Source of the DNA: Sphagnum compactum
Lineage: Eukaryota
Direction of reading: 5' to 3'
Length of the DNA stretch: 64,000 nt
Assembly (NCBI GenBank): GCA_965153455.1
Contig: OZ234493.1
Span: 13,258,213 to 13,322,212 of the forward strand
The position numbers and the translations under genes are program-made. Below the pieces are notes generated by a model, which did not search any database, was not told where the DNA came from, and saw only the letters and a list, made by a program, of their open reading frames with translations. Position 1 is the stretch's first letter. Every line of letters begins with the position of its first letter. Below are positions 1 to 64,000 of this stretch, in pieces.

Positions 1-592
1 CTTTGTGTAAGCTTTTTTGGGTCTGTAACTTTGTGATCTTATAGATCATATAGGAATATATGTGTGAGAGAAATTTCATGTCATTTGGACTTGTATTGAG
101 AGAGATTCAAGCATCTGAAGTTTCAAATGCAGATCTGGTTTTTTGGTCATATCTCCTTTGTGTAAGCTTTTTTGGGTCTGTAACTCTGTGATCTTATAGA
201 TCATATAGGAATATATGTGTGAGAGAAATTTCATGTCATTTGGACTTATATTGAGAGAGATCCAAGCATCTGAAGTTTCAAGTGCAGATCTGGTTTTTTG
301 GTCATATCTCCTTTGTGTAAGCTTTTTTGGGTCTGTAACTTTGTGATCTTATAGATCATATAGGAATATATGTGTGAGAAAAATTTCATGTCATTTGGAC
401 TTGTATTGAGAGAGATCCAAGCATCTGAAGTTTCAAGTGCAGATCTGGTTTTTTGGTCATATCTCCTTTGTTTAAGTTTTTTTCGGTCTGTAACTTTGTG
501 ATCTTATAGATCATATAGGAATATATGTGTGAGAGAAATTTCATGTCATTTGGACTTGTATTGAGAGAGATCCAAGCATCTGAAGTTTCAAG
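1..592. repeat. 155-bp tandem repeat, about 3.8 copies (may continue beyond window start)
   Basis: Unit start CTTTGTGTAAGC recurs at 1, 156 and 311, with a variant at 466. Copies are near-identical. The array ends about 40 bp before the gag ATG. Confidence 0.95.
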
Positions 593-631
593 TTTGAATA
601 TTGAAAGCGCAAAAGTGTGAGAACTACCACC

Positions 632-1270
632 ATGGACAACTCAGAATCCAACATCGATCTCACTCAAATCCTCGCCGCCCTTCAACACCTTCAACAAGAA
701 AATGCCGTGCTTAGAGACTCGGTGACCCGCCTACAGAATCAGCCACCACCTCCTGCCCCAGTACTTCCTGCTCTTGCAATGGCCGCCTAAGAACCCAAGA
801 TCAGTCTGCCAGAAAAGTTTGATGGAACGCGCCTCAAATTTCGAGGCTTTGTCAGCCAGGTACGCCTGATCATGCAACTACACCCCCGTCGTTATTTTGA
901 TGACACCACTCGTGTAGGATTCGTTGGAACCCTACTCACTGGGACAGCTGCAGCATGGTTTGCTCCCATCCTGGAAACATCATCCCCTCTTCTACAAGAT
1001 TTCAACGCCTTTATGGCGGAATTTGAAGCAGTATTTGGGGACAGTGATAAGGCCAGGACTTCAGCCAACAAGCTGCGTCGCCTCCAGCAAGGGACACGTT
1101 CGGCCATCGTCTACGCTTCAGAATTCAGGCAGCTTGCCTGTGACGTCAATTGGGGAGAAGCTGCCTTGATTGATCAGTTTCGCTGTGGGCTTCGTGATGA
1201 TGTTCAAGATCTTTTGTTGACACTCGCAGACCCTTCTTCTTTCAGTGAAGCCATCACCCAGGCAATTCGA
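632..1270 (+). pseudogene. Retrotransposon Gag with premature stop
   Basis: ATG at 632 is in frame with ORF 872-1393. An in-frame TAA at 788-790 lies just before EPKISLPEKFDG. Retrotrans_gag-like motifs are present. Confidence 0.85.
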
Positions 1271-1271
1271 A

Positions 1272-1673
1272 CTAAGGGTTTACAAGCGCCTCGGACCTTT
1301 CAAAATCGCCAAATTGGTTGGTCTAGTGGCTTGCCAGTTGGAGCTTTCACCCCAGTTCAAAATCCACAATGTTTTCCATGTCTCCCTGCTTGAGCCCTAT
1401 CATGAAAACCCGATCCCAGAACGTCATCAAGAACCCCCAGCTCCAGTCGAAATTGAAGGCCAAGAAGAGTTTGAAGTTCAGGAGGTCTTGGACTCCAAGA
1501 AGATTCGTGGAAAGCTCCTGTACCTTGTCTTTTGGCGAGGTTATCCTCCTTCTGAAGCTACTTGGGAGCCTGCTGGAAACCTAGTTCATGCCCAAGACTT
1601 AGTTAATCGGTTTCACCAACGATATCCTAACAAACCGGCTCCATCTAGAAGATGTCGCTTGAGGAGAGGATAA
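1272..1673 (+). pseudogene. Integrase C-terminal GPF/Y region plus chromodomain
   Basis: YKRLGPFKI...IHNVFHVSLLEPY, then EFEVQEVLDSKKIRGKLLYLVFWRGYPPSEATWEP (chromodomain). Confidence 0.9.
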
Positions 1674-1903
1674 TGTCATGGCCTAGGATATTTTGGGATA
1701 CTTTTGGCAATGTCATGTCCTAGGATATTTTGGGATACTTTTGGCAATATCATGGCCTAGGATATTTTGGGACTAGTATGGCTCAGGGTTATAAAAGGAG
1801 ATAGTCTGGGGAACAACCCTTTAGCAGATCAACACCAGTTGATGGATCAATAAAGCTTGTCTTGTCTTGTAATTCTCCACTTGTTTGTAGTCGGTCCATA
1901 ACA
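1674..1903 (+). repeat. 3' LTR (230 bp) with an internal 37-bp tandem repeat
   Basis: Begins TGTCATG (1674) right after the PPT and ends CATAACA (1903), an imperfect inverted terminus. 37-bp units start at 1674, 1711 and 1748. TATAAAA near 1790 and AATAAA near 1849. Confidence 0.85.
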
Positions 1904-2949
1904 GCTATTGCTCTTTTCATATTGGTGTTATGTTAGTGTTGTTGCTCTTTTCACAAGGTCATGCTACTCTTTTAGTATTGTGCTGTTATTCTTTTCACAT
2001 TTGTGTTGTTTTTTTCATGTGTTGTGTTGTTATTTTTGTCATGTTAGTGTTGTTGTTTTTTTTGTGTTGATGTTGTTTCTTGTTGCATTGGTGTTCAAAT
2101 ATTTTGTGTCTTAATCTTTTGTTGTTATTCTTCTCATCTTGGTGTTATTATTCCTTTTGTGTTAGTTTGGTATTTCCCCCTATTGTCCCATGCAGGTTAG
2201 AATTTAAAGCACTAAACTAATGACCAATTGACGTTTGAGGTGAGCCTTTTTCATTTTTTTATGTGGTTTATTTTTTTCGAATTTTATTGTTTTTTTTTTG
2301 GTAGGATTTCCTTATACTTTTTTTTATACATTTAATTACAAAATTCAATTACAAATTGTATCTTGTTTTGAAAAATAAATCTCATCTTGTAAATGCTAGT
2401 TTTGATAGATCATATAATTATTTAATTTTTTTCATTACTCATCAAGGCAATAATTTTGAACTTGAATTGAACATGGAATAATCTTTTGAAAATGAAAATA
2501 CATATGATGTATTCATGAATGAAATAAGGATGGAAGATGAACCTTTGCAAAAACTTTTTTAAAATGCAAGTGTTTTGGAAACCAAATAACATAAATGCAT
2601 TATGTTGAGCATTTAATTGTGTTGATGATAACAAAGAAGTTGATTTACCAGCTTTTTAAATCATGCATTTTATTCTTTGTTATAATCATTTAGTTTTGAA
2701 TTTAAATCCAAAAACTCAAGCAAGAAAAATGATTAATCATATATAACATGACTAATGGTATAACTACATTGAAAATACTTGTAAATGTAAACCGTTCCAT
2801 TATTTTTATAAAATTTGAAAAAGAAGTGAACAATCCTTTGAAAGAAAATGAAAGACAACCTACAAAAAAAAGACCAAATATGTTTATAAGTTCCATATCC
2901 AATTTTTTCTATTGCAAAGGAACATTTTTTAAAAAAATGATTGGTAACA

Positions 2950-4005
2950 AAAACAAAATATGAAGGATATATCTAAGAGTTTTAATTATCAAAAACCATC
3001 TTTTTTTATAGTTTGTGGAAAGTATTTGATTAAAACAATTTAGTATGCATCCAAGACTTGTTTTTCCTTTTAGAAAATAGCTATTTCATGAATTATTACT
3101 CGATTTAGTGGGAAAATTTAAAACAATTGCATGTTTTGCCAATTTTAACAAAATTCCATTATGCATTTATTGGTTTTAATTTGTGAATGTTTAAAGGTGG
3201 ACATGATATCATTTTTTCAAAGGTTGATTAGTAGCCAAAACACATTATCCTTAACCTTTTTAAGGCAACAAATATTAATGGACAAACTTTGGCCAAAAAC
3301 TTGACAAAAATATCAATGGATACTTATAAATTGAAATAAAAAATTGTTGTTTATGTCAAAGATGAGGGATCTAATTTGAACAATATGACTATAATTGTAA
3401 AATTAGCTGTAAGTTGCGATGTGTTGGGTTTGGAAAAAATAATTTAAGGAACTTATTTTGGTCATGCATTTTTACAAAGATGCCAATATGCAACAAGAAA
3501 TGAAATGTTTTGCAAGGGTTTTAAATACGTTCTTTCAAAGTTGCCCAAAGAAATTTACAAAATGCATAACTAACCAAAAAATTTAAGAAAGGGCAAGCAA
3601 GAATGGAACAAGGCTAATGATAATTCAAGTCTTCCCCCAAGGAAATTGAACATTTTAATGAAGACAAGGTAAACTTTTTATTTTTACTTAATTTTTTTAA
3701 TGTTTACATTTTTTTAAATTCCTACCATATATAGTATGACTTTTTTTGGCCTTTGCAAATTTGTTAATAAAGTTACCCTTTTTAAAGAAACTTTCTAATT
3801 TAAAATTATTATTATATTATGTTACAACAACATGCAAAATACTATGAAAATGCCTATCAGAATACCACCTCCATTCACATGGTACATATTTTATTGTTGA
3901 TTCCTTTGGCCCTGTTGTATTTTATTGTATTTTGAACCAATATAAATATAGTTGGTTGGTAAGTGATGCATTAAACTTTGCCATATCTATGACATTGCAA
4001 ATTTA
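2950..4005 (+). pseudogene. Decayed hAT-family transposase, central part
   Basis: Around 3340-3500 it reads KIVVYVKDEGSNLNNMT...VSCDVLGLE..GTYFGHAF..CQYAT, resembling the hAT second catalytic Asp and CxxH region. Many stops and frameshifts; bounds approximate. Confidence 0.65.
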
Positions 4006-5276
4006 ACATGTGACGAATTAATAATGAAACCGTACAAATTTCGTTCATTCATAGGTTTGTACATTTTTCACATAAATGTCATGCGTTGAAAACATGTTTA
4101 ACACATAGATAAATGTGTTAACGGATGAAGGACGAACTTAAATAAATAAATGTCATATGAATTTCACATTTTCCTATAATTTGTGTTTCAAATGTTTTTT
4201 CATTACGATGAAAAGGGGTGTTTTACAATTGGCCTTGCAACTTAATTTTTGAATTGCACCAAAAACTTGCAACTCATTGTATTTATACACTATGAATGTT
4301 AATGAACAAGTTGCATGAATTGCAAAATTGTAATTCAATGTGTATATGGTGCAATTCATTACAATTCAATTATAATTTTGTAAAAACAACTCATTTTAAA
4401 AAACTATACAACTCCATTATAACTATACCCATGATGTCATCCTAATGTCATTAATTGTCATCCATCCATTAAAATCTAACATGTGAAATTATGAAAAATT
4501 TTGGACTTAAAATTTAATTTTTTTGAAATATTGATCTCCATTGTTTATTATGATTGTTAATGACGGTCCAAGATTGTGATATGTGGCACAATAAAAAATT
4601 GCCACATGGCACATAAAATTAAAAAATAAATATTTATTTCAACAATTAATTATGTCATACATAATTATAAGTAAGTAGTTCGGTAGATGTGAGCCATACC
4701 GACACAACCATGTGCGGTAGTCTTAATTTTTAAGAATTGCATCAAGGTTATTTGAGTGGGGTAAGGTTATTAAGGACTTTTAGCGACTTCATAGGGAATG
4801 ATGAATGCATTTGGTGCATAGGGGGTTTTTTTTTTTTCTGAAATGCGTTATTGGTGAATAAGAAATTGGATTAGTTTTTTTCTTCAACGAAGGCTTATAA
4901 CCATAGTTTTAGAAACTCTGTTGCGTAATTAGGGATGAGAAATCTCTAGAGGGTTGGGGGTAGAAGTAGACACCAAAATTAGCGGTGTTCAACACAACAT
5001 TAGTCTTGTTATAGTGTTTAGGGAGTAACAAGCCTGTTAGAAATTCTCGAAGCAATTGAGGGGGTGTTAATGAAAGGTTTAATAGAGATAGAACAATCTT
5101 CAAGCCATTGAACATAAGGTTAATTCGAGGCAACTCAACGATTAAATAGATAATATGATAGTGTGCCAATGGCAACAGGAATCTAATGATAATTGAAACA
5201 TTTATTTAGAATAACGTTAAGCTCAGCAAGGAGCTGTAAGTACATTTAAAATTCTGGGCTATGCCATAGTGATAGT

Positions 5277-5699
5277 TCACAACTGCAGGAAATCTAGGAT
5301 GCGTCGGATGGTGCGAACTAGGTAGTCCGCCTTGTTATTAGGAGACAATCGACGAATCGAACCGCGCAATCAACAATAGTGTCCAACGCCGGGAACTGAA
5401 GACCATGTGAAGATAGAAGTATCTTCAGTTTCGTAACAACCTTCACAAACGGTCTCGGGTTCGTCACCAGAAGCGGGGTCGACTTGCAGCAAGATCACCA
5501 AGGTGCGAGAGTTCGGAGAAATACGATAGTACCAAGCTCAAGGGGGTTCAACTTCAAGACGAGCACGCACCTCTTGAGGTTCGGGTTCTTCATCACGAGG
5601 ATGCTGTGTTAGAGTAAGATCTAGAGATGAATCCAGAGGCGGTTCTTCATTCGCTTGTGCAGCTTGCGGCCCGTAAGATGTGACCGTGCGCGACGCCAT
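5277..5699 (-). pseudogene. Orphan 140-codon ORF (MASRTVTSYGPQAAQANEEPP...TIRRILDFLQL) with two in-frame TGA stops
   Basis: GC-rich island in AT-rich DNA. ATG at 5699, TGA at 5540-5538 and 5372-5370, terminal TGA at 5279-5277, no frameshift. TATAAAT at 5799-5793. Confidence 0.6.
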
Positions 5700-5941
5700 A
5701 ATTTCAAGGAGAGGAAAAAGGTCAGATCTTCAACCAAATCAAATCGACAATGAAGGTGCGAAGGACTTGTTACATTGAGGTGCATAGTCGTAATTTATAG
5801 ATCGAAGAAAAGGAAAGGAAGGCGTGAGTAACGGCTTAAAACCATGGTAAAGTAAAACCGTGAGGTCAAAGAAAAAAATTGAAGGTTTAAGTAAAGGTTT
5901 TTGGGGGGAAAATGGAAGAGGTGAAGAGATGTTTCTCCTTC

Positions 5942-6014
5942 ACCTTCCATTGGCCACTAAGCATGGAACCTTCCATTGGCCACCAAGCATGGAACCTTCC
6001 ATTGGCCACCAAGC
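5942..6014. repeat. 26-bp tandem repeat x about 3, each with a CCAAT box on the minus strand
   Basis: ACCTTCCATTGGCCAC(T/C)AAGCATGGA repeated upstream of the orphan ORF's TATA box. Confidence 0.85.
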
Positions 6015-6273
6015 TTTGAATCTACTTTCACCTCCCTTCTCCTTCTTTTTAAAAGGCGGACTCGGATCATTGGGGTTTCTCTCTTTGCCTCGGAAATAAT
6101 TTTCATTCAATCTTGAATATTTGTCCCCACAAGCTTCTTGAGGAGGAAAATAATGATTAATCTTGGTAGAGGGGAGAAGGAAGGGAAATAGAATGAAAAT
6201 CTTGTAATAATTTTGAAGGAATGGGGGTAGGTAGTGATAGTGTTGGAAGATTGGAACTTTAGAGAAATCTCAC

Positions 6274-6828
6274 AAACCCTCTCGGGTTTCATAACATAAC
6301 TTCTTGCTAGTTCAGCTGCAGAGCTTGAGATTTGGTACGAAGGTGCGCCTTGTAGTCAGCTTTCCAATGAACTAAGGCAAGCTGGATTTGGATACCGTAT
6401 GTGTTAGAAACAATATTATGAGTGACTAGAGGTCTGCAGTCAAGTTGAACAACTGCCTTCGTAAAACCCTCTCGGGTTTGGTGGTATAACTCCTCACTGG
6501 TTTAACTTCAGATCTTGAGATTTGGTAGAAAGGTGCACCTTGTAGTTAGCTTTCCAATGAGGTAAGGCAAGCCGGATTTGGATACCATATGTGTTAGAAA
6601 CAATATTCTGAGTGACTAGAGGTCTGCAATCAAGTTGAACAACTGCCTTCGTAAAACCCTCTCGGGTTTGGTGGTATAACTCCTTGCTGGTTCAGCTGTA
6701 GAGCTTGAGATTTGGTAGCAATATGCGCCTAGTTGTTAGCTTTCTAATGAGCTATGGCAAGCCGAATTTAAATAACATATGTGTTAGAAAGAACATTTCA
6801 AGTGACTAGTGGTCTGCAACTATGTTGG
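6274..6828. repeat. 190-bp tandem repeat, about 2.9 copies
   Basis: AAACCCTCTCGGGTTT recurs at 6274, 6464 and 6654. Confidence 0.95.
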
Positions 6829-8919
6829 ACATGGTGTTGAGTCCTTAAACATTGGTTTAAATGAATGACAATTTGACATAAAGTCCTAGAATGTGTAGCG
6901 TGTGAGCTTGGAAAAAATATATCTATCAGTCCTAATCGTGAATGATGCATAGGAGGCAGGCTACTTAATTTCAACTACAAACGCAATTTAACATATAGAA
7001 TTACACTTGCATCTTTCCTTCACCAATAGCTTTTGTGCTTCCAAGCATAGTCACCTTGTGGAACCAAGAGTAGAGGGACGGAAAGTCGCCTCACAGTAGG
7101 TCTTAGGACCTATCTACCTACATAAGTAGGTAAAAAAGTAAGACATATTTATTTATCTAAGTAGTTAGGAAAACACAAGATTAAATGAATTAAAGAATAA
7201 CCATTAAAAATATATATTTAAACTTTTATATTTGACCTTTAGGATTAAGTTATTTTGAACTCATCCCAAAATGATACATGTATTCTAATGTGAACACATA
7301 AAAGAACACACCTTCTTTATATAGTTTATAACATGGGATTCAAATACATAGCATATGGGTTAAATTTTTTTGTTGTTCCTTAATTGCAAATTGAGATGCA
7401 ACTATAAAAAGGTTTTCCCACATGCTTTGAGCTTGTTTTTCGATATGTAAATTATATAATTAAATTAATAATTATAAGATAATTAAATATGTGAATTACA
7501 TATTTAATACTTAGTTATTTGAAATAATGATTTGAACTCTTTAATTGAATTAATTAACCAATGAGTTAATTATTTAAATTCATTAATTTAATTCAAATAA
7601 TTTGTTAGTTCGTGAATTAGTATAATTCATATCAAATAATTAGTTATTGTAATCAAATAAATGAAAATTTATTTGAATTATTCAATATAGTTTAATTGTT
7701 AGTTATCTCGAATAATTAATCAATTGACTTTAGATAATTTATTATCAGATGATAATTATTTACATTATATGATTAGTCACTTATCATCTGAATTTTGAAT
7801 TTTTTAAAAATATTTTTATTAAATAATGAATTAATTACATCATTAAAATTTATTTATAATTCATAGTAATTGATTATCATTTTAATTAATTAGTTCATAA
7901 TAATTAAATAAATCCCATAGTAATTAATAAATAATAAGTACTAAATTATTGAAAAATAATTCATTATTAAATATTAAATATTGTATCTAAATTTGGGTGG
8001 AAAACATCAAGGTATAAATAGGCATATCCATACGTACACTAAATTGAATTTTTAATATAATATACACATTGTTTTTAGTTTGACATCGAAATTAATTATA
8101 TGTATTCAATTAATCAATTAATTAACTAAAATTGTTAATGATTTGGTAATTATTGATGAATTAGAAAAATATTTTAAATAATTGATCTAATTCATTATGA
8201 AGTAACCCAACTTGGATAAATATTTTTTTGATTATTATTTAATAATTAATTAATTTTTAAATTAATGTAAAATTAATTATATGAATTACACTTACTTATT
8301 CATATTAATAGTTGAATTATTGAAACAATAAATTTTTATAGACATTACATATGAATATGTATCCTTATTAAATTATAAGCAATTACAATATAGTTATAAC
8401 ACAATTGAACGATAATATTTTAGTAGTGGCACACTAGTGACTCTACTACTACTTGTATAAATAGGAATCATAGTTGAAAATTAGTTGCAAATGTATCTCA
8501 TAATGGGTGGTGGAAATGTGCACACGTGACATGATTACGATATGTACATTGTACATTAGTTCCAACATAATTATTATTTTAGTGGCACATTTACAATAGT
8601 TCAAAAACAATTGCCACATCCAATTACAATGTTACTTCTAAAAAAGTCAAACATGGTTAACTACGTATGTATATATGATGTGTACAAATTATCGTATAAA
8701 AAACCCATTTTCAATTCATTTACAATTATAATACAACTAACTAATTTTTGAAGTGGCAATTCATTTATTAATACCTTGTATTTCTAGGGGATAGTTGCAC
8801 AATAGTTGTATATGAAATTTTTTTTAAGCTTTAATTGTAAGGTAGTGTGGTTTCGATGGATGTAATTTTTCATAGTGTTTCAAAGCACAAAAAATAATAT
8901 GAATTATTATTTGAACGAA

Positions 8920-10083
8920 TTTTGCAATCTCTGACAACTTAATGGAAGACGATGCAAATGTTGTTTTTTAATTACTATGTTTAGCTTCCAACGTGAAAAA
9001 CGAAGGTGTGGGGGTTTTGAATTTTTTCTTTCCATTTAAAAACAATATGAAAAAAAATCATGTTATATGTTTTCTTTGATGTTGGACATTGGTTTTAAAA
9101 CCCTTCGTATTTTGTCTTCACTTATTGGTCATGATAATAACATTTATTGGCCATCGTTGAAAAATATGATAGAAAATATTTGTTTCCTATTTTTTTAAAG
9201 TGTTATTATCATTTGCATCCTTTGGCTAAAGCTAAAAAGGGTATTGTTGATCTAGGGGTTAAAAAGGACAAGAATTTGGATATCTTTGAGATGACAATTA
9301 ACACAAGTGAACCAACAACAAAATTGATCAATAGAAAGTTTCTAATTTTTAGGCGTTATCAAGTGGATGTCAAAACCATCAGATCATGTCCACTTTAATG
9401 GGCGGGAAAACATGAGAATATGTTTATTACATTTGATTTTTATGTTAGACAAATCTTAAAGATAGTTGGATCCCAAAATTTAAAGGAGATGATCTTTTCT
9501 TCATTTGGAATCTTTACTAATCCTAAGAGATGTTGTTTATAATAAATGTTTTTGGAAAATTTGATTTTTGTCAACAAAGTAGGCCTAATGATCCTATGAT
9601 AAGTTGTAAATTCCTTTTAGTTTGGTAGAATTAATTAAAACTATTTAGAGGAAGAGTTAAAGAAGTTTGAAAGAGCTTTTGAAAGGGATGAAATTATGGA
9701 ATAAAAAATTTGGACTAAAAAATTTGTTGTAAATTATAAGTTTTCATCTATATTAGTGATATTTAAAGTGTAATTTTAAAATTTTAAGTAATGAAGTAAT
9801 TAAATTATTTGTTTATTTGTTATTTATTATAATTAATGTTAATTATGAAAAAAAATTAATAATCAAGTTGTGAAAACCATATGTGAAAACAAATTATTAT
9901 TGTATATGTGAGAACCGCCTTATTTGCAAATTGGGTGAATTTGGAAAACTTAAAAATATTGATACCTTTGTTGATTCTCACTAGCCCAAAAGAAAATTTA
10001 AAAAACAAATTGAATTTTCATAACATCATGTAAAAATTGGAACCAACTAGTTTGCACAAAAAAATGAAAACCACCCAACACTA
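8920..10083 (+). pseudogene. Decayed hAT transposase C-terminal (dimerisation) region and putative right TIR
   Basis: ORF 9147-9398, then degenerate W..KHE..F...RQIL.IVGSQ...IFS..GI.TN..RC.L...LENLIFVNK. AACCACCCAACACT at about 10069-10082 matches the MITE terminus at 59385. Confidence 0.7.
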
Positions 10084-10759
10084 AAAATGAAATGTTGTAG
10101 AAGGGGCAAGTGATTTGCTTTTTAAAATTAAAACATTTGATTTTTTTAATTTAAAAAATAATAATGAGTTGTTCGGGCACCTCAAAATGTGTAGTGAATT
10201 TTAATTTGGTCATGAGTGTTTGGACCACTTAAAAAAATTAAGCAACTTTTTAAAGTTTTAAAATTCCTTTATGATGAATAAGTTTTTTAAGGTGAGATTT
10301 TGGTGATATGATTTGGGAGGGGATTGAACCCCTAAACTACCCACTACAACACAAGCCTTCTTTTGCATAGTGCAAACATACATAATATTGCACAAAACAA
10401 ATAACAAAATGAACAAACTATGGCTAGTACCTACTTGCTAAAAATTGACTTGTGGGGGAATTGAACACCTAAATTGCCTATTATAATAAAAACCACTTGC
10501 AAAATAACACACAACAAATATACTATACACAATAACAAAACTTTTTAGAATTTATTACCACTAGCAAAGAAGCAAAATTTTAATGGAGACATTAACTTTG
10601 TTAAGATCATGGAAACTAATAATCAAAAGCAAAAAATAGATCTTAAGTTACTGAAATAAAAATTATGCATCAAATCCATATATTAAGATCACATATCCTT
10701 CCAAGCTACAACTATTATGGGTATGGAAAGTTTTTCAATGTGTAAAATTGTTGAATAAA

Positions 10760-13700
10760 CATATGAATCACAAAGGTTTAGATGTACATGGTCAATTAGT
10801 TGTTAATGAAATTCACATTATTAAGGCAATTTTCGTTCTCAACATAATTAATAACTAGGCCACCATGGTAATTTTTGCCAACTTCAAATATCCCAATAGC
10901 TTGTGTGTAATCATTTGCAAAGAGGTCAAAGATCTCCAAAGTTGGATCATAATATTCATAGTGTAAGGAGGACCCGTGATTGATGCAACATTGTTTTTCA
11001 TTGTTAATTTGAAAAACAATCTACTTAAAATTCAAAAACATGAAAATAGGACTTTTGGTATCAAGGTTTAATCAAACCCAATCTTCTTGGGGTAGTAATA
11101 TTGGGCCTTGATCATTACAATGTGCCCCAATGTTGAGGCAAAACCACTCCTAATGTTTCCATAACACCATGTGAAGGAAAGTGAAACCACAACTTTGAAA
11201 AAAATAATTCAACAACATTTTCCACCCAATTTTTCACAATTTCCACAACCTAAGTGTGCACATCTTTGGTCACAAAACTCACAACCCCTATTAGGCAGTG
11301 AAGATGTTTTGCCCAAATGTGTTTTCTATTTCAAACAAAGGTTAAATGTTTAATGCCTATGTTTAAGTCTAATATCCACCACATGATGAAAAGGTCATGG
11401 GAAGAATCCACCAAAGACTTGAAGGAATAAAACACATCGAACTTGAAAATAATGTTATGGTCCACAAAATGTGGAAACAAATCTATTTGACGAATTTTAA
11501 TTTTTGCCACATAGTTAAAACAAAGGCATCCCGAACTTGGGATAGTTTCATTAAGTTGTTCACTTCCTCCAACAGTGCCAACAAAACTATTAACCAATAT
11601 AGAACCTCAATATCACATAGGAATTCAAACTTCACCTTGGTAAAATTGTTGCAAACAAAATCCAAATCTATTTTGACCATTAGAATGCAATATTCATTCA
11701 TTACCCTATTTGTAAGTTCTAAAATAGAAATCCACCTTATTTTGACATTCTTCAATAGCTTATTACTTTGAGTTTCCATGATTTTGATAAACTTGTTGAA
11801 TTTCAATTATTTTTAGGGTTTTTGTTGAAGTAGGCAAATAGGGTTTGGAATAAGTTTTTCAACTTACAAACAATGTTCAATTTAGACAAAGCTTGATGGC
11901 TAGATTAGTTCAATGGGTCATGCAATGGATGCCTTACATGTGAGGATCATAATCTAATTGAATTAACCATGTAATTCTAGTCCTAGCACCCTAAAAAAAA
12001 CTCACATCATCAACTCCAAAACAAATGAATTTTAAAGGACAATGATTCATTTTTCAAACTGTTGGAAGTCATTATAATAACATGCATCCCTGTATGCTAA
12101 GTTATTTCATTAGATTTTGAATGAATTCATTGGTCCTTTGAATGGGGATGAGTGAATCGCACCCACATTTTGTAGCAGTGAATCAATAATGCTTGAGTTA
12201 TGATTTTAATTAAAATTTTAAAATTAACCCTTTCAATCACCCTTTCAAAGGAGACCAAATTATATTCCAAAACAAATCATCGATGACATGTATGCAAGGA
12301 CAACCAACTTTAATTATTTACATTTGTAACTTCATTATAAGATATGAAGATGTAATTTGTTCATACACAACTTCTGCAATGGTTACCCAGACAAAGTCAT
12401 GCATTATTTTAGCCATGGATCAATAAATATTGTTGAACCAATGCTTTTGTGATAATTTTTCATTTGAAATAACTACAACAGACCTTTCGTGCTTTCATAT
12501 TCAAGCATGGGATTTCCTTTTCAAAGTAGGTAAAAACTTGTGACAAATTAAATGATTTTTTTCAAGCCTTCATGTGCCACATAACCCTATCTAACACATT
12601 TTCCCCACTTGTGAAAACATAAAACACGTCATTTTTAACATGTTGATAATCCTAAGCATAGTAGAATGTACCTTTAGGAAAATCGAACATGGGGTGGATA
12701 TAATATAATGCCAAAGGAATATTTCAATTTGCAATCTAGGATTCTTTTTAAAATTCTTTGTTACATCACAACATTGACCTTTCACTTATCTCATGGATGC
12801 CATAAAAACATCTATGCACATTAGTTGGTTAACCATAACAATTGTATTGAAAATGTGAACTTGATAATTGTGACTGACCATTTGAAAATCAATATTTTCT
12901 AAACCAATGTTGAGATATTGGGTGATCATGGTTGAAATGTTTTTCACAACTTCAAAAAAGATTTGTAAATGTTCACTTTAATATTTAATCATAGGATTAA
13001 TGTACTAAATAAGTCCACTTGAGAGACTTTCATAACAACCATAAATCTAAAATGAAGACATCTCTTTCTTGTGAAAATTTCATCAAGGCATTTATGCATT
13101 CTAATAATGGCAATAAGTAATACAAGGCTAATAATGTGTGAATATCACAAAGGAAATCAATCTTTAATCTTGTTTGATCAATTGAAGGGTTATCTTGTGA
13201 CATTTTGACAATTAATGTCTTGTGTTCAACCAAGACACAATTCAAAAACTTGATACCCATCACGTTTTGTCATTTTTCAAAATCTTAGTCCTTATGTTTC
13301 CACAATTTCATCAAGTTTAGTAAATTTTAAATGTCGTTTGGGGGAAAATGTGTTTCCTTCAATTATGCTATCACCCAAATGCAACAAACTTGAAAAAAAA
13401 AAGTTTCATTTACACCAAAGCAAAGGATTCAGTAATCACAAAGGTGAGATCATTTGCATTTCCACCCCCAACAATACACTACAATGTGAAAAAAAATGAT
13501 TAGTTATTAGTAGTAGTAATTTCATCTACATTCAAAGAGAAAATTTGCCCAAGCCCTAGACTTTGAATTAACTTTAGCATTTGCTCACACATAAGATCTA
13601 TCATTTCGCAACCAACTCCATCAAACCAATGTTTTCTGAAATAATTAGGAACATTCAACTACACAAACAAATTCTACATTGAAGTGTATCATGTCATGGG

Positions 13701-14050
13701 GTGGCCATGACTAATTAGCAAAAGAAAAATAAGAACAAATTGAACATTTTTTTTTTTCTTTTCAACAATTCCACCATGAACAACCAACTACAACACTATT
13801 TTAACACAAGTAGTAAAATATAGTTTATCATTAGCAACATGAACATTGGAATTCAAGAAATAATGCTCCCCATTTTTTCCCCCTAGCATTGCTACCAAAG
13901 CCTTGTGATAACCTGCATGCTTCCATAAATAATCCAATTTGAGAACTAATAACTTTTCATTACCTTGAATTTGGGTGCACAACTTGCACCAAACTTGAGC
14001 AACTTTGTAACTAAAACCCACCACAAACCTTGCCCAAACAAGTTTCATTA
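10760..14050 (-). pseudogene. Two adjacent decayed hAT-like (ZNF862-type) transposase copies
   Basis: ORF 13788-14048 (VWCKLC...KLDYLWKHAG). ORFs 13030-13263 and 11483-11806 are paralogous: LCDI..L.....LLE..N.LMK.SQ.RD.F. Heavily mutated. Confidence 0.65.
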
Positions 14051-14819
14051 CTTGTGTATCTTAAAAAATAAATAAAATAAAATAAAATATATATACATAT
14101 AATTTTATTTATTTATTGACTCATAGGTGAATTATGAATTGACCTACTTCCTCTCATTGTATGAACATAAATCAATGGCCACCAAAGCTTGCAAAATGTC
14201 AAGTGTCAAGATTAAATTTGCAAATGGAGTCTAGACTTTGAACTTTGGGAGTTGGACTCATCAAGATATCAATGGTCATCCATCTTACAACTTGTAAGAT
14301 TAGAACGCCAAAGTTTGAAGCTGAAATTCCAACTTCCTTTAAGTTTCATTTCCACCTTTGTGCAACATCAACCTTCATAGATTAGAGTTCAAAGGCTATT
14401 TGAACCCCCATAAGAATTTAAAGCACTTGCCAATGCCATTAGTAAACCTTAAAATGTTGTTGCTAAGATCTTTCTAATCCTCTAGTGATAACAAAATCAT
14501 GAGAAAAATTTCAAGGACATTATTGCTTGCAACACACTGCATGATTTGGTGGGGGTGGTGAACACCACAAGAGTCTACTAAGAAGAGAGATGATGGAGGA
14601 GGCCTTTTGGTGAAAATTTGCATGTAGAAAAACATCACTAGGCTTGCCCTAATAGGCCCGCCTTGCAGATTACGTGACAGAATGGGCAGGGGCGTAAACA
14701 TTCCATAGTCTAGAATCCATTTTCTGTATTTTCATTCTATATAAAGAAATGGCAGATTGGCCCCTAGGGTAATAATATTTTCACACCTATTAAAGGTTTT
14801 AATAAAAAAGAAAAAAAAA

Positions 14820-15020
14820 AAGGCCCACAATTTCCCTTCCCTTTGCTAAAAGCCCTAATTTCTACTTATTTAAAAATATTAAAAAAAAAAAGAGATTCGA
14901 GAACATCCGATGGGTGGGAGTCCAAGTTAAACCCCTCTCTTAGAAGATCATAGCCGTCCATATTGGAGCCCGTAAGATCTTGAGACTACCTTTGCCCTAG
15001 ATGATCTGAGCCGTCCAATG
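14820..15020 (+). promoter_or_regulatory. Putative proximal promoter of the TAF15-like gene
   Basis: GGCCCA (site II-like) at 14822, telo-box-like AAGCCCTAAT near 14850, two AGCCGTCCA motifs near 14952 and 15009, followed by a CT-rich 5' region. Confidence 0.4.
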
Positions 15021-16099
15021 GAGTCGTCCGTAACTGGTCCCCCTCAAAAAAGGCAAGCTACCTACTTTAGTGTGAATAGAACTCTCAACTAACTTGGAAT
15101 TCTGGTCTCTCTTTTTCCATGCGACCAGATCTCTACCGTAGAATTGATTTAGAAATCAGATCTGAATCGTTGAGATGGAAAAGAGATAATAGATCCGTAA
15201 AAGAATGCTCGTGTCCGTCTCTCTTCTGTCTCCTTGCCCTCCACCCCGCGCTCTTGAGGCCGCGCGGCGAACGCGTTTCTGAGCCTTTTGTCTGAGGCGA
15301 GGAGAGGATCTTGAGCGAGAGTTTTCGTGAGATTGTCGATCGTCTCTTCTGAGCTTTTCTACTTATGTCATCGCATAGCTCTTGACTGTAATAGTTTGCA
15401 GCTTTTCGAATCATCAATTTTGGTTGTTTCCTCGCCGAGAACGAGTCTGTGGAAGAGCAAGTGTGGTTGTGGTGTCCAAAACTGACGTCGCACGCCGTTA
15501 TCCGCAGCATCTCATCCCGTGTTCTAAGCCACAGAACGTTTTCTCATATGTATATATAAATTTTCGGAGCGTGCTTTGTTTTTGAGCAATCGGCGTCGGT
15601 GTACAGGAACTCCTTTCTTTGCCGGAATTTCCCTGGACTTCTGATGCCAAGAAGAAGACGCTCTCCTCCTCAGGTTTGCTGAAATTCGCTTTCAGAGAAG
15701 TTCAGTGATTCCGATTTTGGTGAGATACAAGGATCTAGATATCATTACCTTGTTGCACTTTCCTAGCCCTAGTTTTGACCAGGTTGTGTTTGTTTGAAGC
15801 TACTACATGGTTGCTGTTTGGTGAAGAGTACCTATGCATTGCAGTGGCTTGTTCCTGAAAAGGAAAGAGATCTGGAAAAAAAAGAGCAAGTATAGTGATC
15901 TTCACTGTAGGTAGTTAGAAGGAAGGAAGTAAGGAAGGAAGAATGGTTCAAAAAGCTTGAGGAGGTGAGAGAAACTCTGTGTTTTGCAACTGGAAGTCGG
16001 AGTATTCGGGATTGAGTCATCTGAAGGGTAAGAGTCTCTCAAGGTTAAAGAGAAACACTCGTGAGGAAAAAGGAAGTTTTGGTTGGACGAGTCATCGCC

Positions 16100-19000
16100 A
16101 TGACAGAGCGAGACACGCACTTTGCCGTGCCGGCACACCACAGAGACTTCCAGCCTCAACCCCATCACAGCCGCAACCGGGATCCCGGTTTCGAGAGGGT
16201 AATCCGCGACCGGGAGGCATACTACGAGCGAGACAACAGGGAGAAAGAAAGAGAGAACAGGGACAGATCAGAGAGGCTAGATCGCGACAAGGAGCGAGAG
16301 AGGGAGAAGGACAATAATAATAAAGATCGGGCCAGGGATCGTGACAAGGAAAGAGAAAGGGACAGAGAAAGAGAAAGGGAACAACAACTATACGGCAGCG
16401 ATCATCGCAACAACAACAACGGGGGCCATGGGCATGTAGGAGGAGGGCCTAGTCGTGAAACTGGGCCTCCTCTTCCTTCTTACCGCAGCAGAGGAGAGGA
16501 AGGTTTTGATCAGGAAGGTGGTGGCCGGGAGGCCGGCAACTCTCGCTATGATCGTGAGGACAGATACGTCACTGCAGGTTTGCGTTTTGTTCTATTTCAG
16601 AAAGGATTGAATTAGTAACCATTTTCACTACTGTGGATAAAACCCTTCCTACCTACTTCTGTGTAGCCCTCTGGTTAATCCTTTCATTGCATGGTGGAGC
16701 TTGACATCATGGGACTAGTCTTTGCAGAAGCAAAACCATGGTCTGAGAAGGTCCTCTGCCAGAGAAGAAGATCAAAGACATGTTTCTCATAGTTCTGTCT
16801 TCAGCATAGACATGCCCCCCACCCATCTCTGAGATTTCAACCTACCCTCATTATCATCCCTGTTTTCTCACGTTTGGACTTGGTGATCTGAGATGGATAG
16901 GGTAGCCAATTGTGGTCCCTGCCTTGCCATGAACCCTTGTCTTTTGCAGATGGTAAGAGCCTGCATCAACTTCTCATGACCTCCAGAGATCATGAGAATC
17001 ATTTTCCCTTCACACTCTTGTGGGACTACCTAGTGCGGTGGCATTTCCAAGACATGCTGTAACAGGAGAACCAAAATTCAGTGTAGGTACTTAATTGTGG
17101 TCCTCTGCACTGTATTGAGCTGAGGGAATGCTTGTAGTTGGGGTAAGGGGGTGACAGTGGACCAAAGACAGGCTGTAATGGGAGAACCAATATTCAGCTT
17201 AGGTATTTTGTTGTGGTCTTCTGCACTGTGTATTGAGCTGAGGGAATGCTTGTTGTGGGGGTAAGGGGGTGACCGTGGACGAAGACAAGCTGTAACAACA
17301 GCATGGAAATTCAGTGTGGGGTATTTGAAAGTGGTCGTTTGCATTTGTGTAGATCTGGGGGAATACTTGTAGTGTGAGTAAGGGGTGACCACGACAAGCT
17401 GTAAGGGCACCATGGAATCTCAACCTGGGTATTTGGTCTTGGTCTTCTGCACTGTGTAGAGGGCTGAGAAATTATTGGTTTGTGGCTCACTTTCTATGCT
17501 TGTGAGGCCAGTATCACAAACTACCAACATCAAGTCTTGGGGAAATGGAGCATAGAATTTGTACCTGTATTGCTGATCGTGGTCCTTTTGCTCAAATAGG
17601 ATTTCCCAATGTTTTGCTTGAATATGTAGTTCATTTTTGTGCCTAGAGAAGCAAGCTGTAGGCCAACTGGATTCCCATCAATGGGTCTGGATGGTGGGGA
17701 GAGGGACAGGGAAGGGGAAAGGCATTTAGCTGACCAGCAGTGTTGGCTCATCTGGTCCTGACAACTACTCTATTCTCCTGCCATCCCTAGTCCTGAACAG
17801 TTTGCATCACTGGCAGGGTTTGTCATTTTTTACAGGATGGAAAGGGGTTTGGTACTGAATAACCGGGTTGACTGGATTATGGGGATGAGACTGCTCTATT
17901 TTGAACTTCAGAATGGGCTTGGCTTTAGTAGTTCAGGGGTTGCTGGTAAGGAGGATGGGGGCTAAAGGTAAGAGGATGGTAGATGGCTCAACAACCTCTG
18001 GAATGCCCAAGCTGACAAATATATGAGATGGCTATAAGGTTCATTCATAATGGACACAGTCTCAGTCATTTTATGGGGTTCTGTTTCAACAATGGAATTG
18101 ATGTGGATGGTCCTTGAACAACAGAGTGTCTTGAGGTTCCAAGGATCACAATGGTAGGTTATGATATGAAGCTACTGGCAGCAAGCTCTACATTTAACCT
18201 TCGGTAGAACATAACTGGTCTGATCCAACTTCTTATAGAGATCATGCCTTTCCTGCTGAAGCTGAGCAGATGTTTACTTTGGGTTATATCTAAAATCATG
18301 GTTACAGAGATTAGCATCGACAGTTTCAATTAGCTGCTCATGAACATTTCAAGGCATGGCATTGTTACTGGTTGCTCCTCTCCTGTCTTGGAGCTCTGGG
18401 ATACCTCAAGACCTTGTGTACTTTTACATTACCCTTTTCTTGGTGGCATGGTATTGAAGTCCAGCTTTTCAAGCAGTATCTCACTGGGCATGTGAATTTT
18501 GACCAGTATGTCCTCCAGTCAAACATTCATGGCCAGACAATGGACATGATCAGCCAAGCAGGGGTGACAAATGCAATATGGCTGTGCAGGGGCAAATGGG
18601 GGCCTTGTAGCAGATACTATATTCATATCAAACCTTCCAGAGAATGTTACAGAAGAAAGCCTTGCTGGTCTCCTGAGTGACACTGGTGCCATTAAGGTTA
18701 GATCAGCTCTTAATGTCTTGGTTGTCTTGGAAGGAAATGATGGATGTTAAAGTTACAAGGAGGTTTCAGATATGGATGCATTTGCTGCAGTTTGTATATC
18801 TGCACATTGGACAATGTTGTGTTGATGCTGAATGTCTCTGGAAAGTAGATGGAATCACCTTGAAGGCTCAGAGTTATCTCTTGAAAATACATGGCAGGTG
18901 GACAGAAAATCAGGTGCACCCATGGTGAAGCTTTTTAGAGAAAAAGAGACAGGAGTACAGGAGGCAGAAGTAGTTCTGGACGATCCTCGATCTGCAACAG

Positions 19001-22000
19001 GCATTGTCAATTGGTTTAATGGTAGGTTCATGATTCAAGCTGCACATTTTGTTCCATTTGGTGGCTAAAAGTCCACACTCACATCCTTGCATGTCACTCT
19101 GGTTGGATCCTCAGAGATCCAACTCTGGTTGCATGTCACTCTTGGGAGAATTACACTTGCATGTCACTCTGGTTGGATCCTCAAGATGCTACTGAGATTC
19201 TAAGTTGGGAGCTTACAAATTGCTGTTGAGGCTTTGACCTTCACTCTGTGATACTAGTCTGTTGTCTCGATTTAGGCTTCCAGATATGTGACATAAACTC
19301 AGGACACAGATCTTTGTATAATTGTGTGCCAAAGTTCTAGCAGATTATTATATACTTATCTACAGCCACTGGCAAGAGTTGGTGAAGTCAATGGGGAGTA
19401 CTGGCAGCTATTCACTACCAAACATGATGAAGGTGATGGTCTGGTACTTCATGAGCGATGCTGATAATGTTCTGACTGCACTGATTGTTGTTGTGTTTGT
19501 TCTGGTTTTGCTGGAACTGACACAATAGTTACCTTCAAAGTGTTATTTGGAGTGGTCTCTGTAATTTCAGATATATGTCAGAATGCTTTGGCATATGTTA
19601 GCATTTCTGAAGCCTGAAGAGAATCCTCAACCAGATTTTTTGATTCTAGTTCTTCCAATACTTTTGAATGGGATCTTATGTCTCATGAGCATCAGAGAAC
19701 TCAGTTGATTTGTTGTTTGTTGAGTTGTTGGAGATATTATGGATTGAAATGGGAGAAGCTTCAAACTTACTGTGACTCTGGTAGAACAAATTGGTGTTTC
19801 CTTAATGCTTTCATCCTAGAGCTATACCTAGATGGTAAGTTACATAGTAGAAAGATGCCCTGAGTTCATAAAGCTACTCCTATGTTGTGGAGAAACAATC
19901 TAACTCTTCTATTCTGCATCCTAGAATTTAGATCCTTTCAAAGGTTTCTCATTTGTAACTGGGGACCTTTTCTAAGCCCATGTTATCCTCTGAAGTTCTT
20001 ATCTCAAAGTCCTCCTTTCTTCTGTCTGTTTTCTTTCCTTTTCTATTCTTTGACAGGTTATTTCTTTAGAGGCCTTTTTCCCTTTGTATGTTCATCTTTT
20101 TCTTGGAATCTTTTGGTTTCTTTTTCTCATGCTAGGTTGCATCATGCCTGAGTTTTCTTGTTGCTGCTGGTCTTGTGTGGACAAAAGCTCAGTATGTTGG
20201 TTGATGTTTGACAATTAACCTCCACCAATTGCCAGGAACTGATGAAGGTGGTAGGGATGTTATGGTAGATGGTCAATGTGATACATGTTGCTGTTGAAGG
20301 TCTCTCAACACACATATGACCATTGCTGTTGTTCAAATTAATTCTGTCTTCTGGTCTGCATTTTAGTTTTCTTTAGGGTGAGCCTTCCTCATTTTCATGG
20401 TTGCTGATGGTTCTTGGTGTTTTGGTCAGATCCAAAAGATCCATTACCTCATTATTGGGTCATCCCTCAATTTATTTCAGGTTGACTTTAATTGTATCTC
20501 AGCTATCCTGGACATTCTTTCAAGGCTAAGATCTGCTCTTTTCTAGATATGCTAAGTTTAAAATATATGTTTTGAGCAGTTTGTCTCTTTCAAGAAACTA
20601 TTGAAACAGTGAGGATGTTATGATACACTGGTTTGAAGGTCAGTGAAAAATGTGTATGACTGTCACTACTGCTGAAACATCTCCTCAGTTCGCAGTCTTT
20701 TCTGTGCTTTTTCAGGTTGAGTCTCCTTATTTTCCTGCTTGCTGAATGTTGTTGGGATCTCTACACCCTTCTTTATCAGTTCATGAATTCAATCATAGGT
20801 ATGGAGGAGTTCTCAATATTTCTGAAGATGTATGTTTGTTGTGTGCGTTACAGGCTATGACTTTAAAGGAAGTAAGATCCGGGTCACACTTGGCCATGTT
20901 CCACGAGGCTCCAGCCCAAATCGTCATGAAAGAAGGGGGGATCAATACACATTTGATTATGATAGGGGTGCTTCACCTCATGGGGGCTATAGGGGTGGAA
21001 GAGGCCGAGGAAGATATCCAGACCGACCTATTCCGGCCTCAGGGCCTCCAGGAGTAGGTCGGGGATTGCCACCATTTGGAAGAGGTTTTAGTCCAAGTTT
21101 TCGAGGACCTGAAGAATTTCCACCAGGTGGAGAAAGCTTTGGACGCAACAACCCGAATGTTACACCAAGAGAAGGGGACTGGATATGCTCAGAGCCAACG
21201 TAAGTCAGTCCAGAACACTATGCCTTTCTCTGAGTTCTTAAATACACCTGGGTTTTCAGCCTTCCTACTGTGTAATATACTAGCTTCAGCATACAGTGCA
21301 TGACATGTAATGTTCACCAAGACATAGGGTTCTCCCTGTGCAGATGATGTATCCCACACATCATGTTTTGTTGCCTTGGTGGTCTAACATCTCTGTTGTA
21401 TGTAGGTGTGGCAATCTTAATTTTGCAAGAAGAACTCATTGCAACAACTGCAATAAGCCACGCAGGGAAATGGGAGAAATGGGAGTGGGAGTTAGAAGTG
21501 GGCACCAAGGTAGCTTTCGAGGGGCACCACCTCATCACACCCCCTTCATGGGGGGAGGTCCACCACTGGGTGGGCGTGGGCTAGGCAGAGGGTTAAGTGG
21601 ATTTGGTGGACCACCAGGGGTTTGGGGCAGCAGGGGTGGCCCCCATGAGTTTGACCATGGGCCACCACCTCAGATGTCAGATTTCCATCCAGGGAGAGAA
21701 ATGAGGGATCATGATGATTATCATGAACGGGATGATTTCCGGGACAGAGATCGGTTTGAGGGCAGAGCTCCATTTGAGAGGGGAGGTCCTTTAGATAGGG
21801 GAATGATGGACCGTGGCTTCTTTGCACACAAGGACAGAGAGAGGGAGGATCATTATAGGGATAGGAGGGGTTTGGATCATGTTGATCCAAGAGGTGGTGA
21901 TCGGCGGCCACTCACTCCTCCCTTGCGATCACGATGGGCAAGAGATGGGAGGGAGCGAAGTCGTTCACCCATGCACAATTTGCCCAGGGAGTATCTGAAT

Positions 22001-22057
22001 CGGCACAGAGATGATTGGCGGGATGAAAGAAGAGACCGGAGGGAGGATCTCTATTAG
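16100..22057 (+). CDS. TAF15/TET-family-like RNA-binding protein (RD/RE-rich N-terminus, RRM, RGG, RanBP2-type zinc finger)
   Basis: Exons 16100-16577, 18590-18696, 18898-19021, 20854-21199 and 21406-22057 join in frame at GT-AG sites. RRM: TIFISNLPENVTEESLA...VDRKSGAPMVKLFREKETG...VNWFNGYDFKG. Zinc finger: [30 protein letters not shown]. Confidence 0.85.
17056..17458. repeat. Intronic minisatellite, about 110-117-bp unit x3.5
   Basis: GCTGTAA recurs at about 17056, 17172, 17289 and 17398 with shared TAAGGGG(G)TGAC cores. Confidence 0.8.
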
Positions 22058-24779
22058 GTTGGTGCTCCTTCCAATTTGCATGTTTTAAGTTACTGATCAT
22101 GGTGTTAATGAATGTGTTTCCATCTGCATCCCATCCCTATAGAAGTTTCTTGCCATCGTATATCAGATTAAACAACTTGATTGAGGAATGGCAAATGTGC
22201 TCTGTGAGTAGGGTTGGGTTACAGGGGAGCATAAATAGTGCATTTACTGTTATAATGTGTAGGAGCAATGTAATTAGTGTGGGTGGTAGGTTAGAATCTG
22301 CATCTTTAGCACTGGTGCTGATTTGCATATCTGGTGGTGGAAAAGCACATTGTGAACCTTATATGTTTGAGAGCAAATCTCCTTTGTGTTTGGAATCAAT
22401 CTGACAGTTCAATCTACCATTGAGCATTTCCCTGGTATTCTATGTCACCTTAATTTCCCTCTTGTGACCCCAATGAGTAGTTCCATTCATAATGGAAGCA
22501 CTAGATATTTCGTCTGTCAATCTACTAATTTAGAGGAATAGCATGATGAGAACAGCAAGAAGCCTCACCAAATGGGGGTGCATGAGACCTTATTTGTAGG
22601 CATTTGTGATGGCAGTTCACAAACAATGTTGCAACGTGTAGAAATGTGATTTATGTGCTATTTTTGCTCTTGGGACTTACCTAGGCAAACATCAATTATA
22701 CTGTTGGTTTGTTTTGCGTTTTTCTTACAGATTGACTTTTGACATTCTGTTGATGACTGATTTTGCTTTCGACCTTATGAGTTTTAGGGCTCGACGGAGG
22801 CATGTATTCATTTCCATGTTTGTAACTGGATTTGGTATCCACATAAAATTGTTAAAAGTTATTTTCCTTAGCAGGACAGATGTTCCATCTGCTAGTTCCA
22901 CTTGCGGATGTAAAATCAACAGTGGGAATCATCAATTGCAATCTCCACAGAGTACAACCTGGTCCATGTGATGTGAATTGATGGTAGGAAACACTGATTA
23001 CAATGTCTGCCAATCACAAACTGGAACAGATAAGATGATCCGACAGTGGGTTACACTACTAAAAATTTAGAACAAGTTTTAGAGCTTCATGCAGTCTTTC
23101 ATATCCATGTCCATATCTGGGTTTTGGTTTCTTATTATACAGGTAATAATTGCTTCTAGGTTTGTTCTTGAGGATGACAGGTAGTTATCTGACAGTGGTT
23201 ATGCCAGGTCCACTCGGAATGCGAATCAACAGTGGGGAACACTAGTGTCTACAATCTGGAACAGCTTCTGATAGCGCCTGTTACCTACCCTCGAGACAAA
23301 ATCTCACCCTCCCTGGTGACTTTGATGTGTTCCAAGGCTCCTGGGTAGAATGGGCCTTTCTTTACCTGTGTCTACCATCTGGAACAGGCCCTGGTAAAAT
23401 CCATTACCACCTGACAGACAGAATCTCATGTTCCCAGGTGACTTTGATGCAATTCCAGGTGAATGGACTCCCAAGTGCAATGCACCTGTCCATACAATTT
23501 CAGGAACTTCATGTCATTCTTTTGGAGCTTTCGTACAACCCTAGGCAAATGTGATTGTTAGAACACCCCCTGGCCCCCCACTACCAAAAAAATCCAGATT
23601 GATCCAAATTGGTTTTCATTCTCAGAACAAAAGTTATATCCAAATAGGGAATGATTCTCACAAAAAAACTTCCAGCTAAGTTTTTCAGTAGTGATGAAAC
23701 CTCTGTGGCTCAGAAGAAAGAAACCTCCAAGTCAGGGTATGGACTATGAACCTGGTTCAAGAAGTTTAAAAAACTTCTGGTTACAACTCTGACTCAGTTC
23801 TTTCATCTTTAGTGTGTAAGAACCTGGTGTTTGGGCAAAACACAGGACACAGTGTGAAACTCTGTACAAACTCTGTACAAAGGAAAAAATATCTGGGGTG
23901 AAACTCAGAAATGCACCGATTCCAAGCTCCACCCTGCATTTCTGTGTTGTGTGAACAGTCACCAATCCAGAAACCAAAAAAGTGCATGGTAGCCACCCAT
24001 GTCCAAATTCCAAAATAGTCAATTTGCCCCCAGTTTAAATCTGACCCCTGTTTCAAGTTTTGCCTCTAATTTGTCTAATGGATAAACAGCTATTAGGTAT
24101 GAGACTAGGGACAAGGGAGTGGATAGGGGGTAAAACTAGGACTGAGTTTACAGATGTCTTGACTGCCTGAGATCAAAGATACTGTAGGTACCGACACTGC
24201 ACCAACCACTTGAAATGGCCATCTGACCCAAAAATTCAACCAACCTTGCCTAATAGCACCTGGAACCATTGTTAAAATAGAGGACTACATCAGGTTTCAC
24301 AGTACCACGCCAGTTCCTGTACTCTGGACCTCCTGGTTCCCAATTTCGAAAACCAGAACTGTCAGTTTAAACAGGTCAAGTCAGGGATCTGGACAACAGC
24401 CAATTTGAACCAACCTCGTTGCTTACTTCTGACTCCCTCAGCTTCATGTCAGACAATAATCAGACAAGGAGCCAGACAATCTTCAGAAAAGATGCAGGGA
24501 AGAACTTGAAAATTCGACATAAGCCCAGAACACCCCAAGACAAAGAGAATCTCACTTAGCTTAAATTACAGAAAACTGAGCACTGAGCTGGTTGCAAACG
24601 ATTGCTCAATGACAGCTATTAGATAGCAGCAAAGTGGATGAGGAAACCGCATTTGTTTCCATCACATCCCTCCAGAGTACAAGCCATGCAAATTTAGATT
24701 GACCTCTACAATTCCACTCAAGCAGGGACAGATTATATAGAACATGCAAAACCTTACTTGTGAATCTGTATTGGAAGTC

Positions 24780-27700
24780 TTATTTCCAAAGTTTGACACA
24801 CTTGTCATGGCTGGCAGAGGCCACCATGCCGGTTGCAGATGACTGGGCAAGGGCAGCAATCAAGCCTCCATGAGCAGGCACTGTCATGCTTTTGTTCTCG
24901 ATCATATTCCACAGCTCCAAAGACTGCACATCAAACCCCAGGCTCTTAATGCAACCTTCCAAACTCTCAATGCATGTATTGTATTAAATATTGGAACAAA
25001 CACAGCCTGATGTATACTACTGAAAAGGAGTAGTCCCCACAGCCCATAGAGAGAATCAACTGGATGTCAAATCATAGAACTTGTTGCCCAAAGGAGTCAA
25101 CAGAGTGGAGACTTGTCATAGTAATAGCATCCCTAAAGATGGGAATAGTGTTTCATCCTCCAGTGTGTGAGTTTCAAACAATTGCAGAGAAGAATTGGGT
25201 TTAAAAAATTAGTAAGTAGGACCAATAGCAGAAGCGTACCTGATAACAGCCAATGACCAATAAGGATGGATAATTAGGGTGAAACACACATGAATGGAAC
25301 TTGTTGCCATTGCAATTGAGTTCATGAACACACTCTCCATCACTACCCATGCCCAAGTTCCACACTCTGACTGAGTCCTCACTAACAGATGCCACAAAGT
25401 CCCCAGAGGCATCCCAGCACACTGAGTGTACGGGCTTGGTGTGTCTCTGCACATAGAAGAGAACAGTAGTCAAGAGATTTAAGGCTTCAAACCAAACTTC
25501 CAAGGAACAAAGTTCTGCAGGATCCTCATTCAACTCAGCATGGAACATCTGAAAGTTTAGAAATGTCTCCCTCCTTATGTTTGGTGGCTTACACTAAACC
25601 TCAGTTGTATGCCCTACATCCTCTTATTCTGGCATGAGTCAGAGTTATGTACATTTAAGGAGTGAACACAAGTTTCTGACTCCACATCAAGAATGGATAC
25701 CACATTCTCTGCAGCAGCAGCAAGTAACCTTCCTTGTCGAGGCTGAAATCTCATCTGAGTCATCCCACCCTGCAATCAAGAACCCCTAATGAGTGCATCC
25801 CACACTCACAATCTTTGGCAAGAGAAAAAGCATGCTAAAAACCTCACCTACTCGATCAACAGTCTAAAATCTTGCACATACTTCTGCAAGCATACAACAT
25901 ACCTTAGACACTCGGGTGCAAACACCCTGATTTACACTCCAGTACCGAATTTCACTGTCACCATCACAGGAGCACAGGAGATCTTCATTGTTTGGGTGAA
26001 AATCCAGAGACATGACTGAAGTTTGATGGCCAGTGAAAGTCCGCAGAGAATAGCTTGGCTGCATCCATGAGTCAAAAATACTTTTGGCTTTTCAGACTGA
26101 ACAGGAGACTTTTCCAGAACAAAAATCTGTATTGATGTTGCTCCTCCAAAGTCAAATTACACAGCTAGTAACAAGGAAGGCAAATGCTGGTTGTGGACTT
26201 ACATTGTCTGCATCCCACACCCTCACAGTCTTGTCAAATGATGATGTTGCCAACCGTGTTGAGTTTGGACTGAACCTAACATCCGTAATCAGTAAACAGT
26301 GCTCTTCAAGAGAATTCTTCAGCTTCAGTGTATCCATATTCCATAGAACAGCCTGTAACAACACAGGGAAATTGGGAAATGAGTAAAATCGTACTAAATG
26401 ACACCCAATATCACAACTACATTAGGTGATTGACATGATGGAAGTGTCTTCTAACAGGAGCACACAAACGAATTACTGACTCCTGGCCAGCATAGACTGA
26501 TTACCTTTTTATCATGGCCTGCACTGGCTAACATCTTTCCATCTGAGGAAAAATGACAGCAAACTACTTTGCTGGTACTTGCCCGCAGACAGCCCACCTC
26601 ATTGAAAGAGAAACCTGTTAAAATGCATCCCATGCTGTACAGTATTGTGAGACTGCGTACAGAGAGTGCCATTACCATGCTCAGCTCACAAATTTCCAGA
26701 TTCACATATTCATGCCTTGGAAGAAGGCAAAAAAACCAATAATCTACAAACAGAGGAAGAAATATGCACCTTTAGAGACATCCATATTATGCCCTGCAGG
26801 AGGTTTGCTGGTGCCAAACAGAGACTCACGAGCATCTGCCTCTTCGTGAGACAAAAATGACTCCACGTTATCATCCAGTGAACCATCTTCACCAAATCTG
26901 TCCATATCGGCCTGGCATCCAAGACAAACTACTTACTTCTGACATCCATTAGTGCAATCAAAGTGAAATTTCTTCACTACAGAGCCCAAAGGATAATGAA
27001 CAAGTAGGATTTTGCACATTTGGATAGTTGTATTGAAAAGCACACTAGCTTTACTATTTACCAGCTGGTTAGAAGGTGACGCCAATGTTGCAGTTCCATC
27101 TGCTCCATACATGAGTAAAGGCTTTGAAATGCTGCTGTTATGTTGAAGAGCTCCAGCCATGGACATGACATCTGCAGGTGTGTGAGTAGATGGGGTGGAT
27201 GGTGCTGAATTTGGAGAAGGACCTGCTGTGTTAGTAGTTCCTGAGCTGTTTGCAGGGCCTGAGGAGTTTGCTGTCTGCTTTCTCTTCCGTGCACTTTGGG
27301 CACCCTTTGCTGCAGCCTTTTCCCCAAAAAATACACAAATCCATTAGATAAGGCTTTACATGCAGAAATTTCAAACCCATGCTTAAAAAGTCAACACAAA
27401 CCCAAAGGGCCAGACATCTAACCAAATAAGAGTGACATATAGTGGAACAGACATCCATACCTTGACCATGCCAGTGCTATTTGTGCTGGGACTAGGCTCC
27501 AGGCCACCATATGCTGGATCATTAGTGCGGAAAGAGTTTGAAACATCTACAGTTACTGCAGCCAAACGATCCTGCTGTTGCTGCTGGAGTGTGGGAGGTG
27601 GTTGCTGCTGCTGCTGCTGTTGTTGCATTTGCGCAAGCTGCTTCATTTGCATTAAGAATGGAAACCACCACATTATTCTCATGTGCATCCAATCCATTGT

Positions 27701-30700
27701 GCCAGTCATACCCAACACACAAATAAGATATAAATGCAGAGAAAATCCCCAAATGCGTAAAGGTCACCAAAGATTCCTTTTTCTCATCTGAGGTTGCTAT
27801 GAATGAACACAGTAGACACTTTCTGACAACTTCAAATCAGCCAGGGATTTCCTGGTTTCTCCTTAAGTGAAGACCTGGACTGCTTCCAAGTCAAATATAC
27901 AGAACTAGAATGTATAGTCTCACACTCCTGAGATGAATAGTTCTGAAACAGCCCAGGTGAGCCAAAAGAGTTTACATAACCCTCATGGCCAACTATCTAA
28001 TGACAGTGGTTTCATTGAGCTGGGTTCATGAGACCTCAGACAGAATAGAGGTTTGAGCCTCAAATTCACCTCACACATATTACAGGCAAAAACATTGAAC
28101 ATGTTTTGAGCTCTGTCCAGAATCTGCAGAGGACTTGAGGTCTCTTCCAATACAATATCAGACCATACAGGCATTGCTTATTCTGCTACAGCAGCCTAGG
28201 GCATGGTCTACGGTGACAAACCCTGTTGAACTAGAATAGTAGATGCAGGGCAATTGAGAGACATTTAACTGAGGGCTACAATCTTGAACTGAATTTATAC
28301 AATGTTAACTCCAAAGTAACTCATGGAAGGTACCAAATGACCACAGCATCCTCTGATACTCCTTTCTAATCTCAAGATAATGGTGCTGAAAAACTGGCAA
28401 CTCCAAAAGGCAACAGTTGCAATGGTTTGTTTCAATGCTTACTCTCTTAGCAGAGTGTTCCGTGCTCCATCTGAACACTAAAAGACAGTGCCAGATATCT
28501 ACAAAGACCCCCTTCCTCAGAAAATATGAAAATGAAACTGCTGAAAACAGAGTAACCAACCCCTTCAGGAACACCCAATCTCAAACTCTGTTTCCTTTGG
28601 TTGGATCAGGTGTAAATTACCTTCATTAAGAGCTCTGTTTGTGCCTGGTCTTGAGGGGTACCACGAGCTAATGGTGAAGCGGCCTGCAAGGGGGAGCCCA
28701 CACCTTGAGACAAATCACTGCTTGCAGTAGACTGCCCATCCTTAGCTGTCAATCCACTTCTACTTAAGAGCATTCGTAATCGACGTGGGTCTGTATCCGA
28801 AAGAAGGGGTGAGCCAGATGAAGACATATTTCCATGAGCCTGAGCTTGGAGCAGAAGCTGCTGCTGCTGTTGGGCTGTCAACATCTGGAATTGTTGGTAC
28901 TGCTGGGGAGACTGAATGAATGGTTTTTGTGTAGAAGCCCCTAGCCCTGGCCCCTACCAATATCCCAAAAACAATGCATCACTATAACATCCATTAGCCA
29001 ACAAACCAGTGCAGAATATTATAAGAGCAATGCCATTATTAAGAGCACTGAAATCTTTTGCCATGCACTTGAGCAACAGATCAATGAACAGAACTCTCTG
29101 TGCAAACATCTCACATTTATTTCAATGATGAGAATATAGCATCTTCATAAGTCTTGAGAACTAAGAGAATATAAGTGGAAGGAAACTCACTGTAAGTGGC
29201 CATGCCTTTCCACCTTGATTCAATCCTGTAAAAACTTCAGTTGGTCATCAGCTAGCTGACTGAAGTAAATTCTAATGTTGATCATGGTAAAATGGGAATC
29301 ATTTGATGCTGCTTTACAAAGGCATCAAAGTAAGTCTCATGCAAAGAACACGCGTTGATGGTGTTCACAAACAATTGAAGCAAAAAAGCTGATGTTGGTC
29401 ATGTTAAAATGGGGATCATTTGATGCTGCTTTACAAAAGCATCACAGTAAGTCTCATGCAAAGAACATGAGCTGATGGTGTTCACAAAAAATTGAAGGAA
29501 AAAGGCTGATGTTGGTCATGTTAAAATGGGGATCATTTAATGCTGCTTTACAAAAGCACCAAAGCAAGTCTCAGGCAAGAACATGAGTTGATGGTGTTCA
29601 AGATGAATTGAAGCAAGAAGGAATGAGATGATGGACCAAGAGCACAAGATACAAACCTGGGCTATGAATAGCTGGTTTGGAATGCCCTGTTCCTGGGAGA
29701 CCAAACATAGCAGAATCTGGAGCTAGAGACCTCTGGCTCAATACGTCATTCTTGTTATCCTGAATCACCAAACACAAATGTTCAACATAAAAGCAGTTAT
29801 GATAGTTTTTTAAACAAAAAACACATCAACTACTACTTTTGTACCGAAGATAATGTGTTCAAAGTGCACCTGAGAGCTTGCTGACATCTGTTGTGGGCGA
29901 GACTGGACTTGTTGCAAGGGTGTTGCAATACCAGCTGTACCATGCAGCGAAGGCCTGTTTTCCACAGACATAAACTAAGTCAGAACAGTCTGAATTGCAT
30001 GAGGATTGCATTTATTGTCTAACTAATTGGTGCCCATCACAACCTTCACAGTTATAAGAACATTCTGAGGCCATATTAACCTCTATCACCTTCCTTGAAA
30101 TTGTCTACGCTTCCTTCAGAAAACAGGAAGTGAGAAACATGGACACAAAAATTCTACTTACAAACTCTAGGAATCACAATCACACTATACCACCCTAGAG
30201 ACCTGTTCAACCATGACTGATTATAGGACATCCCCACCTCAAATCAATTCCTCACTTGTTGTCAACATTATCATTGAGATTAACACCATAAACCGTCTAG
30301 TTCTGGAAAATGAATTCTGCATAGATACATGGCAAACTGTACATGCTCACAACTTTCCTGTCTTACACAAACTCATCCCAGAACAATGCCTCATAAGCTA
30401 TCAAAGCAAGGATCTAGACTAGCAAAGGGTTTTATGATCAGCCAAAGTTGTTTCACAACATCCTTCACTTGCAAAATGTCAACGTCTTGAGTCTTCATAC
30501 TGCCCCTTGACACTTTCTCAAAATGTGGAGTGCATTCAGGACTCAGTGCTAAATGTATTGGTCAGAGCACATCGTACCTCTGCAAAAATAAAAAAACCAC
30601 CCCACCAAATGCAACTTCAGCCACAAAACAGCAAAAATATAGTTTATAAACAGTCCCCAGCCAATTTCTAGGAGTTTCCATAGTGGGAAGAAGACAAGAA

Positions 30701-33700
30701 GGCACAAAAGGGTCTGCAGGAACATTAGCTATTGCAGCTGGAGGTGTGGTTTGGACATGCAAAAGCTACATAGCATATGTCAAGGATTTTAATTGACACT
30801 TCAGTCAAGAGATTGCTGGCTGGGACAGTGATATTAGATTGTGATGGCAATTGAGCATCACATGGGCAGTAAAGCTCATTGCACACAGTTCCAAAATGTA
30901 TTCTTAATGGCCTCTATGCATCAGATGACAAGGTTATGCCATATGCCCTGGAGATTTGCGCACTGCTATGCAATTTTTTCACAGGTTGCCAGTCAAAGCA
31001 GTCAATCACAACTGACAACAGACCCAACAAGCAGGATCAAGGATTTCGCAGCTTGTTTTCAGAATACCTTCATGGCTGTTTCATCAACTGCATCCCTTGG
31101 ATGCGGATGCTTGAGGCGTTCTTCATATATTTTTGTTGCCATTGCATTTGCTGTGGGCTGCCGCAAAAGTGCATCCCCACCTAAGCCATTTGCAGAGCCA
31201 TTTAGAAGATGACTGGCTTCTCGTCGCTGCTGCTGCTGTTGATGTTGCTGTTGTGCATGATGTTGCTGCAATAATTGCAGCTGCATTTGCTGGAGCTGTG
31301 CTGCTTGTTGCTGCTGATGCTGGTGCTGGTGCTGGTGCTGGTGCTGCTGCTGCTGTTTCTGTTGCTGTTCCCGAGCTTTCAGTTGTTGTGTCTAAGCATC
31401 ACCTCACATACAACTTGTTACAGTGGCTGAAATGATATCAAGTCTAATGCTGTTCCATAGATGACAGACACAGCTGAACTGACATATTTGTGGACCAGCC
31501 TCCCAACCAGAAGTGGTCGTCTAGTCCAAATAAACATCATTGGAAGCCCCAAATCTGAAGTTGCTCAACCTGTACCATCTACTGGTTGATATTTCTGGAG
31601 ACCTTAAGATTTGACACTAAAAACAAACAATGTTCCAGTCCAGTCAAAATGCCCAAAGGCGTTTCCTATCTGAATGTAGTTCAGATTCGGGCATGAATAC
31701 CACAAAGTTCTCATGAATCAATTGTAATTTCCAAAGAACATCCTTCGTACATGAAAGGCACCTTCAAATTCAGAAGTAATATGATCAAGAGGTTCTTAAG
31801 CAGCAGATTGCTTGGGATCTTGTGGAAGTTCCAAAAGATATCTTTCATAAGAATAGAGAAATCTCCATTGTCACGATGAACAAGAAACAGCAAGGTTAAC
31901 ACTTCCTCAGGAAGCCACAGAAAGAACCAAACTAGGGAAGACAGAACAAACAAAAAACACACACCGGTATGAACAAAAGTGCCAGTCTCACACCTGTTCA
32001 GGGACCATCAACAGTAGTATGTATGATAGTGACTTAACTACCACAACTTCCCCACTGACTTCATCAGCTCCCTACAGTGGGTAAAGGCTGGTGACAAGCA
32101 CCAACCTATGAACTGAGTTTCTGCTGCAATTCTGGAAACAATGGGAAGACTCAGCCATACTACTGGCTAGCAACAGACCACAACAAGAAGGATAAGACAA
32201 AGAAACAAAGAATGACAGAAAGGGACAAGAAAATCTAAAGGAAAGGACAAACAGGGAAAGACTATGAACAAGTGGGCTAACAAGAAGCTCCCCACTTACA
32301 AGACCCGAAGCAAAATCATTTCGAAAATGCCAAAAGCAGAAATTCCAAACAGGAATTTTTCTTTAATAAGCAACCCTCTAGTTCTCTTTAGAAGAATTTT
32401 TAAAGGGTAGGCTTTTACCTTCAGAAAGTAAAATAAGACTGACCATCTGAAAGACAAAATACTTCTTACAACTACAAAGTTTCAAGAATCTGTAAAACTG
32501 ACTATTGATAACCCCCAGCTTCGCAGTCATTGAGATATTGGAATGAACATGATGGATTCTAATCATTTCAATACCTGCATACTCTGGTTGAGAGTGTTTG
32601 TCAAAAATGTCACAGGATAAACCTTGAAGACTTTGTCCCACAGCTAGATCCAAGAAATTACAAGAGAAGCCTTTAGATGTACAATTCAACTCACAAGATG
32701 TTTTTGGGTATATGCTGCTAAAAAAAGAGTCTTGGTTAAGGTACATGAAGTTCACAAAGTCTGGAAAATCAGGAACAAACAGATCATCCACAAACCTACG
32801 AACCAGGGACAATCTATGAAGCACAACAGGACATGTGTTACTCTTCAAGAGATGCTTAATGAAATCAAACTCATAGGCAAAGAGATAGAAATTAGCCAAA
32901 TAGACTGCACAATTAGTACCCATGGGGATACCAATGCATTGTCTATAAACACCATGACCAAAACAAAGAAACAAATCGTCTAATAAGAAATCCAGCCAAG
33001 AGATCAAATCGGAAGCCTCGACAACTTTGAAGCTATGAAGATTTTCAAACAGGTTGATCTCTGCTTTATTTTTCAGCCACAAAAACCTAAAGCTCAAAGC
33101 TGTTTTTTGAACCATAAAAAACTTAAAACAATGAATCTTCAGCATCCGATTAAACACTTTGTTTATCAGAACTCTCATACAAGCTTTCAGATCCATCAGG
33201 TCAATTTTAGTGTATAGAGTTGAGAAATCAAAAGACTGCAACAGAAGTGGTGAAGCTTTATCAATTTCAGATCTCGAAAGATTAAGCTTATTTATTACCT
33301 CCACCATTGGAAGTTCCAAAAGATTGCAAATCCATTGCCTGTCCTTCTAAGAGCCCTAAGTTGGCAAGGAAATTTTACCTCAATATAGGAGGCAGCCACT
33401 TCAGAGTGTTTCTCATTAGTACGAGCAATGAAGATATCCCAGAACACTGACCACCATTCAAAGAGAAAACCACCGGGTGCATCGATAGCTGCAACACCAA
33501 AGCAACAGTTGTTAACGAGAAGCCCGTGAACAGCAATATTAGCATTCAATATAGCTGCCACCACCACCACCACCACCATAGAGGGGAGTACTGAAAGCAT
33601 ACCAACTGGATCAGATGACACTTTCCCTTCATTCAGGAAAGCCTTGGCTGATGCCTGCAGATTTCTCTTCACCAGGTAATCGTAGATGTACACATCCAGC

Positions 33701-34777
33701 CTGTAACTCAAAACAAAAATCAGCACAAATCCACACAAAGACCCAAGAAAATTCCTGTCCGCAAGACACTCAACCTTCTGAGGCACATTTATTACAACTT
33801 GTTGAAATATCTAATGCTGTAGATTCATAGCCGTTAAAGCACAATATGTTGCCCCTTCTGAACTATGAACCCCCCCTCCTCTAAAAGCAAAGTCTTTTAG
33901 CTTCTTTCTTGCATCTCTTGCAACAAGAGCACATGCAGATTCTACTCAATCTCAGGAGTAGTATGCACAATTCAGCTGGTACAGATTGCAAGCTTGACAC
34001 TTGAATCATTGGCAGGCTCTCTAAGCTCTAGGGTTTTGCTTCAGGCTCAATCCAACTACTTCCACACACAGGAGTAGTATTCCTAGCTTCTGCTCAACTA
34101 GGCTTCTTATTCAGTGCCACACCAATTCACAATCTTAAAAGAAATGACATCAGATTAACCTTCACACTTCACATACCCACTCTCTAAGTACCACAATTAG
34201 TCGCTTTAGATCATAAACGAGCTGAGGAAGTTCACTTCCACATCCCCCAGCCGCCGGGGGTAAACACCAAAAGAAAGAAAAACACCATCACAAACGCCAA
34301 AAGTTTTCACTCCAAAACGCTCCCAAAATCGTCACGGAAAATTCTCTCGCAAACTCTCTCTATCTGTCTGTCTCTCTATGTCTATCTTTTTGTCTATCTG
34401 TGTCTGTGTCTGTCTGTCTTTTTCCACTTGCAGTTACATATAGCACTCTACACAAACAACCTCAGCATCCGCGTTGCCACTCAAAATCAATCATCAGGAA
34501 TCATCAGGCATACATCCTCGATCCGATTTCTATTTCCCCTCCGCAAATCATTAAATTCAAAACCAAATAACACACACACACATACACATACATACACACA
34601 ATCTACACCAGCAAGAAACACACACAAACACAAAGCAAAGCAAAGCGCGACAAAACACATTCTAGGTGCAACAAACCGGCAGCAGAAAGGGGGAAGGGAA
34701 GGACGGAGGGGGGAAGTGGGGAATCAAGTCATCAAGAGGCTTTACATTTTATCAGCTTCCCAGTTACTCTGTGCCAT
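24780..34777 (-). CDS. LUG: LEUNIG / LEUNIG_HOMOLOG-like transcriptional corepressor (LUFS/LisH, Gln-rich, WD40)
   Basis: Exons 34777-34746 ([11 protein letters not shown]), 33700-33603 ([12 protein letters not shown]), 33488-33379 ([23 protein letters not shown]), 31391-31068 (poly-Q), several small exons (not all resolved), and WD40 exons from about 26614 down to ...[13 protein letters not shown] at 24780. LUG and LUH cannot be told apart by eye. Confidence 0.92.
29274..29620. repeat. Intronic 117-bp tandem repeat x3
   Basis: Units start at 29274, 29391 and 29508, each containing ATGTTG(A/G)TCATG(G/T)TAAAATGGG. Confidence 0.9.
31840..33307 (-). mobile_element. 5'-truncated Penelope-like retroelement in LUG intron 3
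   Basis: RT motifs [35 protein letters not shown] and FLDL. Flanked by the exact 17-bp direct repeat TGGAAGTTCCAAAAGAT at 31823-31839 and 33308-33324. Confidence 0.85.
32296..33307 (-). pseudogene. Penelope-like reverse transcriptase and thumb, one frameshift near 32430
   Basis: ORF 32378-33319. The shifted frame continues [14 protein letters not shown]...ILLRVL* to TAA at 32298-32296. No GIY-YIG domain follows. Confidence 0.8.
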
Positions 34778-35359
34778 GGCGAAAAAAAAAGTCGTGAAAA
34801 TGAAGTTCCCAGCACACAGCAGCGATGACGAGGAGGAGGTGAAAAACTCTGCTCTCCTGATGATGATATGTTTCGTCTCGCTCCAATCTTCTCCTGTTGT
34901 CCTTCCCTTCACTGTTACCCCATTTTCTTGCTCTCCGTCTGTCTCTATGTGTGTGAAAATGTGTGTGTGTGTAAATCTCTCTCTCTCTCTCTAAATCTCT
35001 GTCTATGTTTTCGTGTCTGTGTGTCTCTTTCGCAGGAATAGACTCGCGCGGGACAAACGAGGAACGACGTGAAAAGCACGAATGAAAGAAGTGAAGCGCA
35101 AAGGCACGCGCGCGCGCACAAAGGGAAGCGAGACACGAGAGAGAGACACGAGAGAGACGAGAAAGCCTACGAAGACCCCTACGAAGACCTACGAAGTAGC
35201 GCCAATAAAATAATAATCAAATAATCAAATAAAATAATGAAAATTTGGACTTATCATTTTGGGCGCGTTGCAACTTTGCACGTGCGGGGGGGATGGTGTT
35301 TTTCCTTTATTTATTTATTTATTAAAAACTTTTTGGCGTTAATTTTGCAAAAAGTGGTG

Positions 35360-35600
35360 GATCATCCATAAGAAGGTTTAGCCAAATTTGGTTACAAACA
35401 AGATATGAAAAAAAAACTTAAAATTAATTATCCTTTTATATTTTCAATGTACCTACTTGAAAGTTGAACCAAATATAAAAAGTTACAGATTTTTATTTTA
35501 TTTTATTTTTCAAAATTTGATGATTGAAAAATCACTTGATTTTCACATTTTTGAAATTTTAATTTCCCATTTTGGTGAACTGTTGGAAGTAAAAAAACAA
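35360..35600. repeat. Dispersed repeat with palindromic core TAGCCAAATTTGG(C/T)TA, copy 1
   Basis: GATCATCCATAAGAAGGTT then TAGCCAAATTTGGTTA at 35379-35394; related copies at 56967 and 58453. Bounds approximate. Confidence 0.65.
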
Positions 35601-37469
35601 AGGTTGGACTTTGCAACCTTCTTTCATCAAATAAATTTTCATCAAAAAGAGAATGCAATTATCAGTGAATGCAACAAGGTCATCCATCCACTTGTCTTAT
35701 CCAGGAGTTTTTTTTTTTCTAAATTAAAATTAAAATTTTAATATAAATTTTAAATATTTAAATTTATTTATTTAATTTTAAATTTTATTATTATTTATTA
35801 TTTTTATATGGTATCAAAAGCATAGGGTCGCATGATTTGGACAAGATGTTATATTTTCTCTTTCCTCATCAAACTTCATAATCTTGTCAATTTGTGCTTT
35901 ACATGGTTTTGCACAAAATTACGTAGTTCTTATTTTGACATTATGCACAAAATATGATCTTTTTGGATTTTTCATGGGATTTGAACCCACCACAAGGAAA
36001 TAGGATCTAGTTATTACCACTATCCTACTATTTATTTTTTTTGATGTTTCGAACAAGTGTATCCAATTTTGAATATAATAATTTAAACTTTTTAAGTTAT
36101 TAGTCAAACCTTGCAAAAACACTAAGCACGGCATTTTGCACTAAACTTTATCTAACGTTTTTTTTAACACCTTGCAAATTTCAATTAGCTGGGTGTTTAG
36201 TGTCTTGCATGACTTGGGAGAGGGTTATAGTATTATGGTCACATCCAAATAACCAAAAATACAAACAAACACATATCTTAATATATAGGTTTTCTATTTT
36301 GAAAGCATTCAAAGTTCTTGTTAGTTTGAATAAGAGATAGAGCCAATACATAATTTTTAATGTTAGGCAAGGGTATTAACAAATTATTTTTAAACCATTA
36401 TTTTCATGCAACCAATGAAAAGGTTCAACATGCACTCAAACAACCCCATTTTTATCCCATATACTTTGGCAAAAGTTGAATTTATGTATATATATATATA
36501 TATATATATATAAATTAAAAAAAGTTGGGCCAAAGGGAAGCACCTCTTTGCTTCTACTTTTGGGAGTGCACACTATTTTTTAAAAGTAGTGATGGGCCAA
36601 TCAAAGTTGTTGTTTTTCTCTCTTTTGTTTGCCTGACATGGTTTGAAGAAAATTATTTTTCTTCAGAATTTTTGGAACTATTATAGTTCTTGTAAATGTG
36701 GACCTAAAATTCATGATTTTATTTTTTTTCAAATTTTAGTTGTTGTATCATTGCATGGAGAAAAATTTTCTGATATAAAAATAAATATGTCTATATCATG
36801 GAAAGCAACACTAAATAAACAAGGTATGAAAATTTTTAATTTCACAAAAATGGTGATAAAAAATGTCAACATTTTGCATGAATGCAAAGAATCTAGAGAT
36901 GTGGATAGATTGTTGAGAGGTTCAATGATAGGTGAATTTTATTGATGATGAAAATAAAAATTCAATAAGAAACACCCCTTTATATAGAAGAACTACAAAA
37001 TACAATTGAAAAATATATTGAGAAAATAACAATTCAAAATAACACTACACAACATAAATAAAAACTTGAACAACTATAAATAAAATACCTATTACGTAAT
37101 ACAAGCTCTAATGCATATGTCATTGAAATAACAAAAAAATTTAAATCAATGAAAAATATTAAACAAATAGAACCAAATGAAACAAATGACATGAACATCA
37201 TAAATGAGATTCAAAATAATATAAAACAATGGAATCATGGTTTAAATTGTTTACAAAATCAAACACCCACTGAATCAACAACAAAAAAATTACAATCATA
37301 TACAAATACAAATCATAAACACCTTGATTACAATTCCAACAACCTAAATTACGAAACATGTACCATTGGTTGACATAAAACAATCAAATGATTCACATAT
37401 CAATGTGAAAAATATAACTTTTTTTATGAAGACATTAATTCACCCACATCAATTGAAAGATCCATTAAA

Positions 37470-38090
37470 GAAATGTATGAATTGAATGAATTACAAATTC
37501 ATGCATCTGACACATTCATACAAATAAATTCCAAAAACAAAATTACAATATGTTGGTGGTGTTGCAAGAATAAGAAAAACACAAATCATTAAAGCCATTC
37601 AAAAATGTTATATAAAAACAAAGATTGAAAATTTTTTTTGTATTGCAACATATATAGGAAATGGAGCATTGTTAGTAGGTGGGATTACTATCCATTCTTT
37701 ATTGGGCTTATGTCATTGTAAGTAAATCAAACTCAATAATAGACATTTGGCCAACTATTAAATATATGATTATCAATGAAATTTCAATGGTCGGCTACAA
37801 CATGCTTGTTACAATGCATTTGAAGTTGCAAAAATTGAAATTTAAACATATTACCATTTGGTGGGATAAACATAATGTTTATGGGAGATTTCTTACAATT
37901 TCCAAGCATAACCGACACATTGTTATATTCAAAAAATGTTCAACCAATCTTTGCATCCACAATATTACAAAAAAATTATAAGAAAAAGTTTATGGGAAAA
38001 TTACATTCATCTTAATAACATCATATTAATAGAACAAATGCAATAGAGCAAAAACACACAATATGCATCAATTTTAGAAAATCTTAGATT
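37470..38090 (+). pseudogene. Highly decayed PIF1-like helicase (old Helitron-type remnant)
   Basis: Degenerate YVGG.A...KTQIIKAI, ATY.GN.ALLVGG.TIHS, YMIINEISMV and PFGGINIMFMGDFLQ read across frameshifts. Confidence 0.7.
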
Positions 38091-39059
38091 AGTAAAATTA
38101 CAAATTTAAATTTCGAATGATTTAAAATATGATTTTTTTTCCAATTTGAAATTAAATTTATTTGAAGATCCATGGAGGATAACAACCTTCATAGTTCTTT
38201 GAAAGGAACCACGCAATGCCATCAACCATCACATAATTAATATTAAATCAAAAATATTAAAACAAAAATGTTACACAATTTTAGCCATGGACATTTCATT
38301 AGTAGAAAACCACTTCTCTTCCAATTGTGGGCTCAACTTGTTTTCAACTATAATTATATTGAAAACGACTTTTCAACTACAAATTAGTTTTTTCAATTAG
38401 TTACCACAAGACTTGACAAATATAAATTGAGCTTGAAATTACAATCCACAATTATGGCCACGTGTCAACATCCTGCCAGTAACGAGACACAAACATTTTA
38501 GTTGAAAATGATCTTGAACATTATAGTCAACAATTATTTTCAACTATTCAAATTGATGTTTGTTTCTTTTTCAGGTTTTGCAATGTTGCTACTAAATTTG
38601 CAATCAATAATGAGAATATCTAATTAACTATCACTAATGTAGTAGGTAATGTAAATTTCCATGTTGAAAAAATGAATAATTATTTTTTTAAATGAAAATT
38701 TGATTCATATTTTTAAATATTGTTATTTCATGATTTATAGTACTTTACCAAGATATTGTCATATACAAATAGTGAAATTATTTATAATATAACTTGTTGT
38801 AGTTACGAAAGTTTCAACAATTCCATCCATCCATTCTTCATTTTATTTTATTTCTTATTTCATGGTCAACAACAATCTACCAAGATATTGTCATATACAA
38901 AGAGGGATATTATTTATAGAGGGTACCCGTGACCTTCGGACACTGTGAACTCCCCCAGTTTCATTAAATCATATTTATTTCAAAGAAACATTCTGTTTTA
39001 AACAACTGCACGTCGTGAACGTAGCTTCTCGCGGAGCCATTTAGGAGATGCATGCAGCC

Positions 39060-42000
39060 TCAAAGGAGGGCTTCTTCGTACACAACATTGCGCATAAGGC
39101 CACTCCGACCATGCACAGTGTCTGGCAGCTGAACTTTGATGTTCGCTGGTGCCTTGGCGCGTGAAAAGGCAACGTAAAGTTGGCCATGCGAAAAACTGTC
39201 ATCTGCGAGATGAAGGCCAACATGAGAAAGGGTCCGCCCTTGAGACTTGTTAATAGTCATGGGATAAGCCAACTGCAAAGGAAGGTGCTTCCTTGCAAAT
39301 GTAAATGGCAAACCGCTGTTATCGGAAATGAACTTAATGCGCGGGATAAAGGCCACATTACCGGCCCCTTTTCCTGTGATGATCTCAACCTCAACGATTC
39401 GCATCGTGAAGCGTCGAACAATCAGGCTACACAGCCCAACCAATGGGTCAAAATTGCGCAGCAGAATCACTGGTGCGCCAATCTTGAGCAGCAGCTTGTG
39501 TGAAGGCATGCCACTAACTTCCAAAGTGTTAAGAAACTCGGAAGGGTATGTGTTCGCCACTTCCGTATCATCTGCGGAATCCGCACTGAGGAAGTTGACT
39601 TGTGCGCCTGAAAGGTAGCTTAAAACCATCGCGTTTATTAACGAAACCTCCTTGTTGCGAGGAGCCAAAATCGCACGCTCATGCAAATATTCGTTTGTGG
39701 CCTGGCCCTCGTGTAGTCGAGGGTAGATGGCCACAACCATGGCTTGTGTGTCCGCAGGAGGGAGTACCATCATGTCTGGACGCTTGATGTAGTCCTCATC
39801 GATGGTTTCTAGTTCGTTGTTGCTAAGACAAAGAAGCCAGTCTGCAAAAGTGCGATTCCCAAGATCAGTGTGAACAACAACAGCATCGCTGGCCCGCATA
39901 TTTTCCGAAAGACGGAATACCTCAACAGATTCCCATAGGTAGGAGTTTTTTATTGATGCAGAGACAATGTCTGCATGGGATCCCCGGGGGATGACTGGAA
40001 GGACTTGGCGAAAGTCCCCTGACATGACGAAAACAATGCCACCAAAGGGTTCGTTCCTGTCTGTAAGGTCACGCAGAGTTCGATCCACCGCTTCAAAAGC
40101 GAGCTTATTAGTCATAGGAGCTTCATCCCAAAGGATGAGCTTTGTTTGACGGATTAGCACCGCTAAATCATCCTGCTTACGAATATAACAGAAGGACGTA
40201 CGGTCAAACGCGATCGGGATCTTCAGGTATGAATGGGCCGTTTGCCCTCCTGAAAGCAGAAGCGCAGCAATGCCTGAAGAGGCGACAACAAGTGCAATAT
40301 TGCCACGCGAACGCACAGCGTTCAAAATCAAGTTTTCGATGTAGGTCTTACCCGTTCCACCAGGGCCATCGATAAAGATGACTTTAGCGTGATGGGCAGC
40401 ATATGCATCGATTACGCCATTGTAGGTTGCACGTTGCCCATCATTGAGGCTCTCAATGGCCATAACCACCTCGGTTTGCAAGACCTCGACATTGTAGTTG
40501 CGCTCCACCTCAAGCAGGCGATTGGTCTCTAATCGATCAAAGGCAACAGATGGGGTAGGAAGGCCAAAATCCTCGAGAGTTTTGCTAAATTTGGCAAGCG
40601 CATCCCGTAAGGAATGCAGTGCCCAACTCTCAATTTGCTCGATGGACGGTTCCACTATACCGCAACGTTGCAATGCTACCTTGCAGTCATCGCAAATGTG
40701 CTCCTTGTACTTGTCCCAGAGCATGCACGGCTCACTTGGAATGCCAAAGGCCAAGATGGTCACAAACAAAGACCGCAACTGTGCACCTGTTCGCATGCCA
40801 ACTGCTTCTTCCAAGCAGGCATTCCACTCGTCATCCGAGTCATAAAAACCAAGTGCAATGCATGTTGATTTGAATGTGTCATGGACAACACCATTAATTG
40901 TGCGAAGAGCTTAAAAAGAAACAGCACCTTTGACCTTCGTTAACAATGTACGCAAGAAATAACGTTCGCCAACGAAAGGACTGACGAAATAAAGGCGCCC
41001 GACACAACACCCTTTCTGCCGGATGGTCCATTTTTTCGTCCCATTGGTCCATGTAAACACGGAGGGAAAATCCATGTACGTGACTTCTCTGGCCAAGGGG
41101 TAATCAATATTGGCTTGGAAGTATTTGGTGAGCGTTGTTTTTTGGTTTTGCTCGCTATTAATAGTTTCAAAAATACTGGCATTATCATTGTACACGACCG
41201 TATGCATTCCAGGCTCGTGCACGGCAAGGCGTGTGACAGACGGTGTCCCGTCATGCATTCTAAAAGAGAAAAGACGCCATGATGCCTCGGAAGCAGAGAC
41301 ATAGCGTCCTTCAAGGTATGCTTTAATTTCATCGCGGTTTTGCCACTCACCATTGGCAATGACCGCCTGTGCGTTGTTATCCTGGCCAGGCATATTCGCT
41401 CGCCTTTCGACAACGGCAGTAGCACGGTCAGGTCCCTTGTACACATACTTGTACAGGTACTTGACGGCAGATATGGACGAACATATCTCCACGTTGATGT
41501 GCGCGTGGTACTTGGTTGCCAGGTGAAGATTATACGGGACAATCCACTGGTTATCCACCACGCGTTGCGTCTTTGGATCTACAAAAATGCGGGTTTGACG
41601 GCGCCGATACTCGGGGTACCCGTCAACATCACAACGCGTTTCTTCGCTAAAAGAACGCGGGTACCTTTTCTTGCACTTTCCTTGCTCCATGCATTGTGCA
41701 TTGAAAAAATCTGGACCACATGGCCCATGCACCATGCACGAAGTGATCGTCTCATACGCCTTAGGATGGCATATCGGGTCCGGAATCTCGGCCGATACCA
41801 TCGAATCGTAGTCCTCGGCGGTGCGCAATTTCGACACTTCATCTAAAATGAGCAAAATGTGCGCGTGGGGCAAGCCTCTTTTTTGAAACTCGATGACCTA
41901 AATTTTAGCAATCACATTGCCAAGAACAACGTTTTTAATGTCCTTCAAAAGGGCGTCAAGTTTCAAATTAAAAACGTGAGTTACTAAATTAGGGCGATCC

Positions 42001-43498
42001 TTGGCAGTTTGCCCCGGGAGAAGTGCATCTGTAATCTCTTTCCATTTAGGATTACAGGTAAATGTGACAAAAAGGTCCGGCCTACCAAATTTGTGGACCC
42101 TAGCCATGGCATCCTGGTACAGTTGGCCCATGGCGCGCTCACCGCCCTGGAATGACGACGAAAGAATCATCTTCTACCCGATGTCGTTCCCAAAAACGTC
42201 GCCAGCATTCAATGCATCTTGAAGACCATTGTACAGGTCGCAACGTAGTTGTCGCTGGTTCTCGCGAATAACTTCAAGCGGTTTTGTTCAGTACATGCAT
42301 ATGCGTCAACAATGAATTGCTGTAAAAGCCTTCCGGCTCGCAGAATCCATTCCTCGTTGATGCGATGTTGTAGTATGTACGCGTAAAACTGAAGCATGGT
42401 GACGCGTGCGGAACCGCGTTTACCACCTATTGCATTCTCGTCATCTTGGATGAACGCAGAGCCATCCCATTGAAATCCATTCAATGGGATGCCGTCATGC
42501 CATCCGTTGCGTCCATCTGGGAAGAGAAGGACGTAGTGCAGTGGCGCGTATGCACTGTGTAGGGGAGACACGCGCTGAAAATAGCCATTAGTCGAACGAA
42601 TGACAATGTCGCGTGCGTTTGCTTCATCCACATCGCCCCCAACCATTAATGCGTTAACTTCGTCAGGAGTTGGCGCATTGTAACGCTGCAAATCAGTGCG
42701 GCGATCATTCAGCAAACGAAGACTTAGCTCAACAGCCCCGCCTTGGAGTCATTCCATGGCCGTTTGGTAGATGCTGGCATAGGGGTTACATTCATGCAGC
42801 ATCGTTTGCAACGACTGCATAATGTCCCTGTTCAGGCCGCCAAAATTGCCCATTCGGCCATCAAGCTCGGCATGTGGATCGCTAATGTATAGCTGGGAGA
42901 ATTTTGGCGCCTCGCCAGGCTGAGGAAGTAAACTCCCCATCCTATGGTAAAGCTCACCGCGAAGACGGTAAGTATAGTTGCCAGGTTGGGCAACATTGGT
43001 ATCCAGGTTGGCCCCCATAGACGTGAAGGCCAACGCATTGTAGTAAGAGCGAATGCGCTGACGAAAGTCTTTTGCATCTGCTTCGTTACTTGTAAGGAGC
43101 CACCTGAGCGGTTCTGGTGGGGGTGCCAACGGGGGCAGCGTCACTTTACCTTGTGCGCAACACGGTGTAAACTACGGATTGGCACGCGAACTTGATGCAA
43201 CACGCTCCTCCAAAAAGTGTAGGGCGCCGCACTTGCCACACATTGTGGTCATTTCACCTAAAGTGTGGCGAAGACCATGATGGTTGCCGTCAAATTCACG
43301 GCGCGCCAAAAGGATCACTTGGTTCCCACCTTGGTTTGTGCGATCTAGTTCACGCTGGGCACTAACGTGCCCTTTGACCTTCCCATCGGCTAGCATCCGC
43401 TGCACGCTGCTCCTTAGATCGAGCACCGTGCCTCTCTCGGGCAAGATAGTTCCGGCGGACGCGCGTGCCTTCCAAAGGGGACTCTTCTTCCTCTTCAT
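39060..43498 (-). pseudogene. Helitron Rep/helicase (HUH Rep + PIF1 helicase) broken by several stops and frameshifts
   Basis: Consecutive ORFs 43172-43498, 42749-43144, 42209-42715, 41898-42170, 40911-41873 and 39060-40814. Motifs DLFVTFTCNPKW, GLPHAHIL, KYLYKYVYKG, GPGGTGKT, WDEAPM, GDFRQ, TINKSQG and HGQLYVAFSR. Confidence 0.95.
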
Positions 43499-43805
43499 TC
43501 ATTGGTTTAATTATAAAGCATCAGAAGTTACTTTTGAAAATCTGTAACACCTTCTGCATCCAAAAGCACAATTTCCAATAGGATGATAATACCTAAGCAA
43601 AAAAGATGATCTGTTGCAGACTCTTGGCTTAATCAAAAAGCCTAAAGAGAAAATCCTATCTAGAAAAAGGATCCTCATAATTTCAGGAGGCTTCTGGTCT
43701 TAGAGAGTCTCATTCAGCTTTGTCCTCCATGTCTAGATGGCTCAGCTCACTTCACAACCCCTTGGCAACACTTTGGCACAAATCAAACAGGTGTTGAAGA
43801 CAGAC

Positions 43806-44841
43806 CTTGGTCTTTGGTGCACGATGAGCCATGAGGGCAGCTGTTGCATTGCCAGCATTGTTCTCCTCAATGAATCTTATAGTAGAGTTCACAATCAGCA
43901 AGAATAGGATCCCCAAAAAATCCTCCCAATCTGGTGGCTGGCCCTGGATATGTATTTCGCACAAAACTGTAATCAAAGCCAAAAATGAAGAAGACAGGAG
44001 AAAAGACAAACAAAACAAACAAAACAAAACCAATGATAACATCAAAGCAAGAACCAAATAAAAAAGATAGATCACCATACTTGTCCATTGGCCAACACAA
44101 TAGCCATCAGTGCGGCAACTTCCATAACCCATGACATGGGTTCCACATGAAACCCAGAAACTTGAGGAACTTGTTTTCCTGCATAAAAGCATTAAGAAGA
44201 GTCACAAAAATCTCAGCACAGAAGCCTGATCCAGACTATGTCTCAGAAAAAATTCCCAAAGAATCAAAGCAGGAAGGGAAAAAGATAGCAAATCTGCAGA
44301 AGAAAAATAAAAGAGTAAAGATGTCACTCTAACTACACTCATGGGAAGTTGGTGTACAACCAACAATTGATGTCCCTCAACTTCAATGGTTCTGCAATTG
44401 GGTTAGTGGAGATATTATGATTCTACCATTCTGAAATAAAATTGACCAAGGCAAAGATTTTGAAGATTCTAAGAATCTTTTCAAATAAAACCCACTGTTT
44501 AAGGATGGCATCATAGCACAAACCGTTTGGGGATTATCTGTTACCCCCAAAATTTCCTGAATTTGTAGTCAGAAATTATGCAATGCAATGGTGAAATTAC
44601 TAAGGAGAAATCTTGACATCTTGGATCATCTCCTTGAAGCTTCTTCTATATGCCCAGATATCCCTCTGGAAAAAAAACAAAAGTTGAAGTGGCAAAAGAA
44701 GGAAGAATTCGTAGACTATACCACTTTTTCCTTAAGCTTGTTGGAGCCAAAGATGGCAAGGCAGTTGTTTCCTTCATCTGTGGTGAGACCTTCCTTTGTA
44801 CATCTCAGCTGCTCAAACACCTCCTCGATCGGGATGTTTTC
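43806..44841 (-). pseudogene. AHA: Captured plasma-membrane H+-ATPase fragment (3 exons with introns)
   Basis: Exons 44841-44722 ([20 protein letters not shown]...FGSNKL), 44178-44081 ([31 protein letters not shown], 1-nt deletion) and 43943-43806 ([10 protein letters not shown]...[10 protein letters not shown]...APKTK). GT-AG borders. Confidence 0.92.
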
Positions 44842-45244
44842 CTGTTCCCCGTCCCCAATTGAAGTTTAATAAAAACATCCCATACCCACACACAAACACA
44901 CACACACACACACACACACTCTCTCTCTCCAATCTTATTTTACTATCTGCAAGTGTGTTGTATTGTATGTCATAATCCTAGCTCTCTGAGCTCATTGAGT
45001 CAGCCAGGTAGTATATTCTGTTGCTTCTTTTCCATTGTCTTCTCGTTTCTTTATGTCCCCATCTCTCTTCTGTTTCTCTTTCTTCTGTTCTTTCTCTCTC
45101 GTTGTCTCTCATATTCATCATTTCTTGTCACATGACCATACACCCACGCTCCTATTCAAAGCTACCAACATCAAAACCAAGAACGCACTTCCATAGTGAA
45201 GGAGGGACCGGATCCAAACGAAAGACCAAATCTGAGCTCCAAAA

Positions 45245-45540
45245 ATCAGCAGCAAGAGTTGCCATTTCCTTGGCAGCTGATGTATGGGGTACTAACATCA
45301 TTGTTGTTAGTGCGGCCCCAAGACCTACACCTGCTGCCACAGCCTTGATCCCCTGCATTCTGTTGAACTGGTTTAGACCTGGCTGTAGAATGTTGAACAA
45401 CACCCATCCAAGTGCTGGAACCAATGGCAGAAGCAGTGCAAATCCTCTGCTATCATCTCCTGCCAAGGCCATCTATTGTTGTGATGTGATGGCAGAATCC
45501 GGCATTGTCATTGCCGTGAACATTGCACCTGCAGTAGTAG
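45245..45540 (-). pseudogene. psbY: Captured nuclear PsbY (photosystem II) fragment
   Basis: DSRGFALLLPLVPALGWVLFNILQPGLNQFNRM. In-frame TAG just upstream; breaks off before the second PsbY unit. Confidence 0.88.
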
Positions 45541-45729
45541 AATTTTTAGAGCCAATTCTATCTGAATGCACGTAAACCGGTATAGGGGGAATCGGTAGTT
45601 TACATTGAAGAATATTCTGCCTGGGCATCCCAGGAACATATTCTAAAGTCACGGAAAATCATTTAATTAACTTTGCCCCAAAATTGATATCGAAACCAAA
45701 ACAATGTTTTCCAAAATTAATTCTCGAAT

Positions 45730-46089
45730 CTAGATCTTAATGGTATTATCCATACCACAGCTGGTTATCTTAAGAATGTCTGATGGATGAAAGTCCTGTT
45801 CAAGTCCACCAAGTTATGTACAGAAGATCAGCATGGAAACTCAACACTCCCGTTATTCTAACAAAAAGCCTCTTAGTAAGAACTATTCTGACCTGAAATG
45901 CAACCCCTGTAGACACCAGAAATTACCCCAGCAAAGAATCAGTGGCCTTGACAAATAAGAGAGGCTACTGTCATGAGAACAAAGAACAGCACTAACCACG
46001 CTGAGTATTTCATTACGGTGGCCACCAGCCCCAGCAAATATAAGTATACATACACCTGTGTTCACATTCCATAGTCTCACAGACTCGTC
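45730..46089 (-). pseudogene. FIE: Captured FIE/EED (PRC2 WD40 subunit) fragment, 2 exons
   Basis: 46089-45997 [31 protein letters not shown]; 45795-45730 DFHPSDILKITSCGMDNTIKI* (expected Trp codon is TAG). Confidence 0.9.
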
Positions 46090-46343
46090 CTGCAATATCC
46101 AATCCAGGCACAACAATGAGATTTCTAAGAAAAGAGTGCAGGAGGGTTGTTCTGGAATGAACATGTATCTGTAGACAATCCTTGCAATTGTGGCCTGATG
46201 CTCACTCTTCTATCACAGCAGCTGCTGTAAAACATCAAGATTAGAGGTTTGTACTCTGACACGTAGACTTACAAAATGGAGAAATGGTCCCACCAATGAG
46301 TGGAAAGTGGCTAAAAACTACATTCCATAGTCTCACAGACTCG

Positions 46344-46687
46344 CAAGATTGTGAGCAAAATTGAGGCAGGGGAACGGTTTGCCGTCTATGTTGTGGTACC
46401 AATGTGGCTTGAAGGTGTGCCTGATAGTGGGTCTGTTCAGGCTATCCTTGACTGGCAGAGGCGCACGATGGAAATGATGTACAAAGAGATTGCAAATGCT
46501 TTGAATGCACAGCAAATTGAGGATCAAAGCCCAAAAGATTATCTGACCTTTTTCTGCCTAGGAAACCGGGAGACGAAGATAGAGGGTGAGTATGTGCCTA
46601 AACAAAGCCCAGAAGATAACAGCCACTACAAAAATGCGCAGGACAACCGCCGCTTCATGATCTATGTGCATGCCAAGATGATGATTG
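46344..46687 (+). pseudogene. PLD: Captured phospholipase D (alpha-like) exon fragment
   Basis: [43 protein letters not shown]...[11 protein letters not shown]...[13 protein letters not shown], ending at a GT donor at 46688. Confidence 0.93.
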
Positions 46688-49600
46688 GTGAGAGACTTGA
46701 ATGTCTATTTTCCAGCTTTTCAACTGCGTTTCCACTCTAGAAGGGCAGGAAGATGTCTTAAAAAATTTCATTTTCTGCAGTCTGGAATCGACTCTTTGGT
46801 TGATAGACTACCGTATACTCATGGAAAGCTCAAGTGGGTTAGTCTTTCATAGTTTGTTACTCAAAGAGAAATTTCAAACTTGGAAGCTAGTCCTGGAAGG
46901 GAGTTGATCATCTGGAAGACTAACCCACTCTTCTTTGAACTCCACTGCCACCACTTCCCTCCAGGCGCTTCCACGTACTGCCTTAAAGTTGTTCATCTCT
47001 TACTTTTGAGCTCCTTTGGTGTGACGATCCCCCATAAGATGTCTCCTCTCTTCGGCAGTTTCGGACTGGTACGTTTCTTCTTCGTGCCTCCATTTGGTTT
47101 CTGTTGTTGCTGGCCCTCCATCGCTCGCTCTGCTAAATTCCTGCAGACCACACAAAAACAATTTCGCAGTGCTAAAACAAACTGCGCTAGTAGGATCACA
47201 TGAACATGTGGATAAATTGCTGCCGCCGCCATGAGTCGTCGTCCTCCTCCCGTTCCATCATCATCTTCTTCCGAGATGAGGAACTTGGATGGATGGATGA
47301 CGGGACGGATGGAAAGGACGACCACCCAAGGATATTATATAAGTAGATATGGCTTATTGTAGTTAAACAAATTTCAACACTTCCATGCATCCATCCATCC
47401 ATTCATCCATATGATGATGAATGATCTTTCTTTTTGTAACAGGAACTAGTTGGTTGTTGTTTCATACATTATGTTTTCATAGATTACCAACATTCATTAT
47501 GTTGTCACCATGGAGGGATGAATGAAATTGGACGGATGGATGATGTTTGATAGATTAGTACAACATAATGTCATCACCATGTGTGGATGAATATTATTTT
47601 CATTGGAAGATGAATCATGTTTGGTATAATATCAAAACATCTACATCTTCACTATGAACAGATGGATGAAATTTGGATGGATGCATGATGTAAACAATAC
47701 GTCATCATCATGAATGGATGACGAATGGATGGATGGGTGGGTTAACCTAAACCTAACTTTTTTGAACCCTAATAATAATAACGAGAGTTACTACCACTGC
47801 CATCCCCATCGCAAGGTCCAATAAAAGCCCATTTGTCATTGGGGTTTCCTCTCGAACAATTTTCCTTTGTTTATGTTGTTGCAGTGGTGGTTGTAATCTA
47901 CCTTTTGTTTCCAACTTTCTACCTCCTCTTTCAATGTTTCCAATCGTCTATTTTCTAGCCCTTTTGTGAGTTGTCAACTCATTGAGATCCTTGTTTTTGG
48001 AGTCATGTTTCGCTTTTGATGCCTTTTCCAATCTCACGAACGGGAGGACACTTGCAGATGAATAGACCTCCATTGTTTTCACCACCTTGTTGTTCCTCAC
48101 CACCTCACCGAGCTTCACCATTCAATATTCTTTCATTTACTTCTCCCTTTCTCCTACAACTTCATTTTTTACTTTGAATTTATTAAGCAAAGTTTTAGAA
48201 TTGCGAGTCGAGGTTGGATTCCAACATCAAGGGCACCAAGCCTACTATAAAGAAAGGATTTCAGCTATCTTTCGTTTGCTTTGTGTGTTCTTTGTGGGTT
48301 TTTTCAAAATGTATTTGTAACTTACGATTCAAAAAGCTTTCTCCATAAGGTTGATCAGGCATGGAAATTTGGAGATTACTACTTCGTTTGTACATTCAGA
48401 TTTTCAGATAAAGTAGCAAGAACTCCATTGGGGTGTAGACATGTCAAAAACTAACCATATTGGCGGATTGCAGTTTGTTTTTCTCTTGTCACTTGGAATT
48501 GTTTGATGGTAAGGATGTCAATGTTTTGCTTTTGCTATTTGCAAGATGTGTATGTCTTTATTGGTAGAGAGGTCTTCATCAAGACATGCTTAGGTTTTGT
48601 GACATCTAACACAATGGGCTGACCACTTGACTGATTTTCATTTTTGTTGTAGTAGGAGATTGGGGTGCTGTTGACCGAAACTCGAATGATGTAGGTATCA
48701 TCATACTTTTTCAAATCAATTAGTGTCTGATTTAGTTAGCCTCTTGCATTTCATCTGTTCTGGTAACCAAAAAGACAAACAAAAAGGCCATGATCTTATT
48801 TTTCAACTAGTCAACGTGTAAGCTGGCCATGCTCATTTCATTCTCCATAATAATTTTTAGTCTTTCAACCTTCTCGTCCAAATTATGTGCATCGAAATTG
48901 AAAGCTTTTGTAGAGCTCAACAAACTATAACACAAAGTTATGTCATGCCAAATGACAATTGTGAAGTTGTATATGTTATAGTTTTTTTGTAGCCTAACAA
49001 ACTGGACGTTAAAAAGTTGAACCTAACCTAATATTAGTAACCCTGGGTGTATGTTGTAACTAACTTAGTCAGGGTAGGTGTCACCAAGGACCATGTGGGC
49101 ACTTGGAATGCTGGTTGGCCTATTACAATGGTTAAAAAGTGACCACCTTCAAAATGGAGGTAGGAGACCTATAGGGTGAAGAGTTGATAAGTCATGTTTA
49201 GTTGGCACAATAAACATTTCCCTTTTTTTGTTGTTCAATGTACAAGTAAGCCCACTAGCACACAACCTTTCTGTATGTATGTTGCATCTTTAGATTATCA
49301 TAGTGAAACAATTAATAGTATTTTTCCTCCTAATGTTTGTGCATTAACTCTTATGTTTATCCAATTTGTCATTCAAATTTATTCTTAGCATGGTGGTTAG
49401 TAGACAATCCAATTATTGAGGTGATAGAGATGCTTGGAAAGACGCGAGTGTGTTGAATTCCAATGTTGAGTACCAAAATGACACAATTAATACTTTTTTT
49501 GTTTTTAAAATATTGGAACAAGTTTTGCATTTTGTTTCCATTTAGTAAATGTAGAGCTCTATCATGTTGTAGAGACTGAACATGTAAATGTATAGGTCTA

Positions 49601-50439
49601 TCCAATTGCATCCAAAATGTTTGAACATAGGTATAAGATCAAATAATGGTTGAAAAAACATGATGATCTTTTAGTACACACCATTTGTTTGTACTTTGGT
49701 TTCCAGTTTTCTAGGATACCCCAATGAATTCAAGTTGTTTAGTTCTTCAATCTGCCAATGCACTTGAGACATGCATAAATGTGGAAGAAATAAACATTTA
49801 GTTTCCCAAGTGGAAACCTCTAATTAATAGTTAATGTTTCAAAACAAACTAGCCCTATCTATTTAATAGTGTATTGTTGTTTGACCATAATTGATTCTCT
49901 TGTAGATTGCTTAAGCATGCAAGAAAACCAACAACATAATTGATACTTGAAAATAAGTAAGTAACTATTGTTGGAAGGAAGTGGAATGAAATAGATCACA
50001 ACATTTGATTAGAGGGATCAAATACATATGACCTTGAGTACATAGTATCCTAGCCCAACTAGGGTTGTTGGTGTGCCTTGATTGTAGGTTGATTTTATTG
50101 TGTGGCAGACCAGAAAGGCTATCCCAAGCATTTTAACATCAATTTCATTCTTAGTTGGCAGTGACATTTTTTTTGTGTTACCTATTTATTCATTTTATTC
50201 ATGTTCTTTTGTTTCCATTTGTGTTTGTTTTTGTTTTGATTTCTTGAACCTTAAGGTCATGGTTTTAATTCACTTGCATTTAGGAACTCATGATTGCTTA
50301 TTATGAAAGCAAGATGCAGACAACAAGAAAATTGATATGAAGTTTCTAGCAGTGTAATAACAACAACGATGTCTAAGGCATTAAGGCATGCAATTGTCTT
50401 GTGCCATTACCAATTATTTTGTATTTTTAAACTTGTGAT

Positions 50440-50870
50440 GAATTTATAGTTGATAGAGAAACTCCAACCTTTGGTTGATAAAAAGAACACGAAGTTGCCA
50501 TTCCTATTGGTATTAGAATCACATGTTCACTTTAGAAACTCTCACATGGAGTGGGGTACCTTCAATGTAGTGAAATGTTTGTGATTGGAAAATCTTTAGT
50601 GAACATGGTTTGCACAAAGTTTGTGTATGTTGTTAATGTGGTGTCTAGAAATAAAATTCAATGACCATATAATGAAGACTTGTCTTAGGTCATGGTAGGT
50701 CATGGTAGGGTTTAAAGAATTATGGGGCCTGGGGCCTACCATCAATTCATAGTGCAATAGATAGCACACAATTCACATTTAGAAACTTGAATTGGTGCAT
50801 TTGCTACAAAACTATTCCTACAAATCCAAATCTCACAATGTGCAACTACAAGCTATTGTTGACCACTAAT
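50440..50870 (+). pseudogene. Decayed PIF/Harbinger transposase fragment
   Basis: AIPIGIRITCSL*KLSHG...CSEMFVIGKS...GFKELWG..PSIHSAIDST (GAIDGTH-like) ...KSKSHNVQLQAIVDH. Confidence 0.7.
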
Positions 50871-52367
50871 AGTGTTGAACTAAGATGCATTTGTAGGATA
50901 AACAAATTGTTATGGTCAATATAACAAGAAAGATGTACTCAAGAAGTACCTCAAGTTGTAGACAACCTCTATTCATATCTAGGTTATAATATCTTTTACC
51001 TATGTCCTAGTTTAGTTTTTTATATGGACAAGGATTTGTATGTCAAGCTAAGTGTTTTGAGCTTTATATGCATGACATCCCTCCTCTTCTCTAGGAGGGA
51101 TTCTCATGATATAAACGTGCCCTCATGATACTCTAGAAATCTTTTTCAGTGCTTTACATTACACATCAATTTTGCCTTCCAATCAATGTTGTTGGGGGTT
51201 CCAGGTATATTAATTCGGGAACAATTGACAGTTTAGTTTTGCATCAAGTTTGTCAAATAAAGCTTTGAAAGTAAGAACTGTAAAAGAAACCAGAAATGCA
51301 TGAGGATTGATAAACTGAAGAAAACATATCATAAATGACAAAATGGAGAGTACTTGGCCACAATGCTCTTGATCAGCTACCCTTGCATACATACAAGATG
51401 AAAGATATTGGAAAAAAAATCTCCAAGGCATTCAGGGATGAAACAAGAACTTCAGACTCAATCTAGGGCCCAAAGATAGGGCGAATTTATCACTAACTTT
51501 TAATGTCCATTAACATGGGTAATGCTGCTAAATTAATACACAGTACAAGCTTGAAGCCACTAGAATTAGACAAGCAAGCAATTTGAGTTTTGGGAAATCC
51601 CATCTAGTAGATTACAAAAAGTGTTAAAAAAGGATCCATGTCAACTTGAAGAAGCTAATGCTATCACAATCAAGACACCTTTCATCAATTTACCTTCACC
51701 TACCATCATATGTAATAATAGTGCAAATTGTTTCATATCAACATAGAGCAGGGTCTTCTGTGAAACTCCCCCACCTAGCAGGATCTCTCTCTCTCACACA
51801 AGCACACACCTCCTTTCTTCAAGAATGGGCAAATGGGGCCTCATTGGGTCCCTCGAATAACAATTTTTTTTTTTTCAAAAAGGTTTCTATGATATTATTA
51901 CTTTTAGTGCAATGAATTAGAAAAAACACCCACAACCCAAGGCTTGATTTACAATTACATAATTGTGACAGGCTCCAATTCACTGCATCCACACTTTGGA
52001 CATATGCTAAATTTCTCCCCTTCCAGGTATTTGACCTGGGCATTAATCTGAGAAATACAGTTTGCAGTACCTGTACTAAGTACCCTTGAACCTCCCAAAC
52101 CCTTCAACAAAAAACTAGGGGTCAGGGGGAGCTCCTGCCCTTCATGGATTCTCTTAAGAAATGACTTTTATTGCCATTAGAGAGCACTGCCCAGAATTGA
52201 ATACAAATACAAAATCCAGAACAAAGTTCACAAGCTCCTTCCTACAGCTCGGCAAACTACTTCTGAAGTTGCACAGCCAAACAATCTCTTTTGGGTAGAC
52301 AACAAAGAAAATAAAAAAAACTATATTACAAGTCTGGAATTAACTTCAATCCTTCAGTCTATTATTG

Positions 52368-55300
52368 TTAGTCATCGTGTGATGCATGCTCAGGTGGATG
52401 GTTTACCTCATAATCGAGATGGACAAAAGCACGCTCAATTTCAGGCAAGGATTCAAGCTTGTTCTGGAGGGATTCTCCAATATCATGTGCTTGGTGCAGG
52501 GGCATATCGCTAGATAACACAATGTCAACTTCTGCAAAGTAGTGTGAACCAAATGTGTAGGCACGCACTGTGTCGATTTGGCGAATTTCCTTGTGATGGT
52601 TCCAGCAAAGATATGTCAACTTCTGCAGAAAGTCTGGCGATGCAGTCCGGCTCACCAGTGCATTGACATTTTCAAGTACTGTCAGTGACCAGGTCCGCAT
52701 TGTATAAAGTGCAAGCTGGACCACAAAAAAACACCCTTAGATAAAAGGACACAATATTTCAACTCCTTTTCCACTAAACAAAACATAAAAATTGCCATGA
52801 AAATTGCAAAATCTCTTATTGCTGCTCTACTGCAAAATAATTTGTTCAGAATTTTTTTGTCAGTAGCCATCATCACAATGTGATCTGAGAGCAAAAATAT
52901 GCTTGACAGGTAAGAGAAGATGCTTTTATATTACCACTATGGCACCAGCTGGATCAATCCACCATGCAAACATGGTCGCTAGTATGGCTGCAACCAGACC
53001 AATTAGATTGGTGACAACATCAAAGAAGTGGTCCTGAGCATAGGCCCTGACAATCTCATTACTGAACATGCGGCAGTAGACCATGAGTAAGAACTTCACA
53101 AAGGATGTGCCAACCATGATGCCCACTACCCAGTACTTTGAACGCATGAGATCCAGCATACTATCCTGCAACACCCCAAAAACTTCATGTCAGGCACAAT
53201 ATGCCACAATTGTGAAGATAAATAAAATTTGTTAGGAATGGCCGCCCTTCCAACCTTTCCATCACACTTATCTACTGTCCACATTGTGCACATGTAAAGA
53301 AGGAGAGCTCTTCTTAATGTGAAATTTGGCTGGACAACTTTGGGATCAATGCATGTGAAAAGAATGAAGACTTATTTAATCTTCCCTCCAGGTAATGTAT
53401 GCATAAGGGGGTGCTCCATATGCCATTTTGTGCCTCACACCCCATACCCAGTTTGGACAAAGTCTTGGATTTCTTTCCAAAGACCTGCATTAAAAATCAG
53501 AACCCTTCTGAATTGCACAACCTTTCTGAGAGTCCCCTTTGGTAATTACAAAGGCACACAGGTAGAAAAAACAATATAACATTGAAGGTAGTGAAGTGAG
53601 AACACATACATGAGAAAGAAGGCTGCGGATAGACTCAAGAACCACTTGGAGGCCCAATGTTGCCATCACTGATGCAAACACCAAGATTCCCTGCAGCACC
53701 GACCACAGCCTATGTTGGGAAAAAACTAACCTTTATGATGAGAAACAAGTTCTAGTAGAGTGGGCCGCTTTCTATGATCTCACACAATCATTTTGTAGCT
53801 TTGAAGGAGAATCCAACACAAACGATACCACAACTTTTCACACCAAGGAGGCTTCTGGAATTTTTTTTTTGTTACACATAAAAAGTTCTAAATAAAATGT
53901 CGGCTGATTCCAAAGGGAAACATTCCTCAATTTGCTGTTGTTTATCAGGTATAGCATCCTCACGAATCTTGACAACTTCTCCAAATTTAAATGATTTAAG
54001 TCAACCTGGAGTGATTGAGAGATGATCCGATATATAGTTAAGTCATAGAGATTTCAGAACTGACAACATCTCAGCAAACAACAAAGGAAGCAAAAGGAAA
54101 AAAAAAACCAAAGACCCAACCCTTACAAACAGAAAAACATAGATCAAGGATGCTTGATCAGGTGCAACCAATTTTGCCATAGTTTGAAGCACAAGTGCAT
54201 AAGCTTTACACAAATTTGAAACTTCAAAACATATGACCTTCTTAGCCTACTTTCAGCCACATTGGGGATTTTAGGGTATACTAGACTCAGTCAAATGGTA
54301 TTGCAAAGTAAGAGAGGAGAGAAACACTGACCAAAGGTTGCATGCGCTTCTTGCCAATTGGATATAGGTATGGGTTCAACTTGCGCATGGAAATGGCAGT
54401 GAACCACAGTATGAAGCCTGACAGCAAGTCCAACAAAGAGTCGAGTGTTGAAGCTATGATTGCCAGTGACCCACTTCGCACACATGCATAAACCTTAGCT
54501 GCAAAGATGACTAAATTTGCACAATTTGAGATCTGGATTGCAAGTTTCTCTCCCCTTCTAACCATCGCTCGCTCCTCCTGCAAAACAGAACAACAAAGGG
54601 CAAAAAAGCTGATGAACAAAAAACTGTCAACAGTAGTATAATTAGTCTGTTCACACAAACCACCAGATTTGAGTATGTTGCAAAAACTCAATTGTTGTCA
54701 ACACTGTAGGATCAGTGATATCTGACTTTCACACTGGCCATTCACACTTACTTGAGTAGTGCTTGGAATGTAGCCACCTTTCTCTGCAACACAATCCATC
54801 TCCACAAAACTGTCTAGCATCTCTGCCTGTTGGCGGTAATACTCATCAATCCCCTTCTCTCCGCCTGCAGTCATGTATAAATGTCTGGTTACTCAAAAAT
54901 GGATCTCAAACCACATTCATGGTCCAAAAAAATAAAATCTCCACGGTAAGTAGACAATAGCCTTTGACATGTAACCACTCCATGATCCAATCACTCACCT
55001 AAAACCAAAGCCCATCCAGACATCAATAGACAAATGCTATCGGTGCACATCTAATTCACACCTGAGAATACATTCAGATTTGCAGAGTCCTATGTCACCA
55101 AAAGTTTGATAGAAGATCTATCATGCACAAACTGGACTAAGAGCAGAAACCTCACATAAGATCAGTTCTCTAATTGCTGATGTACTATGGAATGGTCAAG
55201 GTCCTGACCATTATGTTGGGTAAGGTGCCAGGCAAGCACATTCAGGCAAGCTAGATGACACACCCAACATCATGAGCAAGGGCACTACTGGTTCATGACA

Positions 55301-56344
55301 TTAAGGGCTGGGGTGGCAGATTCAACAATTCTAAAAAAAATTCATGTTCAACAGACAAATTTTGGTCACTGTTATGAGTGTGTAGGTTCATTGCGGGGAA
55401 AATTATGGCATACAATGTGGTCAAGAAAATGACATAATCTGCCACCCCAGACCTTGATCTCCACTGGTACAAGTTCCTGGGATTTAGGTTGTTCATGCAG
55501 AGTCTGCACCAGACTCTTGCGTGGCAGCTTTTGTTTCGTAGCTACGACATAAGGATGCTGATATGATGCATCACCCTGGTTCTTCCTTCACAGATTCAAG
55601 GCAGTGGATCAGGTAGGTAGTTCGTTTTCATCCATATCTAAACAAAAATCTACTGTGGCAGCAGCACAATTGGGAACTGGAGCAATCCAGACTTTGGACA
55701 CAACACTTGAAGAAGACTGAAAGACTAAAATCCCCCCAAAGGTACACCACCCTTTCAGCTTGTTGATGACCAAAAAATCAATGCAGATGTTGTTGGTATG
55801 TGTTTTGCACTTTCTCAATGAACATCCCAATCTTTCCCAAAAGCTCTTGGGAGGATTACAGCAAGCAAGCAAGCTGTAGAGAATTTTTTTCCCCCTTTGT
55901 GCACCAAATGTGTCCACCGTCACGGAAGTTCATCCGAAAGTATTTTCACATAAAAGCAAGCAGCTCTCGGTTGGGTTGGGTTGTTGAAACATCTAAGAAA
56001 CCCCATAAATCGAAATCCCCAGCAGCCCACATCGCCGAAAAAATTAAAAGAAATGGTGATGATGATGATCATCATGAGGAGGAGAGGAGGCGTAGGGTAG
56101 AACTCACTCACTCACCCACTTTCTTGAGGCAATCAGCGACACTGTTTTTGGGAGATTGCACGGTGGGAGGACTATAACCCGGAGGACGAAAGGAGTGCAC
56201 ATTCAAACGCCATGCTCTCTCTGCTGCATCTGTCCCAGCAACACCAGTCTCCTCCTCCTCCTCTGCCCCCCGCAACAACAACGCTTCCGTCGCCGTGGTA
56301 TCACGGCGACCATCAAAAGACATCATCTCCGATCCCTCTCCCAT
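52368..56344 (-). CDS. MTP: Metal tolerance protein, Mn-CDF clade (MTP9/10/11-like)
   Basis: Exons 56344-56116, 54864-54752, 54577-54332, 53690-53610, 53165-52935 and 52715-52368. DxxxD motifs DSLLD and DHFFD; also [22 protein letters not shown] and [10 protein letters not shown]. Confidence 0.93.
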
Positions 56345-56944
56345 CGCAACCCACCCCACCTCACCGCCCCAAAAAACAAAAACCCACAAAACAGAAACAA
56401 CAACAACAACAACAAAAAGACTTTGAGCTTATGGGAAATCCCCAAACCCTAAGTCCAAACAACAGAAGCTGCTACTACGCGAAGAGCTCTGCATAGTCCC
56501 GGAGCAACGAAGAACTAATTCTTCCACAAAAGTAGGAGTGTCTCTCGCCCGTCTCCACCACAAATGCAGCGGCGACGTTCCGCATGCCCGGCAGCCACGA
56601 TGGACCGATTTTCGTTGCGCTACAATACGAAAGTCCAAAGCCACCCCGCTCCCCCCCCCTCCCAACAACAAACTAAAAACGCAACAACAACTAGAGTGAA
56701 AGCGAAGAAGAAGAGATGGCGTGAAATTCGTGTGTGTGTTTTTGTGGCAAAATGGAGTTTGTGAAAGGAATCAATCACTCATCACGCATGTTTGGAAATT
56801 AGTGTGAGTTCTAAGGACTCCCCAAAAAAAGAAAAGAGAAAGAGAGAGAACGGAAGAAAAGAGAGAGAGAGAGAGCGAGGATTCTGGATGCCTATTTGTG
56901 CGTGTTTGTTTTGGTTCAAATTGGGGGGGGGGGGGTTGGGGTTT

Positions 56945-57130
56945 GATGATCATCCACAAGAGGGTTTAGCCAAATTTGGCTATAGGTCAGAGAGCAAACT
57001 AATTTTTCTGAAAGGATTCTTTCTATGTTTTGGTAACATGTTGGAACTTATTGTCTAAATATGGTGACTTTAGAATCTTTTTCCCCCTCATAATGTGACA
57101 GACAACTGGGGCCCAATATTTTCACAAAAA
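56945..57130. repeat. Dispersed palindrome-core repeat, copy 2
   Basis: GATCATCCACAAGAGGGTT then perfect palindrome TAGCCAAATTTGGCTA at 56967-56982. Bounds approximate. Confidence 0.65.
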
Positions 57131-57855
57131 AAATAATCCTGTGTATCGTTTATCACACCTCCATTTATTTTATTTTATTTTTGGCACAAAGGACATGAAA
57201 TTTAGCACCCCAAAGAAAGAAAAAAACACTAAGGGTTAAAAGAAGAATTATATCTTAGTTGTAAACATGCTCATTGTCACACACTCACTCATCACCAAAC
57301 ATTGACAAATATGTTATCATTTCTTGTCCATTTGTATTGACCTTCATAGATATGGGTGTGGTAAATGGAGGTCCACAACACCTTTTGAAGTTCCATAAGC
57401 AAAGGAGCAATGATAGCCAAAAATAAATAAAAAATAGTAAAACTATATATGTATATATAGGAAAAGTTGTTCAAATTGCAAAATGTTTGAAAAAAACCAA
57501 ATTACACCCCCACATACTTTCGAAACCCCTATCTTCCATCTTAGGTAATATTAATCCAAAATCAGTACCATTTAAAACCTATTTTTCAAAAAAAACTTAT
57601 TTGGTTATTTGGGTCTCCAAATTTCTAAATCATCAATTATGTTTTATTTTCTAAGAGTGAGGCATTTAGGGATGTTTGAGATGTATCATGGGAGTACAAA
57701 AGAAAAAGAATAAAAGGAAAAGAAAGAGAAGGGCAAAACCATCCAATATTGAATCAGGCATGTTTGGAACGTGACCAAAGAAGGAGAGAAAAGAAAAGGG
57801 CAAAAAAAAAAAAAGGGAAAGAAAAAAAGAGGAAGCTCTAGACTTTAGAGTAACG

Positions 57856-57858
<3 letters not shown>

Positions 57859-57888
<30 letters not shown>
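57859..57888 (+). repeat. G30 homopolymer
   Basis: Read directly. Shorter G runs occur near 56923 and 58584. Confidence 0.9.
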
Positions 57889-57889
<1 letters not shown>

Positions 57890-58309
57890 ATATGAGGTCT
57901 GGACAGAGAAGTCCTCCGGTTATTTGAACGGGTATATTTGAACGGGTAAATTAGCAAAAGTAGTCTATATTTCACTAGAAAAACAAAATTTTCCCAAATT
58001 TTCCCAATTTCTTTGTTGAAAAATAGGCAAAATCAGGCATGTTTGAAGTGTGAGTAAAAAAGGAGAAAAAGAAAAGAAAAGAAAAGAAAAAGAAGAAGAA
58101 GAGGAAGCTCTAGACTTGATTAGAGCAATTATATGGGTACCATAAAAAAATGAAATAATTCAACTTCCAGAAAAGAAAGGGGAAAAAGAAAAGGAGAAGA
58201 GGGAAAATGGAGAGATCCTTTCATTCACCTTTCATCTTTGGAGATGATGACTTTTATCTTAAAAAGCACTGGGAGTCTTTCAATGCACTCCAAAATTAAA
58301 AGGGATATT

Positions 58310-58515
58310 TTCTTTTATTTGTTCCTTGGCAATTTTTTTTAAAAGTAAAAAAAAAATTGTCTGATTTCTATATTAGTTTCTAGTAGGTAGCCAACAACAA
58401 TAAATAGAAGGAATCTTAGTTTTTTTTTTTGTTTTTTTCTCTATCTCCTTTGTAGCCAAATTTGGCTATATATTCTTATGGAGGATAGTCAGTTTGACTA
58501 CATCACGAAATTGAA
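58310..58515. repeat. Dispersed palindrome-core repeat, copy 3 (inverted)
   Basis: TAGCCAAATTTGGCTA at 58453-58468 followed by TCTTATGGAGGAT, the reverse complement of the shared leader. Bounds approximate. Confidence 0.6.
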
Positions 58516-59384
58516 TAAAACCACATCAGAACAAATTAAATTTGAGATTGTCTAGATATGGAATTTTGGAACAAATTGAAAATAGGGGGGGGGGGGGGGA
58601 ATTAATTAAAATTAATCACTTATCTTAAAGTTCAGCCTACTTTTCAAATTTTAGCTTTGCTTATCTAAAGAACCTAAAACATGTTCAAGAATTTAAGAAA
58701 AAAAAAGAAAGTTCATATTTCAATTTTAGGTCTAGCAAAAGGTTAGATTCAAAATGTGGTTCTTGCACGGATTTGAGTTTACCTAAACCCCCAAGTTTAA
58801 CACTATAAACCATAGAATTCCCAACATTGGTTCAAACAAAACACCTAAAATAGGAGAAATGTTCCATGATCATCCCAAAAATTGATCTTGTAGTTCATAA
58901 TAACACCATATGAACATTCATCAAAATGTGGGACCAAATGAAAAATTGCATTCCTTTATGTAATCTCTCTTTTCATAAATTAGGAAATAACTTATGTCCT
59001 TTCTTTTGTCTCTGTTTCCCTTTCTTTCTTCCTTCCTTATAGCAGCGCTTTCTTGTAGTGAAACTTTGGGCAAACCTTTTCCGTTTCCATTCCTTTCTTG
59101 TAGCAGTGCTTTCTTGGAACAAGGGGTGTGTCAAACTCTTCAAAAAATCCTCTAAAAGAAACCAAAATCCATCAAGATATTATAATTCCATATAACTAAT
59201 CTCAAGTTTCAACACAAGCCATAATATCATCTTTCAAAAATCCTTATATGAAAATAGACCTATTACCTAGGAGCCAAAATCCCTTAAGCTAGTGTACTCT
59301 ATAGTGAATCTAAACACAATATCCTTGTCTTGGTAGGCAAGGCCAACAAATGAGGCTCTCTACCTCATATGGTAAAGCTTCAAC

Positions 59385-59733
59385 CAGTGTTGGGTGGTTC
59401 TTCAATTCTGGACCAAACTCCCCACTGGAGGTCTGACTGGGTGGGTATATAGGCATAATATAACAAGCAGAGGTCAAAATTTGAAAGACCTACCCTGCTA
59501 GCTTAGGGTAGACTGGCCCATCACCGATCGCCTGCCTATGACTGAACACTTATTTAGCCCTAGACACCCACAAAAATAGATTGAAAAAAAGGCTGGTCTG
59601 AGAGGATCTGAGATTCCGAAAATCTTCCAAAAAACAAAGCAGGAGGTTCTTTGATTTCTAAATTTTTTCAGAAAAAAAAAACTCCCCAAGCCAGAGGTTC
59701 TCAAAAAAGGATCAAGGAACCGCCCAACAACAG
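59385..59733. mobile_element. MITE-like element, about 350 bp
   Basis: Left CAGTGTTGGGTGGTTC; right GAACCGCCCAACA at 59717-59729 (12/13 inverted match). Non-coding interior; no clear TSD. Confidence 0.6.
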
Positions 59734-60968
59734 TGTCCCACACTTGGATTACTCCAGCCCCTAATAGTCTGGCTCAAAAGGTAACCAAAAAGACATAGTC
59801 TGGGGTGATGAGTGTGGTAGCGGGAGAGGAAGAGGATCACAATCCCATGAGAAAAGAATGCCAAAATATGAGATGGCAGAGAATCTAGGATCTACAACAT
59901 CGGATCACATTTCTACATGTTATTACACCAGAAAAAAAGGGCCCCAGCACAAGCACAGACACAAAAAGAAAAGATCAGTTGTAAATTGATTGTATATAGA
60001 TAAGGGAGGAAATGAGCTCTGAGGATTGGGGCAGGGAAAGGGGAGTGTGAGACGACACAGAAAAGTACCATGACGTGGGCCACACAAAAGGCCAGTTCAG
60101 TAACTTAGTACATACTTAGTATCCATAGCCATTGATTGAGATTTTGGTGGAGAATAGTACCTCAAGCGGTGGATGCTTGAATCTCCCTCCAGCTGTGTGT
60201 GCTGCAATAAAAGAGTGCCACAGACAACTCCCACAACAAGTGCAGAATCTCTCTGTTTGTGATGACCACCTTATGGTGTAGAAAAGAAGAAGATTAATAA
60301 AATCCCTGCAGTCCAACACTTTGTAGACCATCAGTCTTTCTCCCATCTCTTGTTGGCAGGTTTGGATCATAGCGGCCACTGGTGGCTAAGAATTGAACAT
60401 AGTGGCTTTGCCTTCTAGTGGCGTGAAGAAGATAATGTGCCTATACTCTAACAGTAGTAGTAGTAAGTGAGTGGCCAAGCTCCCTTGTGAAGAAGGGCTG
60501 ATGCTAAACAGAGCTCATCAAGCATCTGCAGAAAATTTCAAGTGTATCTAGAGTTCAGGTTAGGAAGCAGAACTTTTCCTCCATAAAGGGCAGGGGCAGG
60601 TCGTTTTGACAAAGGGAATGCCCACCAGATACCCACTGGGTAGCACGGGGTACGAAATGACCCAAGAAAAAAAAAAAGATTTTCTGCACTTGGAGCTGGG
60701 TGTTGTTCCAGAAATAAGGACCCCTCAGCACCACCACCTTGAGCTTGTGCTTATTTCAGGAACACCCTGCTCCTCAGGCATTACCCAACTCCAAAGCATG
60801 AGGTTCACGAGAATAAGCATACTGAAAATTATAGAAAGGAAAAAAATTCAAGAATTCTTTATGTATAGGGTAAGGCTATGTGGGTATGTATAGGGGAGCT
60901 TACAACCAAAACACCCTCTGGAATATCCTGTTTGGAACTAGTTTGAAAACAGTAAAAGGCAGCTGTCA

Positions 60969-61058
60969 AGGGACCTTACAAGCACAATGCCCCACAAACA
61001 AGGACCTTACAAGCAAAAATGCTCTTCCAAACAAGGGCCTTACAGTGCGTAATGCCCT
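60969..61058. repeat. 31-33-bp tandem repeat x3
   Basis: GG(A/G)CCTTACA...AATGC recurs three times. Confidence 0.75.
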
Positions 61059-61874
61059 CACATGGGCAGATTGCACAATGAGCCAATATTGCCCCCTGCC
61101 ACAATTGCCCTAAATAATAACAAGGGGAAAACACCAAGATTTTACACATGGCTGACTGATAGTAAGGTGAGAAAGCTGAGAAATTGGCCTCTTTTCAACA
61201 GGAATAGGTAGTAATACTTATACTTGCTCTCAACATTGATATAAACAACAGAAAGGGGAAATTCCATCCTTAGTGGTGGTGGGTGGGGGAGTGTGTAGGG
61301 TAAGGACTGAGAACTGGACTGTTCTGGGAATGAGGTACCAGTGCGAGGCGGGAGCCGAGTGAAGGACCTGAATTCCCAGAACAGCCCCTCTTGAGGTCCT
61401 TACCCGGCATAAAGATCTGGTAGAATTTTAAATGACTGTGATTCATTTGAGAAAGAGAAGAGGCATGTCACACATAAGGTTTACTTGCCTGATTGGCTCT
61501 CTCGCTCCATAGCTTCTTATGCAGTGGTGGTTTCATTTACCTGAGGATTCAACAAACACCATGTGCAAAGCAGTTTTCAGAAGAATGATTATCAACAAGA
61601 GCTGCAAGTAGGTACAAACCTGTGTTATGTACTCTAATCCATAGCTTGCGGTTTGACTTTTGAAACGCATATTGTCTTCCTCAAGAAACTTGGTACCAGT
61701 CTGTGAAGAGTTTGGTAAAAAATGTAGGTAGGTAGCTGCTCATGACAAGCACATGATTTATGATCGACTCTGGTCACTTTGATTCAGCTGCCAAAGATTT
61801 CCAGGCACATTCCTCAAATGCAAAAAATGGAGTTTGGACAGGGAGTTTTGGAAGGAGTGCCTCTGATCTCCCAA

Positions 61875-63884
61875 CTAATGCAAAGCAATCCATCTCTCGA
61901 CATATCCATAGCAGAGGAAACATTGAGTAGGGGCATGGTTGCGTTGTCGCAGACTATCTTTGCATGCTGCACACAAGCCATAGTGACCACATGGAACTGC
62001 AACCCAAAGGGCTTGTCTCACTGAGCAAAGTCCGCACATCCCTTCTCGTCCAGAGTAACCTTGACCTAGTGCTGGTGGCAGTCCACTTGGAATTCCATAC
62101 AGTGGTAAAATGCTCTGAGCAAATTCCTGCACCAGGAATAATGCAAAGAGTGACATTGGTTGTCAAACTGCAGTTCAATTGATCTTGCGAAAACAATGAT
62201 GCGAAAGTTGGTGCATAGGTATCACTGAGTGGAGACTCTGGTGTTGCCCTGCATATGCAGAAACAAGAAGCTCAAGAAGATGATGACGATGCTACTGTTA
62301 AGAGAGTGTTATGGGGAATATGCTCACCTGATGGTTATAGACTTCTTTGGCTCTGTTGTCTTGCACATTTGGGCCCCATATACTGTATGGGGTGTCTGGG
62401 AGGAAACTGGGAAACGAATTACTGAATGCGGCAAATGGCTTCAGTGGTGCTGGGAGTTGGTGGTCTGGAGTTTTAGGTTCGTGCTCAGGTGTGACAGGTG
62501 ACCTGGCAGAAATCCTCACCTCTGTCCTCTGTGAACAAGAGCCTTGTGGAACCTGAATGCCAATCACTGCTGGTCTCTGGCTGGAGTTCTGCACAGAAGG
62601 GTCGGATGTTGTTATCTTGGGCACATCCTCTGAGTCCTGTCCAATTTCGTTCTTGTGTAGCAGTGCTAGAAGCTCTGCCAAAAATGTCCATTCCTCCTGC
62701 GAGAGACTTGCTGAGTTTATTCCAGAAGCATGAGGTGCATCTGGAAGTCTGGTCCCAACCTGAACTGTGGATGATTTGCATGCAATCAGACTGGCCAGGT
62801 CTGCAGCTGATGAGCTTGATCCTGGACATTTGGGGGCATCATTCACCAATTCTGGGTGGCTTAACACCTGAGTTGCAACACCAGTAGTCAGAGTAGGCAG
62901 CTTGTTTGATGGTAGAGATGTTGATGACGATGCAGCACCCATCAAGCTACTTGTTCCTCTGCATGCCACAGCTGCATAAGAGCGTGTCGCATCTACCAGG
63001 GACAGGCCCTTGTAACACTCAAGTCCAGCAGGATGCTGTTGTGCTGAAGGAGAGGCACTTTCACCTCGTTCAGCAACTTCATTGTTTACCACACCAGGTG
63101 GATCAGTGTGAGGCAGAGACGTGGGTGCATATGGTAAGGAAAACGAGTTTATGTGACTTGCACCCTGGCAGGCTACAGCAGCATAGGACCGTGAAGCATC
63201 CACTAATGATCGGCTTGTCATGAGAGATCCACTGGTCCTTCCTTGACTCTGTGATACAGGAGTGGGTCGAGTCAATGCTGGAAGGAGAACCATATGGGTT
63301 GCTGGGCCCCTTCCAACTGGTACAATCTTCATTCTGCAAACTTCAGGCAGAGAGCGGATGAAATCACTGAGCTTTTCATAACCAAGGGCCAAGTGGTCAA
63401 GTTCCAAACCACAGGTTGCTCTGAAATCTCCTTTCAGAGATGAGAGTGGATACCATTCTCCTTCGTTTAAGCGTGTTGACACTCCTGCCAGGAAGGTTGG
63501 GAGCCACTGCCTAAACTTGATCAACCAGGAAGGGGTAGATCCCTGGATGCTGCTGGATGAGCTTTGACTTACAGGTGATGAATACAAATCACTGGGATGG
63601 AAAAACTCCTTGGCTGATGACAATTTGTTGGAGAAACTGGTGTTGTCTTCTCCTGTAGGTTGCTGGCATTCCACCAATGTCATCCAGTGTGCTTGTGGAG
63701 TGCCTTGAAGTGTCTTGGGGTGAAGAAGTGATCCTGGAGTCGAGGGTGTTAGAAACTCCATTCTGTCCACTTCTGACATTTTGTCTGCAGGCAAAGGAGA
63801 ATACTGCTCCTGGACATTACTGTCAGATCTTGCAGAGTCGAGTGCTGGAAGTTCCGATCGAGGAACTGCACTTTTGATTTCCAC
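61875..63884 (-). CDS. 3' part of an OST-HTH/LOTUS domain + C-terminal C3HC4 RING protein (5' exons outside window; probably preceded by an RRM)
   Basis: Exons 63884-62328 and 62126-61875 join in phase 0. YPLSSLKGDFRATCGLELDHLALGYEKLSDFIRSLP (LOTUS-like); CGLC...VPCGHYGLCAAC...CFLC (RING). The exon starts VEIKSAVPR, resembling the last RRM strand. Confidence 0.8.
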
Positions 63885-64000
63885 CTGTCAGGGTAATGCA
63901 AATTTCAATTGGACGCAAGGAACTAACTCCAGGCTGGCCAATCACTGATGTACAATAGGCATGATCAGAGAGCATGTCAAAGAATGTGCTCCGCTTTTCT

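Follow-up and report, generated by a model that had tools for sequence, protein, structure and literature searches.

A complete canonical Helitron with a decayed RepHel gene and fragments of four host genes in a moss-like genome

Introduction

Most documented cases of gene capture by Helitrons come from maize, bats and some fungi, and how capture works is still debated. In maize, the groups of Morgante and of Lai reportedly described in 2005 non-autonomous Helitrons that carry fragments of unrelated genes with their introns kept.

Maize non-autonomous gene-fragment Helitrons are also treated in PMC2575219. The maize putative autonomous element ZmhelA1 is described as carrying eight gene fragments and ZmhelB2 as carrying two, and stepwise capture of fragments together with loss of internal sequence is described in the same source (Dong et al., 2011; PMC3288121). 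In bats, the canonical Helitrons Helibat/Helraiser capture and mobilise host gene fragments (PMC4224331, PMC4778049). Capture of domains by autonomous Helitron-like families was reported across 404 genomes with HELIANO, with an example from Sphagnum magellanicum (PMC11417382); HelenSM92 of that species belongs to the HLE2 (Helentron) type: its terminal inverted repeats are short, it inserts at TT sites, and most of its copies keep a GIY-YIG domain.

The element described here lies in a window of 64,000 nucleotides, the whole stretch of DNA that was analysed. It resembles ZmhelA1, as portrayed in PMC3288121, in being a RepHel-bearing element with several host gene fragments accumulated stepwise, but differs in its moss-like host, in its RepHel, which is a pseudogene here, and in that the order of capture is read from nested breakpoints in sister copies. 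With the maize non-autonomous Helitrons it shares multiple intron-bearing fragments in one element, a 5′ TC and a 3′ CTRR end, whereas those elements reportedly lack RepHel. Like some families in the HELIANO account, it is of autonomous type with extra captured sequence upstream of RepHel, where all the cargo in the window lies. Unlike HelenSM92, its family is HLE1 (TC...CTAG, insertion between A and T) and its pseudogenic cargo varies between copies. For the bat elements, the sources cited link capture with the 3′ end, where a hairpin acts as terminator; the cargo described here lies behind the 5′ end, and any 3′ hairpin would be weak.

An earlier note on this DNA, made from its letters alone, had proposed that such an element may be undescribed. 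This was too strong, as a RepHel-bearing multi-fragment Helitron and stepwise capture are known from maize (PMC3288121), and domain capture by autonomous families, including one of Sphagnum magellanicum, is already in PMC11417382. As far as was searched, no earlier report of a multi-fragment, RepHel-bearing canonical Helitron in a bryophyte was found. The window element is an ordinary, well-delimited case of known Helitron behaviour.

Results

Boundaries and insertion site of the element

The window was compared with 80 sister loci from a handful of metagenome samples, whose host species may differ from that of the window. Some elements were assembled more than once (L010/L011, L028/L036, L034/L035, L047/L048 and L009/L020), so the locus counts given below overstate the number of independent copies. 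The results showed that the window contains one complete canonical Helitron (Table 1), and the earlier description of it as fully delimited was confirmed: both termini are common to sister copies with unrelated flanks, and the joined flanks match a neighbouring repeat unit.

Table 1. Coordinates of the Helitron, its parts and its insertion site in the window
Feature	Position	Strand	Remarks
Complete canonical Helitron (HLE1)	47347..38917	minus	8,431 bp
Insertion point	between A (47348) and T (38916)		
Conserved 5′ terminal region	47207..47347	minus	begins TCTACTTATATAATATCC
Internal segment without identified host gene	46950..47206	minus	common only to L020; inverted in L073
Copy-private segment with PLD and FIE pieces	45390..46949	minus	
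Phospholipase D alpha (PLD) exon fragment	46339..46686	plus	antisense to RepHel; residues 552-667 of 810-aa PLD
Exact 24-nt duplicate of FIE exon start	46320..46343		adjoins PLD piece
FIE (PRC2 WD40 subunit) fragment	45733..46092	minus	two exons, one intron
FIE exon	46092-45997		residues 164-195; 30/32 identical (tblastn)
FIE intron	45996-45796		about 200 nt
FIE exon	45795-45733		residues 196-216; 20/21 identical (tblastn)
PsbY fragment	45245..45529	minus	first PsbY domain and linker; truncated at start of second domain
Plasma-membrane H+-ATPase fragment	43806..44844	minus	three exons, both introns kept
ATPase exon 1	about 44844-44725	minus	AHA2 (5ksd) residues 3-42, E 1.9e-11
ATPase exon 2	about 44180-44079	minus	one frameshift; AHA2 residues 43-60 and 50-76, two frames
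ATPase exon 3	about 43940-43806	minus	AHA2 residues 64-124 matched, E 1.8e-18
RepHel pseudogene	39066..43498	minus	Pfam, ORF translations, tblastn
3′ terminal region	38917..38976	minus	ends ...GTGTCCGAAGGTCACGGGTACCCTCTA; CTAG in sisters
Neighbouring AT-rich repeat unit (paralogous empty site)	38690..38850	minus	

The element begins with the TC at 47347-47346, preceded by A, and its 5′ terminal sequence reads TCTACTT.... The terminus TCTACTTATATAATATCC... recurs in L014, L020, L026, L060 and L004, each with a different upstream flank, and A stands before TC in five of the six copies (window counted), the exception being L026, where T precedes it. About 141 nt of the 5′ terminal region recur in L014, L020 and L026, with 86-89% identity; the match to L060 extends for 35 nt and that to L004 for 22 nt. 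At the other end, homology stops exactly at 38917 in 11 loci (L009, L010, L011, L014, L028, L036, L045, L047, L048, L057 and L063), whose 3′ ends read ...CCCTCTAG, that is, CTAG. In the window copy the last bases are ...CCCTCTA, with T next after them; this copy is one base short, the terminal G of CTAG being missing; the CTRR-type 3′ end that goes with the 5′ TC of a canonical Helitron is thus seen through the CTAG of the sisters. T follows CTAG in five distinct 3′ flanks (L009, L014, L028/L036, L045 and L063). Five other loci, which belong to a group of about 89% identity, have a conserved sequence beginning with G instead of T after the 3′ end, and L059, L061, L071, L072 and L075 of the same group diverge from the family 17 nt before it. 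One whole sister element, with both ends on one contig, is present in L014 (5433..13839).

Canonical Helitrons have a subterminal hairpin some 10-20 nt from the 3′ end. When the terminal 70 nt of the window copy were folded as DNA, no significantly stable hairpin was seen (minimum free energy -4.7 kcal/mol, z 0.21; 116 of 200 shuffles as stable). An imperfect palindrome, GTGTCC-GAA-GGTCAC, and the palindrome GGGTACCC were noted by eye near the 3′ end. The marks of Helentron/HLE2 elements, short terminal inverted repeats and insertion between T and T, were not found, the termini being TC...CTAG and the flanks A and T; the one inverted repeat close to an end straddles the boundary of the element and lies in GGATGG repeats. 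A blastn-short search of the window with the 60-nt ends returned the two outer termini and a 13-nt chance match at 4457, and no copy of either terminus inside the element.

The insertion target was an AT-rich repeat, of which the local units 38704-38786 and 38837-38918 are 79.5% identical. When the two flanks are joined, they align with the adjacent unit (score 148), with a 3-nt gap at the junction and no duplicated bases. A 12-14 nt target-site duplication, a string like TATA(A)ATAATATCC at both sides, was considered and rejected, because the left string belongs to the 5′ terminus that all copies conserve and the flanks fit together cleanly when set against the adjacent repeat unit. The pre-insertion site is expected to read ...AAGCCATA joined directly to TAAATAAT..., without any of the four gene fragments.

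RepHel is full-length in extent and decayed

A tblastn search with a 1460-aa Kalanchoe RepHel (P0002) matched its residues 16-1459 at 43471..39066, where identity is 52% for residues 426-1459 and 43% for residues 16-430; an ORF with ATG begins at 43498. Pfam matches comprise PF14214 Helitron_like_N (best piece E 2.2e-28), PF05970 PIF1 (E 1.8e-71) and PF21530 Pif1_2B. The architecture of RepHel, an HUH Rep domain fused to a PIF1-type SF1B helicase, is present, and the Rep HUH motif (GLPHAHILL), the YxxxY motif (YLYKYVYKG) and the PIF1 Walker A motif (GPGGTGKT) are legible. The frame is interrupted by four in-frame stops (43172, 42749, 41898 and 40911) and one frameshift near 42263-42278, so the window copy lacks the uninterrupted RepHel frame that an active autonomous Helitron would have. 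The "near full-length RepHel" of the earlier note therefore stands for length but not for coding capacity, and the gene reads as a full-length but dead pseudogene. An intact RepHel ORF was found in none of the 80 sister loci, the longest, of 976 aa, running into a contig end. Outside the element, a candidate PIF1-like remnant in the AT-rich block 37392-37981 was rejected, as it gave neither a Pfam match nor a tblastn match to P0002 at E 1e-3.

Fragments of four host genes lie between the 5′ terminus and RepHel

The PLD alpha piece matches PDB 6kz8 with an E value of 1.8e-49, and 111 of its 116 residues (96%) are identical to protein P0123. The last matched codon is followed by a donor-like GT and intron-like sequence (GTGAGA), that is, an intron stub. 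All 106 matches of the FIE query are FIE/EED proteins, the best named being a Sphagnum FIE (P0250, 94%). The PsbY piece matches PF06298 (E 5.1e-14, 52.3 bits). The three ATPase blocks correspond to AHA2 residues 3-42, 43-76 and about 77-124, with non-coding stretches between them. Judged by these matches, the four identifications are far beyond chance, and the pieces of four host genes claimed upstream of RepHel are all real and lie inside the termini. Capture at the DNA level, also claimed before, is borne out: the FIE and ATPase pieces retain introns and the PLD exon is followed by the intron stub, which shows acquisition as DNA. A fifth host fragment at 47206-46950 was rejected; the ORF 46993-47334 has no Pfam family and matches only 75 short predicted proteins (42-188 aa), which are ORFs from sister 5′ ends.

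An exact direct repeat joins 46064-46087 in the FIE exon with 46320-46343 beside the PLD piece. The string ACTCG is common to both sides of the PLD/FIE junction (read against P0123 residues 548-556), junction microhomology and the divergence of each fragment from its parent being inferred from protein only.

ATPase and PsbY cargo recurs in sister copies, PLD and FIE cargo in none of the loci compared

ATPase exon 2 was found in 27 and exon 3 in 24 of the 80 loci; both are absent throughout the subfamily of about 89% identity, which comprises 42 loci. Unbroken alignments run from the ATPase piece into RepHel in L029 (44713..39264, 94.6%) and L063 (44521..38917, 94.1%). The piece lies inside copies with distinct flanks (L009/L020, L014, L028/L036, L045 and L063), and its presence at different insertion sites indicates that it transposed with the element. 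PsbY was found in two of the 80 loci, L009 and L020; with 99% similarity to each other, these represent one element. The stretch 45389-45245 of the window is common to both, and they run on into the second PsbY domain. Similarity to L020 breaks off sharply at 46950 and restarts at 45389, and neither PLD nor FIE occurs in any of the 80 loci, of which only about 12 reach far enough upstream to inform, so that both appear private to the window copy. Gene capture in the strict sense, the same fragment at different sites, was thus found for ATPase and PsbY (the latter in the window and L009/L020) but not for PLD and FIE. The search for sister copies with the same cargo, suggested by the earlier note, accordingly supported mobilisation of the ATPase and PsbY pieces with the element, and left PLD and FIE absent from all the metagenome loci.

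Sister alignments end at nested, sharp breakpoints (45389, 44762, 44713, 44548 and 44225). L060 retains no more than the final portion of ATPase exon 1, L014/L029 hold instead a cytokinin dehydrogenase fragment (PF09265, E 5e-6) behind the same 5′ end, and a 382-aa antisense ORF in the cargo of L020 has neither a Pfam family nor a usable Atlas match. In six copies, the 5′ end and RepHel lie about 1.2 to 5.3 kb apart. At least four copies besides that of the window (L014/L029, L020, L026 and L060) show independent replacements behind the 5′ end. Since copies with the same 5′ end hold different cargo, the 5′-proximal region turns over.

Discussion

The locus is very probably a single decayed HLE1 Helitron of autonomous type, from a multi-copy family of a moss, probably a relative of Sphagnum, with cargo that turns over by stepwise capture. 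In such a family the 5′ terminus would be conserved, the cargo region behind it would turn over, and RepHel and the 3′ end would stay constant; new host DNA would be inserted shortly downstream of the 5′ end, often in place of older cargo. The H+-ATPase genomic piece (exons 1-3 with their introns), found throughout one subfamily in copies inserted at different places, would have been captured first, the PsbY piece, common to one other element, second, and the antisense PLD-alpha exon with the two-exon FIE piece, present in this copy only, last. The pieces may have entered when ectopic templates were copied in the course of repair or replication, in a process of the filler-DNA or template-switch type; the duplicate of the FIE exon start and the ACTCG overlap are counted for template switching. 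PLD and FIE may have arrived shortly ahead of the most recent transposition, or in place once it was over. The cargo is probably without function for the element.

It is rather unlikely that only ATPase and PsbY are strict cargo and that the PLD and FIE block (46949-45390) is break-repair filler, acquired in place by an immobile, decayed copy, or an assembly chimera. PLD and FIE are each seen in none of the 80 loci and only in the assembly of the window, RepHel is dead here and reaches no more than a 976-aa ORF among the sisters, and the 24-nt patch and ACTCG overlap are expected traces of break repair anywhere in a genome. However, the independent replacements in the same region of at least four other copies suggest a property of the element rather than chance, mobilisation in trans is possible despite a dead RepHel, and the two breakpoints are set in sequence that is in other respects collinear with L020, a point against gross misassembly. 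Gain of the cargo by read-through of an end, that is, transduction of flanking DNA past a missed terminus instead of internal template switching, is improbable. Although end bypass is the best-documented route of Helitron capture in the account of PMC4778049, and the five loci that diverge 17 nt before the 3′ end do so as bypass predicts, all cargo lies 5′ of RepHel, between the conserved 5′ terminus and the gene, and the 143 nt from the RepHel stop to the 3′ end are free of it. Moreover, a newly acquired 5′ end would differ among copies, and a single transduction is insufficient for pieces of four unrelated source genes, 0.1-1.1 kb each and one of them inverted.

Another reading would have two elements placed head to tail, a non-autonomous cargo Helitron (47347 to about 43500) followed by a RepHel-bearing one, mistaken for a single element. 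Tandem or multi-terminus arrangements do occur in this Helitron family; conserved sequence directly follows the 3′ end in L010, L011, L047, L048 and L057, and L011 and L057 have a second 3′-end-like stretch about 750-850 nt beyond it. Nevertheless, this arrangement is very improbable here, given that blastn-short with the 60-nt ends found no 3′- or 5′-terminus-like sequence at 43400-47200, that sister alignments are continuous from the cargo into RepHel, and that L004, of the other subfamily, has the same 5′ end 1.8 kb upstream of RepHel.

What is known of Helitron behaviour is unchanged by the window element. For annotation, it warns that the PLD-, FIE-, PsbY- and H+-ATPase-like matches at this locus are transposon cargo and not genes. 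The moss family is useful in that many copies have the same termini and RepHel but are set apart by the host fragments that follow the 5′ end, which have been replaced in a nested manner, so that junctions are comparable copy by copy and parent genes are datable for each fragment. It is possible, if somewhat doubtful, that the stretch behind the 5′ terminus is a preferred entry for ectopic DNA, where template switching guided by microhomology overwrites older cargo. If so, the sister copies would form a natural time series of captures in a RepHel-bearing lineage, they would give direct sequence evidence for capture of the filler-DNA or template-switch type, distinct from 3′ end bypass, and the series would be the first of its kind outside seed plants.

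Results

The 140-aa N-terminal RepHel ORF (42749-43171) was scanned against a metagenome contig collection, which gave 160 relatives, and window 36001-50000 was compared by BLASTN with the best 80 of these loci (76-95% amino-acid identity). The result showed that similarity to the window stops exactly at 38917 in 11 of these 80 loci, whose 3′ ends read ...GGGTACCCTCTAG, and that T follows the sister CTAG end in five distinct flanks (L009, L014, L028/L036, L045 and L063). The window copy ends in ...CCCTCTA and then T, one base less than the CTAG of the family. The 5′ end at 47347 (TCTACTTATATAATATCC...) also opens homology in five sister loci (L014, L020, L026, L060 and L004) with mutually unrelated upstream flanks, and A precedes TC in 5/6 copies. 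The boundaries proposed in the earlier note are therefore correct. In L014 a whole sister element (5433..13839) lies on a single contig. No second copy of either terminus was found when the window element was searched with both ends. The sole canonical feature not confirmed was the 3′-end hairpin, as folding against shuffles found none of significant stability (z 0.21).

The element flanks are parts of a local AT-rich repeat. When joined, they align over the junction with the neighbouring repeat unit 38690-38850 with a gap of only 3 nt; this unit holds no cargo and is a paralogous empty site. Very low G+C blocks (25-31%; 2001-14000 and 36001-38900) adjoin 40-49% regions, and the Helitron, set within a ~133-nt local repeat, sits on the margin of one of these low-G+C blocks.

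By ORF reading, the RepHel frame runs from an ATG at 43498 to a stop at 39060 on the minus strand. Pfam placed Helitron_like_N in three consecutive ORF pieces, and PIF1 (E 1.8e-71) with the Pif1 2B domain in a 616-aa ORF (39060-40910); the ORF translations still show the HUH and two-tyrosine motifs of Rep and the Walker A motif of the helicase. The closest full-length protein in a 5.8-billion-protein collection was P0002, a Kalanchoe RepHel of 1460 aa (52% identity), of which tblastn aligned residues 16-1459 to 43471..39066. Because this coverage is accompanied by four in-frame stops and one frameshift, the gene is a full-length pseudogene; the near full-length RepHel claimed earlier stands in extent.

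Features of the window element and breakpoints in sister copies
Feature	Position	Strand	Evidence or remark
PLD alpha piece	ORF 46315-46740	+ (antisense to RepHel)	plant PLD alpha 1 residues 552-668, E 1.8e-49
FIE piece	ORF 45883-46209	minus	106/106 matches are FIE/EED proteins
PsbY piece		minus	Pfam PF06298, E 5.1e-14
H+-ATPase block 1			AHA2 residues 3-42
H+-ATPase block 2			AHA2 residues 43-76, over two frames (frameshift)
H+-ATPase block 3			AHA2 residues 64-124
RepHel in-frame stops	TAG 43172, TGA 42749, TAG 41898, TAA 40911	minus	tblastn with P0002
RepHel frameshift (n=1)	near 42263-42278	minus	tblastn with P0002
Rejoining breakpoint	45389		L020/L009
Rejoining breakpoint	44762		L060; only tail of ATPase exon 1 left
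Rejoining breakpoint	44713		L014, L029
Rejoining breakpoint	44548		L026
Rejoining breakpoint	44225		L034/L035

Protein matches, PF06298 and tblastn bear out the four cargo identities of the earlier note. The PLD piece is identical at 111/116 positions to residues 552-667 of P0123, an unnamed 810-aa PLD, and the match stops at GT-initial, intron-like sequence. The best named FIE match is Sphagnum FIE P0250 (94%); tblastn placed residues 164-195 at 46092-45997 and 196-216 at 45795-45733, with an intron of ~200 nt between. The gaps between the three H+-ATPase blocks measure ~540 and ~140 nt. Since introns are kept in the FIE and ATPase pieces and an intron stub follows the PLD exon, the cargo was copied from genomic DNA, not cDNA, as had been claimed from the introns. 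A 24-nt FIE exon start is copied exactly beside the PLD piece (46320-46343 = 46064-46087), and five bases (ACTCG) at the PLD/FIE-patch junction are attributable to either partner. All the cargo pieces are fragmentary, that of the ATPase is also frameshifted, and nothing in the sequence points to a function for them.

A 257-nt stretch (47206-46950) is common to L020 and, inverted, L073; it had no host gene match, and only short ORFs of other 5′ ends were matched. The ORF 46993-47334 (minus), spanning the 5′ terminal region, matched 75 short predicted proteins (42-188 aa) of the representative library, for the most part over its first 50 residues, so the 5′ terminus is far more abundant than RepHel in public data, as expected if non-autonomous derivatives are numerous.

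By longest-match identity, the best 80 of 160 loci fall into two groups, 38 at at least 91.5% and 42 at about 84-90%. ATPase exon 2 was present in 27/80 and exon 3 in 24/80 of these loci, all in the former group; neither was found in the latter (0/42). In single alignments the ATPase piece runs unbroken into RepHel (L029, 44713..39264; L063, 44521..38917). Because it is present in elements with differing flanks, the piece has transposed as part of the element. A 406-nt deletion (44061-43655) in L014, L017, L028, L033, L036 and L076 removes ATPase exon 3 and marks a sub-lineage in the family. Among the same best 80 loci, PsbY is common only to the window copy and L009 and L020, which represent one element because they are 99% alike and overlapping. 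That element retains 370 nt of PsbY missing from the window copy, which itself retains PsbY upstream of 45389 missing from that element; as each keeps sequence that the other lost, the PsbY capture predates both. PLD and FIE were found in 0/80 of the best 80 of 160 loci, only ~12 of which reach upstream far enough to tell. Recurrence of the cargo in sister copies, the check suggested earlier, thus holds for ATPase and PsbY but not for PLD and FIE.

Copies diverge behind the common 5′ terminus until similarity to the window resumes, at sharp breakpoints that form a nested series; depending on the copy, RepHel lies about 1.2-5.3 kb from the 5′ end. A cytokinin dehydrogenase fragment (PF09265), partly duplicated internally, occupies the position of PLD, FIE and PsbY in L014 (5576-8878) and L029 (1-2468). 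In L034 (1406-3219) and also L035, a hAT-type gene (DUF659), whose C-terminus looks dimerisation-like by eye, abuts on the upstream side a Helitron copy similar to the window from 44225; a nested hAT insertion or a truncation could account for this.

Five ~89% copies (L010, L011, L047, L048 and L057) carry conserved Helitron-5′-region-like sequence directly after the CTAG end, and in L011 and L057 a second 3′-end-like stretch follows some 750-850 nt further downstream; head-to-tail or multi-terminus arrangements could explain this. 5′-Terminus-like sequence directly follows truncated RepHel in L015 (2686-2784) and L049 (1824-1903) and lies inverted upstream of RepHel in L073 (901-1185), which suggests nested or rearranged copies.

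Elsewhere the window holds a Ty3-type retrotransposon gag (PF03732, PF19259; 791-1673, plus), with an ORF after it that looks chromodomain-like by eye, and an open frame of 529 aa that encodes an OST-HTH/LOTUS domain (PF12872; 62298-63887, minus). A multi-exon host gene (25200-33810, minus), LEUNIG-like by eye, combines a LisH motif (PF08513) at the N-terminus with Q-rich stretches and with WD40 repeats at the C-terminus; a 322-aa ORF inside it (32378-33346) had no Pfam match.

Discussion

The window element, a canonical Helitron, inserted between A and T of the AT-rich repeat. The whole cargo sits between the conserved 5′ terminus and RepHel, as pieces of 0.1-1.1 kb from unrelated genes in both orientations, and cargo change among copies is replacement, not simple addition. 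These features fit a route in which ectopic templates may have been copied into a break, or into a stalled intermediate of replication, close behind the 5′ end; transduction through a missed terminus would explain them less readily. Ectopic-template copying is also favoured, short of proof, by the 24-nt patch of FIE sequence and by the short overlap where the patch meets PLD.

A literature search, supplementary tables lying outside it, found no paper on host-gene-fragment cargo in a bryophyte canonical Helitron. PMC11417382 reports that autonomous Helitron-like families have captured 20 domains across 404 genomes, and it describes an HLE2 family in Sphagnum magellanicum. The suggestion that such an element may be undescribed was too high, since PMC3288121 describes putative autonomous maize Helitrons with eight and two gene fragments, as well as stepwise capture and internal sequence loss. 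The capture behaviour is already known in kind, and the window element is a further example of it.
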